From positions 1 to 61,203 of the IMG/VR virus record IMGVR_UViG_3300042564_004703: 61,203 nt of DNA. The stretch is one strand, 5' to 3'. Below are positions 1 through 61,203 of this stretch, piece after piece. Within the stretch, counting starts at the first letter, position 1. The number at the start of each line of letters is the position of its first letter. Position numbers and translations under genes: made by a program. Origin of the DNA: a virus (taxonomy: Duplodnaviria > Caudoviricetes). The notes beneath the pieces were generated by a model, which was not told the DNA's origin, did no database searches, and saw only the letters and a list, made by a program, of their open reading frames with translations.

Positions 1-72
1 GTATTAAACTTATTAAATAATACTTCTTCTATCTCTTGTATTTTATCCATAATATTAATACCTTAATCTTTT

Positions 73-276
73 TTATAAATCTGTTAAATAAGCATCTGTT
101 TTACAATGCGGACAAGCCCAAAAACTATTCTCATAGTCGTTTATATACTCCATTGAGTGTACTTTTATACCTTTAATATCGTATTTCTTTGCGTTTATTT
201 GTGGGTTTTCGTCTATTAACAACCTTTCACAATTATTACATTTGCAAAGTTCTGTTCCGTTTTCTTTTGTTTTCAT
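73..276 (-). CDS. Small Zn-ribbon early protein
   Basis: 67 aa with CKCNNC and CPHC motifs; co-oriented with neighbouring early genes. Confidence 0.7.
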   Translation of the reverse strand: MKTKENGTELCKCNNCERLLIDENPQINAKKYDIKGIKVHSMEYINDYENSFWACPHCKTDAYLTDL

Positions 277-1196
277 AGTGTTATTTCATTTTTCCAAAAA
301 CTTCTACACATTCCATAAACTTCATTAATAGAATATCCATTGGTTTCATCTATTAATAAACTGAAACTATCATACTTTGTTAGATTCTTTTTGCGTGGTA
401 CTTCTAATTTAATAGTAAAATCTCTTTGTAAAGCCATTTCTAAAACACTTCCTCCACCAAAAGTATCACTGAATAAACCACAATAGTTTCCTTTTGGTAT
501 AGTTACTTCTTTTAGTTCAAAGTTGTTATCTATTAAAGTTTGAATATCTAATAAACCTGTAAAAACTAATAAGTTTGCGCCGCAACTACTATTTTCAAGT
601 TCTTGCCAAAAATCCGCATAAGAAACTAATTCTTTACCATCTCTATACTTATAGTTAGGAAAACTACCATAAACTGCAACATCATTTTCAACTAATAACT
701 TCTTAACTTTTGCAGGATTCAAATTTAAAACATCAACCATATCTCCAAAATAAGATTCTCTATAAGAATAACCGCCTTCAAAATGGTGTGAATTGATACA
801 ATCATAGTTTGAGTATAAAGGTATTCTAACTTCTAAACTGCTTGAATTACGTACTAAATCTTTTAAAACTGTACTATCATCAACACTATAATAATGGTTG
901 TTAATTTCATCTCTATACTCTTCAATAATTTCTTCTGCCTCTTCCTCTTCAATTTCAAACTTACTGCAAATATCTGAAATAAGTTCTTTGTCTAAACTTT
1001 CAAACTCATAAAAAGGACTTTCAGAATACCATTTATCAATAGCTTCATAGAGCGCATCTGCATTTTTGTTGTCAATACATTTTTGAATAAGTTTTGTATG
1101 TTCGTCTAAATTATCATTATAATTAACATAGTATAAACTTGTTCTTGTTGGTAATAAGTCTTTTATTTCTTTAAATGTTATTTTAATTGCTTCCAT
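273..1196 (-). CDS. Hypothetical acidic early protein (307 aa)
   Basis: Long ORF, A-rich leader, overlaps next gene by 4 bp. Confidence 0.8.
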   Translation of the reverse strand: MEAIKITFKEIKDLLPTRTSLYYVNYNDNLDEHTKLIQKCIDNKNADALYEAIDKWYSESPFYEFESLDKELISDICSKFEIEEEEAEEIIEEYRDEINNHYYSVDDSTVLKDLVRNSSSLEVRIPLYSNYDCINSHHFEGGYSYRESYFGDMVDVLNLNPAKVKKLLVENDVAVYGSFPNYKYRDGKELVSYADFWQELENSSCGANLLVFTGLLDIQTLIDNNFELKEVTIPKGNYCGLFSDTFGGGSVLEMALQRDFTIKLEVPRKKNLTKYDSFSLLIDETNGYSINEVYGMCRSFWKNEITL

Positions 1197-1485
1197 TTTG
1201 TTTGTTTTTAAGTTTTATTCTGCCGAAAAAAGAATTAAGAAAGGGATTTTAAATGTTCTCTAACAATCAACTGTTGTTTGCTTTGTGGTATTAAAGATAA
1301 ACAAAGGTTAGTTAATTTAAGTTTTTTAAGGTTGTTATTATCAACTGCTAAAATTTTATTAAGTTTGGTTTCAAATTTCATAATTTTTGTGTTTTAAATT
1401 CTCTGTAAATGTATAAATAATTTCCGCAATAAAAAAATAAAAAGACAGAAATATTTTAATTTATAGTTATTCTAAATAAAGATTA

Positions 1486-1968
1486 CTATTCTTTATACCT
1501 TGTTAAATTCAGTTTATAACCTTGTCTTGTATATCGAGGTTTCAACCAAAATAAACTATTTTCCGCATCAAAAAATGGTCTTGCTTTAAAAGGCTCTTTA
1601 CCTAAACCAACAACTGTAACATAAGTTTTATTTTTGGCTAACCCTTTTATTTTTTCTTCTGTTGGTTGTTGCCAATCTTTATAGGTTTCTTTGTAATTCT
1701 CTATTTGTTCAAAAGAATTTTTATTGTTTAGATAGCTTTGAGAATTATAAACAAATCTACTTAATATTTTTTCATCTAAATTCAAGTGTTTACAATGTTC
1801 GGCAACTGTTGAGTTATAACAATATATGCCTTTACTTTTCAAATCCTCAATTACTTCAACTATTTCTTTTAAGTAGTGTTTAAAACTGTCTTTGTAATTT
1901 TCAACTTCGCTTAAATTAATAAGTACCATTTGTTCAAATGCTTTTGCTTGTAATATTATTTCTATCAT
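1486..1968 (-). CDS. Hypothetical early protein
   Basis: 160 aa ORF with A-rich leader. Confidence 0.75.
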   Translation of the reverse strand: MIEIILQAKAFEQMVLINLSEVENYKDSFKHYLKEIVEVIEDLKSKGIYCYNSTVAEHCKHLNLDEKILSRFVYNSQSYLNNKNSFEQIENYKETYKDWQQPTEEKIKGLAKNKTYVTVVGLGKEPFKARPFFDAENSLFWLKPRYTRQGYKLNLTRYKE

Positions 1969-2017
1969 TTTGTTATTGTTTTTAAATTTTTGCCCGAAAA
2001 AAGATTAAAAAGAACTG

Positions 2018-2224
2018 TTAATTTTTAGGGTGCAATTTACAAGCATAATTACTTAATAAGTTTCTTTGATAGTCTGAAAGGTTTAAATCTTTACAAAAAT
2101 AATCAACTTCATCATTAATTAGTTGTCTTATCATTGGTTTATCGTCTGCAAATCTTTGTTTAAATTCTTCTGCACCTATTTTAAGTGCTATTTTTACTTG
2201 TTGGTACTTTGATAGTATTTTCAT
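2018..2224 (-). CDS. Hypothetical early protein
   Basis: 68 aa ORF in the early gene string. Confidence 0.65.
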   Translation of the reverse strand: MKILSKYQQVKIALKIGAEEFKQRFADDKPMIRQLINDEVDYFCKDLNLSDYQRNLLSNYACKLHPKN

Positions 2225-2320
2225 AAGATAATGTTTTAAAATGGTTAAAAATAGTGTTAAATTAAATGTTTGAGGGTTTTGTTAGAATAAATCCGCCGTA
2301 AAAAGAAAACTGAAAAGAAA

Positions 2321-2536
2321 TTAAACAACCTCAAACTCATACTCATATAAAGAATAAGGAACACTTAAACCACTTTCCAATACTTCTAAATCACAAAGAT
2401 ACATACCATTCATACTACTGTCATAAAATTGATTTTCTCTTACAGAATTAACTGATTCAACAATAATTAAATCAATCCCTAAAAATTCTGTGTAATTATC
2501 ATTATCTGATATAATACGAACTACTTTATTTATCAT
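2321..2536 (-). CDS. Hypothetical early protein
   Basis: 71 aa ORF in the early gene string. Confidence 0.65.
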   Translation of the reverse strand: MINKVVRIISDNDNYTEFLGIDLIIVESVNSVRENQFYDSSMNGMYLCDLEVLESGLSVPYSLYEYEFEVV

Positions 2537-2659
2537 ACTTCAAATGTTAACGGTTGTTAATTTATTTTATTTATTTAAGAACAAGCCACTTTTTACTTTA
2601 TATTTCAAAGTCCTTTGTAGAATAAAGGATTTTGTTTGGTGGGGGTTGTCCTCCCCTAT

Positions 2660-2675
2660 TGTTCCACGTGGAACA
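2660..2675. promoter_or_regulatory. parS: parS centromere-like site (ParB binding)
   Basis: Perfect intergenic 16-bp palindrome TGTTCCACGTGGAACA matching the bacterial parS consensus TGTTNCACGTGNAACA. Confidence 0.8.
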
Positions 2676-2694
2676 CTATAATTTTTAGACTTGT

Positions 2695-3021
2695 CTAAAT
2701 TTTATTTTCGTTATACCATTTTATAAATTCTACACAAGCATTATAGGTAGCTTCTATTTTACTTTCTTCTACCATTTCTCTTGTTTTGGAATAACTTTCT
2801 CCCATTACATCGGTTAAATAAAAAATAATCATTACAGAATTACCATTTCCTATACAAACTGCTCCACCCATATTCTCAATCTTCTCTACTACTTCCATTA
2901 ACCAATTCCAGTCAATATGGTATTTAAAACTGCCTAAATCCTCTTTTATATTATCATTCATATCAATAGTAATATTTTGCATAAACTTTGCAATCAATAC
3001 GTTGTTTTCTGTTGTATTCAT
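2695..3021 (-). CDS. Phage protein, possible ABA-sandwich domain
   Basis: YHIDWNWLMEVVEKIE motif recurrent in phage proteins. Confidence 0.55.
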   Translation of the reverse strand: MNTTENNVLIAKFMQNITIDMNDNIKEDLGSFKYHIDWNWLMEVVEKIENMGGAVCIGNGNSVMIIFYLTDVMGESYSKTREMVEESKIEATYNACVEFIKWYNENKI

Positions 3022-3071
3022 AATTTCTGTTTTTAATTTTCTTTTGCGCGATTTTATAAGTTTTTATTCCG

Positions 3072-3293
3072 TTAAACATTGAATTTTATGTTTTTACCTC
3101 TACTTTGATTACTTAAATCATTAGTTTTTGATATATTCCACCCCTTAATAAGTTTATCTTTGTACTTATTTGAGTTAATTTGATAGAATTTTGTTATAGT
3201 TGAGTAGTTGCACCCTATTAAATCGGCTATTTTGTTTGCTCCTTTACTGTAATATACTTCATTTGTCGTTATATTCCTTGCTATAAATCCCAT
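3072..3293 (-). CDS. Small NUMOD1/HTH-like DNA-binding protein
   Basis: YYSKGANKIADLIGCNYSTI resembles a NUMOD1-type HTH; upstream TACATTTG promoter. Confidence 0.5.
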   Translation of the reverse strand: MGFIARNITTNEVYYSKGANKIADLIGCNYSTITKFYQINSNKYKDKLIKGWNISKTNDLSNQSRGKNIKFNV

Positions 3294-3566
3294 TTAGTAG
3301 CTTTTTTAGTCGTTAAACATTGATTTCTTGACAAATGTAATACTTTTATTTTAATCCACCAAACAAAAATGTTTTTATTTTTTACCTGCCAAATTAAATT
3401 ACTAAACAAATTTTACCTTCGCCCACCCATAAAGTCTTATAACCTTGTTGTTTAAGTTCTCTATATCTGTTTATTTCGTTTGAGTTAATTATTATTTGTG
3501 CTTCCATTAGTTTTCAAATTTTAAGTTGTATTTTTGTTTTCTTATTTCAATTGTTTTTTGCGAAAA

Positions 3567-4196
3567 TTAATTAATCAACTGTAATACTTCCAATTCATCA
3601 TTGCTAAATAAACTACACATTTTATCATACTCTTTAGCAACTGCTTTATATGTTTTTTTCGCCGTTCTACTGTCTGTGTCATAACCAAAACCACTGCAAA
3701 AATCTTCAAAAGTTCCCACATCATACTTTTGTAAACAAGCTAGTACATCATATAAAGTTGGTGTAATAGGTTTAGATATTGTATCACAAATTGAGTTAAA
3801 AGGTATTTTTGACAATGTTCTAACTTTAAAATATAAATCTGTATTTTTTAGGCTTAAATATTTTCTATCTAATTGAGTAATACAATTACCTTGTTTAGCG
3901 TAAAAACCGCTTTTATTTAGACTTTGCCCAAACTTAAAAGTGTATTTTCTTTGCCCTCGTTTCAAAGTAATATTATAAATATCTCTTGTTTCTTTATCGC
4001 CTTGAAAATGCAAACCATTCTCTAAAAATTCTGCTTTAAATTCAAGGTTAAAAGATTCAGCTAATATATTAACTGCTTCGTTATATTGACTGTTATCAAT
4101 TAAATTTTCTATTTGTGTGCTTAATGCTTTCATAATTTTATTTTCTGTTTTTAGTTTTTTACCCGCCGTTTTGTTACTCCTCCTCTTCATTTTCAA
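3567..4196 (-). CDS. Conserved phage hypothetical protein (start probably at MKALSTQ)
   Basis: PTLYDVLACL..FEDFCSGFGYDTDS motif familiar from phage early proteins. Confidence 0.7.
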   Translation of the reverse strand: MKMKRRSNKTAGKKLKTENKIMKALSTQIENLIDNSQYNEAVNILAESFNLEFKAEFLENGLHFQGDKETRDIYNITLKRGQRKYTFKFGQSLNKSGFYAKQGNCITQLDRKYLSLKNTDLYFKVRTLSKIPFNSICDTISKPITPTLYDVLACLQKYDVGTFEDFCSGFGYDTDSRTAKKTYKAVAKEYDKMCSLFSNDELEVLQLIN

Positions 4197-4398
4197 TTCC
4201 TAACATTTCAAAAATCCAATCCTCCTCAAACCAAAGTAAATCATTTAAAGCCGTTTCGCTTAAACCATCGGGATAGAGTTCATCGATTAAATTATCGAAG
4301 TCGTTTGCTTTGCCCTCGTTTATGATTCTCTCTTGTGTTTCTTCTGCTCCACTCCAAGCGTTAAAATTTACTAAATTTGTTTCGTTAAATGTTTTCAT
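4174..4398 (-). CDS. Conserved small acidic phage protein
   Basis: FNAWSGA...ETALNDLLWFE motif; very acidic. Confidence 0.7.
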   Translation of the reverse strand: MKTFNETNLVNFNAWSGAEETQERIINEGKANDFDNLIDELYPDGLSETALNDLLWFEEDWIFEMLGIENEEEE

Positions 4399-4688
4399 GA
4401 GATTATATTTTTTCTGTTATTAAAGTTCCTTTTTTGATTTGTTCCTCTCGTTGTTGCTTAACGTATTCGTTTAACAATTCCCATGCCTCAACGCCCTCTA
4501 TACTTCCAACTTCAAAATGTAATTGTTTCAAAGCGTTTTCAACTACTATAATAGATATTTTTTCCATTGTTTTAAATTTTAATTGTTATTAACTTATACA
4601 AAGATATAATTTATTTTTTATACTTTGCTATTGTTTTTTAATTATTTTTGTTTTATCTTTGCTTTTTTCAATTTTTTTTCGCGAAATT

Positions 4689-4946
4689 TTAGTAAATAGG
4701 TAAACTTTTATAAACTTTTTTATCTATTAATCCCACTTTTTGAGGTGTAGAAGTAGTTAAGCCATTTTTTGCATTATATCTTTTAAACCCTACAAAACCG
4801 CTACTACTTTGTAATTTGTAAACCTTAAAACAATCATTTTTACAAGTTGCTTTTAAACCGTCTAAAATTCCAGTTCCTTCAAGTGTAATTATATCGCCTG
4901 TTTTAGCTACTTGTTTATATTCTTCTAATGTATTAAATATTTTCAT
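4689..4946 (-). CDS. Hypothetical early protein
   Basis: 85 aa ORF with A-rich leader. Confidence 0.65.
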   Translation of the reverse strand: MKIFNTLEEYKQVAKTGDIITLEGTGILDGLKATCKNDCFKVYKLQSSSGFVGFKRYNAKNGLTTSTPQKVGLIDKKVYKSLPIY

Positions 4947-4957
4947 TTTCTTAATTT

Positions 4958-5161
4958 TTAAAGTATTACTTCAACCCTCCCAAAATCTTTGCTTCTCAAT
5001 ACGTAGATAGTTTTAAACCCTCTTTGTACTTTTGTGTGTTTGACTTTTAAGCGTTGCATTTGCTTTTTTAGTTCGGTACTTCCTGCAAAGATTAAAGCCG
5101 TTTTTATTGCCGTTTCTTTTAGTGTGTCTATTTGTTCAAATGTGATGTTTTCTATACTCAT
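4958..5161 (-). CDS. Hypothetical early protein
   Basis: 67 aa ORF tightly packed with neighbours. Confidence 0.65.
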   Translation of the reverse strand: MSIENITFEQIDTLKETAIKTALIFAGSTELKKQMQRLKVKHTKVQRGFKTIYVLRSKDFGRVEVIL

Positions 5162-5192
5162 AATTTCTATTTTTTTAATTAAATTTTTGTTT

Positions 5193-5426
5193 TTAGTTTT
5201 TTACGGCGGTTTTTAATACTTCTAAAATAGCTTTTTTAGTGTTGGTTTTGTTACCATAATTAAAACCTATTCCACTATGCAACCCTTTGATTTTGAATAT
5301 TTGTAAATCGCATTCCTTTGCACCTATATACAATTTTATTTGTATATCGTTTTCAACATCGTTGATAAAATTCCATTTATTTTTACCATTTTTAAAAGCG
5401 TCGTTTATTGATTCAATTGCATTCAT
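5193..5426 (-). CDS. Hypothetical early protein
   Basis: 77 aa ORF. Confidence 0.65.
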   Translation of the reverse strand: MNAIESINDAFKNGKNKWNFINDVENDIQIKLYIGAKECDLQIFKIKGLHSGIGFNYGNKTNTKKAILEVLKTAVKN

Positions 5427-5630
5427 ATTTTTATAGTTTTATGTTTATTTTTTCGCGCAAAAAAGCTAAAAAAGAAACTGATTAATTTAAGTTAAAATGA
5501 AATAAAGATAGTTTAAAGTCGTAGATTTCCCACAACTGACAAATCAAATCATTGAGCGAAAACGCTAATAAATTACTGCCTAAAAAAGTAGCTTCATAAA
5601 ATATAAAACCGTCTTTTAATTGTTTACGTC

Positions 5631-5813
5631 TTATTTGTAAGTTTCCCATTTGTTGTTTATTTTTTCGTGTGAAATAAAAGCATTATAACCAATACGATAA
5701 CCGATTTTATTATAGCCGTTTAACGTTGCATAACGTTTGCACCCTCTTAAAGTCTTTGACGTATCAATTAAACAATTATTATTGTCAATGATACCGTATA
5801 TTTTTGATTCCAT
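5631..5813 (-). CDS. Hypothetical early protein
   Basis: 60 aa ORF. Confidence 0.6.
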   Translation of the reverse strand: MESKIYGIIDNNNCLIDTSKTLRGCKRYATLNGYNKIGYRIGYNAFISHEKINNKWETYK

Positions 5814-6029
5814 AATATTAAAAATTAAAAAGCGTTAGCCACTATTATACGTATTATTTGCGCCGTAAAAAAGATTAAATAAAAGATAATAGTAAACTGC
5901 AACCAATTAGCAACTATGTAAAAGCGAATGATTTTAAATTTAGTTTTCATAACATATAAAATTAAATTAATAAAAATTATCTTTTTTAATTTGTTTTCCC
6001 GCCAAAAAAGATAAAAAGCTTCATTATTA

Positions 6030-6224
6030 TTAGTTGTTCATTGTCAATGAACGCCTATTAATTTTGAACAACCCTAAATTATAAAATCTCAATGCTCCGT
6101 TAATTGGGATGTGTGTATTAAGTTTTATATTTATTTTATCATGAATATCTAAAGTACTTCTTTTATTCATAATTCTATCTAAAGATAAAAAATATAAGTT
6201 TGAATTGTGATGATGTGTCTTCAT
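6030..6224 (-). CDS. First gene of the early block, hypothetical
   Basis: 64 aa ORF directly downstream of a consensus promoter. Confidence 0.55.
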   Translation of the reverse strand: MKTHHHNSNLYFLSLDRIMNKRSTLDIHDKINIKLNTHIPINGALRFYNLGLFKINRRSLTMNN

Positions 6225-6269
6225 AATAATATAAGATTAAATTAATAAATCGTTGTTGTTATTTGATGG

Positions 6270-6305
6270 AGCAAACATACAACGAACAACAATAATAAAA
6301 CAAAT
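6270..6305 (-). promoter_or_regulatory. Bacteroidota sigma-type early promoter
   Basis: Minus strand TTTG...TATGTTTG (-33/-7 consensus TTTG/TAnnTTTG). Confidence 0.65.
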
Positions 6306-6871
6306 AAAATCGTAAATAATCGATAAAATGCACAATAAAACCGATGAACTACACAATCAATAAAGTATATTCTTACAACGAATGAAAAGCAATTAATTAA
6401 AATAACTATCTAATAAACTAAAAAATCCCGCAAAAAAATAAATATAAAGAAACATAAACAACTGAATAAATAAATATAACCTATCTAACAACTAACAAAC
6501 ATACAACTAACAACAAATAAAAAACCCTCAAAACAAAAACGATTTTAAGGGCTTTTAAGCAACGAAAATAGAAAAGTGTAGTGTTGACCCAGGGTAGGGG
6601 AAAAACGAGGTCAGTACCCGTGAGGTTATAGGGTAAGTCCTCCAAGACAAGGGTACGTTTTATATATTTCCCAAAAAGACACTTCCTCTCTCTCTCCACA
6701 AAAGGCATATTGAATCCCCAAAAAGAGATTACCCCCTTCTCCTTTTACATATAAAAATCCCCTCAAAACAATTTTAATAAAGATACAATGATGTGTGGGG
6801 TATAGAAAAAGAATTGATTGAGGGTGGGGGTGTGGAAAAAGAATGGGTTCTATATAAAAGAACTTTGTTCC

Positions 6872-6902
6872 AAAAGAAAACCCCTACGCAGTGTAAGGGT
6901 TG
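6872..6902 (-). terminator. Intrinsic terminator ending the leftward middle-gene block
   Basis: Minus strand AAACCCTTAC-ACTGC-GTAGGGGTTTT followed by CTTTT. Confidence 0.65.
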
Positions 6903-6953
6903 TGGTTATTATTCTGTTCTATGTTATTTGAAGCCATCTTGTTTTTGTCTAAA

Positions 6954-7121
6954 CTAAAGCTTTTCTTCGCCGATTTTCCTAAACAGAAAAAAGTCTTTAC
7001 TAGCTTCTCCTGTTTCTCTGTAAGCTATACTTCCACAACAGGGAGTGCTTCCTACCCAATTGTCATATTGTTGTTTGCATACGTTGCATTCTACTGTAAA
7101 ATCTGTTTCTTTATTTTTCAT
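6954..7121 (-). CDS. 55-aa Zn-ribbon protein (below ORF-track cutoff)
   Basis: Manual translation MKNKETDFTVECNVCKQQYDNWVGSTPCCGSIAY...; CxxC and CC motifs. Confidence 0.65.
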   Translation of the reverse strand: MKNKETDFTVECNVCKQQYDNWVGSTPCCGSIAYRETGEASKDFFLFRKIGEEKL

Positions 7122-7169
7122 TTTTAAAAAACTCTCCTGAACTGATGTAAAATTTTAATTCTGTATATT

Positions 7170-7484
7170 TTATAATAAATCTAATTTTTTAGCTCGTTTT
7201 AAAAGTGTCTTTACTTTCTTGTAGGTTTCTCTCCAATCAAGTCCTTTTTCTTTTAGCCCTTCTTTACACTCCTTTTTAAATTCTTTTTTGCCGCACGAAA
7301 TGAAGAAGGTTAAATTATCCCACGATAAAGGTTTGTCTTTAATTGAGCCATTTGTAATTTCAAAGTACCCAAATTGGTAAAGAGGTTCAAAATCTTTATA
7401 CCCAGATAAATCTTCTTTAACCGAAATGTTTAATTCTACTTCATCTAGTAAGAATTGTATGTATGTGTTTATGTCTTTTTTCAT
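7170..7484 (-). CDS. Hypothetical protein
   Basis: 104 aa, operon-packed. Confidence 0.7.
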   Translation of the reverse strand: MKKDINTYIQFLLDEVELNISVKEDLSGYKDFEPLYQFGYFEITNGSIKDKPLSWDNLTFFISCGKKEFKKECKEGLKEKGLDWRETYKKVKTLLKRAKKLDLL

Positions 7485-7485
7485 T

Positions 7486-7758
7486 TTATAAACTATTTAT
7501 TAACTCTTCTTTTGTGGCGAAAATATCTTTTTCATTTACAACATCATCAAGTATATATTGCCTATCCTCTGTTTTTTTAAAAGTATATATTATTTCTTCT
7601 TTTCCTTTTTCAGAATCATAACTGAAATCTATTTTAAAAGGTTTATCTTTTCTTGGTTTGTTATTATACATAAACCAAACTTCTTGATTTATGTTGTATT
7701 TAGTTTCTATTTTCATACTGTTCAACTGCTTCTTTAAATATTTTTTGCGCCAACTCAA
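7486..7758 (-). CDS. Hypothetical protein (start probably MKIETKYNI)
   Basis: IETKYNINQEVWF...IFATKEELINSL motif common in Bacteroidota phages. Confidence 0.7.
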   Translation of the reverse strand: MSWRKKYLKKQLNSMKIETKYNINQEVWFMYNNKPRKDKPFKIDFSYDSEKGKEEIIYTFKKTEDRQYILDDVVNEKDIFATKEELINSL

Positions 7759-8089
7759 CTCTATCTTTTAGTTCTACTAAATGTTTTTCTTCTGCTTCTT
7801 TTCTTTCTTTGGGCGATAAAATAAAACGAGCCAAAGAAATATTAACAGAACTATTTTCCATACAGAAGTCATACCAATTTATTAGCTGTTCTTCAGTAAC
7901 ACCTAACTTATAGCAAATTAAAACATCTGAAAAATTAAAAAAATAATCTCCATAATTAAAAACTCCACCAATATCATCAGCTACATAGTAGTAGGAAGGG
8001 TCATTGTCATCAAAATAATCATATAAAAACTGATTTGTTAGTTTTATAGTTTGATTTTCCCATTTCTCTATTTCTTTATTTATCTTCAT
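7700..8089 (-). CDS. Hypothetical protein
   Basis: 129 aa, operon-packed. Confidence 0.7.
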   Translation of the reverse strand: MKINKEIEKWENQTIKLTNQFLYDYFDDNDPSYYYVADDIGGVFNYGDYFFNFSDVLICYKLGVTEEQLINWYDFCMENSSVNISLARFILSPKERKEAEEKHLVELKDRVELAQKIFKEAVEQYENRN

Positions 8090-8424
8090 TATAAACTGTT
8101 TATAAACTCCTCAATTTCCTCATCTGATTTACCACCAATAATGTTTCCATAATTTGTGTGGTATTTATTAAAGTCAATTGCTTTTCTAATATCTTCTAAA
8201 TTATATTGTTTTTCCAGGAATTTTTCTGTGTCGGGTAAATCACATTTAAAATAATCATCTTCTTCTGCATATCCGTGTTCTAAAAGAAATCCTTCAAATT
8301 CCCAATACACTCTTAAAAACTGTTTTTTATCTATTTTACCCATCCAAAAGTTGAACATAGTTTTTCTTATCGTACCTGCAATTCTTATAAGTTCTTCTTT
8401 AGTTCCGTATTCTTCTATTCCCAT
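8089..8424 (-). CDS. Hypothetical protein
   Basis: 111 aa, 1-bp overlap with next gene. Confidence 0.7.
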   Translation of the reverse strand: MGIEEYGTKEELIRIAGTIRKTMFNFWMGKIDKKQFLRVYWEFEGFLLEHGYAEEDDYFKCDLPDTEKFLEKQYNLEDIRKAIDFNKYHTNYGNIIGGKSDEEIEEFINSL

Positions 8425-8840
8425 CTCAATAAAGTTTTAATTTCTAATAACTCAAATACTTGATTAAATTCTTCTTCTGTTTTTAATTCTTTTCCGTCGA
8501 AAATAGTATCCTCTTCACCTCTGTTACTTCTCCACCAAATTAAAGTGCCACCACTATCACTTGCTATAAATAAACTACTATCATAGCCTGTTCCTGCACC
8601 CAACTTTCTTTTCTTTGACTGAAAAACTTCATTTTCATTATCATAAGTGAAATTCTTTCTTAAAAAACTGAATATTTCAGGAATAGATTTTATATTCTTC
8701 CACACATCAGCAGAATCACCATCTAAAAAACTTTCAATAATAGTAAAATTCTCTAATTTATTATTTTCTCCCAAATCTTTTAAATCAATGTACCAATTTA
8801 CAAAATCAATTACTTTATTTGTGTTCCACTCTTGTTTCAT
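8415..8840 (-). CDS. Hypothetical protein
   Basis: 141 aa, overlapping operon. Confidence 0.7.
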   Translation of the reverse strand: MKQEWNTNKVIDFVNWYIDLKDLGENNKLENFTIIESFLDGDSADVWKNIKSIPEIFSFLRKNFTYDNENEVFQSKKRKLGAGTGYDSSLFIASDSGGTLIWWRSNRGEEDTIFDGKELKTEEEFNQVFELLEIKTLLRWE

Positions 8841-8903
8841 TTAAGTTGTTTTTAGGCGTTCTGAGCCATTATTAATTATTTTTAATAGTCTTATATACTT
8901 TGA

Positions 8904-9170
8904 TTAAAAATCTACGTTTAAATCATCAATTTTAAGTTTATCATTTTCTTTTCCAAAATATAATTCTAATTCTTTTTCAAATGGCTTATTAACCTCATCA
9001 AGTTTATCTGCAATAGCTCTTAAAGTATATGCTGACCAACAACCTGATAAATCAGATTTCTCCCAAAAATAATAAGAACCGTTAGAATCTAATTGAAAAC
9101 TTCCTATTTCTTTACCTGTTATAGTTTGAACAGAATAACTTTTATTTAATTTCTCTATTTTAATTTCCAT
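8904..9170 (-). CDS. Hypothetical protein
   Basis: GSYYFWE..GCWSAYTLRAIADKLDEVN motif seen in phage proteins. Confidence 0.7.
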   Translation of the reverse strand: MEIKIEKLNKSYSVQTITGKEIGSFQLDSNGSYYFWEKSDLSGCWSAYTLRAIADKLDEVNKPFEKELELYFGKENDKLKIDDLNVDF

Positions 9171-9303
9171 AATCTGTAGTAAAAGTTATCTATAAATATT
9201 TGTGGGTCGTTTAACTTTTCGCTCTCTGATTTGTAATATTCCTAAAGCCAATTATTATTCAGTTTTTGAGAGTTTCTCTGTTTTATGTAACCGTCTTTGT
9301 AAT

Positions 9304-9807
9304 TCAAAATCTAAATATTCTAAATGTTATTCCTGCGCCTACTTGTGGTGTTGCTATTACGGTAGGTAGTGGTGTTGTTATTAATGAAAGTCCATATCCC
9401 GCATAAAGACTGAAAGAAAATTTTTTAGCTGCTTTTCGTTTTAACTTTTCATTTTCTTCTGTTAAAATTGCATTATTTGTTTCCTCCTCTTTAATAAGAG
9501 TGTCAGATTTAACTATTACATCTTTTGCTTTTGGAAGTAATGCTTCAGCTTTAAGTCTTAGAAAACGTTCATTATCTAATAACTTTTTATAATATTCTAC
9601 TCCACCAATTGCAATCTTATTAACTTTTTTTAAGTCTTTATTTTCGGCATTAATTTCTTCACATTCATAAATTCTATGTAACACCCACTCTCCTGCTTCA
9701 TAAGAAACTTTTACACTATCTTTTGATATTTCTTGACTTATACAAAGATTCGATGCTATCAGAGATAACAGAAGAATAAACATTTGTTGTGGCTTTAATT
9801 TTTTCAT
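9304..9807 (-). CDS. Exported coiled-coil protein with C-terminal beta-hairpin; putative outer spanin component
   Basis: Signal-peptide-like N-terminus, coiled coil, amphipathic beta strands ending in Phe (FSLYAGYG...VGAGITFRIFRF); overlaps upstream TM/coiled-coil gene. Confidence 0.5.
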   Translation of the reverse strand: MKKLKPQQMFILLLSLIASNLCISQEISKDSVKVSYEAGEWVLHRIYECEEINAENKDLKKVNKIAIGGVEYYKKLLDNERFLRLKAEALLPKAKDVIVKSDTLIKEEETNNAILTEENEKLKRKAAKKFSFSLYAGYGLSLITTPLPTVIATPQVGAGITFRIFRF

Positions 9808-10183
9808 TTGTTTTAATTTTAATTGTTTTATAAATTATTTCTGTTGGTCTTGGAGTGCTTAGTAAGCTGTCGTTTTGAAGTATTAAATAATCATTCACTA
9901 AATTAATACTGTCTCTACTTTTTTCATAGTCGTTTTCGGCATCCTTTAGTTGTTGCTTGGCTATTATAAGCTCTGTTTTTGCATTAGTTAAGTCTCTGTT
10001 TGTTGGCTGTTTAGTTTTTAAGATTAGCATAATACTTAAAATTAGCGAAATAGTAAAAAATAATATTGCACTATTTTTCCAGGTTATGTATTTTTTAATT
10101 TCCATTTGTTTTAATAATTTTTGTAATCCGTTTTTATTTTTAATTTTATCTGAAAATAAAATACTAATTAAATGGCTGTCCAT
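9716..10183 (-). CDS. Putative inner-membrane spanin (likely start 10105, MEIKKY)
   Basis: Single N-terminal TM helix followed by periplasmic coiled coil; overlaps partner gene. Confidence 0.5.
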   Translation of the reverse strand: MDSHLISILFSDKIKNKNGLQKLLKQMEIKKYITWKNSAILFFTISLILSIMLILKTKQPTNRDLTNAKTELIIAKQQLKDAENDYEKSRDSINLVNDYLILQNDSLLSTPRPTEIIYKTIKIKTNEKIKATTNVYSSVISDSIESLYKSRNIKR

Positions 10184-10215
10184 TTTAATTTTTATAAGTT
10201 ACGTTTTAAAGACTT

Positions 10216-10413
10216 TCACGTCTTATTATATTCCTTTTCTATTATTTGTCTGCATGTTTTACTTCGTTCCGTTTGTTTTTTCGGCTTTTCAGCAACTCCA
10301 CAGTATAGTAGTAAAAAGACAGAAAGAGGAAAAATAACACCGAAAAATATTCGGAATAATTTGATACTCCACAACTCTTCGGTATACCCAACTCTCGATT
10401 GATTAATTGTCAT
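10216..10413 (-). CDS. Small membrane protein, cargo of truncated terminal cassette c0
   Basis: 65 aa with a TM segment; starts 64 bp after the GTT core of site A on the minus strand. Confidence 0.55.
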   Translation of the reverse strand: MTINQSRVGYTEELWSIKLFRIFFGVIFPLSVFLLLYCGVAEKPKKQTERSKTCRQIIEKEYNKT

Positions 10414-10470
10414 TGTTTAGTTTATTTCTAAACACTGCCTGTCATTTCAGCACTTACGCCATACAATGAC

Positions 10471-10603
10471 ACACAACGTTTTGTGGCTTTGCGAGGTTTG
10501 GGGAAAGCCTTCCCAATTTTTTGATTTATCAATATTTTTCCAAGTACAAAACAGAGTTTCAGTTTATCACTTCCGCCCAAATCTTGCAAAACCGCTGTTA
10601 GCC
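10471..10603 (-). repeat. attC-like site A
   Basis: Plus strand ACACAAC-GTTTTGTGGCTTTGCGAGGTTTGGG...CCCAAATCTTGCAAAACCGCT-GTTAGCC; ~20-bp imperfect inverted arms. Confidence 0.85.
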
Positions 10604-10677
10604 GTTCGGTTTTATTCTTTTGCTAATTTAGTTTCTTTTTTATATTTTAGCAAATTAATTAAATATTCTTATATACT

Positions 10678-11079
10678 ATGTCTGACCAACCTTTAGTTCC
10701 ATTCAAAGCTTACTTTGAGTTTCAATATAATGATAACTTAAATAAGTTATACCCTGAACATTTAGAAACTTATTTACAAAGGTCTTCCGATGATGCTCAA
10801 ACAGTTAAAACAGCAACTTTTTTAAAAAACTACTTAACAGGTGCAAAACTTCCAATATTTTTAAAAGACAGAAAAGTAGATTTTGATTATCACACTCGTC
10901 ACTCTATTTATCCTGAAAGTTTTTCGGTTACAAATTTAAGTCAGTCTGTTGAATTTAAGGTTAAGTCTGATGAAGTTACTGTTATACAAATAGTAAAAGA
11001 TGATATTACTTTTAGAACCTCAAGTGGTGAGGTAAGGACTGAAACTTTAACAGACCAAATTAAATTATTTAGTCTTTAG
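10678..11079 (+). CDS. Cassette c1 inward gene, hypothetical (133 aa)
   Basis: ORF opposite to phage transcription with its own AT-rich promoter-like leader inside the cassette end. Confidence 0.7.
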   Translation: MSDQPLVPFKAYFEFQYNDNLNKLYPEHLETYLQRSSDDAQTVKTATFLKNYLTGAKLPIFLKDRKVDFDYHTRHSIYPESFSVTNLSQSVEFKVKSDEVTVIQIVKDDITFRTSSGEVRTETLTDQIKLFSL

Positions 11080-11285
11080 ATTTTTCTGCTTTGAGATAAC
11101 TTTTCATCTGCACTTTCTAAAATTTCAAGTAAGTCTTTGTAAGTTGTCTCAAATCTTTTTCCTTCTTTTTCGGTACTGATAAGTATTTCTACTTTATCTT
11201 TTTCGTCTGCAATTGTTCTATTCATATTTTTGTCTGTGAATAGAAAGAACTCTACTTTGTTTTTTGTTAAATAACTTTCTGTCAT
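11076..11285 (-). CDS. Cassette c1 sense gene, hypothetical (69 aa)
   Basis: ATG 44 bp inside the cassette end after an A-rich leader; converges on partner with a 4-bp overlap. Confidence 0.6.
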   Translation of the reverse strand: MTESYLTKNKVEFFLFTDKNMNRTIADEKDKVEILISTEKEGKRFETTYKDLLEILESADEKLSQSRKI

Positions 11286-11322
11286 TTTTTATGTCTTTTT
11301 TAGCACGTTTTGCCAAACTGAC

Positions 11323-11449
11323 GGCTAACGTTTCGCAGCTACACGAGGTGCAAGGCTTCGTGACTGCTGGGTTTATATTTAATTTTATGTTTTTCTTGCG
11401 GTTTTGCAATTCCACTAAATCCTTGCATCTTGTGTAACTGCTGTTGTGC
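11323..11449 (-). repeat. attC-like site B
   Basis: GGCTAAC-GTTTCGCAGCTACACGAGGTGCAAGG...CCTTGCATCTTGTGTAACTGCT-GTTGTGC. Confidence 0.85.
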
Positions 11450-11548
11450 AATCGGCTTTTTGTTCACTTCGTATTTTCGACTATACTTTTTTCACCGCAA
11501 TTTAATAATATTTTACTATTTTCGCATTTCACTTTAAACAATTTTATT

Positions 11549-12031
11549 ATGGATTTTACTCAAGAAATACTTCCTTATATAAATTCTGCTATTTTAGTTT
11601 TTGGAGGTTGGTTTTTAAAACGTATTATTAATGACAAAAATTCCCAAATAGAAACCCTAACTAAAAACAGTAATTCGACTACAGAACTTTTAAATTCTAC
11701 TAAAGTGTTAATAGAAATGTATGATATACAAAAATTTAAAGAACACTTAGATTTTACAATTAATACTTTAGAGGAACGTCATAAAGTTGAAATTGAAAAA
11801 GTTTTTAAACTTTCAGAGCAAAATGTTAAAGATAAGATATTAGAGTTGGCTTCTCCTTGGTTAATTAAGTATCAAGAGCTATTAAACTATCAATTCCATT
11901 TTCTACTTCAAATGTCAGAGGAAGATTTAGAAAAAGTCCTTAAATCGCTTCCTGAAAATAAAGAGTTTATACAATATCAAATTAAAGCTATAAAGGAAAC
12001 TGGTAATCTTAAAGAACTCCCAAAGAACTGA
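11549..12031 (+). CDS. Cassette c2 inward gene: N-terminal TM plus helical domain (160 aa from MDFTQ)
   Basis: In-frame ATG at 11549 (the track start lies in the repeat); TM segment NSAILVFGGWFL. Confidence 0.7.
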   Translation: MDFTQEILPYINSAILVFGGWFLKRIINDKNSQIETLTKNSNSTTELLNSTKVLIEMYDIQKFKEHLDFTINTLEERHKVEIEKVFKLSEQNVKDKILELASPWLIKYQELLNYQFHFLLQMSEEDLEKVLKSLPENKEFIQYQIKAIKETGNLKELPKN

Positions 12032-12221
12032 TTTTGTCAACTCTGTTTCTATAATACATTTTTTTCATTTCAATATAATTTTCCATTGTTGTTACACCAA
12101 GAGCTACAAAATATAAATGCTCTTTGTCAAAAGTATCAAGAAAATATTTTTCACAATCACAATCTAATTTTTTAGATTGTAAAAACTTTATAAGTTTAGT
12201 ACACAACCATTTTTTTAACAT
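12009..12221 (-). CDS. Cassette c2 sense gene, hypothetical (70 aa)
   Basis: A-rich leader inside cassette end; 23-bp convergent overlap. Confidence 0.6.
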   Translation of the reverse strand: MLKKWLCTKLIKFLQSKKLDCDCEKYFLDTFDKEHLYFVALGVTTMENYIEMKKMYYRNRVDKISSLGVL

Positions 12222-12279
12222 TTTTCGCTTAGTTTTTTTCTAAACATTGTGTTTTCAGCGTTAGTTCTGTTAAGCTGTT

Positions 12280-12416
12280 GCACAACGTTTTGTGGCTTCA
12301 AGAAGTGGCGTAACTTCAAGACTGCCGTTAATAAATAATTACTGTTTTTTAGTTTTTACGCCGAAACTTTACTGATAAATCCTAAGCCTAGCCATTTCTT
12401 GAAACCACTGTTAGCA
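12280..12416 (-). repeat. attC-like site C
   Basis: GCACAAC-GTTTTGTGGCTTCAAGAAGTGGC...GCCATTTCTTGAAACCACT-GTTAGCA. Confidence 0.85.
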
Positions 12417-12491
12417 AATCGGCTTTCTTTTTTCTTCCACAATTTAGTTATTTTTTCTTACTTTTGGTAAATCATTTTAAAACTTTAAATT

Positions 12492-12710
12492 ATGAACTAT
12501 CAAGAAGCTTTAGGTTATTTAGATTTAAACCTTTCAAAATTTCAAGAGTTATACCCAAATTCTATTTTTATTATCTCGCCATACTTATATAAAGATTTAG
12601 AAAGATTTATAAAGGATATAAATGAAAAAGGTATAAATAATGTAGATGTTAAAGATTATTCTTCTGATGGTCGTTTTGGTGTTTACGAATGGCGTTATAG
12701 AGCGTTGTAG
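12492..12710 (+). CDS. Cassette c3 inward gene, hypothetical (72 aa)
   Basis: Preceded by consensus -7 box TACTTTTG. Confidence 0.65.
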   Translation: MNYQEALGYLDLNLSKFQELYPNSIFIISPYLYKDLERFIKDINEKGINNVDVKDYSSDGRFGVYEWRYRAL

Positions 12711-12972
12711 GATTAGTTGTATATCTGTTTATATTTAAAGATACTTTTACAATATCTGAATTTTCTATTTTAAAAGTTGGAAGAACTAAATATTTATTTT
12801 TAAATTCTAAAATAGTGTCGGCTATTTTATTCTCTAACTCTTTTTCTAATTCATCGTATTGAGATTCTGTGTAAGTTTCACTATCAGAAGCTAAATAGTT
12901 AATTCCTTCCTCGTTTCCTTTGTCAAAATTTTCTGAATATTCTTTTAAAATGTTTAAATCTTTTTCTGTCAT
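12649..12972 (-). CDS. Cassette c3 sense gene, hypothetical (from MTEKDL)
   Basis: ATG at 12972 with AAAAATG context; 62-bp convergent overlap. Confidence 0.65.
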   Translation of the reverse strand: MTEKDLNILKEYSENFDKGNEEGINYLASDSETYTESQYDELEKELENKIADTILEFKNKYLVLPTFKIENSDIVKVSLNINRYTTNPTTLYNAIRKHQNDHQKNNL

Positions 12973-13053
12973 TTTTGTTACTTGTTTTTTTAGTAACATT
13001 ATCAAACTGCTATTTTCCGTTTTAGTTTTTTGCGGATTTTTGGTTAAGCTGTT

Positions 13054-13188
13054 TGCTAACGTTTTGCTACTAGGCGATGTAGCGGGTTAAATATTCACTG
13101 ACTTTTAAGGTTCGCCTAAACTTTAAAAGTATAAAATTTCCATTCAGTTAAGCCTGTTGCCGCTATATTCGCTTAGTAGCTGTTGTGT
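13054..13188 (-). repeat. attC-like site D
   Basis: TGCTAAC-GTTTTGCTACTAGGCGATGTAGCGG...CCGCTATATTCGCTTAGTAGCT-GTTGTGT. Confidence 0.85.
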
Positions 13189-13249
13189 GTTCGTTGTTTT
13201 TTATTTTATCAAATAAATTTTTTCTATCTTCGGCAAAAATTAATTTATT

Positions 13250-13672
13250 ATGACTTATGAAAAAATTTACGAAGAATTAAAAGATAACATAAAAAAGTTA
13301 CTGATTAATATTGCTTTCTTATTCCCTTTTTGGGCGTTGGCTATTTTTATCACAAAACCCTCTTTTTTAAAAAACCCTATTCATATTCAATTTATTTTGA
13401 CTTTCTGTTTAAGTTTTATGTGGTTATTAATTTATTTCTTAATTGCTGTTTTTATTGCAAGACTTTTCATAAAAAATAATCCATACATTATTCTTGAAAT
13501 TGGTAATCTTTTAGGTATTATGTCGCTTTGTGTATTTATAAATATAGCATATCACTATAATCAATCTTTAACAGATTTATTACAAAACAGTTTTTTATTC
13601 TCTACTTTCTTTTTAGCATTGGTAGCCATTCTAAATTTTGCCAACCATATTCAGAAGTCCAAAAAAGTATAA
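13250..13672 (+). CDS. Cassette c4 inward gene, 4-TM membrane protein
   Basis: Four hydrophobic segments; TATCTTCG -7-like box upstream. Confidence 0.7.
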   Translation: MTYEKIYEELKDNIKKLLINIAFLFPFWALAIFITKPSFLKNPIHIQFILTFCLSFMWLLIYFLIAVFIARLFIKNNPYIILEIGNLLGIMSLCVFINIAYHYNQSLTDLLQNSFLFSTFFLALVAILNFANHIQKSKKV

Positions 13673-13853
13673 AACCTATACACATTATTGGTATCCCAAT
13701 ATATGCTGATTTAATAAATAGTTCCATAGAAAAAAAGTTTAGAGTTTCTCTATCTACTATTTCTATTTTAAAAGGGTTTTCTCTTTTAAAGATTATTACA
13801 CCCATATAAAACATCCATAAAAACAAACACAGTAAAATTAAGTTGATTATCAT
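13602..13853 (-). CDS. Cassette c4 sense gene, 2-TM membrane protein
   Basis: Two hydrophobic segments; 71-bp convergent overlap. Confidence 0.6.
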   Translation of the reverse strand: MIINLILLCLFLWMFYMGVIIFKRENPFKIEIVDRETLNFFSMELFIKSAYIGIPIMCIGFILFWTSEYGWQNLEWLPMLKRK

Positions 13854-13915
13854 TTTTCGTTTAGTTTTTTTCTAAACACTACCTATCATTTTCAGCACTT
13901 ACGCCATACAATAAC

Positions 13916-14044
13916 AGCCAACGTTTTGCAGCTACAAGAAGTTGCGTACTTCATTCACTGCTGATTATTAATTAGTTATTTTTTTGTTTGGGGTGTTTCC
14001 GAATACACAGCAATTCTAGCAATTTATTGTAGGTGGTGTTATGG
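13916..14044 (-). repeat. attC-like site E (somewhat degenerate)
   Basis: AGCCAAC-GTTTTGCAGCTACAAGAAGTTGC...GCAATTTATTGTAGGTGGT-GTTATGG; abuts the groES stop codon. Confidence 0.75.
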
Positions 14045-14275
14045 TTAAATCCACCTCAAAATCTGCTTGTCAATGACATAGCTTTCTCCATTAACAAGGA
14101 AGTCTCCTGTAACTAAAAGACTATCTCCAACTTTAACTTGCCTTTTAGAACCCTGTTTAAAATCTTCACCTATCCCTAAAACTATAACTACTCCTTTGAA
14201 TTCTCCCTTAGAGTCCATAGCAGTCCTTTTTTCTAAGACTCTTTCTACTAATAATCTATCCCCAAATATATTCAT
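14045..14275 (-). CDS. groES: Co-chaperonin GroES-like protein
   Basis: GDRLLVER...GVVIVLGIG...VKVGDSLLV match the cpn10 pattern. Confidence 0.7.
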   Translation of the reverse strand: MNIFGDRLLVERVLEKRTAMDSKGEFKGVVIVLGIGEDFKQGSKRQVKVGDSLLVTGDFLVNGESYVIDKQILRWI

Positions 14276-14412
14276 CTTTTTGACTGTTTAATGAGTTATG
14301 TTGATTAATAAACTCCTCTTTATCTAAGACCCAATCTCCTGTCATATTTTCATAGATTTCAAATAGGTCTTCTGATTTTTTTAGTCTGTTGTAAGCGGTT
14401 TTATATGCTGTT

Positions 14413-14628
14413 TTATTCGATTTCATTTATTTTCTGTTCTATTACTTCTAAATCTTTATCTGTTAATTCAAATATTTTTTTAGGTAGTATTATTTCAAAA
14501 CCTTTACCATTCTTTTTAACTTTTACTGCGTCGACATTTAACCATTGATTCTCATCTTCATTAAAATACTTTGTCTTGCAAAAGCTAATAAAAGAACACC
14601 CCGTATTACTTTTTATCTGATTCAACAT
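14413..14628 (-). CDS. Hypothetical protein
   Basis: 71 aa, operon-packed. Confidence 0.6.
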   Translation of the reverse strand: MLNQIKSNTGCSFISFCKTKYFNEDENQWLNVDAVKVKKNGKGFEIILPKKIFELTDKDLEVIEQKINEIE

Positions 14629-15067
14629 TTACTTGTAGATTTAATTCTTCTTTATCTTGCATTTCTTTTTGAAGAGTTTCAATTAAAACTGTTCTTCCTG
14701 CCTCCGCTTCATTGTGATGTAGTTCCACCATACGTCTTTTAAACTCTAAAAGATTAAGTAAATTTCTAAATTCAATTTGTGCATCTTCAGGATAGTTTGA
14801 AGTAAAACTGAAACACTCTACTAAATTACTTGGAGTAAAAGTTTTATTTGCGTCAAAAATATAAGTTAATTCTTTTTTCTGTTCCTCTGTTGGGTTTTCT
14901 ACAGGCTCTCCATCTTTGTCAATCCATTTATAATGCTTTGGAAGGCAATGTCCTGAAAGCGTGTTTAAATATGTGTCAACTGCATTCTCACTTAATAAGA
15001 AGTCAATACCTTGTATTTCTATTTTTTGTTCAGGTCTAAATGAACTGTTTTCTATTGTTTTTTTCAT
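14606..15067 (-). CDS. Hypothetical protein
   Basis: 153 aa ORF. Confidence 0.75.
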   Translation of the reverse strand: MKKTIENSSFRPEQKIEIQGIDFLLSENAVDTYLNTLSGHCLPKHYKWIDKDGEPVENPTEEQKKELTYIFDANKTFTPSNLVECFSFTSNYPEDAQIEFRNLLNLLEFKRRMVELHHNEAEAGRTVLIETLQKEMQDKEELNLQVNVESDKK

Positions 15068-15081
15068 GTTTTGTTTTTATA

Positions 15082-15118
15082 AACTCCACCCACTCTTATT
15101 GTTGAGTGGGCTTTGTTT
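15082..15118 (-). terminator. Hairpin/terminator downstream of SSB
   Basis: CCCACTC-N9-GAGTGGG stem. Confidence 0.5.
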
Positions 15119-15159
15119 GGAATTTTTAATTAATTATAAGCGTCTGATTATCAACGAGT

Positions 15160-15921
15160 TTAAAAAGGAAGGTCGTCGTTGGCAGGGTTATTTGGGTTAT
15201 AATTTGTCGCAGGCTCGAATGCCTCTTTTGCTGTTGCTGTAGGTACTGCGTTCTTAGGTACCTCCGCTTTTGGTTGTGGCGTAGAAGTCTGTTCTCCTTG
15301 AACCCACTGTAATCTATCAGTTTCTTTTTTAACCAAATCTAATAAATATTCATTTTTAGCTTCTTGTGAAACAGCAGTCGGTTTATTCTTTCCAAGTTTA
15401 TTTACTTTCCACTCTAATGCAGGAATATCTCCATCTACAAACTCCTTTGTTTCATTCCCATCTGTGTCTGTTACTTTTTTAAAATACGCATTAGTTAATT
15501 TTGATTTTAATTTTTCTTCCCCAACAGTTATAGACATACCAATTGAAGCGTACTGCTTATCTTTTGGTATAAAATTATAACCTCTAACTTTTACGTTGTC
15601 TCCTTTATTTAAAAGTGGTAGTAATTTAATTAAGCTCTCTGCATAGGTATCTACATTATCACCTTGGTCTGAAACTGCTACAGGTAAGTAATAAACATTA
15701 TCTCCATCTTTAACATTCATAGAAATTTGAGTACCGAATTTTGACTCATAAAGAGACACTGACTCTAATACACCACTAACTCCTTCTTTGTAATACTTTC
15801 TATAAGATTTATTACCTTTTGTTGAAGTATGCTCTTCATACCCCTCTTTTGGTTCTTTTGAGTAATCAAAGAATAACCCTGAACCGAATTCTAGTTGCAA
15901 AAAATTTTTTTCAATTGCCAT
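15160..15921 (-). CDS. ssb: Single-stranded DNA-binding protein
   Basis: Beta-rich core, Pro-rich linker and acidic C-terminal tip DDLPF. Confidence 0.75.
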   Translation of the reverse strand: MAIEKNFLQLEFGSGLFFDYSKEPKEGYEEHTSTKGNKSYRKYYKEGVSGVLESVSLYESKFGTQISMNVKDGDNVYYLPVAVSDQGDNVDTYAESLIKLLPLLNKGDNVKVRGYNFIPKDKQYASIGMSITVGEEKLKSKLTNAYFKKVTDTDGNETKEFVDGDIPALEWKVNKLGKNKPTAVSQEAKNEYLLDLVKKETDRLQWVQGEQTSTPQPKAEVPKNAVPTATAKEAFEPATNYNPNNPANDDLPF

Positions 15922-15959
15922 TTTCCTAACTTTATTTAATTATTATTTATTAATTTGAG

Positions 15960-16469
15960 TTAATTTTCAAGTAACTCCTCTTGTTTATAATCTATTTGAT
16001 TTTCAGGTCGTGAGAACAGCTCTTCTAAATTTACTGTTTTCTTTCCTGTTATTTTATTTTTTAGAACGTAGTTCCTACATTGGCGCAAAAAAGATTTAAA
16101 AGACAGATGTTTTTTCTCAATCCAACTCATATTTATATATTCCAAATATGTATCAATTTCCCAAACTTCCTCAGCTACCGTATACATCATATTACTCTTA
16201 GTATATAAATGAGTACCACCATCTGTTGAAGATACCCAACTATCTAAATTATCAATAGGCATTGTTAAAGGAACTGTAATATAGTCAACATCATCTTCCT
16301 CTAATACTACTCTACCGTCTTCATCTGTTTCTACTTCATCTTTGGGAGTTGGTAATCCTAAAGCTTCATAGTTTATTCTTGGCTCATCTCTATTTGTGGC
16401 TTTTTGTATTTTTTCTTCTCCTGCTTCATTAGGAATACTAATAATACAATTTAAATATAGTAATTTCAT
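15960..16469 (-). CDS. Hypothetical protein
   Basis: 169 aa; own promoter TTGCA...TACATTTG. Confidence 0.75.
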   Translation of the reverse strand: MKLLYLNCIISIPNEAGEEKIQKATNRDEPRINYEALGLPTPKDEVETDEDGRVVLEEDDVDYITVPLTMPIDNLDSWVSSTDGGTHLYTKSNMMYTVAEEVWEIDTYLEYINMSWIEKKHLSFKSFLRQCRNYVLKNKITGKKTVNLEELFSRPENQIDYKQEELLEN

Positions 16470-16531
16470 AGTACAAATGTAGTGATTATTTTTTAATTAT
16501 GCAAATAAAATGTAATCTTTTTATAAATTAT

Positions 16532-16666
16532 TTTTAACGTTTCGTGGCTTTATGAAGTTGCTGATTAGCAATCACTTAACCTTTGATTAATAATTATTTT
16601 TTACAAGTACACACTTGCCTTTTGTTTATTTACCACAGCAGTAATTTTATAAAACCACCGTTGTAT
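16532..16666 (-). repeat. Solo attC-like site F
   Basis: TTTTAAC-GTTTCGTGGCTTTATGAAGTTGCTG...CAGTAATTTTATAAAACCACC-GTTGTAT; same architecture as sites A-E. Confidence 0.75.
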
Positions 16667-16710
16667 TATTTCTTCTGCAAATATACAACATTAATTTATA
16701 TTGTGCAAAT

Positions 16711-17607
16711 TTATTTTGGATTATTTTTTAATTGGTCTAGTATCATTGAAGCATTACATAAAACAGCAGATAAATGGTCTTTATAAGTTTCTTCATCTTC
16801 TTCTATTGGCTGTATCATCTTTTTTACGTGGCGAAATAAAGCCCATTCTAAAGATTTTACATCGATAGGTTTTTTCATATTACCTTTCGGGTACTTATGC
16901 TTATTAGCTGTAAATCGTTCTGCCATTAAATCAAGTATTCCTAAATTAATTTCAGAGTAATCCACTTTACCGTTTGTTTCTTTTACTCCTTCTGGTCTTA
17001 TGCTAAAAGAGTTAGGTCTATCAAATTTTCCTGTTAATGTATCTACCCAATCTGTTAGTAATAATGAAAAATCTAATGGTTCGTATGGTGGTAGTTCTTC
17101 TTTATGTATTTCACTGTCTTTTGGGAATACTAAATTTTCTTCAGTTTTATTTTCTTTTGCGGAATTTTTATTAAATTCTTCGATTATTTCATTTATTTTT
17201 TCTCTCTGTTCAGGATTTGTTTCAAGGGTAATTGTTGTAGTTGTATATTCAGGAAAATTTTTTGTTTTTGTTTCTTTTTCCGCCGAATTTGTCTGCTCCA
17301 AAACTTCATCTAAAAAATGTGGAGAAACTTTTGCTTGTGGTGGTTTATTTATACCTTCCAAATCTCCTACTATTTTTAAGTTTTCTTCTTGCTCTATAGC
17401 TTCATCTAAATACGTCATAGTTTTTCCTGCTTTATGTCTTGTACTTAATCCTGCTGTTTTGTTTTTTTCGCCGTCAAAATAATTAGAAAACGGTTGTTTA
17501 CTAACATCCCAACCAGATACAGTAGTAACCCAATCACCAGCTATGTTAAAAAACTCATCTCTTGTTACTTCTTTACCACCTACTATGTATCTAAAGTTTT
17601 CTTGCAT
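16711..17607 (-). CDS. DUF5664 / dATP-dGTP diphosphohydrolase-domain protein with long N-terminal extension
   Basis: C-terminal GVKETNGKVDYS...KY...ALFRH...DHLSAVLCNA motif. Confidence 0.7.
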   Translation of the reverse strand: MQENFRYIVGGKEVTRDEFFNIAGDWVTTVSGWDVSKQPFSNYFDGEKNKTAGLSTRHKAGKTMTYLDEAIEQEENLKIVGDLEGINKPPQAKVSPHFLDEVLEQTNSAEKETKTKNFPEYTTTTITLETNPEQREKINEIIEEFNKNSAKENKTEENLVFPKDSEIHKEELPPYEPLDFSLLLTDWVDTLTGKFDRPNSFSIRPEGVKETNGKVDYSEINLGILDLMAERFTANKHKYPKGNMKKPIDVKSLEWALFRHVKKMIQPIEEDEETYKDHLSAVLCNASMILDQLKNNPK

Positions 17608-17740
17608 GTATAATTAAATTTTCACTGTTAACTTCTATCTCCACTTGCACGTTTTTAATTGCCTTTTCAAAAGCATCAAAACTATCATATTCTTTACCGT
17701 CTAAAAAATACCTAAAATTACCTTGTGTCTTCATATTGTT

Positions 17741-18379
17741 TTATTTTAACTCCATTAATCTGTCAACTCCAATTGCAAATCCAACACCTCCTTCGTACTC
17801 TCCACCACCACAAACTTGTTTACTACTTCCTAGTTCTTCACAAGTAATTTCAAAACCTTTGCCTTCTTTATAATAATCTAATCCTCTTTTAACATCAAAA
17901 TTAAAATTAATAAATATTTCTTTAGTGTACTTTGCAATCAAGTTACTTGCTAATTGTGGTAACTTAAATCCACTTCCAATATAATCAGTTGTTGGGTTTA
18001 TAATTTCAACACCTAATTGTGTAAACTGTCTCCAACGTCCGAATTGTGGTTTTTCTCCGCGGAAACATTCAGCAACATAAAATAGCTTAATATCTTTTTT
18101 ATCTTTAAAATATGTAGAAGCTAACTTTTGCACAACAGCTGTATACTCTGGAGCTAGACATAAATCTCTACCACCTCTATCAGTTAAATTATACATCATG
18201 TTGTTATTTTCTTCTCCTACTTTTCCCGCAAAAATTTCAGAATGTTGTATAACAGGAATTTGAATTTCAACAAAACCTTCTTCTTTTAAATACTCTCGGC
18301 ATTTTTGTAAATATTCTTGTTTTTCATTCCCTAAAAGAATCCTAGTTCCTTTGTAACAAGTTTCTTTAATTGTCTCCAT
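17741..18379 (-). CDS. Minimal histidyl-tRNA synthetase-like protein (catalytic core only)
   Basis: Class II motifs: GFVEIQIP, LAPEYTA, FRGEKPQFGRWRQFTQLGVE, RGLDYY, GGGEY..GVGFAIGVDRL; ends right after motif 3. Confidence 0.85.
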   Translation of the reverse strand: METIKETCYKGTRILLGNEKQEYLQKCREYLKEEGFVEIQIPVIQHSEIFAGKVGEENNNMMYNLTDRGGRDLCLAPEYTAVVQKLASTYFKDKKDIKLFYVAECFRGEKPQFGRWRQFTQLGVEIINPTTDYIGSGFKLPQLASNLIAKYTKEIFINFNFDVKRGLDYYKEGKGFEITCEELGSSKQVCGGGEYEGGVGFAIGVDRLMELK

Positions 18380-18554
18380 ATAACTCTTTCAATTTATACT
18401 GCAACTCTCTATTTAACTCTATATCTCTTTCATACTCACTTTTAAATTTAGACGAATACATAGAATTTTCGTGAGAATAAAGACAGTCTAATAAATAACC
18501 ATAAAACTCTTCGTCTCTTTTAAAGAACCACCAAAGTAATTTAATTTTTTTCAT
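18366..18554 (-). CDS. Hypothetical protein
   Basis: 62 aa, overlaps the HisRS start. Confidence 0.6.
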   Translation of the reverse strand: MKKIKLLWWFFKRDEEFYGYLLDCLYSHENSMYSSKFKSEYERDIELNRELQYKLKELYGDN

Positions 18555-18808
18555 ATTGTTTTAATTTTTAAATTTAAAGGCTTGACGATATTGTTCCAGT
18601 AGAACCTCACACTTAGCTTATATCCAGATACTTCCGCTAAAAAGCACAGAAGCGATAAGCACCTTAAAAAGAGATTTGGACGTGGACTCAAAGTTCCTTT
18701 ACCTCTTCGGTATCTCTACTAACATTGCGTTGTTAGACCTATCTTTCACGAGTGTGTAAAACTCTAAAGACTCTCCCTCTGCTAGTTACACCTTCAAGGG
18801 ACTGGTTG

Positions 18809-18990
18809 TTAGTGTGGTAGGGTTTGCACCTACAATGGTCTATCAGTTCTTTCTTTTTGACGGGCGATATAAAGTCCACTTTATACCTCCACTACTACTG
18901 ATATAGCGTCTACGTCTCTTTGTTTGCACTCTACCTTTTACAATTTACCCAACCTACTTATCAGTTGGAACGCCTTTTCGCCACACACTA
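18809..18990 (-). ncRNA. tRNA-like RNA with expanded D-loop and anticodon arm
   Basis: Acceptor TAGTGTG/CACACTA, D-arm TGGCGAAA...GTAGACGC, T-arm GTAGG-TGCAAAC-CCTAC; ~182 nt because of inserts. Confidence 0.6.
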
Positions 18991-19242
18991 TCCACGTTTT
19001 TTACAGAAACAATTAAACTGATATCATCTACTATTACTCATAGTATTTTGGTTTTGATATGAAACCACGTTTTAAAAGCACTCGTGCCTCGTTGTCCGCC
19101 GACAAAAAATTAAAAAAGAAACTGATATAGATTTACATCAAAAGTTTTTACAGCTCTACAGTACACTGCTCTTACTCACTTTTAATCACTATATCAACCA
19201 TTGACTGTGAACTTGGTTTTGTCTCTGTGTTTTTAATTCTTC

Positions 19243-19275
19243 TGCAAATATACGAAATTATTTTTAATTATCCAA
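19243..19275 (-). promoter_or_regulatory. Promoter for the RNA-rich leader and HisRS unit
   Basis: Minus strand TTG...TATATTTG. Confidence 0.6.
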
Positions 19276-19276
19276 A

Positions 19277-19927
19277 TTATTTTCCATAAATATAATCTAA
19301 AATTTCTCCAACTAAACCACTTCTATGATTTTCCTTTAGTTTTATCCATTTAATACCTTCTATATTTTTTGATAATTCTATTGCAAAATCTAATCCTGTA
19401 TAAGTTTCATTAGTGTCCCTCTGAGATGAATCCCCGTTAATTACTATTTTTCCAGTTGTTCCTAGTCTTGTTAATATAGCCTCCATTTCCCCTTTTGTTA
19501 AATTTTGAGCCTCTTCAACAATTAAAATATCATCAATAGTTTTACCTCTAATAAACTGTATAGGTAGCGCTTGTATTTTTCCATTTTTAACAAGCTCGTC
19601 TATTTTTAATTTATCCGTACACTTATATAAATTTTCTACAAGGGCTTCCATATAAGGATTGAATTTTTCTTTCAAATCTCCTGGTAAAAATCCTAAACTT
19701 TTTCCTACTTCAATAGCACTTCTAGCAACTAATACTTTTTCACATTGTTTTGTGTTTAGGAAATCTAATGCTGTAATTGCTCCAACTAAACTTTTTCCAG
19801 ACCCAGCTCTTCCAGTTACAATTACAATTTGATTATTTAAAATTAAAGCTTTAGCTTCTTTTTGTTCTTCATTAAGTTGTACATTATACTTAATTTCACT
19901 CTTTCTAACTCTGTTTGGTTCTTTCAT
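19277..19927 (-). CDS. phoH: PhoH-family ATPase
   Basis: GRAGSGKS Walker A, LGFLPGDLKEK, FIRGKT, EEAQN, LTRLG, GDSSQ, HRS; likely start MKEPNR. Confidence 0.92.
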   Translation of the reverse strand: MKEPNRVRKSEIKYNVQLNEEQKEAKALILNNQIVIVTGRAGSGKSLVGAITALDFLNTKQCEKVLVARSAIEVGKSLGFLPGDLKEKFNPYMEALVENLYKCTDKLKIDELVKNGKIQALPIQFIRGKTIDDILIVEEAQNLTKGEMEAILTRLGTTGKIVINGDSSQRDTNETYTGLDFAIELSKNIEGIKWIKLKENHRSGLVGEILDYIYGK

Positions 19928-19929
19928 AT

Positions 19930-20340
19930 TTATTTTAGTAATTGTTTTTGATAAACTCGGCAATAAACCCATCTGTTCAAACTATTCTCATCTGTAAGGC
20001 AGTTGTTGCAGATTATGGCTTGTGTTTCTTTTAGTGTTAATTCTGATTTACTGTATGCAAATTCAAGGATTGTTTTTTTAATCTTTTTTCCGCCCTTAAT
20101 CAAAGCTTTAACCTCCTTGCTTGAACTTTCGTAATTTCGCCAAGCGGATTCTTTTGTTACAGCTTTTTTCCCGCGCCCACGAGTAGAAGTAAGATTCTTT
20201 TTTCCGTAATAGTAAAAAGGAGTTCCAATTATTTCTATGAGGTATGTGAAGCCTATAGCTAGAGGAGGTACAGTAAAATCTTTACTACCTTTATATTCCC
20301 ATTGTGCTTTTTCTGCTGTTGTTTTTTTAACTGCCATCAA
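19930..20340 (-). CDS. GIY-YIG-like nuclease
   Basis: GFTYLI...YYGKK...WRNYESSS pattern. Confidence 0.6.
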   Translation of the reverse strand: MMAVKKTTAEKAQWEYKGSKDFTVPPLAIGFTYLIEIIGTPFYYYGKKNLTSTRGRGKKAVTKESAWRNYESSSKEVKALIKGGKKIKKTILEFAYSKSELTLKETQAIICNNCLTDENSLNRWVYCRVYQKQLLK

Positions 20341-20494
20341 ACATTTTATTTAGTTCTTCTTCTGTTTCGTATGTATAATCTTTATTTTTCCACCTTTCAA
20401 ATGCACAATCTTTTACCCAACAATCACATATTAAACATTCTCCGTTGTGGTCTGGTTTACATGGTGTTTCTTTTTTATTTATTTTTGGCGGCAT
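20327..20494 (-). CDS. 55-aa Cys-rich protein (below ORF-track cutoff)
   Basis: Manual translation MPPKINKKETPCKPDHNGECLICDCWVKDCAF...; fills the gap between neighbours. Confidence 0.6.
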   Translation of the reverse strand: MPPKINKKETPCKPDHNGECLICDCWVKDCAFERWKNKDYTYETEEELNKMFDGS

Positions 20495-20780
20495 CTAAAT
20501 ATTGTTTAAAAGTTTCTTTCAGTTCAATCATTGGTTTACCAAGATTTTTATTTTCCAAGAATAACGATGAATATAAATCATATAAATCTTCTTTTATTTC
20601 TTTTTGTACCTCTAAAAGATTTTGACCCCAAGCATAAACAGGAAAGTCTCTTACTGTTAAAATATATTCTCCGTGCTCTTTTATTATATCTACTTTTATT
20701 GGTTTTTCAAGTTTTATTTCTTTAAAACTTCTTAATTCCCAATATGTTTCTGTTACTGTCTTTTTAGTTTTTGGCGGCAT
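20475..20780 (-). CDS. Hypothetical protein
   Basis: 101 aa; YAWGQNLLEV loosely resembles a HicB-type fold (weak). Confidence 0.65.
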   Translation of the reverse strand: MPPKTKKTVTETYWELRSFKEIKLEKPIKVDIIKEHGEYILTVRDFPVYAWGQNLLEVQKEIKEDLYDLYSSLFLENKNLGKPMIELKETFKQYLDAAKNK

Positions 20781-21216
20781 ATCTTTTCTGTATTAATCTG
20801 TTGTGTCTTTTGGCTTGTTTATTACTATCTTCCGCAAAATCGTTTAGCATCTTTAACATTACTTCCTTACTTCTATCTTCATTGTTTTCTACGGCGTTTT
20901 TCCAATAATTCGTGAAATAAAAATGACAGATAAATGTTATTTCATTTCTTAACCACTTAAACATTGGGATTTGACTTATTAAGTATAGTAAAACCCACGG
21001 CGCGCCAAAAAGAAATAAAACAGAAAAAGTCACAAACTTCTTAATCCCTTTATCATCATTAAAAGTATCAAACAAATAATTACCAGCAATAAAACTGTTT
21101 ATTATCAAGTATATGTATATTATGTGTGTTGTCATATTTTTATTTATTATTTTTTCGCGCCAAAAAAAGTTTAAAACGGAAATATCTAAAACAGAAATTA
21201 TCCTCACTCTCAACAC
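20764..21216 (-). CDS. Membrane protein (likely start MTTHII)
   Basis: Two TM segments. Confidence 0.6.
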   Translation of the reverse strand: MLRVRIISVLDISVLNFFWREKIINKNMTTHIIYIYLIINSFIAGNYLFDTFNDDKGIKKFVTFSVLFLFGAPWVLLYLISQIPMFKWLRNEITFICHFYFTNYWKNAVENNEDRSKEVMLKMLNDFAEDSNKQAKRHNRLIQKRYAAKN

Positions 21217-21312
21217 AATGGTTAAGACACATTTTTAAAAACCAAATTTTTAGCTTGTTCATTTTTTAAGTTATAATTCTGGCAAAAATGTTTAGTTTCT
21301 GCCAGATGTTAA

Positions 21313-21756
21313 TTATTTATTTTGTCTGTCTCTGCATAATGTAATATAACCTTGTAAGTCTTCTCTTAAATCTGCTACGTTTACAAAACTTTCTTTGTGA
21401 AATGTTCTTTGGTCTAAAAACTCTTTATATTGTTTTGTGGCGGCGGCATATTTATCGGCATTTGAAATTGTTGGTGGCTTATCATACATTGGTTTTTCGT
21501 TTTCTCCAAATTCGTATTCATCTTTAACCATAGCAACCGCAATTCTCATCTTAATCGCAGTGGCTCCTTTATCGCTGCGCATTTCAGCTGCGTGCATCAT
21601 TTTAGTGTGCCAAGGTCTTAAATCTGCTTTTAAATCTAAAAATCTTTGTTGATATTCTAACAAAGTATCTTTATTTGCATCCCCGACAGAAGTAAAGTTT
21701 TTAAAAGACTGTCTTGTATTTTCGTATTCTTCAATTATTTCTTCTAACGGTCTCAT
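21313..21756 (-). CDS. Helical protein, possible UvsY-like recombination mediator
   Basis: Directly downstream of recA, all-helical, ADKYAAATKQY. Confidence 0.4.
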   Translation of the reverse strand: MRPLEEIIEEYENTRQSFKNFTSVGDANKDTLLEYQQRFLDLKADLRPWHTKMMHAAEMRSDKGATAIKMRIAVAMVKDEYEFGENEKPMYDKPPTISNADKYAAATKQYKEFLDQRTFHKESFVNVADLREDLQGYITLCRDRQNK

Positions 21757-21757
21757 A

Positions 21758-22744
21758 TTATAACTGCTGTTTTAAAAATTCAAAATCTTCTGGGTTTGCT
21801 TTTAAGTATTCTGCAAATTTATCTGTTCCTTGTACTTTCTTTTCTTCGCCGAATCTGTCAGGAAATGTAATCCAACCTGCTCCGCCTACTTTTGCAACTT
21901 CTGTTTCACAAAAAATTTGTGCGCACTCATCTGCTTCTTTAAAACCGCCATCATAATAAAAATTTAAAGTAATTACTTCTTTTTTATCAAAAGCTCCTGC
22001 TTTACTTTTACGGATTCTAATATCTAATTTGTGACCTACGACATTTTTATTTTCATCTCTAATTAAATCTTTTTTAGTAAAATCTAAATGAGTAAAAGGC
22101 ATATATTTGTTAAATTGTCCTCCAGGTAAAACTTTGCTATCACCGTGCATTACTCCAGGGTTTTCTCTCCACTGATTTAATATAATTAAAGCTGTTCCTC
22201 TTCTAGCACAATTTGCATTAATGATTGGTAATCTTGTGCCCAGTTTCTTTGCTTCAACACCTATAGAATACTCCTCAGCAGATTTTGCTTCCACGGCAAC
22301 AGAATAAAAAGCTTTAATAGAATCTACAATAATTCCACAAATATCTTCACTTTGAGAAAAAGCTTCTGCTGTATCTAACATGTTTTCAAGAACAGAGTCT
22401 TTATAAACAATCAGTCTGTTTTTATCTAATTCAAATCTTTCTAAATGGTTGTCTGTTATTGTTTGCTCACCATCAAGCATAACAACTGTTTTATTTGGGT
22501 ATTTTGTTTGAAGTTCTCTTGCCATAATTAAAGCAATACTACTTTTTCCACTTCCCTCCCAGCCAGTTAACAATGTCATAGCTCCTAATGGAACTACTTT
22601 ATTGTCCATGTAATAATCTAAATAAGCACTTCCAGAAGAACTGAAATCTAGATTTAGTGTCTCAATTTCTGATACTTTTTTTACTTGGTCTTGTTCTGCT
22701 TTTCCTTTGTTTAATTTTTTAAGTGTTTCTTCTAATGTGGGCAT
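21758..22744 (-). CDS. recA: RecA/UvsX-like recombinase
   Basis: GWEGSGKS Walker A, DGEQ, IIVDSI Walker B, LNQWR, PGG. Confidence 0.9.
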   Translation of the reverse strand: MPTLEETLKKLNKGKAEQDQVKKVSEIETLNLDFSSSGSAYLDYYMDNKVVPLGAMTLLTGWEGSGKSSIALIMARELQTKYPNKTVVMLDGEQTITDNHLERFELDKNRLIVYKDSVLENMLDTAEAFSQSEDICGIIVDSIKAFYSVAVEAKSAEEYSIGVEAKKLGTRLPIINANCARRGTALIILNQWRENPGVMHGDSKVLPGGQFNKYMPFTHLDFTKKDLIRDENKNVVGHKLDIRIRKSKAGAFDKKEVITLNFYYDGGFKEADECAQIFCETEVAKVGGAGWITFPDRFGEEKKVQGTDKFAEYLKANPEDFEFLKQQL

Positions 22745-22755
22745 AATTTGTATAT

Positions 22756-23499
22756 TTAATCTGTTATTTCTACTTTATAGTTAATTAATGCTTGATAAAC
22801 TTCGGGTTTTATTTTATCTTTCCACTTATCAGCTTTTTCTTTTACATAATCTTCTTTTGCTGTTTTATATGCTTCTGACGCTTCTTTTGCTGTTTTATAA
22901 GTACCTATTCTAAATGACTTATTATCTTTTGATAAATTAGCACAAAAATTTCCAACTATACTTAAAGTTACACCAATAGGTAGTTTTTTATTTCTATAAT
23001 CAACATATAAGAGACTATTTATTTCTTGCGGAACAAAACAACAAGTTTCAGGAGAATATATTTTATTACCTTTCACTAAAATATCCTTATCTAATTGCCA
23101 AGTATTATCCATCCAAGGTTTCCAGTTTTCTTCATACCATTTTGCAAAATTTTGAAAATTATACCATTCTTCACATACTGTCTTATCCGAATAAGATTTT
23201 TGCTTAACATGAAAATTTTCATCGTAACATCTCCATAAAACTAACTTCCACAATGAAAATGCTTTTTTATAAACACCTGTACTGTATTTTCCAAAACCAA
23301 TATAACCTTTATTATAAAAAGATTTATTGTTTTTATTTTTTACCTTCCCTTTTGTTAAGTTATGATATGTTATATTTTTAATTATAGTACTATCGTTTAG
23401 TTTTATAGTAATATTTTCAGAGTTAAAATACTCTATAATTTCTGCTTCAAACCCTTCATTAGTTGTAAACTTTTCACCTATTCTACTCAAATCTTTCAT
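22756..23499 (-). CDS. HNH-type homing endonuclease with C-terminal AP2-like region
   Basis: VCEEWYNFQNFAKW..WQLDKDIL..YSPETCCFVPQEIN motif. Confidence 0.8.
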   Translation of the reverse strand: MKDLSRIGEKFTTNEGFEAEIIEYFNSENITIKLNDSTIIKNITYHNLTKGKVKNKNNKSFYNKGYIGFGKYSTGVYKKAFSLWKLVLWRCYDENFHVKQKSYSDKTVCEEWYNFQNFAKWYEENWKPWMDNTWQLDKDILVKGNKIYSPETCCFVPQEINSLLYVDYRNKKLPIGVTLSIVGNFCANLSKDNKSFRIGTYKTAKEASEAYKTAKEDYVKEKADKWKDKIKPEVYQALINYKVEITD

Positions 23500-23869
23500 T
23501 ATGTTTATAATTAATTCTTTCTGATATTATTGGTATTAAATTTTTAAATACTTCTTGTGCTTTTGGATATATTTTCATTTGCTTTATTTTTTCTTGTGAT
23601 AAGTTGTCAAATTTTAAATGGCATTCATTATCACTGTACAAACCACAAAGATATAAAACATTTAAGTCTGAACACATTACAGATTTAAAATATTGCTTAG
23701 GAAGTACATGTGCCACCTCTGAAACATCACCTCTCAATTGCTCGCCACAGTTCTCACAGCACTTTTTCTCTTTTTTAATAATATCTACATGTTTCATAAA
23801 AAAATTTGGTAGACACTCTCTTTCGGATTTTCTTTTTTCTAATCCTTTTTTACTATATCGCCTAATCAT
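23483..23869 (-). CDS. Small Zn-binding HNH nuclease (NinG-like)
   Basis: CENC...AHVLPK...N..YLC...CH. Confidence 0.65.
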   Translation of the reverse strand: MIRRYSKKGLEKRKSERECLPNFFMKHVDIIKKEKKCCENCGEQLRGDVSEVAHVLPKQYFKSVMCSDLNVLYLCGLYSDNECHLKFDNLSQEKIKQMKIYPKAQEVFKNLIPIISERINYKHNERFE

Positions 23870-24146
23870 TTATGAAGTAAGCAGCATGATTGTACTGTTT
23901 ATAGTAATGGTCCAGATAATACACCTTATCGCCGTCGGTCAGGTAAGTTCTTAATTTTTTCAATTTTCTTGTTCTTTTTATAATGCCGTTTAAATGTAAA
24001 AATCTAAACTGCTCTGGTGACATGTATTCGTAGTTTGGATTTTCGCGTATATTTTTAACTTCGGCGATTTGCTCTTCCGTATATCCTATTTTAATTAAGA
24101 ATTCTCTATATTCTTCCCAAACAATTCTTTTATAATTATCTTCCAT
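23862..24146 (-). CDS. Hypothetical protein
   Basis: 94 aa; promoter-like sequence upstream. Confidence 0.65.
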   Translation of the reverse strand: MEDNYKRIVWEEYREFLIKIGYTEEQIAEVKNIRENPNYEYMSPEQFRFLHLNGIIKRTRKLKKLRTYLTDGDKVYYLDHYYKQYNHAAYFIND

Positions 24147-24209
24147 TTTTTAATTTTTTATTATTGCAATAATACGAAATTTTTTTGAATTATGCAAGTT
24201 TTTCGTGAA

Positions 24210-24590
24210 CTATTTTAAAATTTCTATTATTTGCTGTTTTAGTTTTTCTTGCGCCGAATTAAAGTTAAAATTGTCTCGCATCCAACTCAAATATTTCTTA
24301 TCTTCTATAAAGGCTTGTTGAACTGTTTTGTCTTTTAACTTACCAACAGGAATTATTTCGTCAAAAACTCTAGGTTCTTTTTCTAATATTCCTTTTTCCC
24401 TTGGTACGTATGCTTTTTTATTTCTTTTTATATAATCTATTAAAGCAGTTCTTAATTCTTCTTTATCCGTTTCTCCTGCCGCCCATTTCACTTCGTTATC
24501 TTCGTCTAAATAATAATGTGCATCTTTTACCCACCAATGACTACTTTTATCTTTAAACTGCTTTATAAGAATTTCTGAAGATTTTTTCAT
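24210..24590 (-). CDS. Protein with C-terminal DUF3820/ExoX-C-like motif
   Basis: IPVGKLKDKTV...DKKYLSWMRDN. Confidence 0.6.
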   Translation of the reverse strand: MKKSSEILIKQFKDKSSHWWVKDAHYYLDEDNEVKWAAGETDKEELRTALIDYIKRNKKAYVPREKGILEKEPRVFDEIIPVGKLKDKTVQQAFIEDKKYLSWMRDNFNFNSAQEKLKQQIIEILK

Positions 24591-24739
24591 AAATTTCGAG
24601 AACTTTCATAGTTAAAGTATTGATTTTATTGATGTTTTTTATTAGTTGTACATATATAATAGTTAGCAAACAGCTTTGTTGGAATGGAAAAAAGAAACTA
24701 CCAAGAAAGTTTATTGTTATCGTTATTAAAAAAGTAACA

Positions 24740-24979
24740 ATGGAAGAAGTAATAAAACTAAAATTTAAAAGATGTCCACCGTTTGAAAAGGAAAAGCACT
24801 TAAATTTTACTTCACAACAAGCAAGATTTTTCAAAAAAATTGAAAATTATTGTGAGTCATCAACCGAAAAACAAATAGAAGTGTTAATAGATATTATTAA
24901 ACCTTATTATACAAGACAATCAAAAGAGTCTTTAGGCTTTCCTTTAAAGTATAATTTACTTAATGTCTCTACGAATTAA
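24740..24979 (+). CDS. Cassette cA sense gene (79 aa from MEEVIK)
   Basis: In-frame ATG 78 bp after the GTT core; converges on partner with a 24-bp overlap. Confidence 0.6.
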   Translation: MEEVIKLKFKRCPPFEKEKHLNFTSQQARFFKKIENYCESSTEKQIEVLIDIIKPYYTRQSKESLGFPLKYNLLNVSTN

Positions 24980-25354
24980 TGTGTGTTCGTAGTCGTAAAG
25001 GTCTCGATGTGAATAGTTTCTGATATTACCATTTTCATCTTTACATTTGTATAATACCTCATTTGAAATTTCATTGTCAATAAAAATATCAATTATTTCG
25101 TACCATTGTGGTTTTACTTTACGTTGATTAGAATGAAAATACACTTCTTGACCAACCCTAAACCAAGCTCCTGGAAATACCTCATTTGTTAGAAAAAGAT
25201 TATTTTCCATATCTCTGTAAGTTACTCCATCTTGGTGCGTAAAATCATAAACAGGTATATTATGCGAGGTTTTGTATGTGTTAACTTTAGTTATTGTAAC
25301 TAAACTATTATCTAAACCCCAATAAACTTTTTGAAACAAATTGAATCTTGGCAT
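24956..25354 (-). CDS. Cassette cA inward gene with tandem small beta-barrel-like repeats
   Basis: Two similar halves (FNLFQKVY.. and FRVGQEVY..); own -7 box TAAGTTTG. Confidence 0.7.
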   Translation of the reverse strand: MPRFNLFQKVYWGLDNSLVTITKVNTYKTSHNIPVYDFTHQDGVTYRDMENNLFLTNEVFPGAWFRVGQEVYFHSNQRKVKPQWYEIIDIFIDNEISNEVLYKCKDENGNIRNYSHRDLYDYEHTLIRRDIK

Positions 25355-25421
25355 GTGTAAATTTTTAAAATTTTTACCAAACTTACGAAAATATTTATAA
25401 CTTTGAAAATAAAAGCCGATT

Positions 25422-25554
25422 TGCTAACAGCGGTTTTGTGCAAGTGGCAGGTTAGTGAGTGTTTGAAAGCACTCGGCACGAATAAAAAACAGTAATAATC
25501 GGCAAAGTTCAGGCTCAATCGTGCCACCTGACACAAAGCCACAAAACGTTATAT
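25422..25554 (+). repeat. attC-like site H
   Basis: TGCTAAC-AGCGGTTTTGTGCAAGTGGCA...TGCCACCTGACACAAAGCCACAAAAC-GTTATAT. Confidence 0.85.
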
Positions 25555-25626
25555 GAAATGCCTTGCTTACCGTTTCCAATTGAAGTTCCGTTAATGAAAA
25601 ACAAAAAGAAAAAAGCCACCGCACTT

Positions 25627-26304
25627 TTAAAATAAGGTGTTTTCAATATATTTATCTTTAACCTTATAACTTGCATCATATCTTTGGTTATCTCCTTTTG
25701 GGTATGGTTCAATCTTAAATTTCAATTTCTTTAGCATATCATTTTTTTGTCGTTTATCTCCTATAAAATAAAAATATCTATGCTTCCTATCTCTTTCAGC
25801 AAAATACAAATCATCTCCAAATTTTTCTTTTAGCCATTTACCTCTGTCTTTTTGCCCTCTACTCATATCAAAAATTGTAGATGTATGCAAGTGTTCCATC
25901 CCTCTTACTTTATAATCACTAACTTTAGCTGACAATCCCGTATAAATCCAATTTGTAGCTTGATAAATATAACCGTTATGTCCTTTTGATGTATCGGCAT
26001 AACTAACAATCACATTGGGTTTTGGGATATGATTTAAACATTTTGATAAGAACCAACTTAATATATTTTTCTCTAATCCTTCATCAACACAAAGCCTATT
26101 TAATTCAATAACATTATAATCAGAATATACACTTCTAATTGCGTTACTTGCAGGAGTTCCAAAGCTACATATACCTTTGATTTCATTATCTAAAATCAAA
26201 CCAAATAAAAATGTAATTGGTGGCATACGTTTAGCATAGTGCTTGTTTAAAATCCACTCCTTACCTTTTTCTTTAGGTATTATTTCTACTTTATAATTTA
26301 GCAT
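25627..26304 (-). CDS. Mom-like GNAT DNA-modification enzyme (cassette cB cargo)
   Basis: KHY...SFG...ELNRLC...VSYAD...GH.GYIYQATNWIYTG...KHRY match the Mu Mom family. Confidence 0.8.
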   Translation of the reverse strand: MLNYKVEIIPKEKGKEWILNKHYAKRMPPITFLFGLILDNEIKGICSFGTPASNAIRSVYSDYNVIELNRLCVDEGLEKNILSWFLSKCLNHIPKPNVIVSYADTSKGHNGYIYQATNWIYTGLSAKVSDYKVRGMEHLHTSTIFDMSRGQKDRGKWLKEKFGDDLYFAERDRKHRYFYFIGDKRQKNDMLKKLKFKIEPYPKGDNQRYDASYKVKDKYIENTLF

Positions 26305-26480
26305 ATCTCTTGTATTCTTTCAGGAAATATTCTTATTATTTCTCCTTTTGAGTTATGCAATTCAACAAACAAAGTATCATTTTCATAATAATCATTTGTA
26401 TAAATCATTACTTCTTCTATCTGTGATATTGTGGTTTCATCTAAACCATCTGTATCAATTACTTTTACATTTTTTGCCAT
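26298..26480 (-). CDS. Small hypothetical protein (cassette cB cargo)
   Basis: 60 aa, overlaps the Mom-like start. Confidence 0.6.
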   Translation of the reverse strand: MAKNVKVIDTDGLDETTISQIEEVMIYTNDYYENDTLFVELHNSKGEIIRIFPERIQEIC

Positions 26481-26549
26481 CGCTTTTTTTCTTTTTGTTT
26501 TTCTGTTTAGTGTTTCAATTGGGGTTTATCGTAAATAAGTCGGCACTTC

Positions 26550-26632
26550 ATATAACACGGGTTTGGCAAAATGGCTTTCCGACACACAAGCCAACGCTAA
26601 AAGCCACTTCGCCAAGCCCGATAACGTTAGTG
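26550..26632 (+). repeat. attC-like site I (short)
   Basis: ATATAAC-ACGGGTTTGGCAAAATGGCTTT...AAAGCCACTTCGCCAAGCCCGATAAC-GTTAGTG. Confidence 0.85.
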
Positions 26633-26638
26633 GCAATT

Positions 26639-26938
26639 TTACTCAACACTCCGAAAGACATCAGCATTGAAATATTTAGCCAAGTTTTCAACCTCTTGCT
26701 TAAATTCGTTTTCATCACGCATTGTCTTTGATAACATTACTTCAAACACTCCATCTACTTTTCTTCCAAAGCAATAAGCAAGAGCATCTTTGTCATAGGT
26801 ATCAACTCCCATTACATATTCAGGCTGTTTGATAGTAGCTTTCTCCAACAATGCTTTGTCGAATAAAAAACTGCCACTAACAGCACCTAAACAAGATGGC
26901 TGGCTTTGTGATTCTAATGAAGTTTTTTCTGTACTCAT
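26639..26938 (-). CDS. Hypothetical protein whose N-terminus is read through an attC remnant (cassette cC)
   Basis: SQPSCLGAVSGS is the antisense translation of CTGCCACTAACAGCACCTAAACAAGATGGCTGGCT. Confidence 0.65.
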   Translation of the reverse strand: MSTEKTSLESQSQPSCLGAVSGSFLFDKALLEKATIKQPEYVMGVDTYDKDALAYCFGRKVDGVFEVMLSKTMRDENEFKQEVENLAKYFNADVFRSVE

Positions 26939-26953
26939 AATTTGTTTATTTAT

Positions 26954-27202
26954 TTATATTTCGTTTTTTAATATATCGGACAAAGTTTTAAAAATAAAAA
27001 CTAAACCTTCTCTTTCTATTGAGCCTTTTATTTTAAAAGATGTTTCAATGTTTTCAATTGAGTCTGACTTTATATACACTTCTGTTATTGTTGAATTGCC
27101 TTCGTATTCCCCAAGCCTTACTCCAAAAACTATTTCTTCTGGTGAATTTATAAATCTCTCTATAGTTTTTAACTTTTCCATTTTTAATATTTTAGACTGC
27201 AA
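26954..27202 (-). CDS. Hypothetical protein (likely start MEKLKT)
   Basis: ORF after promoter TTGCA...TATATTTG. Confidence 0.6.
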   Translation of the reverse strand: MQSKILKMEKLKTIERFINSPEEIVFGVRLGEYEGNSTITEVYIKSDSIENIETSFKIKGSIEREGLVFIFKTLSDILKNEI

Positions 27203-27217
27203 ATATACAAAAAATAA

Positions 27218-28405
27218 TTATATTTTGCAAGTTTTATTCAACATTTCTATTTCTTTTTTATAATCTTTATAATATTTTTCAATTGTTTTTTTTGAAATAT
27301 TATGATTTTTATAAATACTTTGCTGTGTTATTTTTCCTAATTTAACAAAATCCCAACAATCTAAAATATTTTGTATCTTCTCTCGTGACGCTTTTTCTTT
27401 AGATTCGGAAGACACTTCTCTACAAACTGCTAATTTTTCGTTTTTACTTAATCCGCAGTATTTACCGAATAAAGCTTTTCTTTTTATAACCCCAGTAGGT
27501 CTTAAAGTACCTTCTTTTTTGTATTTTAAAACAGAGCTAATAATCCTTTGTAATTGTGGCTCGTCAACAGGGTTTGTAAAATTATTAAAGTTTACTGCTG
27601 TCATAATAGCGTGCAATCTATCTTCGTATATATTTGGGTTTAACCAAACTAAATTTGTACAATATGCTAATAATATATTATTTCTATTTTTTGATACTTT
27701 TTTGTAAAGTAGTTTTGCTTGTATAAAATCAAAGCCTTCTATATTCTTTATAACAGACTCTTCATTTTCTAAATAGTCTGCTCGGTTATCAAATCTTACA
27801 TTGTTTCCATTTTCCCCCCACTGTGTGCTATATGCTTTCTTTTTTTTATTTATTTCACAAAGGGGGGAAAGATTAATACTTTTAAATATTTTAGATTTAG
27901 TATTAAGGTAAAGATTCTCATCATAAGAAAGTACATTGAATTGTGTAGTTTTTTTAGCTCCTAAATCAACATAATTAGATATTTCTAATTTAGAACATAC
28001 GTACGCATAGGTTTCGTTAAAATTATCTTCTGTTAATCCGTCTACACGTATAACAATAGAATAACCTTTACCACCAAATGATTTATAGTATGCAAAAATA
28101 TCTGATTTATTTACATTTTCTATTTTAAAATCTGGTGCATCAATATCAATATATAGTAACCCAGTAGGTGCAACTATGTTTGACTTATTTTTATAACCGT
28201 TAAAATTAAAGTTGTAAACAACACAAGGAAGTTGTTCTGTTTTTGTTGTATCATAATCTAATTCTCCATTTCTAGCTTTTAATATTAAATCTGAATACTC
28301 TCCGTTTTTAATATAGTCAAACCAGTCATAAACAGAAATTTGTTTTATAACGTTACAATTCTTTGTGCAATAAAAGTAATCTAATATATAATTATCTTTT
28401 TCCAT
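27218..28405 (-). CDS. BT4734-like/VirE-N primase-polymerase-domain protein
   Basis: LPCV...PTGLLYIDID...SFGGKG...D...LSYDENLY typical of this AEP-related family. Confidence 0.75.
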   Translation of the reverse strand: MEKDNYILDYFYCTKNCNVIKQISVYDWFDYIKNGEYSDLILKARNGELDYDTTKTEQLPCVVYNFNFNGYKNKSNIVAPTGLLYIDIDAPDFKIENVNKSDIFAYYKSFGGKGYSIVIRVDGLTEDNFNETYAYVCSKLEISNYVDLGAKKTTQFNVLSYDENLYLNTKSKIFKSINLSPLCEINKKKKAYSTQWGENGNNVRFDNRADYLENEESVIKNIEGFDFIQAKLLYKKVSKNRNNILLAYCTNLVWLNPNIYEDRLHAIMTAVNFNNFTNPVDEPQLQRIISSVLKYKKEGTLRPTGVIKRKALFGKYCGLSKNEKLAVCREVSSESKEKASREKIQNILDCWDFVKLGKITQQSIYKNHNISKKTIEKYYKDYKKEIEMLNKTCKI

Positions 28406-28891
28406 TTTATAAAATGCGAAACCCCCAGTAACAAAAAATGAACCTAATTGTTAGAGCGGGTTCATCATTGCTAAAGAGGGTTTACTTCTTTATATTATTT
28501 TTAGTTTGTTTAGTATGCTCTAACCTATACTATAAACTCCGATATGTAAAATTAAATCTAACTCTGTAAGTTAGAAGCGTATCTTTAGGTAATACGTTTG
28601 TGAAAATTAATTTCAACCAAGTCCTTTACTATTTTAGTAATGACTAATTTCCGCTGATAAAAAATAAAGCCGTTAAAAAGATACTCGGATAAACATATCA
28701 ACAGCTTTATAGTAAAGAAGTTCCGATAATTATTTTTAAAAGTAACGACACAATAGAATACCTCTCTGTCCAAACGTCCAAAACGTTTTACTTATTAATT
28801 TTTAAACTTCTGTTCCGCCACCTAAAGCAGAAAAAGCAATCATATCATTTTTCATACCGCAAATATATAACATTATTTTCATGTATGCAAG

Positions 28892-28933
28892 CAAAAGTAG
28901 TAAAAAGTTTTAAAATAAGCAAAATCCTTATAA
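28892..28933 (-). promoter_or_regulatory. TTATAAGGA-type promoter (leftward), tandem with a second promoter at about 28860-28890
   Basis: Minus strand TTATAAGGATTTTG...TACTTTTG, 34-bp spacing. Confidence 0.6.
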
Positions 28934-28943
28934 AATTACTTTA

Positions 28944-28976
28944 AAAAAGCCTCTCCGAAGAAAGGCTCAATTTTTC
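28944..28976. terminator. Hairpin terminator
   Basis: AAAAAAGCCT-CTCCGAAGAA-AGGCT; T-run on the minus strand. Confidence 0.55.
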
Positions 28977-28983
28977 TAAACAA

Positions 28984-29256
28984 TCAACTATTAAAATCTA
29001 CAAACTCTCCATTATCATAAAGACTTGGCTTATAATCAAACAAGTCTTTGAAAAAAACTTTTATAACCTCAGCATAAACAATTTCGTTTACATTTTTAGT
29101 TTCATATTTTCTAAACATGGAATAAGTTAGGTGTCTGATAAACTCCTGATTTTCTTCTCTATATTTATAAGAGACATCTGACTGAGAAATATAATCTCGC
29201 CAAATAAAATTGTAAAAATCTTCGTATTCTAGCATGTTATGGTTTTTAAAATGCAA
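28984..29256 (-). CDS. Hypothetical protein (likely start MLEYEDF)
   Basis: First leftward gene from the divergent promoter region. Confidence 0.65.
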   Translation of the reverse strand: MHFKNHNMLEYEDFYNFIWRDYISQSDVSYKYREENQEFIRHLTYSMFRKYETKNVNEIVYAEVIKVFFKDLFDYKPSLYDNGEFVDFNS

Positions 29257-29360
29257 ACATACAACAAATTTTTGAATTGTGCAAATAAATGATAAAAATA
29301 CTTATTTTGTTAAATGAATGTTAAAGTATTTGCATATAAGAAAATAATTACTTATCTTTG
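29252..29360. promoter_or_regulatory. Divergent promoter pair at the strand switch
   Basis: Minus TTGCA...TATGTTTG; plus TTGCA...TATCTTTG (29353-29360). Confidence 0.7.
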
Positions 29361-29377
29361 CCCTTTGATTAAAGTAT

Positions 29378-29770
29378 ATGCACGCAAGAGTTAAAGATAA
29401 AAACATATTTTTTGATATAATAAAACCAAAAAATCAAATAGATTTCATAGAATCTATCTTGAAGGTATATTCTGCATTAAACTTTGACGAGAAAAGTAAT
29501 TTACCAAAAGCGGAGAGAACAATCTTAGCTTATTATGTACTTCACGGTTTGACAGAGGAAACTCTAAAAAATGTTCTTATAGATTTTCCAAAGTATGCAA
29601 AAGGAGAATATTTACACCAAATGAATAAGAATTTAAGAGATAAGGGTTATTTAGTAAGAGAAGTGAACAACTTTAAAAAATTTCACTTAAATGGAGATTT
29701 GCAACATATAAGAGAAAAATTTATAGAAGATAAATGTAAACATTATTTAATTAAGTTTGAAACAGATTAG
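29378..29770 (+). CDS. Hypothetical protein, possible winged-helix DNA binder
   Basis: 130 aa; NLRDKGYLV helix-wing-like segment. Confidence 0.6.
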   Translation: MHARVKDKNIFFDIIKPKNQIDFIESILKVYSALNFDEKSNLPKAERTILAYYVLHGLTEETLKNVLIDFPKYAKGEYLHQMNKNLRDKGYLVREVNNFKKFHLNGDLQHIREKFIEDKCKHYLIKFETD

Positions 29771-30188
29771 TTTTATAGATGATATTTTTGAAGAAATAGG
29801 GGCTGACAAAGAACAGCAAATGGCAATAAAGTTTTGGTTAGATTATGTCGCAAAAGAAACAAAAGAAAATGAAGTATTTGCCATAGACATTCCAAAGATA
29901 GGAGTTTTACATAGAAACAGAACTTTAACTCAAAACTCTAAAAAGTATCTAAACAGAGACAGCGAAGAGTACGCAGAGATAATGAAGATGCTTTTAGAGA
30001 TGCAATATTTCAAAGAACAGAAAAATGAAAAAACCCCACATTGTAAAACACCATACACATACATAACAAGTAGTTATTTAAAGAAAAAATATGAATTACC
30101 ACAAATAAATAATTCAGATAAACAAGTAAAAGAAGTATATTCAGCAATAGAAAAAGAACAACAAAAACAGTATGAGCGAGGCTTTTAA
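29757..30188 (+). CDS. Hypothetical protein, possible HU/IHF-like fold
   Basis: IDIPKIGVL resembles the HU beta strand motif. Confidence 0.45.
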   Translation: MKQISFIDDIFEEIGADKEQQMAIKFWLDYVAKETKENEVFAIDIPKIGVLHRNRTLTQNSKKYLNRDSEEYAEIMKMLLEMQYFKEQKNEKTPHCKTPYTYITSSYLKKKYELPQINNSDKQVKEVYSAIEKEQQKQYERGF

Positions 30189-31761
30189 ACACCAAGTATT
30201 AAGTAGAGAAGAAACACAAGAAAAAATTAAACAAGGAATTGATTTAGTAGTAAATCCTGTAAAGGTAACTTTAGGAAGAGGAGGAATGAATGTATTGTTA
30301 ATTCGAGATAACTTACTTCCTGTAATTACAAAGGACGGAGTTTCAGTAGCTAGAAACATACAACATGAAGACCCATTTGTGAACGCAGGAGCTATGTTAG
30401 TTAAGGAAGTATCTGCAAGAACAGAAGAATTATGTGGAGACGGTAGTTCAACTTCTAGTGTATTAGCTCAAGCAATATTTAATGAGGTTCAAAAGCACAA
30501 AAATATAAATCCAATTCAACTAAAAAAAGATTTAGAAAAAGTAACAGAAGAAGTTGTTGGACACCTAAAAAAATTAAGTCAAAAACCTAAGTCAAAAGTA
30601 AGACTTAAAGAAATTGCAGATATTTCCGCTAATGGAGATAAAGAAGTAGCTGATTTAGTTTATAAAGCTATTCAAAAAGTAGGAGAGACAGGAGTAATTA
30701 AAGTTGAAGAATCAGAAGATGTAGATTCAAGAGTAGAAGTTGTAGATGGTTATCAATTAGACACTCCATTCTATAATGCAGGTTTTATCACAAATCACGA
30801 TAAAATGACAGCAGAATTCTCCAATATGAATGTACTTTTATATGAAGGATTTTTAGAAACCTTTGACGATTTAGTCCCAACAATAAACGCAATAACAGAT
30901 TTTACAGACCCTGAAAACCCAAGAGTAGGTGGTTTATTAATTTTGTGCGACACAATCGACCCAAACACAGAAAACCAAATACTAAACTTTAAATCATTAG
31001 GACATAACTTTATGATTTTAAAAACTCCTTTATTTGGAATTCAAAGAACAGAGCTTTACCAGGATATTGCAACTTTAATCGGAGCACAAGTCTACTGCAA
31101 AGAAAAAGGAAAACCACTTACAGAAGTTAAATTAGAAGGATTAGGAAAAGTTAAGAAAGTTGTTTCTGACGTAAATAAGACACTATTAATAGGCACAGAA
31201 GGAAATACATCAGAAAGAATAAATACCATCAAAGAACAGCTTAAAAACTACCAAGGCGCGTCAAAAGAAAAACAAACAATAAAAGACAGACTTGGAAAAT
31301 TAGAAGGTGGTGTTGCAATGATTTATGTTGGTGGTGGCTCAAAATCCGACAAAAGAGAAAAAACAGATAGAGTAGATGACGCACTAAAAGCAGTTAAGTC
31401 TTGTATTGAAGAAGGATATGTAGCAGGAGCAGGAGTAACTTATTTAACTATTTCTAATATGTTGCAAGGAACTAATGAAGCCACACAAGTAATGAAAGAG
31501 GTATTAAAAGCACCTTTCTTACAAGTATATGAAAACGCAGGGATAAACGGAGAAGATTATTTAGATTATGTTTTAACTTCAGAATACGGCTCAGGAATTG
31601 ATATTGATAATGGAGAAAAAGTCAATCTTTTTGACATTGGAGTAATTGACCCAACAAAAGTAAGCAGATTAGCTTTAGAAAACGCAGTATCTGTTGTAAG
31701 TTTATTTACTTCTTTAGGAGCTTCAAGTTTTAATTCAGAACCTTTAATGCAAATGAGCTAA
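30172..31761 (+). CDS. groEL: Chaperonin GroEL
   Basis: VTLG..G.NV, ITKDGVSVA, GDGSST, ISANGD, GGVA, EEGYVAGAG, IDPTKV. Confidence 0.95.
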   Translation: MSEAFKHQVLSREETQEKIKQGIDLVVNPVKVTLGRGGMNVLLIRDNLLPVITKDGVSVARNIQHEDPFVNAGAMLVKEVSARTEELCGDGSSTSSVLAQAIFNEVQKHKNINPIQLKKDLEKVTEEVVGHLKKLSQKPKSKVRLKEIADISANGDKEVADLVYKAIQKVGETGVIKVEESEDVDSRVEVVDGYQLDTPFYNAGFITNHDKMTAEFSNMNVLLYEGFLETFDDLVPTINAITDFTDPENPRVGGLLILCDTIDPNTENQILNFKSLGHNFMILKTPLFGIQRTELYQDIATLIGAQVYCKEKGKPLTEVKLEGLGKVKKVVSDVNKTLLIGTEGNTSERINTIKEQLKNYQGASKEKQTIKDRLGKLEGGVAMIYVGGGSKSDKREKTDRVDDALKAVKSCIEEGYVAGAGVTYLTISNMLQGTNEATQVMKEVLKAPFLQVYENAGINGEDYLDYVLTSEYGSGIDIDNGEKVNLFDIGVIDPTKVSRLALENAVSVVSLFTSLGASSFNSEPLMQMS

Positions 31762-32147
31762 TGAATATAAACAATATTAAAGTAGTTGACGCAGAAATAA
31801 TAAAAGTAAAAAAACCTCATTGGGTTTGGTTAGCTATAAAAAGTAGATTTTTAAAAGGAAGAGAACCTTGGGTAAAAGAGAGAATAGAAAAATGTGCTAA
31901 TTGTGTTTACAACTCAAAGAACTTTAAAGAGAAGAAAACACTGAAACAAAAAACTCTAAAATTCTTCTCAGATTTACTATCCTTAGTAACTTTATCATTT
32001 CATAAGGATTTAGGACAATGTTTAAGTCCCACATGTGGTTGTAGTGTGCACGAAAAATCAAAAATAAAGGAGGAAGATTGTCCTGAAAATTATTGGAGAA
32101 GTATTTATGTACCAAACTCAAGTCAAACTAAAAACGGAATAAAATGA
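31761..32147 (+). CDS. Cys-rich Zn-finger protein
   Basis: R..CxxC...C...CGC...K.....CP...W. Confidence 0.65.
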   Translation: MNINNIKVVDAEIIKVKKPHWVWLAIKSRFLKGREPWVKERIEKCANCVYNSKNFKEKKTLKQKTLKFFSDLLSLVTLSFHKDLGQCLSPTCGCSVHEKSKIKEEDCPENYWRSIYVPNSSQTKNGIK

Positions 32148-32386
32148 ATGTAGAACTAGGAACAGTAAAAAAAGGAAGTAGTATATCAAAAGAATTTACA
32201 CTTCCAAAAATAATTAAGCAAAGTAAAGCGGGGTGCATGAGTTGCACTAAAACAAAATTTAATGAAAATAATTTAACAATCGCTTATAAAGCGGTTGATT
32301 CAAAAGGGACTTGGAATAAATCAGTGACAGTAACCTTTGAAGATGATACAACAGAAAAAATAATATTCACAGTAAAAGTAGTATAA
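32144..32386 (+). CDS. Small Ig-like (DUF1573-like) protein
   Basis: GCMSCT motif and beta-strand pattern. Confidence 0.5.
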   Translation: MNVELGTVKKGSSISKEFTLPKIIKQSKAGCMSCTKTKFNENNLTIAYKAVDSKGTWNKSVTVTFEDDTTEKIIFTVKVV

Positions 32387-32387
32387 A

Positions 32388-32624
32388 TTGAGATATAGAA
32401 ACGAAGCTCTAAGAGCAATGCAGTTAATGCCAAGTAATTATAATTTAGGAGATGTTTTGTTTGCAGTTTTTCAAACAGAAGCAGTACAGAATGGAATTTC
32501 ATTAGACTTTCTAAGAAGAATGGATGATGAAGATGTTTATACGAGAGTAGAACAAGCACTAAAAATTGAAACGGCGGAAAAAGAACTAACAGAAGAAGAA
32601 AAACAAGAATGGATAACCAAATAA
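32388..32624 (+). CDS. Hypothetical protein
   Basis: 78 aa, TTG start, operon-packed. Confidence 0.65.
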   Translation: MRYRNEALRAMQLMPSNYNLGDVLFAVFQTEAVQNGISLDFLRRMDDEDVYTRVEQALKIETAEKELTEEEKQEWITK

Positions 32625-33118
32625 ACAAACTATACGACATTATTGTACAAAAGTATGATGATTATACTAACTACAATAAAATCGTAGAAAAAGAAAAAGA
32701 ACAGATAAAAGAAAAAGATAAACTTCTTGCTTCTCAATTCTTTAAAGATAACGAAGAAACAGATAAAGGAAAAGAAGTAATAACAGACAAACTAAAACAA
32801 CTATTTGTAGAAAAAGTTATCTTTTTAGATGTTTATGCAAAAGATGCTCAACTATTATTTTACAATCTATATAGTTTAGTTGAAACTTATATTCAGTTAG
32901 ACAACGCACCAATCCTACCAAAGAAAATTACAGAAGCATGTGAAGAATATGCACATGTAGTACCAAAAACCCAAATGGTCGCCGAAAAAGAAAAACTGCA
33001 AGAAAGAGTAAAAGGCACAATAGACGGTTATGTAAAAGCAACCTTAGAGAATGGAGCTTATGATTATTACATAGAAAAAATGGTTGAACAAATGAAACAA
33101 CAAAACCCTCAAGATTAA
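32609..33118 (+). CDS. Hypothetical helical protein (terminase small subunit position)
   Basis: 169 aa directly upstream of TerL. Confidence 0.55.
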   Translation: MDNQINKLYDIIVQKYDDYTNYNKIVEKEKEQIKEKDKLLASQFFKDNEETDKGKEVITDKLKQLFVEKVIFLDVYAKDAQLLFYNLYSLVETYIQLDNAPILPKKITEACEEYAHVVPKTQMVAEKEKLQERVKGTIDGYVKATLENGAYDYYIEKMVEQMKQQNPQD

Positions 33119-33119
33119 T

Positions 33120-35840
33120 ATGTCACATTATGTAGATACATTCATAAAAGACCACAGAGAATACTTTACAAGGAATAAGTCTATAATAGAAAACAATAAT
33201 TGGAACGATACAGAACAATATAATAGTAAAATAAACTCTTTTACAGAACAACTTTATCAAATACAAGAAAGCAAGGACAAAGATAAGGAAAAAAAGATAA
33301 AAGAAATAGAGTCTAATATTAAAAAGTATTTAGAAACATCTTCCAAAAATAAACGGGCATTATTCAAACAAGAAAATAAGCTTACTAACTCAATTGTTGG
33401 TAGGCTTTCTGAGTTTATATTAGAGACTCAAAAAAGTGGCGATAGAAAACAAGAAAAAGAGAAAGTACAAAAATTTATAGATTTTACAGTTGATATAATA
33501 CAAATACATTTAAAAAAGTGTACAGAGTACCTTAGATATGGTTCTGATATTATAAATAAAGAAGCTATAACAGAAGATGAGATAGAATACAATGACCAGG
33601 AAATAGATTTTCAAGATGATATTTTTCTAAAAAAAGTAGATATACAAAATACTTTAAACAGTTTAAACATTGCAGGAGAAGTAGATAATACCAAAATAGA
33701 GTTTTTCAAAGACCAAAAAGCTACTATTCCTATGATGACTGTACTTCCTTTATTTAATGACGACATTAAAGAACTTACGGAAAAACTAGGATTATCTGAT
33801 GAAATATATGATAAAGAGTTTTTAATACATAAAGACCCAAAAGATATACCTAAATGGGAAGATAAAAAGCATTATTGGGAACAAAAACCTGAGACTATAA
33901 AATTTTGGTATAATGAATGGATGAAAATTACAAACGGTTTTGAAGTAGATGGATACTTCTTTCATCCTTGGTTATACTATCATTTAAATTACTTTAAAAC
34001 ACCTATCCCTCAAGCAGATGGTAAAGAATCTGTAGTTACTCCAATGTTTAGAGATAATGAACACTATATTGCAGAGTTATTAAAAAAAGCCGAAGAAAAA
34101 AAGAACAGAGGTGTATTACTGTATGGAAGTAGACGTATAGCAAAATCAACTGACATGGCATCTGTGTGTGAATGGAAAGCTTTAGTAAAAGACAATGCAT
34201 CAACAGCTATCACATCAGGTTCAGCAGGAGATTTAGCAGAATTAGCTCATAAGATAAAAACATCTATGAAGTTTAAAGTCCCTGCTTTTAAACTTCCTAT
34301 TCAAAAACAAGAGTGGGATGGAGGAACAGTAGAACTTGGTTTAAAATGGGATGCAAGTACACTGTTAGAACATTCGAGACACACTATTAAAAATTTATCT
34401 TCAGGAGCAACATCTTCTACTCAAAAGAGTGCGGGAGGTGCTCCTAGTGTATACTTAATTGAGGAAATAGGTAAATTTGCATGGGAAAAATCTTACCTTG
34501 CGGCTCAACCTTCATTTGAAACGGAATTCGGATGGAAATCAGTTGTGATAGCTGTTGGAACATCGGGCGAAGCCTCTTTATCAGGAGATGCAATGAGAGC
34601 TGTAACAAACCCTGACTCATTTAAGTTTTTAGAGATGGATTGGGATGAATTTGAAAGCTACTTACCTACAGGATATACACCTACTTGGAAGAGAAGAACT
34701 TTTGCTAATTTTGTACCTGCCCAAATGGCTTACAAAACGGGGTTTAAAAGAATAGAAAGAAAGTTTGGAGAATATCTAGGTATAAAATCAGAGTATTTAG
34801 ATAAGATAATTATATATCAAACAGATTGGGTAAATAATACAAGAGTGCTACTTGAAGATAGAGAAAGAGTAAAAAAAGACGCTTTGAAATATCAACAAGA
34901 GTGTGTACAATATCCAATGTGCCCAACCGATTGTTTTTTATCTGCAAATAAAAACCCATACCCTGCAAAAGAAGCACAGCTTAGAAAAGAATATCTACTA
35001 CAATCAGGTGAGTGGGATAGAAGAAGAATGATATATAGAGGAGATGATGGTAAACTAAAGTCAGAGTTTTTAGACATGCCTTTAGCTGAATACCCACATA
35101 AAGGTGGTACAATAGAAGCTCCGATATTAATATTTGAAGACATACCTGAAATACCACCTGTTGAAAATTTATATATTGCTAGTTTTGATGATGTTAAACA
35201 AGATGACTCAGACACAGATTCTGTAATCTGTTTTCAAATTTGGAAAATGGAAACTTTTAATGATGAGTGGGGAGGAAGACTTGTTGTATCATGGTCATGC
35301 AGACCTGAAAATAGAAAGCCAATGTATGAGAAATGGTTATTGTTGCAACAGGCATATAATGCTAGAGCTTTTCCTGAGAATGAGGATATGGGATATAAAA
35401 CTTTCCTAGAGGGTAAGCATTTAGAAGAGAAATGGTTAATATCGGCAGTAGATTTTACAAGTAATATGGGTATTAATAGTAACAATAAAAGAAAATTTGG
35501 TTGGACACCAAGGCAATCTAAAAAGGTATTATTAGGACTATCTCAAGATAAATTTGACAATGAACTTTATTTAGGAGAAGATGATAATGGAAGTGAAATA
35601 ATGGTAAAAGAAGTAAGTCTGATAAATGATATTGTATTTTTAGATGAGATAATAAATTATAATGAAGAAGCAAACGTAGATAGACTTTCAGCATCATTAG
35701 GAGCAATTGGGTGGATGCATTATTTAAGAAGTAACTTTATAACACCTAAACACGCTTCAAGTAACTTAAATCAAGAACAAAAAAAACCGCATATAAAAAG
35801 AGTTTTAGGTGGAAGTAGAAGAAGCAGATTATTAGGTTAA
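33120..35840 (+). CDS. terL: Terminase large subunit, crAss-like
   Basis: YYHLNY, RDNE, GSRRIAKS Walker A variant, YLIEEIG Walker B, GTSG, nuclease SFDD...NVDR; precedes portal. Confidence 0.88.
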   Translation: MSHYVDTFIKDHREYFTRNKSIIENNNWNDTEQYNSKINSFTEQLYQIQESKDKDKEKKIKEIESNIKKYLETSSKNKRALFKQENKLTNSIVGRLSEFILETQKSGDRKQEKEKVQKFIDFTVDIIQIHLKKCTEYLRYGSDIINKEAITEDEIEYNDQEIDFQDDIFLKKVDIQNTLNSLNIAGEVDNTKIEFFKDQKATIPMMTVLPLFNDDIKELTEKLGLSDEIYDKEFLIHKDPKDIPKWEDKKHYWEQKPETIKFWYNEWMKITNGFEVDGYFFHPWLYYHLNYFKTPIPQADGKESVVTPMFRDNEHYIAELLKKAEEKKNRGVLLYGSRRIAKSTDMASVCEWKALVKDNASTAITSGSAGDLAELAHKIKTSMKFKVPAFKLPIQKQEWDGGTVELGLKWDASTLLEHSRHTIKNLSSGATSSTQKSAGGAPSVYLIEEIGKFAWEKSYLAAQPSFETEFGWKSVVIAVGTSGEASLSGDAMRAVTNPDSFKFLEMDWDEFESYLPTGYTPTWKRRTFANFVPAQMAYKTGFKRIERKFGEYLGIKSEYLDKIIIYQTDWVNNTRVLLEDRERVKKDALKYQQECVQYPMCPTDCFLSANKNPYPAKEAQLRKEYLLQSGEWDRRRMIYRGDDGKLKSEFLDMPLAEYPHKGGTIEAPILIFEDIPEIPPVENLYIASFDDVKQDDSDTDSVICFQIWKMETFNDEWGGRLVVSWSCRPENRKPMYEKWLLLQQAYNARAFPENEDMGYKTFLEGKHLEEKWLISAVDFTSNMGINSNNKRKFGWTPRQSKKVLLGLSQDKFDNELYLGEDDNGSEIMVKEVSLINDIVFLDEIINYNEEANVDRLSASLGAIGWMHYLRSNFITPKHASSNLNQEQKKPHIKRVLGGSRRSRLLG

Positions 35841-35849
35841 ATAGTAAAA

Positions 35850-35891
35850 TTATAAGGATTTTGCAAAAATAAGGATAATAAACTAAATTTG
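35850..35891 (+). promoter_or_regulatory. Late promoter (TTATAAGGA plus TTTG/TAAATTTG)
   Basis: Repeated before late genes with fixed spacing. Confidence 0.7.
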
Positions 35892-35913
35892 CAAATTAAA
35901 TCTTTATTAATAA

Positions 35914-38697
35914 ATGAGTGACAGTATAAATCACGCTTTCTTTAGTAATGTTGGAAATAGTGGAAGTTATACAGACTCCCTACCTAATCAAACGAAAATT
36001 TCAAGTAAAAAGAAAGAAGCGTTTAAAAAAGGTACACTTGACCGACTTGAACAAATTGCGGAGAAACAATATATAAGAAATCAAGAGCTTGTCAAATTTT
36101 ACCAAATGGTAAGAGGTGAGCTTGTATACTCTGATTATGCTTTATCTGATGTTACTAATGAAATATTAGAACTTAGAGAGGAAGCTGGTATTCCCGCACA
36201 CGCAAAACACTATGACTTTTTAGGACTGATTATAAACCAAATAAAAGGAGAATATCCTAACTTTAGAGATTTATATCAAATAGCCACTAATGATGAAGAG
36301 TCAGATAATGAGTTTATGCGTGACCAAGAAGTTAAAGTAAAAGATTGGCTTACAAATCACTTTCAATTAGAACTTAAAGAAGGACTTTTAAAAAGAGGTA
36401 TCAATGTTGACACTCAACAACAGTTTCAATCAGAAGAGGAACAACAACAATATTTGCAACAAGTACAAGCTGAAAAAGATAAGTTAGTGCCACCTGAAAA
36501 AATACAGGAAAACTTACTTAAATCTTTCAAAACAGTTGCCTCAGAATGGGCGGAAAAAACTTTAGAAAGAGATTGGACAAGAGATGACTTCAATATGGAG
36601 CATGACAGTTTACTAGAAATAGAAGATTACATGCTAACAGGAAGATGGTTCAGACATTATCACATAGGATATGACTATTACAAACCTGAGCGTTGGCATC
36701 CATGTGAAGTATTCTTTTCAGAAGATTTAGATATTAGATTTCCTCAACAAGCAGAATACGTAGGCAGACTTACATTTATGAGTCCATCTAATATAGTTAA
36801 TAGATGGGGAGATAAGATTCCTGAAGATACTCAAAAAAGACTTTTAGGATTTTACAATGAGCCAAGCGAAACGGCAGGAAACGTAAAAACAAACAGCTTA
36901 GAAAAAATAGTTCAAAATAACTTTGGACAAACACAAATAGTACCATTTGAAGGTTATCACGATTATGACTTAACTTTACAAATGCAAAATCTTTTTGATA
37001 CACCATTTGGAGAAACAGTAGTTTTAGATAACGGCGAACAAAAGAAAGTGCCTGCTTGGTTCTCACCATTACAAAGAGGAAACTCTTTTATGAATAACTC
37101 TTACGCTAAAAACCTTAGAAGCGATATTATTCCAAGAAATGATTTAATTCAAACAGTAGAATGTTATTGGAGAAGTTGGAGAAAGGTAGGAGTATTAAAC
37201 TACACAACAGAAGACGGATTTTTAGACACAGTATTTGTAACAGACGATTTACTTCCTTACTTTTTAAAGGAGAATGAAATTAAAGTTTTAAAAAATACCA
37301 CTTTAGAAGAAGCAGAAAAAAATCCACAACCAAATACAGTTGTTTGGGATTGGATACCTGAAGTAAGATGGGGCGTAAAGATAAAAGCACATAATTCATT
37401 CTTAAATGAAGATTTATATTTAGGAGGAGACCCTGCACCTGTTCAAATGAAAGGTAGTAGTGAGGTTTATGATGTTCAATTACCTGTTGCAGGGTATATT
37501 GGAGATTCAATGGCTAAAAAACTACACCCTTACATCATTAAGCACAATATTGTAATGAACCAAATCTACTCTTTACTAGAGAAAGAACTAGGAACATTCT
37601 TCTTATTTGATGTAAAATATTTACCATCAGAATATAAAAATAACACAAATGTTCGAGAATCACTTGAACAAATGTATGACATTATCCAGGATTTAGGTAT
37701 TGTACCTGTCGACACCTCAAGAGCTAATATGGAAGGTTCACAACCTCAAATGAACGCTTTTGGTATGCAAAATATGGATTTTACTGCACAGATTAATAAT
37801 AGAATGCAGTTGGCTACCCAATTCAAACTACAAGCTTTAGAGCAGATTGGTATTACACCTCAAAGATTAGGAGTAGCAAGTCAGTATTCAACGGCAGAAG
37901 GAATTAAGCAAGGAATGACCGCAACTTACGCACAAACAGAAAGTATATTTAATGTAATGTCTGTTTCAAGTAAAAAAGCAACTTTATTACACTTAACAGC
38001 TTCTCAATACGCCCAAAAGAATTATAAAGATTATTTCTCAACATTTACAAAATCTGATGGCTCAAAAGCATTTATAGCATTATCAGACCCTAATTTTCCA
38101 CTAAGAAACTTTGGACTTACTTGTGTAAATTCTTCAACAGATAGAAAAGAATTAGAGCTTTACAAACAAACAATGCTTCAAATAAATACAGCTAATAATG
38201 ATATGTTAGCATTTGCAGAAATTGTTTCAGCTAAATCTATGACTACAGCTATTGATATAGGTAGAAGAAATAGAATAGAAGCACAAGCTCAAGAAGAAAG
38301 ACAAAGACAACATGAGTCAGAACAGAATGATAAACTTATTCAGGCTGATAAAGATATGGAAACTTTGAAACATGAAAGAGCTAAAGAGCTTGAAAATATT
38401 AGAGGTGAATATAAGCTAGAAGAACAACAAATTAATGCTTTTGGTAGAATTTCTCTAAGTGATAACCCTGAAGCAAGTTATGATAGATTAGACAAAACTA
38501 CTCAAAATGCTATCCAAAATAATTTTAAAGAAAAAGAAATTGGTTTAAAAGAACAAGAACAGTCAAGAAAAGTAGAGGAAGGGTTGACTAGTGTTAAAAT
38601 GAAACTAGCGGAGTTAAAACTAAAGCAAAATGAGCAAAGACTTAAAGAGAAAGCTATAGATACTCAACTACAAACAAGTTTAATAAATAAGAACTAG
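35914..38697 (+). CDS. Portal protein
   Basis: 927 aa after TerL; HYDFL, VECYW, GITPQRLG and C-terminal coiled coil as in crAss-like portals. Confidence 0.88.
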   Translation: MSDSINHAFFSNVGNSGSYTDSLPNQTKISSKKKEAFKKGTLDRLEQIAEKQYIRNQELVKFYQMVRGELVYSDYALSDVTNEILELREEAGIPAHAKHYDFLGLIINQIKGEYPNFRDLYQIATNDEESDNEFMRDQEVKVKDWLTNHFQLELKEGLLKRGINVDTQQQFQSEEEQQQYLQQVQAEKDKLVPPEKIQENLLKSFKTVASEWAEKTLERDWTRDDFNMEHDSLLEIEDYMLTGRWFRHYHIGYDYYKPERWHPCEVFFSEDLDIRFPQQAEYVGRLTFMSPSNIVNRWGDKIPEDTQKRLLGFYNEPSETAGNVKTNSLEKIVQNNFGQTQIVPFEGYHDYDLTLQMQNLFDTPFGETVVLDNGEQKKVPAWFSPLQRGNSFMNNSYAKNLRSDIIPRNDLIQTVECYWRSWRKVGVLNYTTEDGFLDTVFVTDDLLPYFLKENEIKVLKNTTLEEAEKNPQPNTVVWDWIPEVRWGVKIKAHNSFLNEDLYLGGDPAPVQMKGSSEVYDVQLPVAGYIGDSMAKKLHPYIIKHNIVMNQIYSLLEKELGTFFLFDVKYLPSEYKNNTNVRESLEQMYDIIQDLGIVPVDTSRANMEGSQPQMNAFGMQNMDFTAQINNRMQLATQFKLQALEQIGITPQRLGVASQYSTAEGIKQGMTATYAQTESIFNVMSVSSKKATLLHLTASQYAQKNYKDYFSTFTKSDGSKAFIALSDPNFPLRNFGLTCVNSSTDRKELELYKQTMLQINTANNDMLAFAEIVSAKSMTTAIDIGRRNRIEAQAQEERQRQHESEQNDKLIQADKDMETLKHERAKELENIRGEYKLEEQQINAFGRISLSDNPEASYDRLDKTTQNAIQNNFKEKEIGLKEQEQSRKVEEGLTSVKMKLAELKLKQNEQRLKEKAIDTQLQTSLINKN

Positions 38698-38704
38698 ATT
38701 ATAA

Positions 38705-38779
38705 CCTTATAAAGTTTATAAGGAGTGTTAACCAAAAATATAAGGATTTTTCGTATATCAAAATAATAACATAAATTTG
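38705..38779 (+). promoter_or_regulatory. Late promoter with extra palindromic TTATAAGG copies
   Basis: CCTTATAAAGTTTATAAGG palindrome, then ATATAAGGA (38738) and TAAATTTG (38772). Confidence 0.65.
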
Positions 38780-38789
38780 CAAAATAAAA

Positions 38790-39890
38790 ATGAACCAAGA
38801 AGAAACCACACAAGAATTTTCATTTGAAGACATAGCTAATCAATTCTCAGTTGAAGCTCCATCAGCAATGACAGAAGTAGAATTAGATTTAACAGAGGAA
38901 AATGAAGAACAACTTCCACCTGCACCAACTACAGAATTAGAAATAGAAGAAAAAGAGGTTGCGCCAAAAGAGGAAGAAGTAAAACAACCACTACAAAATT
39001 TTACAAATTATAATAGTGTAGTAAAAACATTATTAGACTCAGGAGAGTGGGAAGACATTCTAATAGAAAAAGAAGACGGAACAGAAGTTAAGTTATCTGA
39101 ATTAGGAGAAATCCCCGAAGAAGAATTTAAACAGATTATTCAAGACCAAAAAGCTTTAAAAGCTGAGGACACAAAAGATAAATATATTCCTGTTGAAAAT
39201 CTTTCAGAAGATAAAAAAGCAATCTTAGACATCTTATTAAAAGGTGGAGACTTAAAAGAAATCTTCAAAGAACCACAAGCTCTAGTAAAACCTTACACAG
39301 AAGAGTTAGGTTGGGATTTAGATAATGAAGTACACCAACAAGAAATTGCTTTTAGAAGATATAAGAGATTAGGTCATTCAGATGCAAAAGCAAAATCTTT
39401 AGTTGAAATAGACATTAAAGAAAGCGAACTTGATTTAGTAGCTAAAGAAGAAGTAAAACTTTGGCACCAAGATTACGACAGCAGACTTAAAAAAGTATCA
39501 GAAGATTTAGAAGCAGAAAAAGTCGCCGAACAAGAAAAACAGAAAGAGTATAAATCTAATCTTAATAAGTTAGCAAAAGAAGCTCAATATCCTGACACAC
39601 TTGTTAAAAAACTTGTAGACTTAGGAACTAAAAAAACAGAGAATGGTAATATAGCTTCAGACGAACTATATGAAAAGCTTATAGAAGACCCAAAAGAAGC
39701 TCTCGAATTAATCTTTTTTATGGCGGATAAAGAAAAGTATCTTGCTGAAAAAATGAAAGAAGTAAAGAGAGCTACACAATTTGATGGGATGAGAAAAATA
39801 AGTAGAATCGCCAAAGAAACATCTAAAAAACCTGTAGAAACAGAAACTTCAAAAGAAGATACGTTCTCAGTAGAAATCATAAACAATTAA
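38790..39890 (+). CDS. Capsid scaffolding-like protein
   Basis: Acidic helical 366 aa protein between portal and MCP. Confidence 0.65.
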   Translation: MNQEETTQEFSFEDIANQFSVEAPSAMTEVELDLTEENEEQLPPAPTTELEIEEKEVAPKEEEVKQPLQNFTNYNSVVKTLLDSGEWEDILIEKEDGTEVKLSELGEIPEEEFKQIIQDQKALKAEDTKDKYIPVENLSEDKKAILDILLKGGDLKEIFKEPQALVKPYTEELGWDLDNEVHQQEIAFRRYKRLGHSDAKAKSLVEIDIKESELDLVAKEEVKLWHQDYDSRLKKVSEDLEAEKVAEQEKQKEYKSNLNKLAKEAQYPDTLVKKLVDLGTKKTENGNIASDELYEKLIEDPKEALELIFFMADKEKYLAEKMKEVKRATQFDGMRKISRIAKETSKKPVETETSKEDTFSVEIINN

Positions 39891-39911
39891 CAATTTAAAT
39901 AAAAACAAACA

Positions 39912-41630
39912 ATGAGCGTAACACAATCACCAATTAAGATGATTCACAATGGTGACTTAGTGATAGGTATGACAAATAAAAAGACTGTTCAGTCAATGGC
40001 AGGATACTTTGATACAACCACACTAAGTTCATTCTACGAACAAGACCCTGATAAATACAACTTAGGGCTTATGAAATTATGGGGACAACAAGCTAAAACT
40101 TCTTACCCTATCTATCAAGCTTTGATGGAGAAAAAAGCAATGTTAAATGTAAATGGAGCAGACGGTTCATTTACTTATGAAATTGCAATCAAAGATTCAG
40201 GAAAGTGTATGACTATCCGTGATTATTCGACTACTTATCCTAATGCAGGTTTAGATGGTTCTATTTTTAGAATTGCTACAAATAAAAGATATGCGCCAGG
40301 GGTAAAATTAACAGTTGACTTAATGTATGGCGAGCATCAAATTATTGTTACAGATGAAGAACCAATTCGTCAAATTCCTGGCGGATGGGACATGCCTGTA
40401 AAATTAACAGATGCAGACAGAGAAGCTTCTTATGACACTTCTTTATTAGTTTCAGGTATTCAATATTTCCAAGTAGGTCACTCTGTTTTTGGAGAATATG
40501 GTACAAACTATGAGAATTTTGATTTAATGGACACTCCAACTACCATGAAATGTATGTTCCAATTAGGGAATATGAGTGGAGCAGAATCTTATATGACAGG
40601 TAGAGCAGGAATGAAATCTTTCTCAGGAGCATCTTCAAGAGCCAAAGAGTATTTAAGTGAATTAGAATCAGAAGCAAATGACTACGGAGAATTCTCTTTC
40701 ATCACAGAGGCTACAAATGTAACAAAAGGTGAGAATGGAAAAGTAGGATTCAAAAAAGGAAGCTTACACTTAGGAAGCACTATCCAAATGTTGCTTCACA
40801 AAAAACACCAAAAATCAGTAGCAACAGAACTTTTATTCCAAAAAGCAGGTACAGTTCAAGGTACTAATGGTATTACTAAATTAAATGAAGGTATTTTCCA
40901 CCAAATCAGACGTGGTAAACTTATCCAATATGGTAGACCAATGGGTATTACTCGTGCTCACATTATGGAAGCTGTTCAATATATCTTTAGAGTTAGTGAT
41001 TTAGCAGAAGAATTAAGATTTGTAGAATTCTCTGTAGGTACTTATGCTAAACAAAATATGTATGAAATCTTTAAAGATGAGATTAATGCACAAATGCCAC
41101 AAATTGAAAGATGGTTAGGAGCAGATGGACAACTACCAAAACCTGTTGTAACAGGAGCAGATAATCTAAACTTAGTTTTAAACCCTGTACGTTTTGTAGA
41201 ATGTTATTTACAAGGTATTGGTAAAGTTAGAATTAAACACGACCCTGCTTTAGACCACTATCCAGGAGCTGATAGATTCCAATCAGGAATGTTCCAAGGA
41301 GGTTTAGCACACACAGCTTACTCTATGGTAGTTTGGGATGTAGCTGACCAAAAATATAGTAACAACAAAACTTTACCACAAGGAGCAACTTTGGTTGAAG
41401 GAGCAGATGCAGGAGCTAACATGTATATTGTTAAACCTGAACAAGCAATGACATATTGGGGTTCTGAAAATGGGCGTTACTCAATGGAATCAAATGCTAA
41501 CATTGTATCTTCAAGTAAGTACCAAACACAAGGGTTCTGGATTTATTCAATTTGTGCTTCCTGGGTCGCCGACCTCTCAAGATATGTAATTATTGAGTTA
41601 GACCCTTCTTATAGAAACGGATTAAACTAA
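39912..41630 (+). CDS. Major capsid protein
   Basis: 572 aa in the TerL-portal-scaffold-MCP order; EGIFHQI, KHDPALD; followed by a terminator. Confidence 0.85.
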   Translation: MSVTQSPIKMIHNGDLVIGMTNKKTVQSMAGYFDTTTLSSFYEQDPDKYNLGLMKLWGQQAKTSYPIYQALMEKKAMLNVNGADGSFTYEIAIKDSGKCMTIRDYSTTYPNAGLDGSIFRIATNKRYAPGVKLTVDLMYGEHQIIVTDEEPIRQIPGGWDMPVKLTDADREASYDTSLLVSGIQYFQVGHSVFGEYGTNYENFDLMDTPTTMKCMFQLGNMSGAESYMTGRAGMKSFSGASSRAKEYLSELESEANDYGEFSFITEATNVTKGENGKVGFKKGSLHLGSTIQMLLHKKHQKSVATELLFQKAGTVQGTNGITKLNEGIFHQIRRGKLIQYGRPMGITRAHIMEAVQYIFRVSDLAEELRFVEFSVGTYAKQNMYEIFKDEINAQMPQIERWLGADGQLPKPVVTGADNLNLVLNPVRFVECYLQGIGKVRIKHDPALDHYPGADRFQSGMFQGGLAHTAYSMVVWDVADQKYSNNKTLPQGATLVEGADAGANMYIVKPEQAMTYWGSENGRYSMESNANIVSSSKYQTQGFWIYSICASWVADLSRYVIIELDPSYRNGLN

Positions 41631-41647
41631 GAATAAAAAATAGTGGA

Positions 41648-41671
41648 TAGCTCCTCTTTTTAGGGGAGCTA
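41648..41671 (+). terminator. Hairpin after MCP
   Basis: TAGCTCCTCT-TTTT-AGGGGAGCTA. Confidence 0.65.
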
Positions 41672-41681
41672 AAAACTAAAA

Positions 41682-41723
41682 TTATAAGAAATTTGCACAG
41701 TTAAAATATTTGTTGTATATTTG
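41682..41723 (+). promoter_or_regulatory. Late promoter in front of the homing endonuclease
   Basis: TTATAAGAA...TTTG...TATATTTG, 34-bp spacing. Confidence 0.65.
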
Positions 41724-41727
41724 CCAC

Positions 41728-43200
41728 ATGAGAAGTGATACATTAACAACAGAACAATTTATCAAAAAAGCAAAAGAAGTTCACGGAGACCTATATGACT
41801 ATTCAAAAGTAGATTACAAAGGTTCTAGGACTAAAGTAGAGATAGTTTGTAATACGCATGGAGTCTTTGAGCAAAGACCTGACACACATCTTGGAGGAGC
41901 ACATTGTTATAAATGTAGCAAAGAAAAAATGGGTAAAGGTAATAGGTTGAAAAAGGAGGAAGTTATTAATAAAGCTACTGAAATACATAAAGGATTGTAT
42001 GACTACTCTTTAATTGAAGAGTATACAGGATGTAGAAATAAATACCCTATTATTTGTAAAAAACACGGAGTATTTAATATGAGATTTGATACTCATTTAA
42101 TGCAAAGAGGGTGTCCTAAATGTGGTTTTGAAATAAAAGCTAAGAATACCTTAATCCCACAAGAAGATGTATTAAAGAGGTATAAAATAGTACACAATGA
42201 AAAGTACAATTACCCTAACTTTGAGTATAAAGGTAGTGAATTTAAAGTAAAAGTAGAGTGTCCCACACATGGAGTATTTGAACAATATTCTAAACAACAC
42301 ATGAAAGGTAATGGTTGCCCAAAATGTGTAACTACTGAATCAAAAGCAGAAATAGAGATTAGAGATTTTATCAGTAAAAATGTAGAGATAATATACTCAG
42401 ACAGAACAATACTTAGAAGTAAAAGGGAAATAGATATTTTTATACCCTCTAAAAAATTAGCAATAGAATATAACGGACTATATTGGCATTCGGAAAATTT
42501 TATTGAAAACACATATCACTTAGACAAAACAGAAGATTGTTTGAAACAAGATATAAAATTAATTCATATTTTTGAAGATGAGTGGATTTATAAAAAAGAG
42601 GTAGTTAAATCAAGACTTTTAAATTTAATAGGTTTTTCAGAAAATAAGATTTATGCAAGAAATTGTGAAATAAAAGAAGTTAATTCAAGAGAGGCTTTAA
42701 AATTTTTAGATGAAAATCACATACAAGGAAAAGTAGGAGCAAAGATAAGAATAGGACTGTATTATAACAATGAACTTGTATCTATAATGACTTTTGGAGA
42801 ACTTAGAAAAAGTCTAGGAAATAGTAAAAAAGAAGGAAGCTTTGAGTTATTAAGATTTTGTAATAAGTTAAATACAAATGTAGTAGGGGGAGCATCAAAA
42901 TTGTTGAAGCATTTTGAAAATAACTTTGAATATGAAGAAATAATTTCTTACGCAGACAGAAGATGGAGTAACGGAGATTTATATGAAAAATTAGATTTTA
43001 CTTTCATTTCTAAAACAAGACCTAATTATTTTTATGTTAGACTAGATAAAAGAGAACCTCGATTTAAATACCGAAAAGACATCTTAGTAAAAGAGGGCTA
43101 TGATAAAACCAAGACAGAAAAAGAAATAATGAAAGAAAGAGGATACAATAGAATATATGATTGTGGCTCTTTAAAATTTGTAAAAACCAAGAAAAAATAA
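41728..43200 (+). CDS. Hef-like homing endonuclease: 3 Zn-finger repeats, Vsr/PD-(D/E)XK-like nuclease, GNAT-like C-terminus
   Basis: Three C..HG.F...H....C..C repeats; EIDIFI..LAIEYNGLYWH; ELLRFC...GASKLL...SYAD; ATG at 41728 lies after the -7 box. Confidence 0.8.
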   Translation: MRSDTLTTEQFIKKAKEVHGDLYDYSKVDYKGSRTKVEIVCNTHGVFEQRPDTHLGGAHCYKCSKEKMGKGNRLKKEEVINKATEIHKGLYDYSLIEEYTGCRNKYPIICKKHGVFNMRFDTHLMQRGCPKCGFEIKAKNTLIPQEDVLKRYKIVHNEKYNYPNFEYKGSEFKVKVECPTHGVFEQYSKQHMKGNGCPKCVTTESKAEIEIRDFISKNVEIIYSDRTILRSKREIDIFIPSKKLAIEYNGLYWHSENFIENTYHLDKTEDCLKQDIKLIHIFEDEWIYKKEVVKSRLLNLIGFSENKIYARNCEIKEVNSREALKFLDENHIQGKVGAKIRIGLYYNNELVSIMTFGELRKSLGNSKKEGSFELLRFCNKLNTNVVGGASKLLKHFENNFEYEEIISYADRRWSNGDLYEKLDFTFISKTRPNYFYVRLDKREPRFKYRKDILVKEGYDKTKTEKEIMKERGYNRIYDCGSLKFVKTKKK

Positions 43201-43209
43201 AAACCAAAA

Positions 43210-44172
43210 ATGAGTGAAAAAATAACAGTATATAAAAAAGGAAATGGAGAAAAATTTGAAATTGAGATTGGGAAGTCTTATCAGATTATAAATAAGTTTG
43301 ATGCAAATGCATTAGACGGTTTCCAAAAACACAGAACAACAAAAGTACTAGACCCACAGGCATCTGTAACTAGAGTTCCTTTAGCTATTTGGGATGGTCA
43401 AAAAATGAGTTATGATATTGCACTTGATGAAAATTCAACAAGATTAAATAACATATTTAAAGATAAAGAAGACTTACAAAGACATTTAAAAGTAGTCACA
43501 AAAGAGATTTATAATAAACTGTTGTCTATCTATGGAAAAGATAAATTAGACGCTAAAAACATAGAATTTTGGGATGATTTTTGTTACCATATAACAGCAG
43601 ATAGTGTTTTAAATACAAATAAGCCTTTAGAATTAGCTCAATTATATTTCCTTATCATTCATGGTAAATTAGCACCTGTAGGTTTTGAAAGCGAAAACTT
43701 ATTTAAAAAATGTGCACAATTTTCAGTTGAAAATAAAGAAACAGTAGTTGGAGCAACACAAAAAAGAGAAATTGAGAAAAATAAAGCTATTGCAAAATTC
43801 GTTAATTTATTGGATGACGATAAAGAAGAACTAGCAACTTTATTAGAATATATAGGTATTACAGGATTAGATGAAGCTGATGAAGCATTAATGAACTCTG
43901 TATTTACAAATTGGTTGGATAAAGACGATAATCAAAATCCAAAACAATTCTTAGAAGTTTATGAAAAGTTCCACAAATCAAGTGCGGGAAAAACCTACAT
44001 GAAAATTTATAGAGCTTTAAAAGAACTGCACAGAAAGAAAAAGATTAAGAAGAATATGGATGGTGTAATATTTGAAGATGAAGTTTTAGGAAAAGACTTT
44101 AAAGAAGCTTCTAAAACAGTACAAAACTCTTCTGCTTTACTAGAAAAACTAGCAATTACCTTAGATGAATAA
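43210..44172 (+). CDS. Conserved virion-module protein
   Basis: 320 aa, position after MCP. Confidence 0.6.
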   Translation: MSEKITVYKKGNGEKFEIEIGKSYQIINKFDANALDGFQKHRTTKVLDPQASVTRVPLAIWDGQKMSYDIALDENSTRLNNIFKDKEDLQRHLKVVTKEIYNKLLSIYGKDKLDAKNIEFWDDFCYHITADSVLNTNKPLELAQLYFLIIHGKLAPVGFESENLFKKCAQFSVENKETVVGATQKREIEKNKAIAKFVNLLDDDKEELATLLEYIGITGLDEADEALMNSVFTNWLDKDDNQNPKQFLEVYEKFHKSSAGKTYMKIYRALKELHRKKKIKKNMDGVIFEDEVLGKDFKEASKTVQNSSALLEKLAITLDE

Positions 44173-44174
44173 AA

Positions 44175-44837
44175 ATGACAGCAAATCAAACCTATGAACG
44201 TTTCATAATTAAAATAAATGGAAACGCCACAACAGAACAATTAAGTTGTGATAAAGGTAGGTTTGCAAATATATATAACAATCAACAAAACAGAATGATT
44301 GAATATATATTAGAAAAGAGGTTTGAGGATGATATTAGGTATTTACAAAAAATATTAGTAGACGACAAAAGACTAATATCATCTTCGGTTCACCTTGACC
44401 ATGTAGACTTTACACTACCAAAAGATTTTTTTGACCATTCAAATTTATATTGTCTTGTTTCTAAAGACAAGTGTCAAAAACAAAAAATAAGTTGCTTTGA
44501 AATAAAAGATGATGACAGAAACAACATCTTAGACAATGAAATGATAAATCCATCATTCAAGTACAGAGAAGCTCCTTACCATTTTTCATCTGATAAAATA
44601 AAAATCTACACCGCAGATGAATTTACGATAGATAATGCAATCCTTTCTTACTATCGTTATCCACAACAAATTAAGTTAATAAATCCTGAAAGTCCTGAAA
44701 GTGATTTCTTGTCAGACCCTGAGTTTGATGATAAATTAGTAAATAGAATAGTTGATGCTTGTGTATCAGAATTCTTTTTAAATGGGGGCAATCAAAAATT
44801 TCAGGCAGAAAAAGTAAACTCGGTACAAAAACCGTAA
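44175..44837 (+). CDS. Tail ring/adaptor protein
   Basis: TLPKDF...SYYRYP...EF....I pattern of podoviral ring proteins. Confidence 0.6.
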   Translation: MTANQTYERFIIKINGNATTEQLSCDKGRFANIYNNQQNRMIEYILEKRFEDDIRYLQKILVDDKRLISSSVHLDHVDFTLPKDFFDHSNLYCLVSKDKCQKQKISCFEIKDDDRNNILDNEMINPSFKYREAPYHFSSDKIKIYTADEFTIDNAILSYYRYPQQIKLINPESPESDFLSDPEFDDKLVNRIVDACVSEFFLNGGNQKFQAEKVNSVQKP

Positions 44838-44877
44838 TAATAACAATCAACAATAAATAATTTAAAACAAACAAAAA

Positions 44878-46857
44878 ATGAGTTTAGACAATTCACAAAA
44901 CAGAGCGTTTTTTCCTTTAGATGGTGCAGTACTTACATCAGGGGGTTCTTTGAACGTAACTGAAGGTGTATTAGCAATCGTGGATAATGACCCACAAGCA
45001 CTTACACAAAACGGAAAAAAAGTAGTTTCAAGTTTCGTAGGTTTACCAAAACATAAAGATTTCCAAATCTTGTTAGGTAAAAAAGACTTACCTGTAACAA
45101 GAAGCACAGACAACAAACCTTATGCTTCATTACCATTCAAATTGAGTGAAGTAGTAGATTTAAAAGTATTTGCACCAAAATCAGTAGGTGTAAAAGTAGA
45201 TGATTTCATTGTAGGATTCAACGGAACAGACGGAACAGAATTATCATTAAAAAGTAATTCATCTTCTGTAATTGAATTAACTCTTTGTGGAGAACCAATG
45301 TTACAATTAGGGTACAAAACAGGAGAAGTTACAGTAGCTGTTACTTTGCAAGCACCTTATGTAGATGATAACGGGGTAGCTTTAGTAGGCGAATTTGCTA
45401 CAATGCAAGAAAGAGTAGAGTATGCGGTAAAAGAGTTCCAAAGAATGACCTTACTAGGTGGAGCACCAATCACTGACTATGTAGACATTATAGCTGTAAA
45501 TAGTGAAAATGGAGATTTAACAGGGACGGCTTACACTTTTAGAACTTTGACAGTAACCGACGCAGGAGATTCAAATGCTTATGCAAGAGTTCAAGCTCAA
45601 TATCCTACAGTAAAAATAGGATTAGCAGAAAGAGTAGGAGATGAAAAAACTGTTTATACAGTATTAGTTCCTTCAGCAACAGTTTTAGCTGACTTTGAAA
45701 TTACAAGCGCAGGAAGTTTGAAAACTTGTGAGGATTGTCCAAGTGGTTTCACAGCAACAGACGCAGGATTTGTATATCATATTACAGTAGAAGACGATGG
45801 TGTAGACTTGTCAACAACAGTAGATAATATTGCAGGGTATGTTTCAGGTTCTATTTCAAGAAAAGGAAATGCAGATGGAGTAGGTGTTTATACAGTGATT
45901 ACAAATGACGCACCAACAGAAGCAGAAATTGCAACATATAAAGCGTCTGCGGCAGTATTAGGAACTTCAGTAGTTACATTTGTAGGAAAAGTTTCTGAGA
46001 TTTGTACTCCTGATGCTGTGGTAGATGAAATTGCATGGGAAGTGGGAAAAACTTGTTATGCTACAACTAAAACTTTTGAAATAGTAGTTCCTGACGATGA
46101 TTGTGGAAATTCAATATTAACTGAATTACAAGCAGCTTTCCCTAATTTAACTATTGCCGTAAAATTAAACGAGGAAGATGACCCTGTAAATGCACTTTGT
46201 CAAACAACTTATACAACTACAATTGCGACTAATATTGTATGCGAAGAGTGCTCAAATGAATTTAGAGATTTGTTCACAGTAGAAGCTCCTAGAAACTTTA
46301 AACAAATAGCATGGACTTTAGTAACACCTGAAGCTTTTGATGAAGACGCTAAAATGGGAATCCGTTTCATAGGTAAAGAATTTAAAATGATTGGTTCAGA
46401 ATACTTCAGAGATGATATGCCAATGTATTGGACTTCTACAAAATTAAAAGTAGCAGGAGGTCAACCTACATTTGTAGCAGAATCTTGGAACAATCAAGAC
46501 AAACCATATAAAATAACTGTACTTTCTATTGCAGCAGACCCTGAAGCATTTGGAGCACAATTATGGCAAACAGAAGACGAATCAAGATTTTATTTTGATG
46601 GACTTCCAAGATTTGAAGGTAATAACTACGCTAAGTGGTTGTGGGGACAAGAAACAAAATTAAAAGGAGATGCTCAATACATTGATTACCAATTGACAGT
46701 AAATCCAATTAAAGGATACCAATACACTCCACATGCTTCTGAACAAATCACTTACAGAATTTTAGTAGAAGTAGGTAGACACACAGAAGTTGAAGCATTA
46801 CTTAATGCAGTGGCTGTAGGAGCAGGATTACCAACAGTCCAAGCTTTCGGAAACTAA
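44878..46857 (+). CDS. Major structural protein (crAss-like auxiliary capsid or tail protein)
   Basis: 659 aa, beta-rich, own terminator. Confidence 0.6.
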   Translation: MSLDNSQNRAFFPLDGAVLTSGGSLNVTEGVLAIVDNDPQALTQNGKKVVSSFVGLPKHKDFQILLGKKDLPVTRSTDNKPYASLPFKLSEVVDLKVFAPKSVGVKVDDFIVGFNGTDGTELSLKSNSSSVIELTLCGEPMLQLGYKTGEVTVAVTLQAPYVDDNGVALVGEFATMQERVEYAVKEFQRMTLLGGAPITDYVDIIAVNSENGDLTGTAYTFRTLTVTDAGDSNAYARVQAQYPTVKIGLAERVGDEKTVYTVLVPSATVLADFEITSAGSLKTCEDCPSGFTATDAGFVYHITVEDDGVDLSTTVDNIAGYVSGSISRKGNADGVGVYTVITNDAPTEAEIATYKASAAVLGTSVVTFVGKVSEICTPDAVVDEIAWEVGKTCYATTKTFEIVVPDDDCGNSILTELQAAFPNLTIAVKLNEEDDPVNALCQTTYTTTIATNIVCEECSNEFRDLFTVEAPRNFKQIAWTLVTPEAFDEDAKMGIRFIGKEFKMIGSEYFRDDMPMYWTSTKLKVAGGQPTFVAESWNNQDKPYKITVLSIAADPEAFGAQLWQTEDESRFYFDGLPRFEGNNYAKWLWGQETKLKGDAQYIDYQLTVNPIKGYQYTPHASEQITYRILVEVGRHTEVEALLNAVAVGAGLPTVQAFGN

Positions 46858-46872
46858 TAATAACCAAATATC

Positions 46873-46899
46873 GGGGAGGGTTAAAATCCTCCCTTTTTT
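46873..46899 (+). terminator. Intrinsic terminator
   Basis: GGGAGGG-TTAAAA-TCCTCCC-TTTTTT. Confidence 0.8.
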
Positions 46900-46903
46900 A
46901 AAT

Positions 46904-47023
46904 ATGAAAGTAACAATAGAAAGAAAACCTACTGAAGCAGAAAGAATAGCAATAGATAGAGCAGAACAAATACTATCAGAAGCTAAATTAACTTTAATAG
47001 GTACAAGACCAAAAGACAGGTAG
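46904..47023 (+). CDS. 39-aa peptide (below ORF-track cutoff)
   Basis: MKVTIERKPTEAERIAIDRAEQILSEAKLTLIGTRPKDR; stop overlaps the next start. Confidence 0.55.
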   Translation: MKVTIERKPTEAERIAIDRAEQILSEAKLTLIGTRPKDR

Positions 47024-47373
47024 TGAAACTAATTTTATATTTAGCAACAGTAGTAAGTATATTGACATACTCATTTTGGCAGAGTTTTCCAAAGGGGTAT
47101 TTTTATTATGGTAATAGTTTTTTTATAACTTTAATATGTGCATATATTTATTATCAAGATAAAAAAAACTTCATAAAGTTTTTTCTTTTTGAGCTGTCAA
47201 TTGCTAACTTAATAAAAGAATTGTTTTTAGACCCTGGAAAATTAGAATTAGGAGAAGCTCTTCTAATAGTAATAATCCCAATAATATGGTATTTTAATAA
47301 TGACAAGTATAATAGAATATTGGAGAGAGATAGGTATAACCGTAGGTGGTATAATATCTTTTATAGTAGGTAG
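47023..47373 (+). CDS. Multi-TM membrane protein, holin candidate
   Basis: 3-4 hydrophobic segments upstream of the endolysin. Confidence 0.55.
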   Translation: MKLILYLATVVSILTYSFWQSFPKGYFYYGNSFFITLICAYIYYQDKKNFIKFFLFELSIANLIKELFLDPGKLELGEALLIVIIPIIWYFNNDKYNRILERDRYNRRWYNIFYSR

Positions 47374-47626
47374 AAAATCTACAAAAATACTAGAAAAAAA
47401 ACAAACGGTTGAAGCTATAGATGCGATGCAAAGGACTTATGATGTCTTTTTAAAACACTATCAAGACCAATACGACAAATTAGTAGAAAGATTAAATAAC
47501 TTAGAGTTAAGAAATGCTATTTTAACTGAAAGTGCCGAAACTTGGGAGAAGAAATTTAAAGACCTTGAAAAACAGTATGAATCACTTAAAAAAGAGTTTG
47601 AAGCTTATAAATCAAAACATAAATAA
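47300..47626 (+). CDS. TM plus coiled-coil protein (holin/antiholin-like)
   Basis: N-terminal TM then coiled coil. Confidence 0.55.
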   Translation: MTSIIEYWREIGITVGGIISFIVGRKSTKILEKKQTVEAIDAMQRTYDVFLKHYQDQYDKLVERLNNLELRNAILTESAETWEKKFKDLEKQYESLKKEFEAYKSKHK

Positions 47627-47844
47627 TGAGTAGAAGAGAGTTTGTAGACAGATATTTAAGTAAAGGTATTAGTAAAAAACTAACCGTCTTTATTATAGCA
47701 TCTGTAGCACTTTTCAGAGGCAATTTAACAGGAACTGATTGGGTAATAATTTCAGGAATTTATATAGGCTCACAAACAGTTATAGATATATTTAAAGCAA
47801 AATCAGGAGGAAGTGTTTATGATAGTAGCGGAACAACTTACTAG
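47626..47844 (+). CDS. 2-TM holin candidate
   Basis: SKKL..TM..W..TM..YIGSQ; adjacent to the endolysin. Confidence 0.6.
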   Translation: MSRREFVDRYLSKGISKKLTVFIIASVALFRGNLTGTDWVIISGIYIGSQTVIDIFKAKSGGSVYDSSGTTY

Positions 47845-48415
47845 AAAATATAGAACTTTATTAAATAAATATAAAGTTAATACACCATTAAGATTAGCTT
47901 ATTTTTTTGCACAGTGTCAACATGAAAGTGGCTTAAAACTTGTACGTGAAAATATGAATTATTCTGCAAAAAGGATAGTTGAAATATTTAAGACAAGATT
48001 AGATAGAAACAAAGACGGTTGGTTAGATGAAAATGAAAAAGCTAAAATTAGAGAGATAGCAAACAATCCTGTAAAACTAGCAAATTTTGTTTATGCAAAT
48101 AGATTAGGTAATGGAGACGAATCATCAGGAGATGGTTTTAAATATCGTGCAGGTGGATTTTTAGGAACAACTTTTAAAAATAACTACATAGATTTAGAAA
48201 AATCAACAGGGATAAAGTGTGTATCAAACCCTGATTTATTATTACAAGAAGCTAATGCTTTAATTTCAGCACTACATTTTTGGCAAAAAAACAACTTAAA
48301 TAGCTTTGCAGATAGAGATGATTTAAGAGGTTCTACAAGAGTTATTAATGGAGGTTTTAATGGAATAACTAATAGAGAAGAGCACTTAAAAGTATATAAA
48401 ACAATATTTAAATAA
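47813..48415 (+). CDS. GH19 (chitinase/lysozyme-like) endolysin
   Basis: FAQCQHES, ENMNYS, YANRLGNG, DGFKYR, INGGFNG. Confidence 0.9.
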   Translation: MFMIVAEQLTRKYRTLLNKYKVNTPLRLAYFFAQCQHESGLKLVRENMNYSAKRIVEIFKTRLDRNKDGWLDENEKAKIREIANNPVKLANFVYANRLGNGDESSGDGFKYRAGGFLGTTFKNNYIDLEKSTGIKCVSNPDLLLQEANALISALHFWQKNNLNSFADRDDLRGSTRVINGGFNGITNREEHLKVYKTIFK

Positions 48416-48664
48416 ATGAACTACTTTAACTTACCACAAGAATTAGACGCTTTACTAAGAAGTGTTTCAATAGTGAGACCAAAAACAACTTGGCATAATT
48501 TACCTGCACAATTAAGAGCAGTTAAGGTTCAATTGTTGTTAGCCAATGAAGATTTAGAAAATAATGATTTAGCAATTGTATTAGCCTCTATACCAAACGC
48601 AAACTTTTTTAATTATCTATCTGTGACACGTAAAATAAAAATAGCAATAAATATTATAAACTAA
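48416..48664 (+). CDS. Hypothetical protein
   Basis: 82 aa with internal NLP repeats. Confidence 0.6.
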   Translation: MNYFNLPQELDALLRSVSIVRPKTTWHNLPAQLRAVKVQLLLANEDLENNDLAIVLASIPNANFFNYLSVTRKIKIAINIIN

Positions 48665-49071
48665 TGACAATACTAGAAAAAATAAATAAATTAACATATT
48701 TTTCAGAAATAATAAAACTGAAAGATATTTTAAAAGAGTTATATCAACGTGGAGGTGAAAGCTTACCTTATAAAACTTACGTTGCTCAATTTGGAATATC
48801 TCAGATAACTGAAGATAAAATGGAATATACTAATGTTTTTGAAAATACAATAGGGGATATTACTATAACAAAAGCAGGTAGTCAATTTTTTATTGAGTCT
48901 GATAATTTATTTACAACAAATAAAACATTTGTTAATATAACAGGTGGTGGCGATAGTGTAGATAGTATAGTATATTTAGGAGAAAATATAACAACAACAT
49001 CTATAAGTTTTTTTATCTATGGTAGTGGGCAAAACTCAAATAACCATGTAGAAATAAGAGTATATAATTAA
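48664..49071 (+). CDS. Hypothetical structural protein
   Basis: YKTYVA...ENTIG...EIRVYN motif common in Bacteroidota phage tail proteins. Confidence 0.65.
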   Translation: MTILEKINKLTYFSEIIKLKDILKELYQRGGESLPYKTYVAQFGISQITEDKMEYTNVFENTIGDITITKAGSQFFIESDNLFTTNKTFVNITGGGDSVDSIVYLGENITTTSISFFIYGSGQNSNNHVEIRVYN

Positions 49072-49075
49072 TAAC

Positions 49076-49615
49076 ATGACAGTAGATATAAATTTCCAAA
49101 TATATAACACTCAAGACCCTAAAACTATAATCATAGGAGACCAAAGTACTTGGGGCGTAGCAGAAAATCATCCTGCATATTTACAAGTAACTCCACCAGG
49201 AACATCAACAGCTACACAAATAAATTTTGTAAAAAAGAATTTGATGCACTTAACCTCTATTAGTTTAGGTTTATCTTGTTCAGCAGTATGTGAAGAACAA
49301 AATTATGAAGATTTACCTGATGGTGTTTGGGAATTTTGCTTACAGTCTAAATTTGAGGGCTTAAATAAAAAAAGATTTTTCTTAAAAGATGACCAACTTC
49401 GCCAAAAAATAGATAAGATAAGAATAGGTTTATACGACACACAAGGATTCACCTATGTAAAAAATAAAACAACAGAACAGTTAGAAACAATAGATTTTTT
49501 AATCAGTGCATCTCAAGCTTTAATAAAAGAGGGTAGAAATAGTGATGCCATGAAAGCCTATAACGAAATAAATAAAATAGTAGATAAATTAAAAAAATGT
49601 AAAGACTGTATATAA
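49076..49615 (+). CDS. Structural protein (crAss-like tail hub type)
   Basis: LPDGVW motif and C-terminal helix with CxxC. Confidence 0.55.
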   Translation: MTVDINFQIYNTQDPKTIIIGDQSTWGVAENHPAYLQVTPPGTSTATQINFVKKNLMHLTSISLGLSCSAVCEEQNYEDLPDGVWEFCLQSKFEGLNKKRFFLKDDQLRQKIDKIRIGLYDTQGFTYVKNKTTEQLETIDFLISASQALIKEGRNSDAMKAYNEINKIVDKLKKCKDCI

Positions 49616-50931
49616 TGAATTATAAAATATACGCAATAGGTAACTATTTAAGAATAGAAAATATAGCAACAGGGGAGATTTATAACGGTCTTTCAAAAGA
49701 GGTATTTGTAGACAAAAACAATTTAAACAACAACCTTTATAAAATTCAAAATGTAAAAGATTGGGGTGCAAGAACAGCTTTAAACCTCAGTCAAATTAAG
49801 AAAGAAGATGGTTCTGATTATACTTTAAGTGAGTGGGAAACATTTTATACAGAGAACACAGGTGGGACTACTTCAGATGACCAAGTAACTATTATAACTC
49901 AATTAGACGAGGTTATAGCAGCTTTAAATACAAACTCAACTAATGAACAAGCTTTGTTAATATCTATTGACAATAAGCTTGAAGAATTGGCGCAAATTGA
50001 AGATGAGTTAGTTGCAGCTAATACTACCTTAACCAATATAAAAACGGATACAACAACTATCAATACTAATTTAGAAACGGTCATTGATAAATTAGATTTG
50101 CAAGTTACAGCACTTGAGGATTTAAAAGTTTTAGTTACTGAAACCAATACACAATTAACAACTGCAAACGCAACTCTTACTACAATTAGTAATGATATTG
50201 CAACGATTAAAAATGATATTAGTTTAATTAAAGCTGATATTTCTGAAATCAAAACAAGCGTTGCAAGTATTGATACTAAATTAATTTCGGTTGTTGATTC
50301 ATTAACTGCAATTGAAACTAAAATAGATACAGTTGTAACTGAATTGCAAACGATTAACACTACTTTACAAACCGAGTTTGACCAAACACAAGCTAAATTA
50401 GACGATGTAGTCACGGCTTTAGAGTATGCTCAAGATACTTTTCAAGTTGAGGATTGCGATGGTAATACTATTGGCGATTTAGAAAACGTTATTAAAACGG
50501 TTGTTTTAAATAAAACTACGGTTTCAGTATGTAATACATCAGATATTTCAGACCCTATTGTTCAGGCAATAAATGCACAATCTGCAATCGGTAAAAAGCA
50601 AGGTTTGATGACGTGGAGTGCTAACGTTGGTGATACATTAATAATTCCAAGTGGTAAGTTTAGTACTTTAAGTTTATTGGCTACAAAAGGCGAGTTTACT
50701 ATTTCAAATAACAATAATAATTTCACGAGTGATTTAACATTATCTGGTGGAAGTTTGGCTTTGGAAATTGAAATTTCAAACGATGGAATAGGAACTGCAT
50801 CGGGAGCAACAGATGTTGCACAAGGTATAGACACAAGAGCAAATTCAAATGATTTAGAAGCTTCTAATAATGGGTATACTATAACTTGCGTAAGAGATGG
50901 TATTTTATCATTAGAAATTTATAAAAACTAA
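49615..50931 (+). CDS. Long coiled-coil fibre protein
   Basis: About 190 aa of continuous heptad repeats. Confidence 0.7.
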   Translation: MNYKIYAIGNYLRIENIATGEIYNGLSKEVFVDKNNLNNNLYKIQNVKDWGARTALNLSQIKKEDGSDYTLSEWETFYTENTGGTTSDDQVTIITQLDEVIAALNTNSTNEQALLISIDNKLEELAQIEDELVAANTTLTNIKTDTTTINTNLETVIDKLDLQVTALEDLKVLVTETNTQLTTANATLTTISNDIATIKNDISLIKADISEIKTSVASIDTKLISVVDSLTAIETKIDTVVTELQTINTTLQTEFDQTQAKLDDVVTALEYAQDTFQVEDCDGNTIGDLENVIKTVVLNKTTVSVCNTSDISDPIVQAINAQSAIGKKQGLMTWSANVGDTLIIPSGKFSTLSLLATKGEFTISNNNNNFTSDLTLSGGSLALEIEISNDGIGTASGATDVAQGIDTRANSNDLEASNNGYTITCVRDGILSLEIYKN

Positions 50932-50935
50932 AACT

Positions 50936-51595
50936 ATGCAAACGGAATTACAAGATTATTTTAATAGGCTTTGTTGTCCAACACCTGTAGTAAATTACAA
51001 CTTTGATGTTGACAGCTCAGATTGGGCAGGGTCAGGAATTACAGACCAAGCAAGTTTTGAAAGTGGACTAGGAGTAACCACTTCTGATTTTTTATTGAGT
51101 GGTAATAATATTAAAGCTAATATTTTAACAACAATTGGTAATGCTATAACTCTAAAATCAATGCAAATAACAAATATTGGCTACATAACTGTTAGTGGAT
51201 TAGTAAACTTAAATTTATCTGTTAATCAAATAGTAACATTTAATCCTACTATTGCTTTACCAAGTAGTTTACAATCTTTAAATTTATCTAGTAATCAAAT
51301 AGTAACATTTAATCCTACTATTGCTTTACCAAGTAGTTTACAATATTTAGCTTTAGACATTAACCAAATAGTAACATTTAATCCAACATTACCATTACCA
51401 ACAAGTTTACAAATTTTATATTTATCTAGTAACCAAATGACAACATTAGGATATACAGCAAGTGAACCTTGGGCAAATGGTATGCACACAGCACCAAGTG
51501 GTGGTGTAATTTATTTAAATGATAATACAGACTCCGCATCAGGAACAAATTTAGAAGCAATATTAATAAGTAAAGGTTGGAACGTACTATCTTAA
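50936..51595 (+). CDS. Leucine-rich-repeat protein
   Basis: Three 23-aa repeats NQIVTFNPTIALPSSLQxLxLxx. Confidence 0.75.
   Translation: MQTELQDYFNRLCCPTPVVNYNFDVDSSDWAGSGITDQASFESGLGVTTSDFLLSGNNIKANILTTIGNAITLKSMQITNIGYITVSGLVNLNLSVNQIVTFNPTIALPSSLQSLNLSSNQIVTFNPTIALPSSLQYLALDINQIVTFNPTLPLPTSLQILYLSSNQMTTLGYTASEPWANGMHTAPSGGVIYLNDNTDSASGTNLEAILISKGWNVLS
51209..51436 (+). repeat. 69-bp tandem repeat (about 3 copies) encoding the LRRs
   Basis: AATCAAATAGTAACATTTAATCCTACTATTGCTTTACCAAGTAGTTTACAA recurs at a 69-bp period. Confidence 0.85.
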
Positions 51596-51628
51596 AAATT
51601 TTTCATAGGGATTTAATACAATTAAATT

Positions 51629-53944
51629 ATGACTTTAATAAGACAAAATAAAAGAGTAATTGTGGAAGTTGCTACTTTACCCACAACGGGCGAAAGCAAA
51701 TATTTATACCACAATACTACTGACGGACATTTTTACGCTTGGAATAGCGTAACAAATTCATTTGATGATTTGTCCGCATCAAGCCCAGATGCAAGTGGTG
51801 CTGTTTTAGCTGCAAACGCTTGCGTAGGAACTTTAATTGAAATACCAACAAGTTTAGACGAAAAGACAGTAGGTACAGGCGGAGATTTTACCGACTTACA
51901 AACTGCAATTTCAGATGCTTCTGTATTAGATAACACTACACTTAAAGTAGTTTCAAATTTAACCATTTCCACAACTATAAACGTTACTAAAAAAGTAATT
52001 ATAGATGGTAATAGTTTTAACTTAGAAAGTGCAACAAATAACCCAGTTAATATGTTAAATATTACTGCGGGAGCAACAGTAAAAAACTTTGCTAAAATTT
52101 CGCACTTAAAAACAACAAATACTTCAATAGAAACAGTTATTTCTATAAACTCACCAGACCCAGTTTATATCTACAATAACACTATTGAATTACAAGAATT
52201 TGGTATTGTTGCAAGAGGTTCTTTCTTTATAGGAAAAAACACTTTCAAATATGTTGGGGCAAGTTTAACAAATTCCCACAGATTCATTGCTCTTTACGGA
52301 AATAGCGGAGAAAGTAGAATTTATGAAAACGATTTTGAATGTTCTGTAATGCCAGCGACTACAAGATATTCTAATTTCATTTATGCAACTTCAACTACAG
52401 GAACGGTTTACGATGGTAAATTATTTATAAACAATAATACACAAACAGCTGGTAATCTAAGACAATTTTATTTACACGATTCTGGAGTACCAACTGATAT
52501 GGAATTGTATGTTGCTAATAACACATTCAACGATTTTAATGGCGGTATTGGTATTTTTGGCGTAAACATTTACAACGGATATAAAAAAATTGGTATCTAT
52601 TCAAATACACAAGGAGCAGATTCGGCAGGAAATTATAAAGGATTATTCTTTTTAGACGGAACTGGTGCAATAAATGAAAGTGTAGTTGTAGAATACGGTG
52701 ATAATATTTTAGGAACTACAGCTTTAAGAGCAGATTATTTATCTTATTTAGAAGATGGAAGCTCTGAAATAGCAATAAAAAATACAGTTACTTTTATTGA
52801 TAAAAAAGAAAAAGTAACAATACAAGAGTCCCTTGAAAATTTAGGAATTATAATCCAAGATTTAAAAGGAAGAAAAACATATTTAAGCGGAGTTACAGGA
52901 ACAGGAACAGAGGAAGACCCTTACATAGTTCAAAGTTCTTTTTCTCTTTCAGACTTAACCGATATCGTAACATCTGGACTTGCTAACGGTCAAGTATTAG
53001 TTTACAATTCTACAACTGGAAAGTGGGAAAATAAAAATGAAACAAAGGCTAATTACACAGAAACAAATGCAACATCCGCAAGTTTTATTCAAAACAAACC
53101 TACAATAACAACTGGAGTAGGAACACCAATTGGTTCAGCTACAACAGGTTCTATTTATTTAGAAAATGATATTTTAGGAAATAGTATAGGAAGTTATGTC
53201 TACAATGGAACAGCTTGGGTATCATTGGCATTTAGTCAAGTACAAGCAAATTGGACAGAAGTAGATACAAGTAATGCAGCATTTATAAAGAATAAACCTA
53301 TATTAGCTAACGTAGCTATTTCTGGAGACTATAGTTCATTATTAAATAAACCTATAATTCCTGATGCACAAATACAGAGTGATTATGCACAAACGGATAA
53401 CACTCAATTAGATTTTATAAAGAATAAACCTAATTTAACTCTTTATGAATTAGTAGCAAACAAAGGAGTACCAAATGGATATGTACCATTAAATGGTTCA
53501 GGAACAATTGATGCAGCTTATTTAAATATAACAGGGACGGAATATAAAGGAACTTGGAACCCAACAACTAACACACCAACTCTTTCAAATGCAACTGGTA
53601 CTAATGGTTGGTTTTATTATGTTTCTGAAGACGGTTCAGTAAATTTAGGGGCTGGAGTAATTGATTTTCAAGAGGGTAACATAATTATTTTTGATGATGT
53701 TTCAAATGAATGGAAAAGGGTGGGGGGACAACAATTAATCACAAATGATTTAGATGCGTCTTTGACTGATTTTACAAATCCTTTAATTTATTATTATGGG
53801 GGTCTTACAGATGCAGGAGATTGGCAAGTAAATAAATGGGATATGACCTCGAATACAAAAACAATAGCAAACTTAACAAATAACGTTGGCGTAACAAATC
53901 TTGCAACAGCGTGGACAAATCGTTTAACTTTAAATTACTTATAA
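51629..53944 (+). CDS. Tail fibre/spike with beta-helix-like domain
   Basis: VGTGGDFTDLQTAI cap, Asn-rich beta-helix, repeated FI(K/Q)NKP fibre motifs. Confidence 0.7.
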   Translation: MTLIRQNKRVIVEVATLPTTGESKYLYHNTTDGHFYAWNSVTNSFDDLSASSPDASGAVLAANACVGTLIEIPTSLDEKTVGTGGDFTDLQTAISDASVLDNTTLKVVSNLTISTTINVTKKVIIDGNSFNLESATNNPVNMLNITAGATVKNFAKISHLKTTNTSIETVISINSPDPVYIYNNTIELQEFGIVARGSFFIGKNTFKYVGASLTNSHRFIALYGNSGESRIYENDFECSVMPATTRYSNFIYATSTTGTVYDGKLFINNNTQTAGNLRQFYLHDSGVPTDMELYVANNTFNDFNGGIGIFGVNIYNGYKKIGIYSNTQGADSAGNYKGLFFLDGTGAINESVVVEYGDNILGTTALRADYLSYLEDGSSEIAIKNTVTFIDKKEKVTIQESLENLGIIIQDLKGRKTYLSGVTGTGTEEDPYIVQSSFSLSDLTDIVTSGLANGQVLVYNSTTGKWENKNETKANYTETNATSASFIQNKPTITTGVGTPIGSATTGSIYLENDILGNSIGSYVYNGTAWVSLAFSQVQANWTEVDTSNAAFIKNKPILANVAISGDYSSLLNKPIIPDAQIQSDYAQTDNTQLDFIKNKPNLTLYELVANKGVPNGYVPLNGSGTIDAAYLNITGTEYKGTWNPTTNTPTLSNATGTNGWFYYVSEDGSVNLGAGVIDFQEGNIIIFDDVSNEWKRVGGQQLITNDLDASLTDFTNPLIYYYGGLTDAGDWQVNKWDMTSNTKTIANLTNNVGVTNLATAWTNRLTLNYL

Positions 53945-53945
53945 T

Positions 53946-56900
53946 ATGGCATTTGCATATTCAATAGCAGTAGCAGGAGCAGGAACTGTATCTTGTGCAG
54001 GAACTACAACGGTAACAGGTTCGGGAACTTCTTTTGCCTTTGGACTTGGTAGTGTTCCAACAGGCACACAAGCAAGAGTTGGTGGGACTATAACAGTAGG
54101 TGCAAACACACGTACTATTACAGCTATTGCATCAGCTACTTCTTTAACAGTTGATACAGCTTTTCCAACTTTTACCGCTCAAGCTTTTACAGTTCAAACT
54201 GGTATTACACAAACTGGAACTGATACAATGAATTTAAGTTTAGGTTCTGCAACAGGTTTCCTAATTACCAATAGGGGAGATTTATTTAGAACTTTTGATT
54301 GTAGAGGTTTAGATTTAACTATTAACGGTACTTTAACAGTATCAAGTTCAGTTGCACAATTACGAAACGATGGTAGTTGTAATAATAGATTAACGGTTAA
54401 CGGTAGTGTTTCAGGTGGGGAGTTAATTTTTAATGGTAGAATATCAACTGCAGGTAATGGTCCTATTCCTTATGCTGGTCTTGATTGGTTAGGTACAAAT
54501 GGAATGGGTGGTGCAACAGCACTTGTTAGCACAAATGCTACTTATCCAGCAAAATTAACAGTAATTGATGCTTGTATTCGTTTTGGTGGCGATTGGTTTA
54601 CTGTGTCTAGTGGCAACTTTGCACGTATCACAACACAAGGGGACGAATGTTGGATTTTGTGTGCAAAGGGTACAGGAACTGTTCAAGCAAGAATTCGTTT
54701 GAATAATACAACACCTGTAATTGATTTACAAGCCACTCAAACTTGGATAGGTACTTGGTTAAATTTTGGAGTGCCTCAAATTAGTTTGAAAGGATTTACA
54801 CCAATTTTTACAGATGGACCAGAAATTAACCTGTCATCTGTATCAGTTGCTACAAGAATTAATATTGAGAATTATGATACAAGATATATTCAATCAGCAT
54901 ATTATCCTGGCTCTCAAATTGTACCTTATGGAGGTGCTTGGATTAGATTTAAAAATAACTTGTTAGGAACTAATATTGTATGGCAAAGTCTAAATGTTGG
55001 GGGTGCAAATTTTAATGTTATTGAATATTCAAAACAAATAAAAGCAATTTCAAAAGACGCTTTAGGTAATGTTTTAAATGATGGGTATTTCTATTTTCAA
55101 CCTGTGGGAAGTAATGTATCAGGAATTAGAGCAAAAGGTGGTACTTCGGATATTACTTTTGATTTAACACAAAAAAACATTTTAATTAGTGGTGGTTTTG
55201 CTGAAACTGAATTTATTTATGCTTGGGATTATGCCAATACAACTGGTTTAAAAAGCACGCCAAAATTTTTCTGTAGTGGTCAAACAAAAGGAGCGGAAAC
55301 ACACCCATCTTTTTTAAGTAGATACGGTTATGACAAACAACCTATTACACTTACTTTAAGTGGCAACAATACTTTTGAAGTTTCAGCATCTCACGCTTCA
55401 TTGCCAACATCAGATAAAGTAATCGCAACGGCAGCAGCAATCAGTGGTATTGCTTTTAATTTTAGCACAAAAGTAATGACTATTACAGGTAACTTAACCT
55501 ACCAACAAATTTATGATGCGTATCAATACGCTTTAAATATAACGGCAAATTTATTTCAAGCTAATGATTGTTTAACAACAGATTCTATTTTCAACTATGT
55601 AGGTTGGACTATTAATCTGGGAGCTGGAGTAACTATTTCTAACCCAAGTGGTTCTTTTACTACACTTAAAGCAAACACTATATCAATAGAAAGTGGTTCA
55701 TTAATTACAAGTACTTATGCGGATTCAACAGGAGTTTATGCAAAATTATTAGTAAATGGTTTATCGACTAATATGGTTGCTAAGTTAATCACTGGCTCAA
55801 CAGTTCTTTCAAGTATTGTATCAACTGGAACAAGTGGTTTTTTAGACTACTTTATTCCTACAGGAAGCACATCAATTTCAGCAACACTATACGTTGAAAG
55901 AGCAACAGGACAAACAAACGGATACAATCTTTATACCAATACTTTGACTTTAGGAGACACAGGAGCTACAACTACCGCAATTATGGCTATAGACACTTTC
56001 TACGGAAGAAGTGCGGGGCAAGCAGATAGAAGTAATGTGTCAGTAACTTGGAACTCTACAACAGGTGCACCAACAATTACTTTAAGTGGAGATGCAGATG
56101 TAAAATCAGTTTATGACGTAGTTTTAGAAAGTCACGCAACTACGGCAAATATAACTTTTAACAGACCAACTACAACAGATGGATTTACTTATCAGTTTAC
56201 AAATGCAATATTTACAGGAACTGGTAAGATGACAGGTAGTAAACAATTCTTTACAACAGGTGGTGTAAGTATCAACTACGATTTAATTTTGAATTATTTA
56301 AACACGTTAAACTTCTTACCAAATTCTTGGATTAAAGTTATTAAGTCAAGTGATAATTCAGTCTTATCTCCTTTTGCTTTAAATGTAGCAGGAAAACTAG
56401 AGTTGAATATGGGTACAGGTATTGATTATAAAGTATTCTTAAAAAAAGACGGATATAAACCTTTAGTAGAAGAGATAAATTCAGGAACTGGGCAAGCATT
56501 AACTTTGGACCAAAAAGCACAAGCATTTTATAATGCTACGACAAACATTTCAACTTTAATTCCGCTATTAGATGTAACAAACACAAGTGGTATTTTATCA
56601 ATAGTTTCTGTAGGAGAGATGAGAGCAACGTCTTTAGAGGTTTGTGCTATTATCGACCATTTACAAAAAGATGAAGACTATGCAGACGTAGCTTTATTTG
56701 CAGAAACAGGGGACATTTGGGAAATTATTTCTCAATATCAAAATACACCAGACCCTACATACATAAAAATTGAAAGAGAATCTTCACTAACAAACACCGA
56801 ACTTACAATTTGGGACACTTATTTTACAACATCTTCAACAGATGTACCAGATGAAGACATAACACCAATACAAGCTTCTACAGGTTTATGGGTAATGAGT

Positions 56901-57080
56901 AATCGCTCTGCTGTAGGGGAAGTAACAGTTAAAAACGAACAAGCTGTAGCAATTTCTCAAAATGCTTCAGAGTACGTTTGGAGTAAAATTTTAGAAAACG
57001 GTAAAACGGCAAACAGAAACGTTTCTCAATCTAATAACTTTGACGCAATCACTTCTATTGAAGTTCAAAAAACTAACTAA
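53946..57080 (+). CDS. Large Thr/Gly-rich fibre or receptor-binding protein
   Basis: 1044 aa, beta-rich; TVTGSGTSF motif. Confidence 0.65.
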   Translation: MAFAYSIAVAGAGTVSCAGTTTVTGSGTSFAFGLGSVPTGTQARVGGTITVGANTRTITAIASATSLTVDTAFPTFTAQAFTVQTGITQTGTDTMNLSLGSATGFLITNRGDLFRTFDCRGLDLTINGTLTVSSSVAQLRNDGSCNNRLTVNGSVSGGELIFNGRISTAGNGPIPYAGLDWLGTNGMGGATALVSTNATYPAKLTVIDACIRFGGDWFTVSSGNFARITTQGDECWILCAKGTGTVQARIRLNNTTPVIDLQATQTWIGTWLNFGVPQISLKGFTPIFTDGPEINLSSVSVATRINIENYDTRYIQSAYYPGSQIVPYGGAWIRFKNNLLGTNIVWQSLNVGGANFNVIEYSKQIKAISKDALGNVLNDGYFYFQPVGSNVSGIRAKGGTSDITFDLTQKNILISGGFAETEFIYAWDYANTTGLKSTPKFFCSGQTKGAETHPSFLSRYGYDKQPITLTLSGNNTFEVSASHASLPTSDKVIATAAAISGIAFNFSTKVMTITGNLTYQQIYDAYQYALNITANLFQANDCLTTDSIFNYVGWTINLGAGVTISNPSGSFTTLKANTISIESGSLITSTYADSTGVYAKLLVNGLSTNMVAKLITGSTVLSSIVSTGTSGFLDYFIPTGSTSISATLYVERATGQTNGYNLYTNTLTLGDTGATTTAIMAIDTFYGRSAGQADRSNVSVTWNSTTGAPTITLSGDADVKSVYDVVLESHATTANITFNRPTTTDGFTYQFTNAIFTGTGKMTGSKQFFTTGGVSINYDLILNYLNTLNFLPNSWIKVIKSSDNSVLSPFALNVAGKLELNMGTGIDYKVFLKKDGYKPLVEEINSGTGQALTLDQKAQAFYNATTNISTLIPLLDVTNTSGILSIVSVGEMRATSLEVCAIIDHLQKDEDYADVALFAETGDIWEIISQYQNTPDPTYIKIERESSLTNTELTIWDTYFTTSSTDVPDEDITPIQASTGLWVMSNRSAVGEVTVKNEQAVAISQNASEYVWSKILENGKTANRNVSQSNNFDAITSIEVQKTN

Positions 57081-57086
57081 TTAAAA

Positions 57087-57320
57087 ATGAGTCAACAATC
57101 AATAACTTTACTATCTAAGAGTAAGTTTGCACAAGAAGCAGACGAAATACTTATATATAATTTTGAGCAATATTTTTATTATAAAAATTTTAAATTAGGT
57201 TTAGGAGCAGATATAAGAGAAGCTAATTACTATTCAAAATTAAAAGAGGTTCTTTGTATAGATGAGTGTGAGATAGTAAACTATGTACAAGATAAAATAA
57301 AGGGAAAAATTAAAAACTAA
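57087..57320 (+). CDS. Hypothetical virion-module protein
   Basis: 77 aa, operon-packed. Confidence 0.6.
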   Translation: MSQQSITLLSKSKFAQEADEILIYNFEQYFYYKNFKLGLGADIREANYYSKLKEVLCIDECEIVNYVQDKIKGKIKN

Positions 57321-57326
57321 TAAAAA

Positions 57327-57674
57327 ATGAACAACTGTAACGATAAAATAAAACAACGTTGTACGAAAGTAGAAGCAGAATGTGTAAGATATAATAGAGA
57401 GCTACCATCTTTTTCAGAATTAACAGACTGTATTTCAATAGCAGAAACAACAGAAGAGCAATATGTATTAATAGGTGAAATTAAGGAGGAAATAGATTTA
57501 ACAACTTTAGATTATGATTGCGGAACGCTACCAACAGATAAAAACGTAAAGTCTTTAATTCAATTTCTTTTAGACAGAGATTGTGCAAGAGAAGAATTAA
57601 TAGAAACAATACAAGGTCATATAGAAACACTACAAAGCCAAGTTGATTCACTTCAAGAAAATAATTGCCCATAA
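57327..57674 (+). CDS. Cys-rich coiled-coil structural protein
   Basis: C...ECVRY...C motif plus coiled coil. Confidence 0.6.
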   Translation: MNNCNDKIKQRCTKVEAECVRYNRELPSFSELTDCISIAETTEEQYVLIGEIKEEIDLTTLDYDCGTLPTDKNVKSLIQFLLDRDCAREELIETIQGHIETLQSQVDSLQENNCP

Positions 57675-57686
57675 AAAATAAAAACT

Positions 57687-57923
57687 ATGTCAGATTTATG
57701 TTACCAAGGAACAACAGTTCCATTAGAATTAATAGAAGAGCCTTGTAATGGTGATTATACAAGTACAGCTTGTATATCAAGCCCTGTAGCCATAACAGCT
57801 TTAAACTTACCTGTAAATGCTACACAACAACAAATAAATAACGCTTTAGTTTTAGCTATACAAAACCTATCTAATCAGATAGCAGAGTTAACAGCAAGAG
57901 TGGTAGAATTAGAAACACCTTAA
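57687..57923 (+). CDS. Cys-rich coiled-coil structural protein
   Basis: STACI motif plus coiled coil. Confidence 0.6.
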   Translation: MSDLCYQGTTVPLELIEEPCNGDYTSTACISSPVAITALNLPVNATQQQINNALVLAIQNLSNQIAELTARVVELETP

Positions 57924-57933
57924 AGATAAAACC

Positions 57934-59202
57934 ATGAGTAATAATAATTGCGGATGCAATAATACAACAACAACACATGCTTGTAATTCTTGCCAATCAA
58001 CTCCTTGTACACCACAACCAATTTGTGATTGTCCAGGTGGTTATATGTCAAGCGATTGTGTAAATAATGTCAAGGCACAATTTGAATGCCTAAATATTGA
58101 AAGTAATCAAACACTTACAGAAACTTTTGAACAAATGGATTCAGCTATTTGTGATAAATTTGCTGAAGTTGATAGTCACTTTGACCTAGTAAACGTTGGA
58201 ACAGGTGAAGATGTGTATAAAGGAATTAACCTTTTGGGGCAAAAAGAAATAAAAACAATAAAGTCAGCAGGAGGGACAGTAACAATAACAACTTCTGTTG
58301 ATGGCAACGAAATAAATTTAGAAGCAGGGGACCCAACAGCAATTTCTATTACATCAGATGATGATAGCGTAACAATTACAGAAGGAGACGGTGTTATTGA
58401 TTTATCAGTTGACACAAGTAAAAGTTTTTTAGAGTTAACAGACACACCTAATGATTATAACTCAGACACTTTAAAATTAGTAAGAGTAAATTCAGCAGAG
58501 ACAGGATTAGAGTTTGTAGTGGATAATTCAGTGAAACAGTTAACTACAACCAATCCTGGAGGAACTCCAACAACATATTCCCCTACAGCAGGGGTAATAA
58601 ATTTACCTAACGCATCCCTTACGGAAGCAGGAATAATTACAAATACAACAACGGCTGATATTCAAAAATTTAAAGGTAGAAAAAGATTTGTAGGAGCTAA
58701 TAAAGGAATTGACCAAAATTCTGTATCTATTTTTGATGTACGTTCTGCGGACGAAACTGAATCTTTCTTAGCTGTTAGAGAAAGTGGTTGGATTTATATA
58801 ACAGGTAATATGTTTACTAATAAAATACTAGATTTCAAAGTTGACGAACCAATACCAGGGGACCCTCCAAATGGTAGCAGTTACACAGGAAGAATTCGTA
58901 GAAGCGGTGATAGACTAGTAATTGGAGAACAGACAAATGGTTCTAAAAGCATTACCTTAGACTTAAATACAGGAAACACAACAATCGGAGGTTCTGGAAC
59001 AGGCACTTCTACAACAACAGAAATATTTGAAGTTTTTGCAACAGACAAAGGCTCAATTCCATTTCCTAGAATGACTTATATAGAAAGAACAGGATTCACT
59101 CCAAGTAAAACAGGAACTCACGTATACCAAACAAACACAGCCAGTGGTTTTGCAGAAGGAGTTTATGTTTGGAAAACAAGTGGGTGGGTTTTTGCTTATT
59201 AA
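57934..59202 (+). CDS. Tail fibre-like protein with Cys-rich N-terminus
   Basis: SSDCV motif, FLELTDTP, beta-rich C-terminus. Confidence 0.65.
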   Translation: MSNNNCGCNNTTTTHACNSCQSTPCTPQPICDCPGGYMSSDCVNNVKAQFECLNIESNQTLTETFEQMDSAICDKFAEVDSHFDLVNVGTGEDVYKGINLLGQKEIKTIKSAGGTVTITTSVDGNEINLEAGDPTAISITSDDDSVTITEGDGVIDLSVDTSKSFLELTDTPNDYNSDTLKLVRVNSAETGLEFVVDNSVKQLTTTNPGGTPTTYSPTAGVINLPNASLTEAGIITNTTTADIQKFKGRKRFVGANKGIDQNSVSIFDVRSADETESFLAVRESGWIYITGNMFTNKILDFKVDEPIPGDPPNGSSYTGRIRRSGDRLVIGEQTNGSKSITLDLNTGNTTIGGSGTGTSTTTEIFEVFATDKGSIPFPRMTYIERTGFTPSKTGTHVYQTNTASGFAEGVYVWKTSGWVFAY

Positions 59203-59246
59203 CAATAAATCAGGAGGGTGGTTTTTCCTGAATATTTTTCTTGGTA

Positions 59247-59277
59247 GGGTGGTGGAGAAATCTATCACCCTTTTTTA
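59247..59277 (+). terminator. Intrinsic terminator
   Basis: AGGGTGGTGGA-GAAA-TCTATCACCCT-TTTTTT. Confidence 0.8.
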
Positions 59278-59289
59278 ATTAAACCAAAA

Positions 59290-59331
59290 TTATAAGGATT
59301 TTGTATAAAATGTAATTAATTAGTAATTTTG
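59290..59331 (+). promoter_or_regulatory. Late promoter
   Basis: TTATAAGGATTTTG...TAATTTTG, 34-bp spacing. Confidence 0.7.
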
Positions 59332-59335
59332 CAGA

Positions 59336-60001
59336 ATGAATAATAGTAGCCTTGTTAGCCGAGTACAATCTTTATTGAAAGGGACTTCCAAAGATGGGAG
59401 AATCTCAAGAAGACTTATATTAAAAACTGCCGAATCAAAAGCAAAGTTTCTAATAGCTCAAAAACTTAATGACCGTTCTTTATATAGAGAACAAAATTTA
59501 TATCAAACTATATCTTGTATTGAACTTATAGACCAAGATATTATAAGATGCCCTATAATAGAATTTAAAAGTTGTAGAAGTTTAAAAAGAAGTAAGTTAA
59601 AATTGCCTGAACTAATACACAGCAAGTATGGAAACTCTTTAAAAGAAGTTACATCAATAGATGGACAATACTCTTTTGAACCTATAACACCTTCTCAATA
59701 TAGATTAAACAAAAAGAGAACTTTAAAAACAAAAACAGATTATTTCTATGTTCAAGATGGGTATTTATATTTACCTGATAGTGAAGTAGAAATGGTAAAT
59801 ATTATTATACTAACAACAGATTTATATGGGTTGGAACAGTGTTCTTCTTGCAGTGAGAATAAATGTAAGAGTGCATGGGATTTTGAATTTATATGTCCTG
59901 ATAAACTATTAGAAGTTGTAATACAAGAAACAATAAAAGAGTTGTCTTTAAATAAACAAATAAGAGAAGATGTAAACCCAAATCTAAATGAAGCCACGTA
60001 G
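59336..60001 (+). CDS. Tail ring protein (crAss-like)
   Basis: RSKLKLP, DGYLY, EFICP pattern. Confidence 0.6.
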   Translation: MNNSSLVSRVQSLLKGTSKDGRISRRLILKTAESKAKFLIAQKLNDRSLYREQNLYQTISCIELIDQDIIRCPIIEFKSCRSLKRSKLKLPELIHSKYGNSLKEVTSIDGQYSFEPITPSQYRLNKKRTLKTKTDYFYVQDGYLYLPDSEVEMVNIIILTTDLYGLEQCSSCSENKCKSAWDFEFICPDKLLEVVIQETIKELSLNKQIREDVNPNLNEAT

Positions 60002-60548
60002 TAAATACACAAGACCAAAAGAAGAGAACTACATAACTCCCAAATCTTTAAAGAAACTTCGCAAAATAAGAAAAAAAATAGAGCTTAGATTGAGTGAAGA
60101 ATTTGTAAACATAGAAGACACTTTTTCATATAGAATGTATGATGCTTATAAAAGGAAGTCTAAAAATCCAATGCTATTGACAGAGTATAGAAAACTTATT
60201 AGAAAGTTCTTTGTAGCCGTTAGAAAACATTTATTAAATAATGAAGCAGGAGTATTTTTAAAAGATTTTGGATATTTTTGTATTATAAGAAACCCAAAAC
60301 CACAGAGAAGAAATTTTAAGTTCTCTATGAAGCATAAGTTTGAACCGACTTTTATTCCTATAAGAAAAGATAACTTAATGCAAACTTGGACTTTAGATAA
60401 TACATTTTTACATTTTATACATTTTGTTTTGAGAATGAAAATGATGAAAGGTAAGAAGTATAAGATAGCATATACTATGTTAAATAACTTATATGGAACT
60501 TCGCAAGTAAACGTTTATAAAAAAGAAGTAGATGATAACAATAAGTAA
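59988..60548 (+). CDS. Basic HU/IHF-like protein
   Basis: GVFLKDFGYFCI motif; very basic. Confidence 0.5.
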   Translation: MKPRSKYTRPKEENYITPKSLKKLRKIRKKIELRLSEEFVNIEDTFSYRMYDAYKRKSKNPMLLTEYRKLIRKFFVAVRKHLLNNEAGVFLKDFGYFCIIRNPKPQRRNFKFSMKHKFEPTFIPIRKDNLMQTWTLDNTFLHFIHFVLRMKMMKGKKYKIAYTMLNNLYGTSQVNVYKKEVDDNNK

Positions 60549-61203
60549 TATAATTACCGACATAAAATCTGAATTAAAATCTTATTCTGAGGCAGGATTA
60601 ATAGATGAAATAACATTAAGACTTCACTTAATAAACGAGTTAAAACGTTTTGGTGGAAATATAATGGATGTCTATCCTGTCATTTTAGAGGTCAAAAATA
60701 GTAGAACAAAACTTCCTGAAAATTTCTTTTCTTTATACAGGGCAGTAAGAATTTATCCAAAAGGATATAGCTGTGAAGAAGATTGTACTTTAGATGAAAT
60801 AAACTTTGGACAGACTTTTTTTAGGGTAAGAAAAGAAGCCTCTACTACTTGGGACAATTTCTCAGGAAAATTTACAGAAGGAGATTACACAGAAGTGACA
60901 GAAAAGGTTTACATACAAAATAAAAATGTAAATATTCACTATGGAAATCAAACACTTTTACAATTAGTACAAGGTTTTGATAAATCTAAACTAGACCCTA
61001 AATGTGAAAATTTAAATATTCGACAAAGCCCTTATAAAATAAGTATAATAAATGAAACACTACAAACTAATTTTAGTAAAGGATTTATTTGTTTGTGGTA
61101 TCAGGGACTAAGAGTAGAAGAAGAAACAGATGACGTAATACTCCCTGAAGACCCAAATGCAAGACTATATGAATTTCTAATGTACACAGGTAAAGCAAAA
61201 GTA
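60532..61203 (+). CDS. Tail ring/tubular protein, truncated at window end
   Basis: Open frame from MITISNII to the end of the window; KLPENF motif. Confidence 0.6.
   Translation, partial: MITISNIITDIKSELKSYSEAGLIDEITLRLHLINELKRFGGNIMDVYPVILEVKNSRTKLPENFFSLYRAVRIYPKGYSCEEDCTLDEINFGQTFFRVRKEASTTWDNFSGKFTEGDYTEVTEKVYIQNKNVNIHYGNQTLLQLVQGFDKSKLDPKCENLNIRQSPYKISIINETLQTNFSKGFICLWYQGLRVEEETDDVILPEDPNARLYEFLMYTGKAKV

What the first reader, a model, noticed from the sequence alone, without database searches (positions are those of the whole stretch)
10216..14044. Integron-like gene-cassette array inside a lytic crAss-like phage, with no integrase in the window
Seen: five 127-137 bp hairpins (A 10471, B 11323, C 12280, D 13054, E 13916), each AAC-GTTT..arm..loop..arm-GTT, separate unrelated gene blocks of about 650-850 bp. 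The arms differ in sequence but keep their pairing, with G-T wobbles on one strand. The cores are shifted by one register: A-right GTTAGCCGT pairs with B-left ACGGCTAAC, B-right GTTGTGCAA with C-left TTGCACAAC, C-right GTTAGCAAA with D-left TTTGCTAAC. Established: integron cassettes show this pattern because recombination at the GTT core splits each cassette's own attC. Inference: the phage captures and shuffles Bacteroidota-type cassettes using a recombinase supplied in trans, giving it a plug-in accessory gene system.
Basis: partly seen in the sequence, partly recalled or inferred. Interest (0 to 1): 0.92.

Follow-up and report, generated by a model that had tools for sequence, protein, structure and literature searches.

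The report
Integron-type gene cassettes in a phage
A large lake-water phage of Bacteroidota carries a row of small gene units separated by folded recombination sites like those of bacterial integrons, a set-up already reported in a few phages, but here the sites belong to a widespread family tied to a simpler recombinase.

Summary
Five ~135-nt imperfect hairpins lie at 10469-14046 with RYYYAAC/GTTRRRY cores. The right core of A, B and C is the exact reverse complement of the left core of the next site.

A covariance model built from them finds three more sites in the window. It also finds 177 sites in 65 IMG/VR loci and 115 sites in 60 bacterial loci, nearly all Bacteroidota. The register rule holds in 104 of 159 neighbouring pairs there, against 1.7% for shuffled partners. 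The stems covary.

In bacteria the arrays sit beside a XerA-like tyrosine recombinase that fails the IntI cut-off. Some phages carry a shorter homologue; this 44%-complete window has none.

One window cassette recurs in a Flavobacterium array.

Attachment-site clusters without an integrase are already published for virulent phages (Qi et al. 2023), so the headline is not new.

These points look new:
- the site family itself;
- the non-IntI recombinase;
- gene orientation opposite in phage and bacterial arrays;
- gene bodies and hairpins reassorting at both cores.

"crAss-like" is only distantly true: the nearest isolates are Cellulophaga phages phi17:2 and phi4:1.

The parts
10469..10605 (+). 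Site A: attC-like hairpin. Its left core pairs with D-right; its right core pairs with B-left.
   Evidence: (99.5 bits)
11321..11451 (+). Site B: attC-like hairpin.
   Evidence: (116.7 bits)
12278..12418 (+). Site C: attC-like hairpin.
   Evidence: (130.1 bits)
13052..13190 (+). Site D: attC-like hairpin.
   Evidence: (97.5 bits)
13914..14046 (+). Site E: terminal attC-like hairpin. Its 4-bp foot stem is partly broken. Its right core overlaps the stop codon of the - strand phage gene 14045..14275.
   Evidence: (117.8 bits)
10606..11320 (.). Cassette body c1: + ORF 10678..11079 (133 aa) and convergent - ORF 11076..11285 (69 aa). Neither matches a family.
11452..12277 (.). Cassette body c2: + ORF 11549..12031 (160 aa) and convergent - ORF 12009..12221 (70 aa). 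Both have homologues, in the same arrangement, between two sites of a Flavobacterium sp. contig (L186).
   Evidence: (46.8% over 156 aa; 45.5% over 66 aa)
12419..13051 (.). Cassette body c3: + ORF 12492..12710 (72 aa) and - ORF 12649..12972 (107 aa). Its first ~90 nt and last ~15 nt recur around a different gene next to site G.
13191..13913 (.). Cassette body c4: + ORF 13250..13672 (140 aa, hydrophobic) and - ORF 13602..13853 (83 aa).
10002..10468 (.). Possible first body c0. It starts at a hairpin-less core (10002-10010), the exact partner of E-left, and holds - ORF 10216..10413 (65 aa). The boundary is uncertain because the core lies inside - ORF 9716..10183.
16530..16668 (+). Site F: lone attC-like hairpin between two - strand phage genes. 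No partner cores were found.
   Evidence: (51.9 bits)
26548..26634 (-). Site H: short-loop attC-like hairpin. Its right core pairs 9 of 9 with G-left.
   Evidence: (45.5 bits)
25420..25556 (-). Site G: attC-like hairpin. Its right core and the next 8 nt are identical to those of site C.
   Evidence: (46.5 bits)
25627..26304 (-). Cargo of the H-G cassette: Mom-like DNA-modification protein (225 aa).
   Evidence: phrog_1384, 2.9e-56; 41.8% to a cassette ORF in viral locus L079; 28.9% to the place of Polaribacter phage P12002L that annotates as its Mom-like gene
26873..26881 (-). Hairpin-less core, exact partner of H-left. It marks the upstream edge of the H-G block.
24662..24670 (-). Hairpin-less core, exact partner of G-right. 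It marks the downstream edge of the H-G block; phage sequence follows directly.

Best explanation
**What it is.** Positions about 10,002/10,216 to 14,046 hold an array of four, perhaps five, integron-type gene cassettes in the early-gene arm of a ~140-kb phage of freshwater Bacteroidota. A second small block lies at 24,662-26,881 and a lone site at 16,530.

**How the units are built.** Each gene body is bracketed by a short inverted repeat (GTT+6 ... 6+AAC). Neighbouring bodies are separated by a ~135-nt hairpin whose structure, not its sequence, is conserved.

**How it most likely works (inferred).**
- On single-stranded DNA the hairpin folds.
- In an excised unit the two cores of one body pair to complete the stem.
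- A tyrosine recombinase cuts at the GTT/AAC core, so units can be cut out as circles and put in elsewhere.
- The enzyme is most likely the XerA-like recombinase found beside such arrays in Bacteroidota and in some of their phages. Either the host supplies it or it lies in the unseen 56% of this genome.
- Homologous exchange within the conserved hairpin feet adds a second route of shuffling.

**Cargo.** The bodies hold small accessory genes with promoter-like upstream regions, and at least one is a counter-defence gene (Mom-like).

**Shown:** site anatomy, covariation, the register rule, breakpoints at the cores, sharing of a cassette with a host genome, and linkage of the site family to the recombinase.

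**Inferred:** the folded single-strand mechanism, which strand reacts, which enzyme acts in this phage, and that the system is active now.
For: **Cores and register rule**
- The cores are canonical, and the register shift is exact at 3 of the 4 A-E junctions and at H-G.
- Family-wide, 6 of 6 variable positions pair in 67 of 109 viral, 37 of 50 bacterial and 4 of 6 window neighbour pairs. Shuffled partners give 1.7%.
- Within one site only 2 of 134 reach 6 of 6.

**Structure**
- Covariation: 97.7% of cells paired against 67.0% shuffled; 15 of 19 pairs have compensatory changes.

**Distribution**
- The model finds sites in 65 of 116 IMG/VR pattern loci and in 58 of 120 genome pattern loci.
- By the titles, 53 of the 58 genome loci are labelled Bacteroidota.

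**Recombinase linkage**
- A homologous recombinase lies next to the sites, in the same relative arrangement, in 8 bacterial stretches (L206 and L288 show one place twice); a ninth, L160, has only a 57-aa end.
- The same holds for 4 viral records (L053, L099, L124, and L079 with L159). In a fifth viral record (G014) the recombinase lies about 2 kb from the array.
- The viral and bacterial enzymes are 45% identical.

**Mobility**
- Two pairs of viral arrays share a body at 90.4% and 85.4% identity. Homology starts at the GTT core and stops at the AAC core.
- In a third pair, a hairpin that is 92% identical is followed by divergence right after GTTA.
- Cassette c2 recurs in a Flavobacterium array.
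- Lake-metagenome contigs carrying window bodies run on into other sequence at the cores. Two contigs diverge after 13063, and one leaves the window after 12286.

**Accessory status**
- No sites in the two nearest isolates or in the loci of 42 distant relatives.

**Precedent**
- Phage attachment sites recombined by IntI1 in an assay (Qi et al. 2023, section 3.4).
Against: - No recombinase was found in the window, and no excised circle or clean deletion joint was seen. All joints have sides of 18-30 nt, which the tool itself flags as unreliable.
- The array-linked recombinase is not a canonical integron integrase. It scores 203.4 bits on TIGR02249 against a cut-off of 265, with model positions 178-237 unmatched. 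Its best solved relatives are XerA-type.
- The same body occurs with different hairpins on both sides. Crossing over at a single core does not predict this.
- The H-G block has three bodies but two hairpins, and F is a hairpin with no body.
- Gene orientation relative to the site's asymmetry is opposite in viral and bacterial arrays: 90 of 94 against 4 of 49. Phage cassettes are therefore mostly not simple copies of host cassettes.
- A-left pairs with D-right, not with anything to its left.
- Rfam has no matching family, and the published attC model could not be run.
- The experimentally tested sites of Polaribacter phage P12002L match my model only weakly (20.3 bits, E 0.025).
Confidence: 0.75

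Rival explanations
1. **Regulatory cassettes of the PeSL kind.** The hairpins would be terminators or insulators with an adjacent promoter, placed between small phage genes. Shuffling would come only from homologous recombination between these repeats, with no site-specific recombinase.
For: - In viral arrays the hairpin strand with the G.T pairs is the coding strand in 90 of 94 bodies, so the hairpin would sit at the 3' end of transcripts.
- A conserved T-rich stretch and promoter-like sequence follow each right core.
- The hairpin feet are conserved enough for homologous exchange, and bodies and hairpins do reassort independently.
- PeSLs in T4-type phages do exactly this and even give mini-circles (Arbiol et al. 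2010, PMC2839356; abstract read).
Against: - It does not explain why each body carries its own 6-nt core sequence and that sequence's complement at the other end.
- It does not explain the canonical GTTRRRY/RYYYAAC cores.
- It does not explain why the same sites stand in bacterial arrays, in the opposite orientation to the genes, beside a dedicated recombinase.
- The T-run starts about 10-15 nt from the stem, unlike an intrinsic terminator.
Confidence: 0.12
2. **Miniature transposable elements.** The hairpins would be MITE-like elements mobilised by a host transposase that have spread through the intergenic regions of Bacteroidota and their phages. The gene bodies would be ordinary resident genes.
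For: - A lone hairpin (F) sits between two phage genes without any body.
- Hairpins move independently of bodies.
- Depth at hairpin B is several-fold above its flanks in three of the four lake metagenomes laid (table 2).
- A preprint reports MITEs shared by viruses and Flavobacteriales hosts (10.1101/2024.01.18.576219; passages read).
Against: - There are no direct target duplications; the flanks are inverted complements shared with the next site.
- Bodies, not only hairpins, move between arrays with breakpoints at the cores.
- No transposase family was found in the window.
- The sites are linked to a tyrosine recombinase in 12 stretches or records.
Confidence: 0.05
3. **Assembly artefact.** The metagenomic contig would have been mis-joined across repeated hairpins, so the array is not really inside this phage.
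For: Short-read contigs of four lake runs break at the hairpins, and none spans the whole stretch.
Against: - 16 of 24 listed runs hold at least half of the sampled words of 9600-14600, and ten hold 92-99%. Three of the ten may be the source sample.
- Both flanks are - strand phage genes of one arm.
- Single contigs cross sites D (12413-13949) and A (10466-11185) (table 8).
- Further sites lie elsewhere in the same phage.
Confidence: 0.03

Closest known systems
Integron gene-cassette arrays; clusters of attC sites lacking an integrase (CALINs), including those reported in virulent phages (Qi et al. 2023, Front Microbiol, PMC9892861)
   Same: - Imperfect hairpin sites with RYYYAAC ... GTTRRRY cores.
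- Structure is conserved, sequence is not.
- Site length is within the attC range as I recall it.
- A cassette's left core pairs with the right core of the preceding site.
- Arrays of unrelated small genes.
- Occurrence in phage genomes without an integrase.
- DNA-modification cargo.
   Different: - The site family has its own conserved stem sequence, a 5-nt against 1-nt asymmetry at the foot, and fixed G.T and C.A positions.
- The linked recombinase lacks the stretch that marks integron integrases.
- Phage cassettes mostly carry the gene in the reverse sense to bacterial ones.
- Hairpins and bodies reassort at both cores.
- IntegronFinder 2.0 reported only one complete integron in Bacteroidetes, in Salinibacter ruber (PMC9024848; passage read).
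PeSL regulatory cassettes of T4-type phages (Arbiol et al. 2010, PMC2839356; Comeau et al. 2014, PMC4122927, search listing only)
   Same: - Repeated stem-loops with an adjacent promoter between small non-essential genes in variable regions of large lytic phages.
- Exchange between the repeats shuffles genes.
   Different: - PeSL exchange is by homology between the repeats.
- Here each unit has its own complementary core pair, the stems covary, and a recombinase gene is linked.
Xer/XerA-type 'simple' tyrosine recombinases, and mobile elements that use them on folded single-stranded DNA (for example CTX phage; recalled, not checked here)
   Same: The array-linked enzymes are closest to XerA-type proteins in sequence.
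   Different: They sit at the ends of cassette arrays rather than acting at a chromosomal dif site. The genomes also hold other Xer-like genes.
Cellulophaga phages phi17:2 and phi4:1 (genus Lightbulbvirus, ~145 kb)
   Same: They are the nearest cultured relatives of the carrier phage: the portal is 38.9% identical over 99% of its length. Their size matches the CheckV estimate for this phage.
   Different: They have no site of this family (0 of 2 records).

Membership tests
Integron attC sites / gene-cassette array | Outer cores RYYYAAC (left) and GTTRRRY (right) on an imperfect inverted repeat | tested here: met
   All 8 window sites have AAC ... GTT with purine/pyrimidine-patterned neighbours. 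The same holds for the cores listed for 88 neighbouring viral pairs.
Integron attC sites / gene-cassette array | The left core of a site pairs with the right core of the preceding site, because recombination splits each site | tested here: met
   Window: A-B, B-C, C-D and H-G pair 9 of 9. Family: 104 of 159 neighbour pairs pair 6 of 6, against 1.7% with shuffled partners.
Integron attC sites / gene-cassette array | Secondary structure is conserved while sequence varies | tested here: met
   97.7% of cells paired; 15 of 19 pairs have changes on both sides; 0 of 500 shuffles reach the covariation score. The alignment was fitted to the model, but an ungapped census gave the same picture.
Integron attC sites / gene-cassette array | Unpaired features (extrahelical bases, central spacer) that set strand choice | tested here: inconclusive
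   A fixed asymmetry exists: GTTTY against T, C.A in 159 of 269 sites, and G.T in 207 of 269. Its equivalence to the canonical extrahelical bases, and which strand is the reactive one, could not be settled. Total folding energy does not differ between the strands (120 of 277 favour the model strand).
Integron attC sites / gene-cassette array | Detection by the published attC covariance model (IntegronFinder/HattCI) | not testable with these tools
   The model is not in Rfam and the region gives no Rfam match at E <= 1. The sites of phage P12002L, which published tools predicted, match my model only weakly.
Integron attC sites / gene-cassette array | Recombined by an integron integrase | not testable with these tools
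   This needs a recombination assay.
CALIN (two or more attC sites, no integrase nearby; definition recalled) | A cluster of sites without a tyrosine recombinase close by | tested here: met
   Five sites lie within 3.6 kb, and PF00589 is absent from the whole 61-kb window.
Integron integrase (IntI) | Reaches the family model's cut-off, including the IntI-specific insertion | tested here: not met
   Bacterial array-linked enzyme: TIGR02249 203.4 bits against 265, matched in two pieces that skip model positions 178-237; NF011946 125 against 435. Phage enzyme: TIGR02249 150.5 against 265. That the skipped stretch is the IntI-specific domain is my inference.
XerA-type simple tyrosine recombinase | Reaches NF040815 and is closest to solved XerA-type structures | tested here: inconclusive
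   The bacterial enzyme scores 222.3 bits against a cut-off of 220, and the phage enzyme 192.3, below it. The best PDB matches are 4a8e and 5hxy.
PeSL-type regulatory cassette | Functional promoter plus terminator stem-loop | not tested
   Only sequence hints were seen: a T-rich run and promoter-like motifs after the right cores. The promoter scan on offer is for sigma-70 sites and was not run.
MITE | Terminal inverted repeats flanked by a direct target-site duplication | tested here: not met
   The flanks of each hairpin are not direct repeats. They are complements of the neighbouring sites' flanks.
Crassvirales (crAss-like phages) | Close similarity of hallmark proteins to recognised crAss-like phages | tested here: inconclusive
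   The portal is about 21-22% identical over 63% of its length to phages cr10_1, cr6_1 and cr114_1, and 38.9% identical to Lightbulbvirus. Only the portal was tested.

The most novel reading that the evidence does not exclude
Bacteroidota and their phages share a previously unrecognised integron-like system.
- Its recombination sites are a distinct ~135-nt hairpin family.
- Its enzyme is a simple XerA-like tyrosine recombinase that lacks the integron-integrase insertion.
- Phages keep their own cassette pool. Some phages even carry the recombinase at the end of the array. In that pool the genes face the opposite way from those of bacterial arrays.
- Gene bodies and hairpins are separate modules that reassort at both cores.

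The window would then be one example of a common plug-in accessory-gene system of phages, not a stray piece of a bacterial integron.
Probability: 0.45. Interest if true: 0.85.

Novelty: new variant of a known kind. Interest (0 to 1): 0.68.

Why it matters
**For phage biology.** If these arrays are active, many Bacteroidota phages have a cut-and-paste store of small accessory genes, such as the Mom-like modification gene seen here. They could exchange these genes with each other and, at least sometimes, with their hosts. That would be a mechanistic route for the rapid turnover of orphan genes and counter-defence genes in phages.

**For integron biology.** It would add a whole phylum that current integron surveys largely report as empty. 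It would also show that folded-hairpin cassette recombination does not need the insertion that defines integron integrases.

**As an observation.** The opposite gene orientation in phage and host arrays is a clean, testable observation that has no explanation yet.

**For experiments.** The sites and both recombinases are short and could be tested in standard two-plasmid or conjugation assays in laboratory strains.

Tried and rejected
**Searches that found nothing**
- DNA similarity of 9000-15500 to 50,697 phage records: no match.
- Pfam and PHROGs on the nine array ORFs and the flanking 76-aa gene: no match reaches significance (best E 0.0046 to phrog_37185 and E 0.0083 to Enkurin, below Pfam's cut-off). 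My by-eye guess that 14045..14275 is GroES-like is therefore unsupported.
- NCBIfam on the flanking genes: nothing.
- Rfam: nothing.
- Relatives found with the 253-aa neighbour protein were only 29-33% identical and carried no sites, so the cassette content at the same locus in close relatives could not be compared.

**Tests that did not settle the question**
- Deciding which hairpin travels with a body by comparing homologous bodies: neither neighbour is co-inherited.
- Deciding the reactive strand by folding energy: no difference. RNA parameters were used because no DNA parameter file was found.
- Read laying: only assembled contigs were available. No circle junction was seen. All joints have 18-30-nt sides and are not used as evidence, and uncovered parts mean nothing.
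- The 9-mer at 10002 as the left edge of the array: it is an exact partner of E-left and unique in the window, but it lies inside an ORF. I leave it open. An exchange between the ~60-nt homologous left flanks of A and E would explain the swapped partners; this is conjecture.

**Limits of the work**
- Supplementary tables of Qi et al. 2023, which list the 17 phage clusters, and of the MITE preprint could not be opened. They may already include relatives of these elements.
- Literature searches for prior description of this family found none, but they cover open-access text only.

Full report
**What is in the window.** The window is a 61,203-bp IMG/VR virus record, linear and 44% complete by CheckV. 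It is a tailed phage. It encodes a large terminase, a portal, a virion protein and a GroEL-like chaperonin. Genes up to about 28.4 kb run on the - strand and those from about 30.2 kb on the + strand. The portal is 38.9% identical over 99% of its length to Cellulophaga phages phi17:2 and phi4:1 (145 kb, genus Lightbulbvirus). It is only about 21-22% identical over 63% to recognised crAss-like phages. The stretch 9600-14600 occurs in lake and freshwater metagenomes. 'crAss-like' is therefore a distant relationship at best, and 'lytic' cannot be judged from a partial genome.

**The observation.**
- They share this order: six variable bases, AAC, GTTTY, a 4-bp stem, a C facing A or G, a 13-16-bp stem, a 60-80-nt AT-rich loop, the return arms, T, GTT, six variable bases.
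- The right cores of A, B and C are exact 9-nt reverse complements of the left cores of B, C and D. D-right matches A-left 9 of 9 and E-left 7 of 9.
- Folding energy of single sites is not far from shuffled sequence. The z-scores are -0.8 to -3.75 on the + strand and +0.6 to -3.5 on the - strand. The case therefore rests on comparison, not on energy.

**A family, not five sites.**
- A covariance model of the five sites finds three more in the window: F 16530-16668 (+), G 25420-25556 (-) and H 26548-26634 (-). H-right pairs 9 of 9 with G-left.
- A degenerate pattern taken from the sites hit 116 stretches of IMG/VR and 120 stretches of the one-genome-per-species collection.
- The model confirms 177 sites in 65 viral loci and 115 sites in 60 bacterial loci, two of which I fetched around recombinase genes.
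- Of the 58 confirmed bacterial pattern loci, 53 bear Bacteroidota names such as Flavobacterium, Chryseobacterium, Kaistella, Chitinophaga and Algoriphagus. The other five are an Ignavibacteriaceae MAG, an unlabelled MAG, and MAGs labelled Saccharibacteria, Brocadiaceae and Bifidobacterium (titles).
- On 94 members, 97.7% of stem cells pair, against 67.0% in shuffles and at most 46.2% with slid partners. Fifteen of 19 pairs show compensatory changes.
- An ungapped census of 269 sites gives the same picture. It also shows three fixed non-Watson-Crick positions: C.A in 159 sites, G.T in 103 and G.T in 207.
- The cores read GTTRRRY and RYYYAAC.
- The register rule holds 6 of 6 in 67 of 109 viral, 37 of 50 bacterial and 4 of 6 window neighbour pairs, against 1.7% for shuffled partners. 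Many failures have long gaps that probably hide a missed site.

**Why I read them as recombination sites.** The only explanation I know for a variable core that is complementary to the core on the far side of the gene is the integron one. In the excised unit the two cores pair to complete the folded site. Three further lines agree.
- *Recombinase in genomes.* In 5 of 5 bacterial genomes examined, the best match to the integron-integrase model is a 322-359-aa tyrosine recombinase.
- *Recombinase beside the sites.* A homologue lies next to the sites in 8 bacterial stretches (L206 and L288 show one place twice); a ninth, L160, has only a 57-aa end. The arrangement is always the same: the recombinase gene, then sites in the model's minus orientation, with the cassette genes reading in the same direction as the recombinase gene.
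- *Breakpoints.* Two pairs of viral arrays share a body at 90.4% and 85.4% identity, and homology starts at the GTT core and ends at the AAC core. In a third pair, a hairpin that is 92% identical is followed by divergence immediately after GTTA.
- *Exchange with the host.* Window cassette c2 has homologues of both of its convergent genes (46.8% and 45.5% identity). They lie in the same arrangement between two sites of a Flavobacterium sp. contig whose other bodies are of the bacterial type.

Contigs from other lake metagenomes carry window bodies but leave the window sequence at the cores. Two contigs diverge after 13063, and one leaves after 12286.

**Not a textbook integron.**
- The linked enzyme scores 203.4 bits on TIGR02249, where the cut-off is 265. 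It matches in two pieces that skip model positions 178-237. It just reaches the XerA-type model (222.3 against 220). Its best solved relatives are XerA-type proteins, ahead of VchIntIA.
- Five viral records carry a 266-277-aa homologue: in four it lies next to the sites, at the downstream end of the array; in G014 it lies about 2 kb from the array. The G027 enzyme is 45% identical to the bacterial one.
- Of 15 array-bearing viral records at least 90% complete, 5 have a tyrosine recombinase and 10 do not.
- One of the 10 without it is a 33.5-kb genome with terminal repeats, a terminase and replication genes, so it is a real phage.
- The longest ORF of a body lies on the model's plus strand in 90 of 94 viral bodies but on its minus strand in 45 of 49 bacterial bodies. 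By source, 37 of 41 viral are all plus and 20 of 25 bacterial are all minus.
- The same body can have different hairpins on both sides.
- The H-G block has three bodies, two hairpins and hairpin-less cores at both ends: 26873-26881 and 24662-24670, each an exact partner. F is a hairpin with no body.

I take this to mean that homologous exchange in the conserved hairpin feet, or recombination of either strand, acts beside the site-specific reaction. I cannot say which strand reacts.

**The window's array in detail.**
- Each of bodies c1-c4 holds a + ORF (133, 160, 72 and 140 aa) and a convergent, slightly overlapping - ORF (69, 70, 107 and 83 aa). Both ORFs of c2 are conserved elsewhere, so at least that pair is real.
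- The right core of E overlaps the stop codon of phage gene 14045..14275.
- The left edge is unclear. No partner of A-left lies to its left. A unique exact partner of E-left lies at 10002, inside ORF 9716..10183.
- The ~60 nt to the left of A and of E are homologous.
- The H-G cassette encodes a Mom-like DNA-modification protein (phrog_1384, E 2.9e-56). A homologue sits in a cassette of another viral record.
- The two nearest isolates and the loci of 42 distant relatives have no such sites. The cassettes are therefore an acquisition of this lineage.

**What is known.**
- Qi et al. 2023 (PMC9892861; abstract and section 3.4 read) reported integrons and 17 integrase-less attC clusters in phages, virulent ones included. 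One is a Polaribacter phage. They showed that five of six tested phage sites are recombined by IntI1. The Polaribacter phage's sites match my model only weakly.
- IntegronFinder 2.0 found one complete integron in Bacteroidetes (PMC9024848; passage read).
- A preprint lists MITEs shared by viruses and Flavobacteriales.
- PeSL cassettes of T4-type phages are the closest phage analogue (PMC2839356; abstract read).
- Integration at non-classical genomic sites (attG) is mentioned in the abstract of PMC12901181 (search listing). It would fit the hairpin-less edges seen here. I did not read the primary paper.
- My searches found no description of this site family, its XerA-like enzyme or the orientation contrast.

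**Verdict.** The integron-type reading is well supported for the sites and units. It is unproven for current activity and for the source of the enzyme. The finding is a new variant of a known kind.

Noticed in passing
L289 7537-8418 (-) and 8427-9482 (-), Flavobacterium sp. genome stretch G010:C47: Two genes lie between the last cassette site and the array-linked recombinase. One is a class A subclass A2 beta-lactamase (NF012099, 331 bits against a cut-off of 320). The other is a serine-hydrolase or class-C-like protein with only weak matches. Both were only named by a family scan.
   Followed up: no
window 41710-43200 (+): A 496-aa protein among the structural genes. It matches HNH/homing-endonuclease PHROGs over its full length and, in residues 313-463, the Mom-like family. 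It is a second Mom-related gene in this phage.
   Followed up: no
window 30172-31761 (+): A phage-encoded GroEL-like chaperonin (phrog_5725, 4.6e-118). The small gene 14045..14275 beside site E looked GroES-like by eye but matched no family.
   Followed up: partly
window 10606-10625, 11452-11470, 12419-12440, 13191-13212 and minus-strand 25419-25400: A conserved motif (TCGG, then C or T, then a T-run) directly follows the right cores of A, B, C, D and G. Bodies c3 and the one after G share about 90 nt of promoter-like leader and the last ~15 nt, but hold different genes.
   Followed up: partly
hairpin loops, e.g. window 13115-13130 and 12360-12375; loci L067, L140: The large loops are not random. 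Short A/T-rich motifs, such as an AAACTTTA-type word, recur in the loops of unrelated sites. This hints at a second binding site or a promoter in the loop.
   Followed up: no
window 10380-10468, 12190-12277, 13825-13913: The regions upstream of the small - strand ORFs next to sites A, C and E share a conserved ~30-nt stretch, and A and E share ~60 nt. This could be a common promoter or leader and a substrate for homologous exchange.
   Followed up: partly
window 9716-10183 (-) and 9304-9807 (-): Two - strand ORFs overlap by 92 nt in different frames just left of the array. The first contains the orphan core at 10002, so it may be a fusion across an insertion edge.
   Followed up: no
loci L168, L201, L203 (MAGs labelled Saccharibacteria, Brocadiaceae, Bifidobacterium): Good sites of this family occur on short contigs binned into non-Bacteroidota MAGs. 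Mis-binning of phage or Bacteroidota contigs seems more likely than true occurrence.
   Followed up: no

Follow-up and report, generated by a model that had tools for sequence, protein, structure and literature searches.

Convergent gene pairs bounded by integron-like hairpins in the genome of a lake-water phage

Do the modules that lie between the hairpins of this phage genome each carry two real genes, and are the two genes inherited as one unit? The window, by which we mean the whole 61,203-nt stretch of DNA analysed here, is record IMGVR_UViG_3300042564_004703 (Duplodnaviria; Caudoviricetes; estimated completeness 44%). It derives from a lake-water phage whose hosts are Flavobacterium-like bacteria, and it contains small swappable modules, each with two genes face to face, that are bounded by conserved integron-like hairpins. 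In array 1, c1+ (10678..11079, plus strand, 133 aa) converges with c1- (11076..11285, minus strand, 69 aa) and overlaps it by 4 bp. The c2+ gene (11549..12031, plus strand, 160 aa, with a hydrophobic stretch at the N-terminus of its product) and c2- (12009..12221, minus strand, 70 aa) overlap by 23 bp, and c3+ (12492..12710, plus strand, 72 aa) and c3- (12649..12972, minus strand, 107 aa, acidic) by 62 bp. The products of c4+ (13250..13672, plus strand, 140 aa) and c4- (13602..13853, minus strand, 83 aa), which overlap by 71 bp, are both hydrophobic and look like membrane proteins by eye. In array 2, cA- (24956..25354, minus strand, 132 aa) meets cA+ (24740..24979, plus strand, 79 aa) with an overlap of 24 bp. 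The c2+, c3- and cA+ starts are internal ATG codons within longer TTG-started frames. The initial annotation had described five convergent ORF pairs, and all ten ORFs were recovered together with their tail-to-tail overlaps. Its description of two-faced cassettes was partly confirmed: the pairs are real, and its assignment of promoter boxes, discussed below, was wrong. Pairs of equal or longer ORFs on both strands arose in none of the 2000 dinucleotide-preserving shuffles made for each of the five inter-hairpin segments.

Codon usage is of the coding type in eight of the ten ORFs, and only 0-4.3% of a null set of 93 stop-free wrong-frame stretches score as high. The score is 0.502 for c1- (reached by 0% of the null), 0.306 for c1+ (2.2%), 0.272 for c2- (2.2%), 0.222 for cA- (3.2%), 0.216 for c2+ (3.2%) and 0.193 for cA+ (4.3%); the scores of c4+ and c4- are ambiguous. 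Relatives were found for c1+ (22, E<=0.001), c1- (16, 76-100% identical), c3- (24, 66-100% identical) and cA+ (3, 84-99% identical). The c4+ protein has a single relative, encoded in a Flavobacterium chromosome (L147; 30% identical, E 6e-12), and the homology search with cA- returned none. Outside the overlap, comparison of the window with a sludge contig (L239) gave dN/dS ratios of 0.18 for c3+ and 0.13 for c3-, values that indicate purifying selection on both partners. An unconserved shadow ORF, which would have undermined the initial annotation, is excluded for c1, c3 and cA+ by the relatives found, and most clearly for c3 by the purifying selection on both partners. Codon usage and conservation show both ORFs of a pair to be probable protein-coding genes. 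No family in Pfam (at the curated cut-off), PHROGs or PADLOC matched any of the ten proteins. A type II toxin-antitoxin cassette was considered and rejected, given that the genes are convergent rather than co-directional and belong to no Pfam, PHROG or PADLOC family.

The hairpins that delimit the pairs are approximately 126 nt long; at least 117 viral contigs carry their pattern, as do at least 120 contigs from Bacteroidota. R0 (10475..10599, plus strand) consists of xxxAAC, GTTTTG, an imperfect stem, a loop, the returning stem and CTGTTA, and was recognized by its core motif, its fold and its alignment with 99 relatives. Core motif, fold, alignment and covariation identify R1 (11327..11445, plus strand) and R2 (12284..12412, plus strand). 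R3 (13058..13184, plus strand) is identified by core motif, fold and alignment, with a single-stranded DNA fold z-score of -4.3. R4 (13920..14040, plus strand), the last hairpin of array 1, has a degenerate stem and was assigned by core motif and fold; its left flank is 80-89% identical to that of R0 (repeats D8 and D9). The array 2 hairpin (25426..25550, minus strand; core motif, fold and alignment) has the opposite orientation; the phage carries hairpin arrays facing either way. Nine copies of the core AACGTTTYG were counted in the window, compared with 1.01 expected, and none of 100 shuffles reached that number. Folded as a consensus of 100 sequences, the element pairs TAACG with YGTTA; a 4-nt bulge separates this pairing from a short stem, and beyond a 1-nt bulge comes a long covarying stem. 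Compensatory changes are seen at 16 of 23 stem pairs. Both strands of the hairpin fold about equally well as single-stranded DNA.

What defines the ends of a cassette? The flank that follows one hairpin complements the flank that precedes the next at no fewer than five of six positions in 20 of 44 cassettes, compared with 5.7% of permuted partners; as a control, the upstream flank of the same hairpin matches in 5 of 44. In c1, the nine bases before the AAC of R1 are the exact complement of the nine bases from the GTT of R0 (9/9), and the flanking 9-mers of c2 are likewise complementary at 9/9 positions. Homology with other loci breaks at the cores. For instance, homology to two loci (L022 and L083) begins at 25533-25536, within the conserved core that holds the AAC of the array 2 hairpin. 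The R0 hairpin body recurs in another locus (L227) with different flanks and cargo, which leaves it ambiguous which side of a hairpin goes with which cargo; the same locus contains two further tail-to-tail pairs with leaders as in the window.

The pairs also recur as pairs. The whole c3 cassette is found again in L239, with hairpin, box, c3+ and c3- and a 50-nt overlap. There, the c3+ homologue is 74% identical and equivalently placed, and the core flanks are unlike those of the window yet are again mutually complementary. The L147 chromosome contains a c4-like pair with a 74-nt overlap, in which the c4+ homologue lies directly behind a hairpin. The counterpart of c4- in this pair is a 54-aa hydrophobic ORF in the equivalent place and relative frame, and the two show no detectable sequence similarity. 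In sequencing run X13, c1 (10575-11333, depth 37), c3 (12489-13004, depth 31) and c4 (13155-13928, depth 26) are each covered by a single contig, and c1-, c3- and c4- lie on the contigs of their plus-strand partners at the same high depth; the backbone bins (9267-10334 and 14073-16475) are nearly absent, at depths of 0-0.8. The sole match in an RNA library, contigs over c1 in a wastewater run, may be DNA carry-over. Distant relatives of c1+ stand alone in 2 of 401 Flavobacterium genomes, with neither hairpin nor partner, which implies that at least c1+ can do without its partner. The expectation that homologues stay paired was therefore borne out for c3 (L239) and c4 (L147) and failed for the distant relatives of c1+. 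The broader proposal of the initial annotation, that these are cassette-like units with two real convergent genes inherited together, gains support from the recurrence in L239 and L147. At the sequence level, the comparisons show the pair to be enclosed by one matched set of complementary core flanks and to reappear as a single block in different genomic surroundings. The cassettes were never found inverted, and no excised circle or empty site was observed directly.

How might the two genes be expressed? Boxes of the -7 type precede c3+, c4+ and cA-, the genes just behind the GTT core, by 25-33 nt: TACTTTTG (12459-12466) before c3+, TATCTTCG (13225-13232) before c4+ and TAAGTTTG (25385-25378, minus strand) before cA-. 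A further box, TATTTTCG, is found at position -32 before c2+. No TAnnTT[TC][GA] box occurs within 120 nt upstream of c1-, c2-, c3-, c4- or cA+. The initial annotation had given such boxes to the gene that runs inward from the opposite end, and this must be reversed: they precede only the gene behind the hairpin. Its statement that no terminator separates the partners stands, because a simple scan found none between any pair and only three sites in all, every one at 10340-10516.

Is there a recombinase that could move the cassettes? An Xer/IntI-like tyrosine recombinase gene lies just downstream of the hairpin in 9 of 117 viral loci. The 265-aa product from these related loci matches Pfam Phage_integrase and SAM_4, and scores below the cut-offs of NF040815 (180-192 bits versus 220), TIGR02249 (140-176 versus 265, in two stretches) and NF011946 (95-118 versus 435). 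In the L147 chromosome, the recombinase gene reads toward an array. The 61-kb record, estimated to be 44% complete, contains no recombinase gene and no Phage_integrase match. A junction of TAAC followed by TATTATATAT precedes the recombinase start by approximately 45 nt in 7 of the 9 viral loci and is present in the window too, where the cA end (TGCTAAC) is joined to this hairpin-less, attI-like site (24652..24668, minus strand). The region 24571-24665 is 88% identical to the recombinase-bearing locus L059, and a remnant of the recombinase gene (24553..24609, minus strand) begins with six residues, MKVLEI, that match L059 before the frame ends after 18 codons. A 126-aa ORF (24210-24590) that follows the remnant is unrelated to the recombinase.

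We propose, with a probability of roughly 0.6, that the five units are genuine two-gene cassettes, part of an integron-like system found widely among Bacteroidota and the phages that infect them. Its components would be the imperfect attC-like hairpins, the small Xer/IntI-like recombinase and, beside the gene for the latter, the hairpin-less attI-like site. Each cassette of this phage would have two inward-facing ports. Port B (c1+ to c4+, cA-), directly behind the hairpin, would combine an AT-rich leader with a -7 box of the Bacteroidota type. At the far end, port A (c1- to c4-, cA+) lacks a recognizable promoter; its A-rich leader would be short and would often contain a mini-hairpin. Port-A genes, which in array 1 are co-oriented with the surrounding minus-strand operon, would depend on transcripts that run through the array, and port-B genes would be transcribed from a promoter of their own. 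With no terminator between the partners, the transcripts would run into each other, and expression of one partner would dampen that of the other by collision or antisense pairing. The recombinase of a related phage or of the host would move the cassettes; this phage retains only the gene remnant in the window. The reappearance of the same cassettes in L239 and in run X13 is indirect evidence for excision and insertion by a recombinase.

A more speculative extension, to which we assign a low probability, is that the cassette is a distinct standardized format, in which a bidirectional frame gives each strand an expression port of its own. This format would belong to an integron-like system that is carried by phages and uses a minimal Xer-type recombinase. 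In chromosomal arrays, the occupied port is the one that reads toward the hairpin, and in phage arrays the one that reads away; a two-gene cassette could thus deliver a working gene whichever way the array lies relative to local transcription. If so, their head-on arrangement would render the two cargos mutually exclusive and amount to a switch, inside a mobile unit, that senses the direction of transcription. Literature searches found no description of such a phage system.

Could the layout instead be secondary to what the proteins do? The two proteins of each cassette may form a functional pair, such as toxin and antitoxin or effector and immunity protein, that is kept together because loss of one partner is harmful. 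We consider this unlikely. In its favour, the two members of each cassette differ in length, the larger having 107-160 aa and the smaller 69-83 aa, sizes usual for such pairs, and pairing persists at 74% identity for c3 and at 30% for the c4-like pair. Two-ORF integron cassettes that encode toxin-antitoxin systems are known (PMC8618304), and immunity genes occur in the related rAID-1 arrays (10.1101/471110). Among solved structures, the c1+ profile matches 4q7o, 'Immunity protein', best, though at a non-significant E value of 0.06. Against it, known type II pairs share a transcript instead of converging, relatives of c1+ exist without a partner, and the ten proteins lack family matches.

Somewhat less likely still, the hairpins are regulatory punctuation, that is, divergent control regions or terminators between ordinary convergent pairs in a hyperplastic phage region shuffled by homologous recombination. 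In T4-type phages, promoter-stem-loop repeats have been proposed to undergo shuffling of this kind. The hairpin is indeed flanked by conserved leaders and -7 boxes; in most viral loci it lies between co-directional genes and can hold the next start codon in its loop. The R0 body has other flanks in L227, and Rfam holds no family for the hairpin that would decide the matter. Regulation alone leaves unexplained why the core flanks co-vary and stay complementary, also in L239. A further point against this reading is the recombinase gene directly downstream in 9 of 117 loci, with a hairpin-less junction sharing the TAAC core. Moreover, genes are antisense to the hairpin at 66 of 94 sites in genomic contigs and sense at 79 of 110 in viral loci, and an RNA element would thus be transcribed in opposite senses. 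A third reading, in which the minus-strand ORFs are backbone genes of the left arm and a hairpin, promoter and plus-strand gene were inserted as a moron, is very improbable. It would fit the co-orientation of the minus-strand ORFs with all flanking arm genes and their lack of promoter boxes. Nevertheless, a junction would not fit between partners whose overlaps are 4-71 bp, both genes lie within the complementary core flanks, c3- accompanies c3+ between other hairpins in L239, and c1-, c3- and c4- share depth and contig with their partners in run X13 where the backbone is nearly absent.

If the units are two-gene cassettes, which known systems do they resemble? By analogy, the hairpin-cassette system resembles integrons and rAID-1 clusters. 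Like integrons, it has arrays of small, mostly unannotatable genes split by imperfect hairpins, with AAC and GTT as the only fixed end letters. The bulge, the covarying stems and these ends recall attC, a structural likeness only, and both systems have complementary core flanks across the cassette, boundaries at a conserved core and a tyrosine recombinase adjoining a putative hairpin-less, attI-like site. Two ORFs, or a promoter of their own, have been described for some integron cassettes (PMC8618304), and the likeness is greatest to such cassettes in sedentary chromosomal integrons. The present system differs from integrons in its recombinase, which in related loci falls below the NCBIfam cut-offs and in the window has no Phage_integrase match, in the extra conserved core AACGTTTYG of its hairpins, in phage-array genes that lie after the hairpin and point toward the recombinase gene, and in the filling of both orientations within one cassette with a tail-to-tail overlap.

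The rAID-1 clusters are recombinase-associated acquired interbacterial defence clusters of Bacteroidales, defined by an XerD-like recombinase at least 44% identical to BF9343_RS08045 that lies 5' of at least two co-oriented low-GC genes (Ross et al. 2019, 10.1101/471110). The likeness is that of an XerD-like tyrosine recombinase followed by an array of short low-GC genes, mostly of unknown function, a layout, and as a layout only, shared by the chromosomal arrays of Flavobacterium and relatives. Among ten cargo proteins from chromosomal arrays, three have Pfam matches (WG_beta_rep, Esterase and RVT_1) and seven have none, with no immunity family. In contrast to the phage arrays, rAID-1 clusters are described from gut Bacteroidales chromosomes with co-oriented genes, and the accessible part of that report mentions neither phage copies nor convergent pairs (10.1101/471110).

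Clusters of attC sites without an integrase (CALINs) have been found in virulent phages, including a Polaribacter (Flavobacteriaceae) phage, in a survey of 10,705 GenBank phage genomes, and their cassettes often encode DNA methyltransferases (Qi et al. 2023, PMC9892861). They likewise combine attC-like sites with cassettes, but the Polaribacter phage genome lacks the core motif of the window, and a looser regular expression gave one unrelated match without a hairpin. A common hairpin of the window's family had no match among 50,697 GenBank phage records. Within this family, the two-faced cassettes are a rare variant: among 110 viral hairpins, 3 lie in a divergent context, and among 94 genomic hairpins, 6 do.

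The cassettes of the window each hold two genes between matched core flanks and are inherited as blocks. Four of them (c1 to c4) form array 1 at 10475-14040 and one (cA) belongs to array 2 at about 24652-25550. In each cassette, the gene directly behind the hairpin (c1+ to c4+ and cA-, the sign giving the strand) occupies port B, and its convergent partner at the far end (c1- to c4- and cA+) occupies port A. All ten ORFs of the initial annotation are present as five tail-to-tail pairs: c1 (10678-11079+/11076-11285-, 4-bp overlap), c2 (11549-12031+/12009-12221-, 23 bp), c3 (12492-12710+/12649-12972-, 62 bp), c4 (13250-13672+/13602-13853-, 71 bp) and cA (24740-24979+/24956-25354-, 24 bp). Equally long ORFs on both strands arose in 0 of 2000 dinucleotide-preserving shuffles of each of the five segments, and the two-faced ORF pairs are real, well beyond chance. 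That no terminator separates the partners, as had been noted, agrees with a consensus scan, which detected none between them and placed its only three sites at 10340-10516.

Do both partners of a pair encode proteins? A codon log-odds score was trained on 26 long window ORFs and set against a null of 93 stop-free wrong-frame stretches of at least 50 codons from those genes, using the non-overlapping parts of an ORF where the overlap was sizeable. By this measure, eight of the ten ORFs look coding, at scores that only 0-4.3% of the null stretches attain. The c4+ and c4- ORFs are ambiguous by this score (19-25% of null), and both sequences are strongly hydrophobic; an extra candidate ORF at 10216-10413 does not score as coding-like. 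Homology searches, which covered c1+, c1-, c3-, cA+ and c4+, found 22 relatives of c1+, 16 of c1-, three of cA+, one of c4+ and 24 of c3-, the last with 66-100% identity, mostly 102-107 aa long and one from a named Flavobacterium. Close-relative scans of viral contigs returned no relatives for c1+, for the c3- and c1+ alignments or for cA-, and tblastn of the ORFs against 238 related loci gave a single match, that of c4+ to a Flavobacterium chromosome (L147). In a DNA comparison with an activated-sludge contig (L239), dN/dS outside the overlap is 0.18 for c3+ and 0.13 for c3-, indicating that both are under purifying selection as proteins. The alternative that one ORF of each pair is a shadow ORF, untranslated and unconserved, thus fails on the coding scores of eight ORFs, on the relatives found and on the selection acting on both c3 partners. 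Searches of Pfam, PHROG and PADLOC assigned no family to any of the ten cassette proteins, ESM Atlas matches to cA- and c2+ (scores 0.84-0.89) gave no useful lead, and a c3- profile had 0 matches among solved structures. The one match of this profile in 401 Flavobacterium genomes was marginal, lay inside a 1007-aa frame and was judged spurious.

The pairs recur outside the window. The L239 contig has, in order, a hairpin 3' arm, the same TACTTTTG box, a c3+ homologue, a convergent c3- homologue and the next hairpin; the two homologues overlap by 50 nt and are each 74% identical to the window protein. In L147, a c4+ homologue (30% identity, E 6e-12) stands immediately behind a hairpin and is followed by a convergent hydrophobic ORF of 54 aa. 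The two share 74 nt, with the relative frame of the c4 pair, and the 54-aa ORF has no sequence similarity to c4-. Flavobacterium piscinae (L227) contains two further tail-to-tail pairs with the same leaders. Pairing is not obligate, because a c1+ family gene is found in 2 of 401 Flavobacterium genomes and both copies lack a hairpin as well as a convergent partner. The expectation that homologues stay paired is therefore borne out for c3 and for a c4-like pair whose second ORF is dissimilar to c4-, but not for the c1+ relatives that stand alone in these two genomes.

Contigs of four sequencing runs were placed on window 9000-17000. In run X13, single contigs span c1 (10575-11333, depth 37), c3 (12489-13004, depth 31) and c4 (13155-13928, depth 26), and right past the AACGTTT of c1 the run continues into another hairpin. 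Depth in this run is 0-0.8 in the backbone bins at 9267-10334 and 14073-16475 and 0.25-3.7 in c2, and uncovered window parts in X13 and in X15, a wastewater RNA library, do not count as absence. X15 contigs over c1 are not taken as proof of transcription. Joints with sides of 20-30 letters in the run contigs were considered as rearrangements and not used, as other hairpins of the family may explain them. An X15 contig over about 10068-10334 (depth 41.6), with a loose end like a tRNA 3' end (GGTTCAAATCC), probably comes from an unrelated organism with a short shared stretch.

The bounding repeats form a very large family of covarying hairpins of about 126 nt, which is a bigger finding than the two-faced cassettes. 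The core, AACGTTTYG, occurs nine times in the window against 1.01 expected. By core copy and fold, long imperfect hairpins lie at 10475, 11327, 12284, 13058 and 16536 on the plus strand and at 25550 on the minus strand, and a degenerate copy lies at 13920 (+). The core copies at 28779-28787 (-) and 60644-60652 (+) lack a canonical hairpin in the predicted fold and probably represent chance occurrences or decayed sites. A gapped pattern built from both conserved ends matches at least 117 IMG/VR stretches and at least 120 genome contigs, and the genome contigs among the matches listed are almost all from Bacteroidota. When 100 diverse copies were aligned, the consensus fold comprised 23 pairs, 16 of which show compensatory changes. 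Rfam contains no relevant family for the whole window at the gathering threshold or for 10300-14100 at E<=10, and a common hairpin of the family has no blastn match in a set of 50,697 GenBank phage records.

In many viral loci (L003, L005, L012, L022, L095 and L097), the downstream gene, which encodes a DNA methyltransferase in L003, has its start codon within the A-rich hairpin loop. Translation then covers the 3' arm of the stem and the GTTA core, in a frame that varies by locus. The ATG in the loop had suggested that the hairpin is a peptide-coding or RNA element; this reading was dropped because the frames vary from locus to locus and genes are oriented differently in viral and in genomic arrays. 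A better fold of the strand with G-T pairs was also considered; folding as single-stranded DNA gave no clear strand difference, and we therefore make no strand claim.

The nine-base flank that starts at a hairpin's GTT is reverse-complementary to the nine bases that end in the AAC of the next hairpin. All nine positions match for c1 and c2, and direct reading adds c3 and cA with 9 of 9 and c4 with 7 of 9. Across all loci, the flanks match at five or more of six variable positions in 20 of 44 cassettes, compared with 5.7% of permuted partners; the hairpin's own upstream flank reaches this level in 5 of 44. The L239 flanks are unlike those of the window, yet they are complementary again. One matched pair of flanks encloses both convergent genes. 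The cassette reading of the initial annotation is supported and extended. About 16 nt past the GTTGTAT of a solitary hairpin at 16536-16672 stands ATACAAC, the complement of that flank, and judging from these motifs the stretch at 16536-16700 could be an empty cassette; the ATACAAC also falls within a promoter-like repeat and may be a chance occurrence. The left flank of R0, the first hairpin of array 1, at 10216-10447 includes the first codons of a non-coding-like 65-aa minus-strand ORF. This flank shares 80% identity with the beginning of c4- and the c4- leader (13843-13891; repeat D8) and may be a decayed cassette end.

How frequent is the two-faced layout? We classified 210 distinct hairpins by their flanking genes, requiring at least 700 nt on each side. 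Of the 110 hairpins in viral loci among the matches listed, 79 are flanked on both sides by genes that share the hairpin's sense; there, the upstream gene often stops 12-15 nt ahead of TAAC, and the following gene starts either within the loop or some 35 nt past GTTA. Genes are antisense to the hairpin at 66 of the 94 listed in genome contigs (37 on both sides, 29 called downstream only), a layout that corresponds to the classical gene-then-site order of integrons. Divergent starts at a hairpin, the product of two adjacent two-faced cassettes, occur at 3 of the 110 viral and 6 of the 94 genomic hairpins listed and at two window hairpins. Thus, the two-faced layout is a rare but recurrent variant in which each of the two gene positions in the cassette frame is occupied. 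The port-A leader motif has 17 matches in IMG/VR, none beside a hairpin, and a strict expression for this leader retrieved just the two window copies among 310 cores. Chromosomal cassettes of the family also encode a 504-aa protein with a reverse-transcriptase domain (L134, 5710-7221), a WG-repeat protein and an esterase.

In 9 of the 117 viral loci listed, the last cassette is followed immediately downstream by a gene for a 265-aa tyrosine recombinase, which has the same reading direction. The recombinase carries the Pfam domains Phage_integrase and SAM_4. Its best NCBIfam model is NF040815 ('site-specific tyrosine recombinase/integron integrase'), at 180-192 bits, under the cut-off of 220, and an integron-integrase model matches it in two stretches at 140-176 bits, with a cut-off of 265. 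The gap between the last cassette and the recombinase contains no hairpin and has a conserved TAAC followed by TATTATATAT in seven of the nine loci. The same hairpin-less TAAC junction is present in the window at 24652-24668 (-), and the adjoining stretch (24553-24668, -) encodes the first six residues of the recombinase, MKVLEI, in a frame that ends after 18 codons. Array 2 thus reads as Mom gene, hairpin, cA, attI-like site and broken recombinase gene, and the shared junction and the interrupted MKVLEI frame identify it as the remnant of such a recombinase and cassette platform. The 126-aa ORF that follows is unrelated to the recombinase and has a weak ExoX-like_C match.

The -7-like boxes had been assigned to the gene running inward from the opposite end. 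This assignment has to be corrected, since the three quoted boxes precede c3+, c4+ and cA-, behind the GTT core. By sequence, the port-B gene has a Bacteroidota-type -7 box, with boxes at 11517, 12459, 13225 and 25385, and the 120 nt upstream of the port-A partners contain none. In array 1, the port-A genes are co-oriented with the surrounding operon. We propose that the promoterless port-A gene would be read by through-transcription, for which the nearest minus-strand promoter-like repeat is at about 16680, with further copies at about 19250 and 24170. The port-B gene would fire head-on from its own promoter, and the long hairpin with the T-rich run behind it would end its plus-strand transcript. 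Each port-B transcript would be antisense to the partner, and expression of either gene would come at the cost of the other. Should such mutual gating exist, the cassette would be a compact natural either/or expression design that travels with its cargo. The repeat itself (TTTG, a spacer and TATATTTG, as in the copy at 16676) stands on the minus strand at 16676-16714, 19243-19281 and 24165-24203 and also at 21797-21821 (repeats D2, D5 and D7). It looks like a Bacteroidota -33/-7 promoter in its motifs and probably marks left-arm transcription units.

The usual picture of an integron-type cassette is a single promoterless gene that is read from one side. The window cassettes differ from this picture in that a second gene with its own predicted promoter faces the first. 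Two-ORF, toxin-antitoxin and own-promoter cassettes are on record (PMC8618304), and attC clusters in phages have been reported (PMC9892861). Polaribacter phage P12002L, named in the latter work (Qi et al. 2023), lacks the present element. A limited literature search found no published description of the hairpin family in phages or of convergent overlapping-pair cassettes. The two genes of a pair are conserved together, in phage and chromosome alike and from one habitat to another. Hundreds of contigs from Bacteroidota phages and genomes carry the hairpin and its small recombinase, and this family links phage accessory regions, often with DNA methyltransferases, to the chromosomal recombinase-associated rAID-1 arrays. 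Given this link, phages and hosts may draw on a common cassette pool.

The record is a linear IMG/VR virus contig of 61,203 bp with an estimated completeness of 44% and a G+C content of about 29%. Its left arm (1-28,400) consists of minus-strand genes, with PhoH, a UvsX-like recombinase and a Mom-family protein as named functions, and its right arm carries structural genes on the plus strand. A tRNA scan of the window found none, and blastn with window 9000-16000 had no match among GenBank phages. At least 14 metagenome runs from lakes or freshwater contain near-identical sequence, and going by the distribution of the hairpin family, the host range is likely to comprise Flavobacterium and further Bacteroidota. 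The Mom-family DNA-modification gene (25627-26304) lies directly upstream of array 2, and methyltransferases are cargo in other loci of the hairpin family. DNA-modification genes are thus neighbours of the cassettes and may have a role against host restriction.

Follow-up and report, generated by a model that had tools for sequence, protein, structure and literature searches.

How could small genes parted by integron-like hairpins have come to lie in, and perhaps to move through, a phage that shows no recombinase of its own? The locus that raises this question lies in a 61,203-nt contig from lake water (the window, by which we mean this whole stretch of DNA), whose source phage is crAss-like, as indicated by a Pfam CrAss_Ring_2 match (E 1.7e-31). 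Array 2, as we term the locus (Table 1), is an integrase-less cassette cluster, so called because the 61-kb contig encodes no such recombinase: the tyrosine recombinase family PF00589 had 0 matches on the contig, and neither recombinase nor transposase families of Pfam were matched among its 91 ORFs of at least 70 aa (one of 60 aa). Since the contig is ~44% complete by the record's estimate, a recombinase could be encoded elsewhere in the phage. With the sites accepted as attC, array 2 places a truncated site and two full ones inside 1.6 kb and has no integron integrase nearby, the arrangement by which CALINs are recognized (at least two neighboring attC sites without such an integrase). Scans of the window for tRNAs and Rfam families gave no matches, Rfam having no family for such sites, and megablast of positions 20000-32000 against the phage collection found no match. 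We put at roughly three in four the probability that array 2 is a three-cassette integron-like cluster without its own integrase, built on a Bacteroidota-specific site family and mobilized in trans as proposed below.

Classical attC sites are imperfect hairpins of ~55-141 nt with inverse core sites that end in ...AAC and start with GTT...; their stems are conserved in structure rather than in sequence, and the 7-mer consensus of integron core sites is RYYYAAC/GTTRRRY. Sites H and I of array 2 belong to a Bacteroidota family of attC-type sites. They were recognized by a covariance model, R1, built from 61 bacterial-genome sites, none of them from the window, and comprising 18 pairs, 12 of which show compensatory changes. 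At E <= 6.5e-6, R1 detected eight sites within the window: H and I on the + strand, and a further six at 10464-16676 on the - strand; all non-site matches in the window scored at most 15.7 bits. The sequence-only reading had it that H and I are the sole full sites of array 2, both internal, and that the array is oriented opposite to a first one; the scan and the strands of its sites (+ in array 2, - in array 1) bear this out. A generic scan of the window for AAC...GTT hairpins found no extra short sites near array 2, its other matches lying inside long genes. Folded as a single + strand, H reaches -22.4 kcal/mol (z -2.3) and I -16.8 kcal/mol (z -2.8), and the GC content of H is 0.43 vs. 0.30 for the window. 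AAC and AACGTT are invariant in 9/9 aligned sites, and the integron consensus fits loosely (e.g., TGCTAAC and GTTATAT). Across the family the stems covary, the loops vary and the sequence at the stem base is unusually conserved. Over 97 nt, site I shares 89% identity with a site of the Flavobacterium genome L237; blastn of hairpin H against the phage collection returned no match.

Table 1. Features of array 2 and its left neighbor (window coordinates; R1, covariance model of the site family).
Feature	Position	Strand	Description
ORF X	24210-24590	-	126 aa; in variable segment, absent from relative L001
Array 2	24651-26964	+ (site polarity)	Head junction, three cargo modules parted by sites H and I, truncated third attC
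Array-head (attI-like) junction	24651-24664	+	CATATATAATA|GTT; crossover point between G24662 and T24663
Cassette A cargo	24662-25428	+	Bounded by GTTAGCAAACAGCTTT (24662-24677) and AAAGCCGATTTGCTAAC (25412-25428); convergent ORFs A1 and A2
ORF A1	24740-24979	+	79 aa, sense
ORF A2	24956-25354	-	132 aa, antisense
Site H	25412-25561	+	attC-type, full; AAC of R'' 25426-25428, GTT of R' 25548-25550 (AAC-to-GTT span 25426-25550); R1 93.7 bits, E 1.4e-21
Cassette B cargo	25548-26556	+	Ends GTTATATGAAATGCC (starting 25548) and GGCACTTCATATAAC (ending 26556); 75-nt terminal inverted repeats, 25548-25623 and 26475-26556
Mom-like DNA-modification gene	25627-26304	-	225 aa, antisense to sites; Pfam PF25680 Mom, E 1.4e-38; PHROG 1384, E 2.9e-56
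ORF B2	26298-26480	-	60 aa; overlaps Mom start by 7 nt
Site I	26540-26639	+	attC-type, full, short loop; AAC 26554-26556, GTT 26626-26628 (AAC-to-GTT span 26554-26628); R1 50.3 bits, E 1.9e-10
Cassette C cargo	26626-26881	+	Bounded by GTTAGTGGCAATTTT (starting 26626) and AAAAACTGCCACTAAC (ending 26881)
ORF C	26639-26938	-	99 aa, antisense; reads across AAC border
Truncated attC of cassette C	26875-26964	+	R'', 5' arm and part of loop present; 3' arm and R' missing

In integron cassettes, complementarity between the 5' end of a cassette and the R'' of its own site is the footprint of the G|TT crossover. Such complementarity is found in cassettes A, B and C, as well as in array 1 and in the bacterial array L153, and the three pairs of complementary ends described for array 2 from the letters alone could be read directly from the sequence. 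The ends of cassette B form an inverted repeat that contains a perfect 19-mer and scores 29, vs. a mean of 11.1 (sd 1.9, maximum 19) in 500 shuffles. Local alignment scores for the ends of A and C (14 and 14 vs. shuffle means of 10.5 and 8.4) are weak taken by themselves; anchored end to end, these ends align over 9-10 perfect bases plus a conserved extension, and the pairing carries weight because both arms are anchored exactly at the hairpin borders. The ends of cassette A (17 and 15 nt) are also identical, in inverted orientation, to those of an array-1 cassette at 12410-13060, the interiors being different.

The distribution of these sites points to Bacteroidota. A two-part pattern derived from site H was searched in 185,579 species genomes and in IMG/VR, and occurred in 112 stretches of the species genomes (estimated chance expectation < 1) and 65 stretches of IMG/VR. 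By record title, 75 of the 112 are Flavobacterium and three lack a Bacteroidota label. A bare 15-mer from H matched at least 116 IMG/VR stretches, which is about chance level, and only the contigs with two matches (L007 and L071) were used. Among all loci compared, adjacent sites with almost no spacer occurred in one case (L377), and an empty form, GTTA|TAAC, appears in contigs. In all loci with a homolog of the L153 recombinase (9/9), the sites of the array point one way and the homolog stands at its upstream end by site polarity, being co-directional in eight and divergent in L173. It is an Xer-like tyrosine recombinase whose best solved relatives are XerA proteins; its alignment with IntI4 (PDB 2a3v) is confined to chain residues 8-185 and 243-307, and the region of the integron-integrase insert spans 15 residues in the Flavobacterium enzyme vs. 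~58 in IntI4. With TIGR02249, whose cut-off is 265 bits, the array-linked Flavobacterium recombinase reaches 201 bits, and no protein in any of five array-bearing Flavobacterium genomes attains that cut-off. Judged by these alignments, the partner recombinase is a predicted Xer-like enzyme without the IntI-specific insert and not an integron integrase. We found no demonstration in the literature of this enzyme recombining these sites.

Since the hairpins are located between genes, they might be read as transcription signals, i.e., terminator or promoter modules comparable to PeSLs, with shuffling by ordinary homologous recombination between hairpins. A TAnnTTTG box, which we take to be a Bacteroidetes-type -7 box, lies beside the end of cassette A, and the start codon of cassette C is supplied by its attC, both in keeping with such a role. 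Nevertheless, we consider this explanation very improbable: the breakpoints fall on the AAC/GTT triplets, outside the conserved hairpin, terminators would not be expected to have complementary ends specific to each cassette, covariation is seen in the stems and variation in the loops, and the identical site family is arrayed behind a tyrosine recombinase in bacteria.

Mom is the only recognizable cargo of array 2 (PHROG 1384 is annotated as "Mom-like DNA modification protein"); the other cargo ORFs had no match in Pfam or PHROGs. This applies to both ORFs of cassette A, and A2 had no relatives among viral contigs and a best score of 0.89 in the protein atlas, which is below lead level. ORF B2, likewise matching no family in Pfam or PHROGs, accompanies Mom in L248, L249 and L250. 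ORF C resembles terminase-fragment clusters in the protein atlas (0.96), which we treat as a lead only. Its codons 1-19 fall within the attC remnant, and the leader so encoded, M.TE....QPSCL.AV, recurs in L238, L403 and L404, where it comes from full attC sites before other cargo, while in L399 and L400 cargo C has other leaders, from other attCs. ORF X, to the left of the array, is not counted as a cassette because no sites bound it; its C-terminus weakly resembles that of a helicase-like ORF of a close relative, L001 (27% over 70 aa, E 5e-4), and its Pfam match to ExoX-like_C (23.7 bits) is below the cut-off. As had been stated from the sequence, four of the five cargo ORFs of array 2 lie on the - strand, against the site polarity. 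The proposal attached to that observation, selection for cargo co-oriented with the phage operon, is not supported, because antisense cargo is general in phage-borne arrays of this family, including array 1, where it opposes the flanking phage genes. The longest ORF is antisense to the sites in 3/3 cassettes of array 2 and 3/4 of array 1, and antisense cargo also predominates on other viral contigs with these sites.

The two edges of the array are of different kinds. R1 detected no site at the left edge, which had been regarded as the half-site of an eroded attC; this gives way to another identity, since the edge reads CATATATAATA|GTTAGC, i.e., CATATAnnnnA|GTT, and matches the array-head junction of bacterial arrays, [CG]ATATAnnnnA|GTT, which sits 120-190 nt behind the recombinase gene. 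Motif and spacing are common to the bacterial loci L153, L180, L155, L170 and L120, near variants of the motif occur in L192, L190, L122, L231 and L401, and in L231 and the phage the motif has no recombinase adjacent. The motif [CG]ATATAnnnnAGTT occurs twice on both strands of the window, vs. 1.2 times expected from shuffles, one occurrence being exactly at the left edge. Because the edge shares this motif with bacterial array heads, it looks like a dedicated head site rather than a random GTT. At the right edge, R1 gives just 14.1 bits (E 0.37; 26865-27006), for which reason we call the outer site partial. Mutational decay, the earlier explanation of this edge, does not fit, as ~75 nt of attC survive nearly identical to the full site of L404 and are cut in the loop; in L404, L403 and L238, the first ~75-87 nt of each full site nearly match the truncated one. 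Identity with the L001 backbone begins at 26947 and overlaps the attC alignment in an AT-rich stretch, 26943-26964. On these alignments, the right edge is a true attC that breaks off within its loop and continues into phage backbone at AT-rich microhomology.

A segment taken over as a single block from a chromosomal array of the host, through one event of illegitimate recombination, might end in just this way, with a head junction typical of bacterial arrays on the left and a cut at microhomology on the right, and would persist as a passive fossil on a contig without recombinase, site-specific recombination never having acted on phage DNA. The rest of the evidence makes such an origin quite improbable. 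Only ~14 nt to the left of the junction resemble bacterial head regions, the phage also holds a second array and a solo site, and a DNA search of the genus Flavobacterium (401 genomes) matched hairpins only, with no match covering a cargo gene. Moreover, the cargo is antisense, as on other viral contigs, whereas 44 segments of integrase-linked bacterial arrays comprised 37 sense, four antisense and three without an ORF, so that an ordinary chromosomal array is an unlikely donor.

As anticipated, the locus varies among relatives: in L001 (primase 98% identical), the sole close relative found, a 112-aa ORF and the 464-aa helicase-like ORF replace window positions 24204-26946, and no hairpins are present there. 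No primase relatives were found among metagenome contigs. Independent capture at a second locus, as the sequence-only reading proposed, is plausible. Array 1 is on the - strand, the six - strand sites at 10464-16676 comprising this array and a solo site. Here, window positions 12280-13060 are identical to positions 1127-1907 of L231, a Flavobacterium genome bin, at 781/781 nt. The shared segment is one cargo plus its downstream attC, its flanks differ, its breakpoints are at GTT crossover positions, and it occupies the first place in the L231 array. Two other suggestions about array 1 fared less well. That it is closed by complementary outer flanks is weakened by a fifth site (13909-14054) and a 65-nt direct repeat after two sites, and a co-chaperonin assignment made by eye for the ORF at 14045-14275 was dropped, as Pfam gave no match.

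Exchange among older relatives of array 2 follows other borders. The viral contigs L248 and L249 are 93.1% identical over 940 nt to window positions 25620-26558; the homology ends at AAC, with a different short hairpin beyond. Cargo C has relatives in L399 (93%; 26625-26892), L400 (87%; 26624-26885) and L401 (84%; 26626-26882), where the hairpins differ on both sides. Because homology with these relatives ends at the GTT and AAC borders, the attC did not travel with the cargo in cassettes B and C, a pattern that the classical one-point exchange at G|TT would not predict. Metagenome depth in run X2 was 38-47 at site I vs. 8-10 on the backbone. A joint 26629->26878 was present in 2/4 runs, and joints 25576->26532 and 25629->26484 in 1/4 runs; these skip cargo only, and the contigs, taken at 90% likeness, may be other genomes. 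No joint equals attC x attC excision of cassette B (25548->26627), an absence that is evidence neither way, as are the parts of the stretch without cover in runs X4-X6.

Such observations could mean that the mobile units are cargo modules with terminal inverted repeats (GTTA...TAAC), swapped between hairpins that form a separate scaffold, with exchange at both borders, for example through a recombinase that lacks the IntI strand-choice domain and acts on both strands, or through short hairpin-base homology used by phage recombination. The sharing of cargo alone for B and C, the joints that omit cargo alone, the recurrence of the 5' part and leader of the cassette C attC before other cargo, and the 75-nt repeats of cassette B are all in line with this, and the phage encodes a RecA-like protein (21758-22744; Pfam). 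We nonetheless hold it to be unlikely. The one recent transfer seen, the 781-nt array-1 segment, is cargo with its attC, broken at G|TT on either side in the manner of integrons; of the two repeat arms of B, L248 has a single one; no direct repeat or target duplication is visible in the sequence beside the inverted ends; and transposases are absent among the 91 ORFs.

Under the integron-like reading that we prefer, a host recombinase would act in trans during infection, joining one folded site to another, or to the head junction, at G|TT, and cassettes would thereby move between host arrays and the phage. Cassette C, the last in the array, would be fixed in place, since a site without 3' arm and R' should leave it unable to depart. 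The phage would gain accessory genes, and a Mom-like product would protect phage DNA from restriction by modifying it. The cargo would be "reversed", as is typical of phage-borne arrays of this family, with the start codon and leader of cassette C presumably read from inside an attC. Because the same folding sites fill chromosomal cassette arrays of Flavobacterium, small genes, including one for an anti-restriction enzyme, seem to pass between phage and host. A broader scenario is possible, and we advance it tentatively: flavobacterial phages may keep their own pool of reversed cassettes, in which the attC core provides promoter or start codon and cargo and cores are re-assorted at AAC and GTT, perhaps because a recombinase without the strand-choice domain of IntI works on both strands. 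Counter-defense genes such as Mom would be traded by means of the host enzyme, with the phage supplying a head site, and the host would capture phage cassettes at its own array head, as hinted by the identical cassette in first place in the L231 array.

If the proposed reading is true, integron-style capture extends beyond IntI-bearing Proteobacteria and plasmids, and a simpler, Xer-like system of Bacteroidota draws on a single cassette pool together with virulent phages, crAss-like phages among them. This would be a route by which flavobacteria abundant in fresh water and the phages that infect them could rapidly swap small defense and counter-defense genes. A recombinase without the domain thought to impose strand choice would also constitute a natural experiment on how attC recombination evolved from Xer recombination.

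Classical integrons combine an IntI with an additional domain, an attI head site and mostly promoterless sense cargo. The present system resembles them in whole-cassette exchange with G|TT breakpoints, as seen for one array-1 cassette. It differs in a host enzyme without the IntI-specific insert, in sites with an asymmetric inner loop (3-4 nt vs. 7 nt) and strongly conserved bases (AACAGYGGTTT...AAGCCACRAAACGTT), in phage-array cargo that is mostly antisense and can start within the attC, and in the uncoupling of attC and cargo between older relatives of array 2. PeSL cassettes of T4-type phages have repeated stem-loops flanking small accessory genes in a hyperplastic region, and are thought to shuffle by homologous recombination; unlike these, array 2 has site-specific breakpoints, and its sites match recombinase-linked bacterial arrays. 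Transposons and MITEs have terminal inverted repeats, a target-site duplication and, in autonomous elements, a transposase; array 2 shares the inverted ends but lacks both flanking direct repeats and a transposase among the 91 ORFs.

Integron integrases can insert cassettes at secondary genomic sites (bioRxiv 10.1101/2022.09.11.507474). The first cassette of array 2 is similarly joined to non-attC DNA at G|TT (24662), although here the non-attC side bears the bacterial array-head motif. Phage attC clusters (CALINs), including those of virulent phages, and Xer-linked arrays (rAID-1) are both already published, as far as the available portions of these sources go (Ross et al., 2019; Qi et al., 2023). 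In rAID-1, a 5' XerD-family tyrosine recombinase precedes an array of two or more genes, all co-directional with it, between which lie repetitive sequences "reminiscent of integrons"; the defining threshold, set in gut Bacteroidales, is 44% or higher identity with a recombinase of B. fragilis, and the genes carried serve interbacterial immunity (Ross et al., 2019; bioRxiv 10.1101/471110). The Flavobacterium arrays share this architecture, whereas the phage array has no recombinase and 4/5 of its ORFs oppose the site polarity; the term attC has 0 occurrences in the available rAID-1 text. The phage CALINs, which include five methyltransferases among their cassettes (Qi et al., 2023; PMC9892861), are similar to array 2 in their DNA-modification cargo. 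With integron cassettes and CALINs, array 2 further shares imperfect hairpins bounded by ...AAC and GTT... and oriented all one way, cassette 5' ends complementary to their own R'', and the lack of an integrase beside the array. Its phage is crAss-like, a type for which the available portion of Qi et al. (2023) yielded no case.

Array 2 (24651-26964, + strand; cassettes A, B and C) is real and more than chance would produce. The six cassette-end motifs listed by the sequence-only reading were all found at its coordinates when the sequence was read directly, and the two full attC-type hairpin sites, H and I, are GC-rich islands (0.43-0.48) within AT-rich DNA that both fold as single strands. 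Cassette-end pairing is anchored at the hairpin borders, with 9-10 perfect bases and a conserved extension in A and C, and with a 75-nt inverted repeat in B (score 29 vs. 11.1 +/- 1.9 for shuffles, maximum 19). Elsewhere in the window, H-like copies point the opposite way. Built on 61 bacterial sites and no phage sequence, a covariance model recovered eight window sites at E <= 6.5e-6 (see table), all other matches reaching at most 15.7 bits. Because this bacterial-only model finds H and I on the + strand and the other sites, including those of the first array (array 1), on the - strand, the earlier claim of a second, oppositely oriented array holds.

Sites found by the covariance model, and ORFs of the window outside the arrays with their similarities
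Feature	Coordinates	Strand	Remarks
Site H	25412-25561	+	93.7 bits
Site I	26540-26639	+	50.3 bits
Array 1 site	10464-10613	-	
Array 1 site	11316-11459	-	
Array 1 site	12273-12426	-	
Array 1 site	13047-13198	-	
Array 1 site	13909-14054	-	
Solo site	16525-16676	-	80 bits; between two - strand genes
ORF	16711-17607	-	Neighbor of the next ORF; dATP/dGTP diphosphohydrolase N-domain
ORF, 212 aa	17741-18379	-	Class II (His-type) tRNA-synthetase core matches, E 3e-20
PhoH-like gene	19277-19972	-	
SegE-type GIY-YIG ORF	19930-20340	-	E 7.4e-17; overlaps start of PhoH-like gene; possibly a homing endonuclease
ORF X	24210-24590	-	Absent from L001; C-terminus weakly like that of the L001 helicase-like ORF 9800-11194 (27% over 70 aa, E 5e-4)
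ORF, 496 aa	41710-43200	+	In structural-gene block; treble-clef zinc-finger-like matches (DUF723, DUF4379) are followed by the window's second Mom-family domain (residues 319-450, E 1.1e-7)

The sites show further features. Read on the - strand, array 1 has a direct repeat of ~65 nt after the GTT of two sites (13860-13921, 10400-10476), which forms the leader ahead of small membrane-like sense ORFs. The R'' (the core site ending in AAC) before site 13047-13198, ACACACAAC, is complementary to GTTGTGTGT after site 10464-10613, suggesting rearrangement within array 1. In the viral contig L248, the Mom gene pair is preceded by a short hairpin (2185-2262; ~60 nt) that is flanked by AAC and GTT and is missed by the long-site model; short sites of the family may thus be under-counted.

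The sequence-only reading took both outer edges of array 2 for eroded sites, and neither edge bears this out. Bacterial arrays start at [CG]ATATAnnnnA/GTT (slash, junction), 120-190 nt behind the recombinase stop codon, and the left edge of array 2 reads CATATATAATA/GTTAGC. The motif occurs only twice on the two window strands together vs. 1.2 expected, and because one occurrence sits exactly at the left edge, the supposed half-site appears to be an ordinary array head and no eroded attC. The only other occurrence (3633-3652, - strand, CATATAAAGCA/GTTGCTAAA), within ORF 3567-4196, is probably chance. At the right edge, 26875 to ~26942 is near-identical to the initial portion of full-length sites at three other loci (L404, L403, L238), and from 26947 on the sequence is identical to that of the backbone relative L001. 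Because the two alignments overlap in an AT-rich stretch (26943-26964), the last attC was cut within the loop, and microhomology marks its junction with the backbone. This site lacks the 3' arm and R' (the core site starting with GTT), and cassette C is therefore predicted not to be excisable through its own site.

In cassette B, a 60-aa ORF precedes and overlaps a Mom-like gene (Pfam E 1.4e-38; PHROG E 2.9e-56), a pair also seen in the viral contigs L248 and L249 and in L250. ORFs A1, A2 and C matched no family in Pfam or PHROGs; the protein atlas neighbors of ORF C (26639-26938, - strand) are clusters named terminase large-subunit fragments (0.96). The predicted start of ORF C lies within the attC remnant, and its reading frame crosses the AAC border. 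Its relatives in L399 and L400 have another start and leader, supplied by whichever attC sits there, and the attC of cassette C stands with its leader ahead of other cargo in L238, L403 and L404. In attC cores of this family (L238 1292-1561, L403, L404, L399, L400; window 26882-26938), the opposite strand encodes the start codon of reversed cargo along with a leader of 17-20 aa, and the leader type M.TE...QPSCL.AV recurs before unrelated cargo. Counting the longest ORF per inter-site segment relative to site polarity, integrase-linked bacterial arrays (8 loci, 44 segments) have 37 sense, 4 antisense and 3 without an ORF; the corresponding counts are 1, 6 and 4 in four viral contigs, 1, 4 and 1 in genome-collection loci of unknown context (L238, L243), 1, 3 and 0 in array 1, and 0, 3 and 0 in array 2. 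Selection for cargo co-oriented with the phage operon, as had been proposed, fails to explain this pattern because the antisense ORFs of array 1 run opposite to the flanking phage genes.

Array 2 also departs from the classical cassette model. Three sequences related to cargo C (93%, 87% and 84% identical) match it only between the GTT and AAC borders, with other hairpins on both sides; in L248 and L249, cargo B ends at AAC, lacks 25548-25619 and is followed by a different short hairpin. Among four lake metagenome runs, two showed a joint from 26629 to 26878 that skips cargo C (sides 30 and 63) and one showed two joints that skip the B genes (sides 29-30); the canonical excision joint of B was seen in none of the four. 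These joints may stem from other genomes because the contigs were matched at 90% likeness and hairpin I has several times the depth of the backbone. In the longer term, cargo would thus re-assort with attC cores at both borders. Top-strand recombination, or short-homology recombination at conserved hairpin bases, could be responsible.

Exchange with Flavobacterium is indicated in array 1, where one cargo and its site (12280-13060) are identical at 781/781 bases to L231 1127-1907, part of a Flavobacterium genome bin (83-kb contig). Neither flank is shared, the breakpoints fall at the GTT positions that integron-type exchange would use, and in L231 the common cassette is first in its array, adjoining a head-type junction. 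This identity points to a Flavobacterium host and to recent exchange. The array 2 cargo genes had no match in a DNA search of 401 Flavobacterium genomes, in which only the hairpins and the attC remnant matched. The window spans the whole record (61,203 bases, GC 30%, classed in IMG/VR as linear and ~44% complete) and bears crAss-like marks in Pfam, namely tail ring protein 2 (E 1.7e-31) and a BT4734-like primase domain. Other Pfam matches are a RecA-like gene, a SegE-type GIY-YIG nuclease and PhoH, and to the left of 29 kb the - strand carries most of the genes. On this ~44%-complete contig, PF00589 (tyrosine recombinase) had 0 matches, and Pfam recombinase families were absent from all 91 ORFs. 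A single close relative was found, L001, whose primase is 98% identical; it has other genes and no sites at the array 2 locus and also lacks array 1. In this comparison (n = 1) the content differs, and the outcome set to refute the sequence-only reading, identical content in all relatives, was not seen.

In bacteria, a two-part pattern from conserved site bases matched 112 stretches of a species-genome collection, where we estimate <1 by chance; Flavobacterium is named in 75/112 titles, and only 3 titles have no Bacteroidota label. When the 61 bacterial sites were aligned, 12 of the 18 pairs in the stem showed compensatory changes. In F. ardleyense (L153), ten sites, all pointing one way, lie behind a tyrosine recombinase gene, and each closes a cassette of a single gene, the cassette's 5' end being complementary to its own R''; a SieB-like protein and a Gp49/HTH pair are among the cargo. 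Homologs of this recombinase stand at the upstream end of a site array in 9/9 loci holding one. The enzyme is Xer-like, its best solved relatives being XerA proteins, and it aligns with IntI4 in two blocks; because 15 residues stand where IntI4 has about 58, the integron-specific insert is, by this alignment, absent. It scores 201 bits vs. the NCBIfam integron-integrase cut-off of 265, and 0/5 array-bearing Flavobacterium genomes encode a protein above that cut-off. Integron-like platforms on Flavobacterium chromosomes (L153, L180, L170, L155, L120, L192, L173, L190, L122) combine an Xer-like recombinase lacking the IntI insert with the head motif [CG]ATATAnnnnA/GTT, and the 12 kb covered contain up to 12 sites.

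Taken together, array 2 is best interpreted as a cluster of integron-like cassettes that lacks an integrase and belongs to a Bacteroidota family, with a putative head junction at the left, a truncated terminal site at the right and a Mom-like counter-restriction gene. We infer both the exchange mechanism and the enzyme responsible. By title or abstract, we found no paper on these sites in phages of the crAss-like group or of Flavobacterium, on antisense cassettes with attC-encoded starts, or on the head motif. Integrons are described as rare in Bacteroidetes in the IntegronFinder 2 paper (PMC9024848). Integrase-less attC clusters have been published in 17 phages, including a virulent Polaribacter phage with methyltransferase cargo (PMC9892861). 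The rAID-1 clusters of gut Bacteroidales have an XerD-like recombinase at the 5' end, co-directional arrays and intergenic repeats that are integron-like (bioRxiv 10.1101/471110); they are the closest published description of the recombinase-headed arrays of Flavobacterium, whose platforms may belong to the same family.
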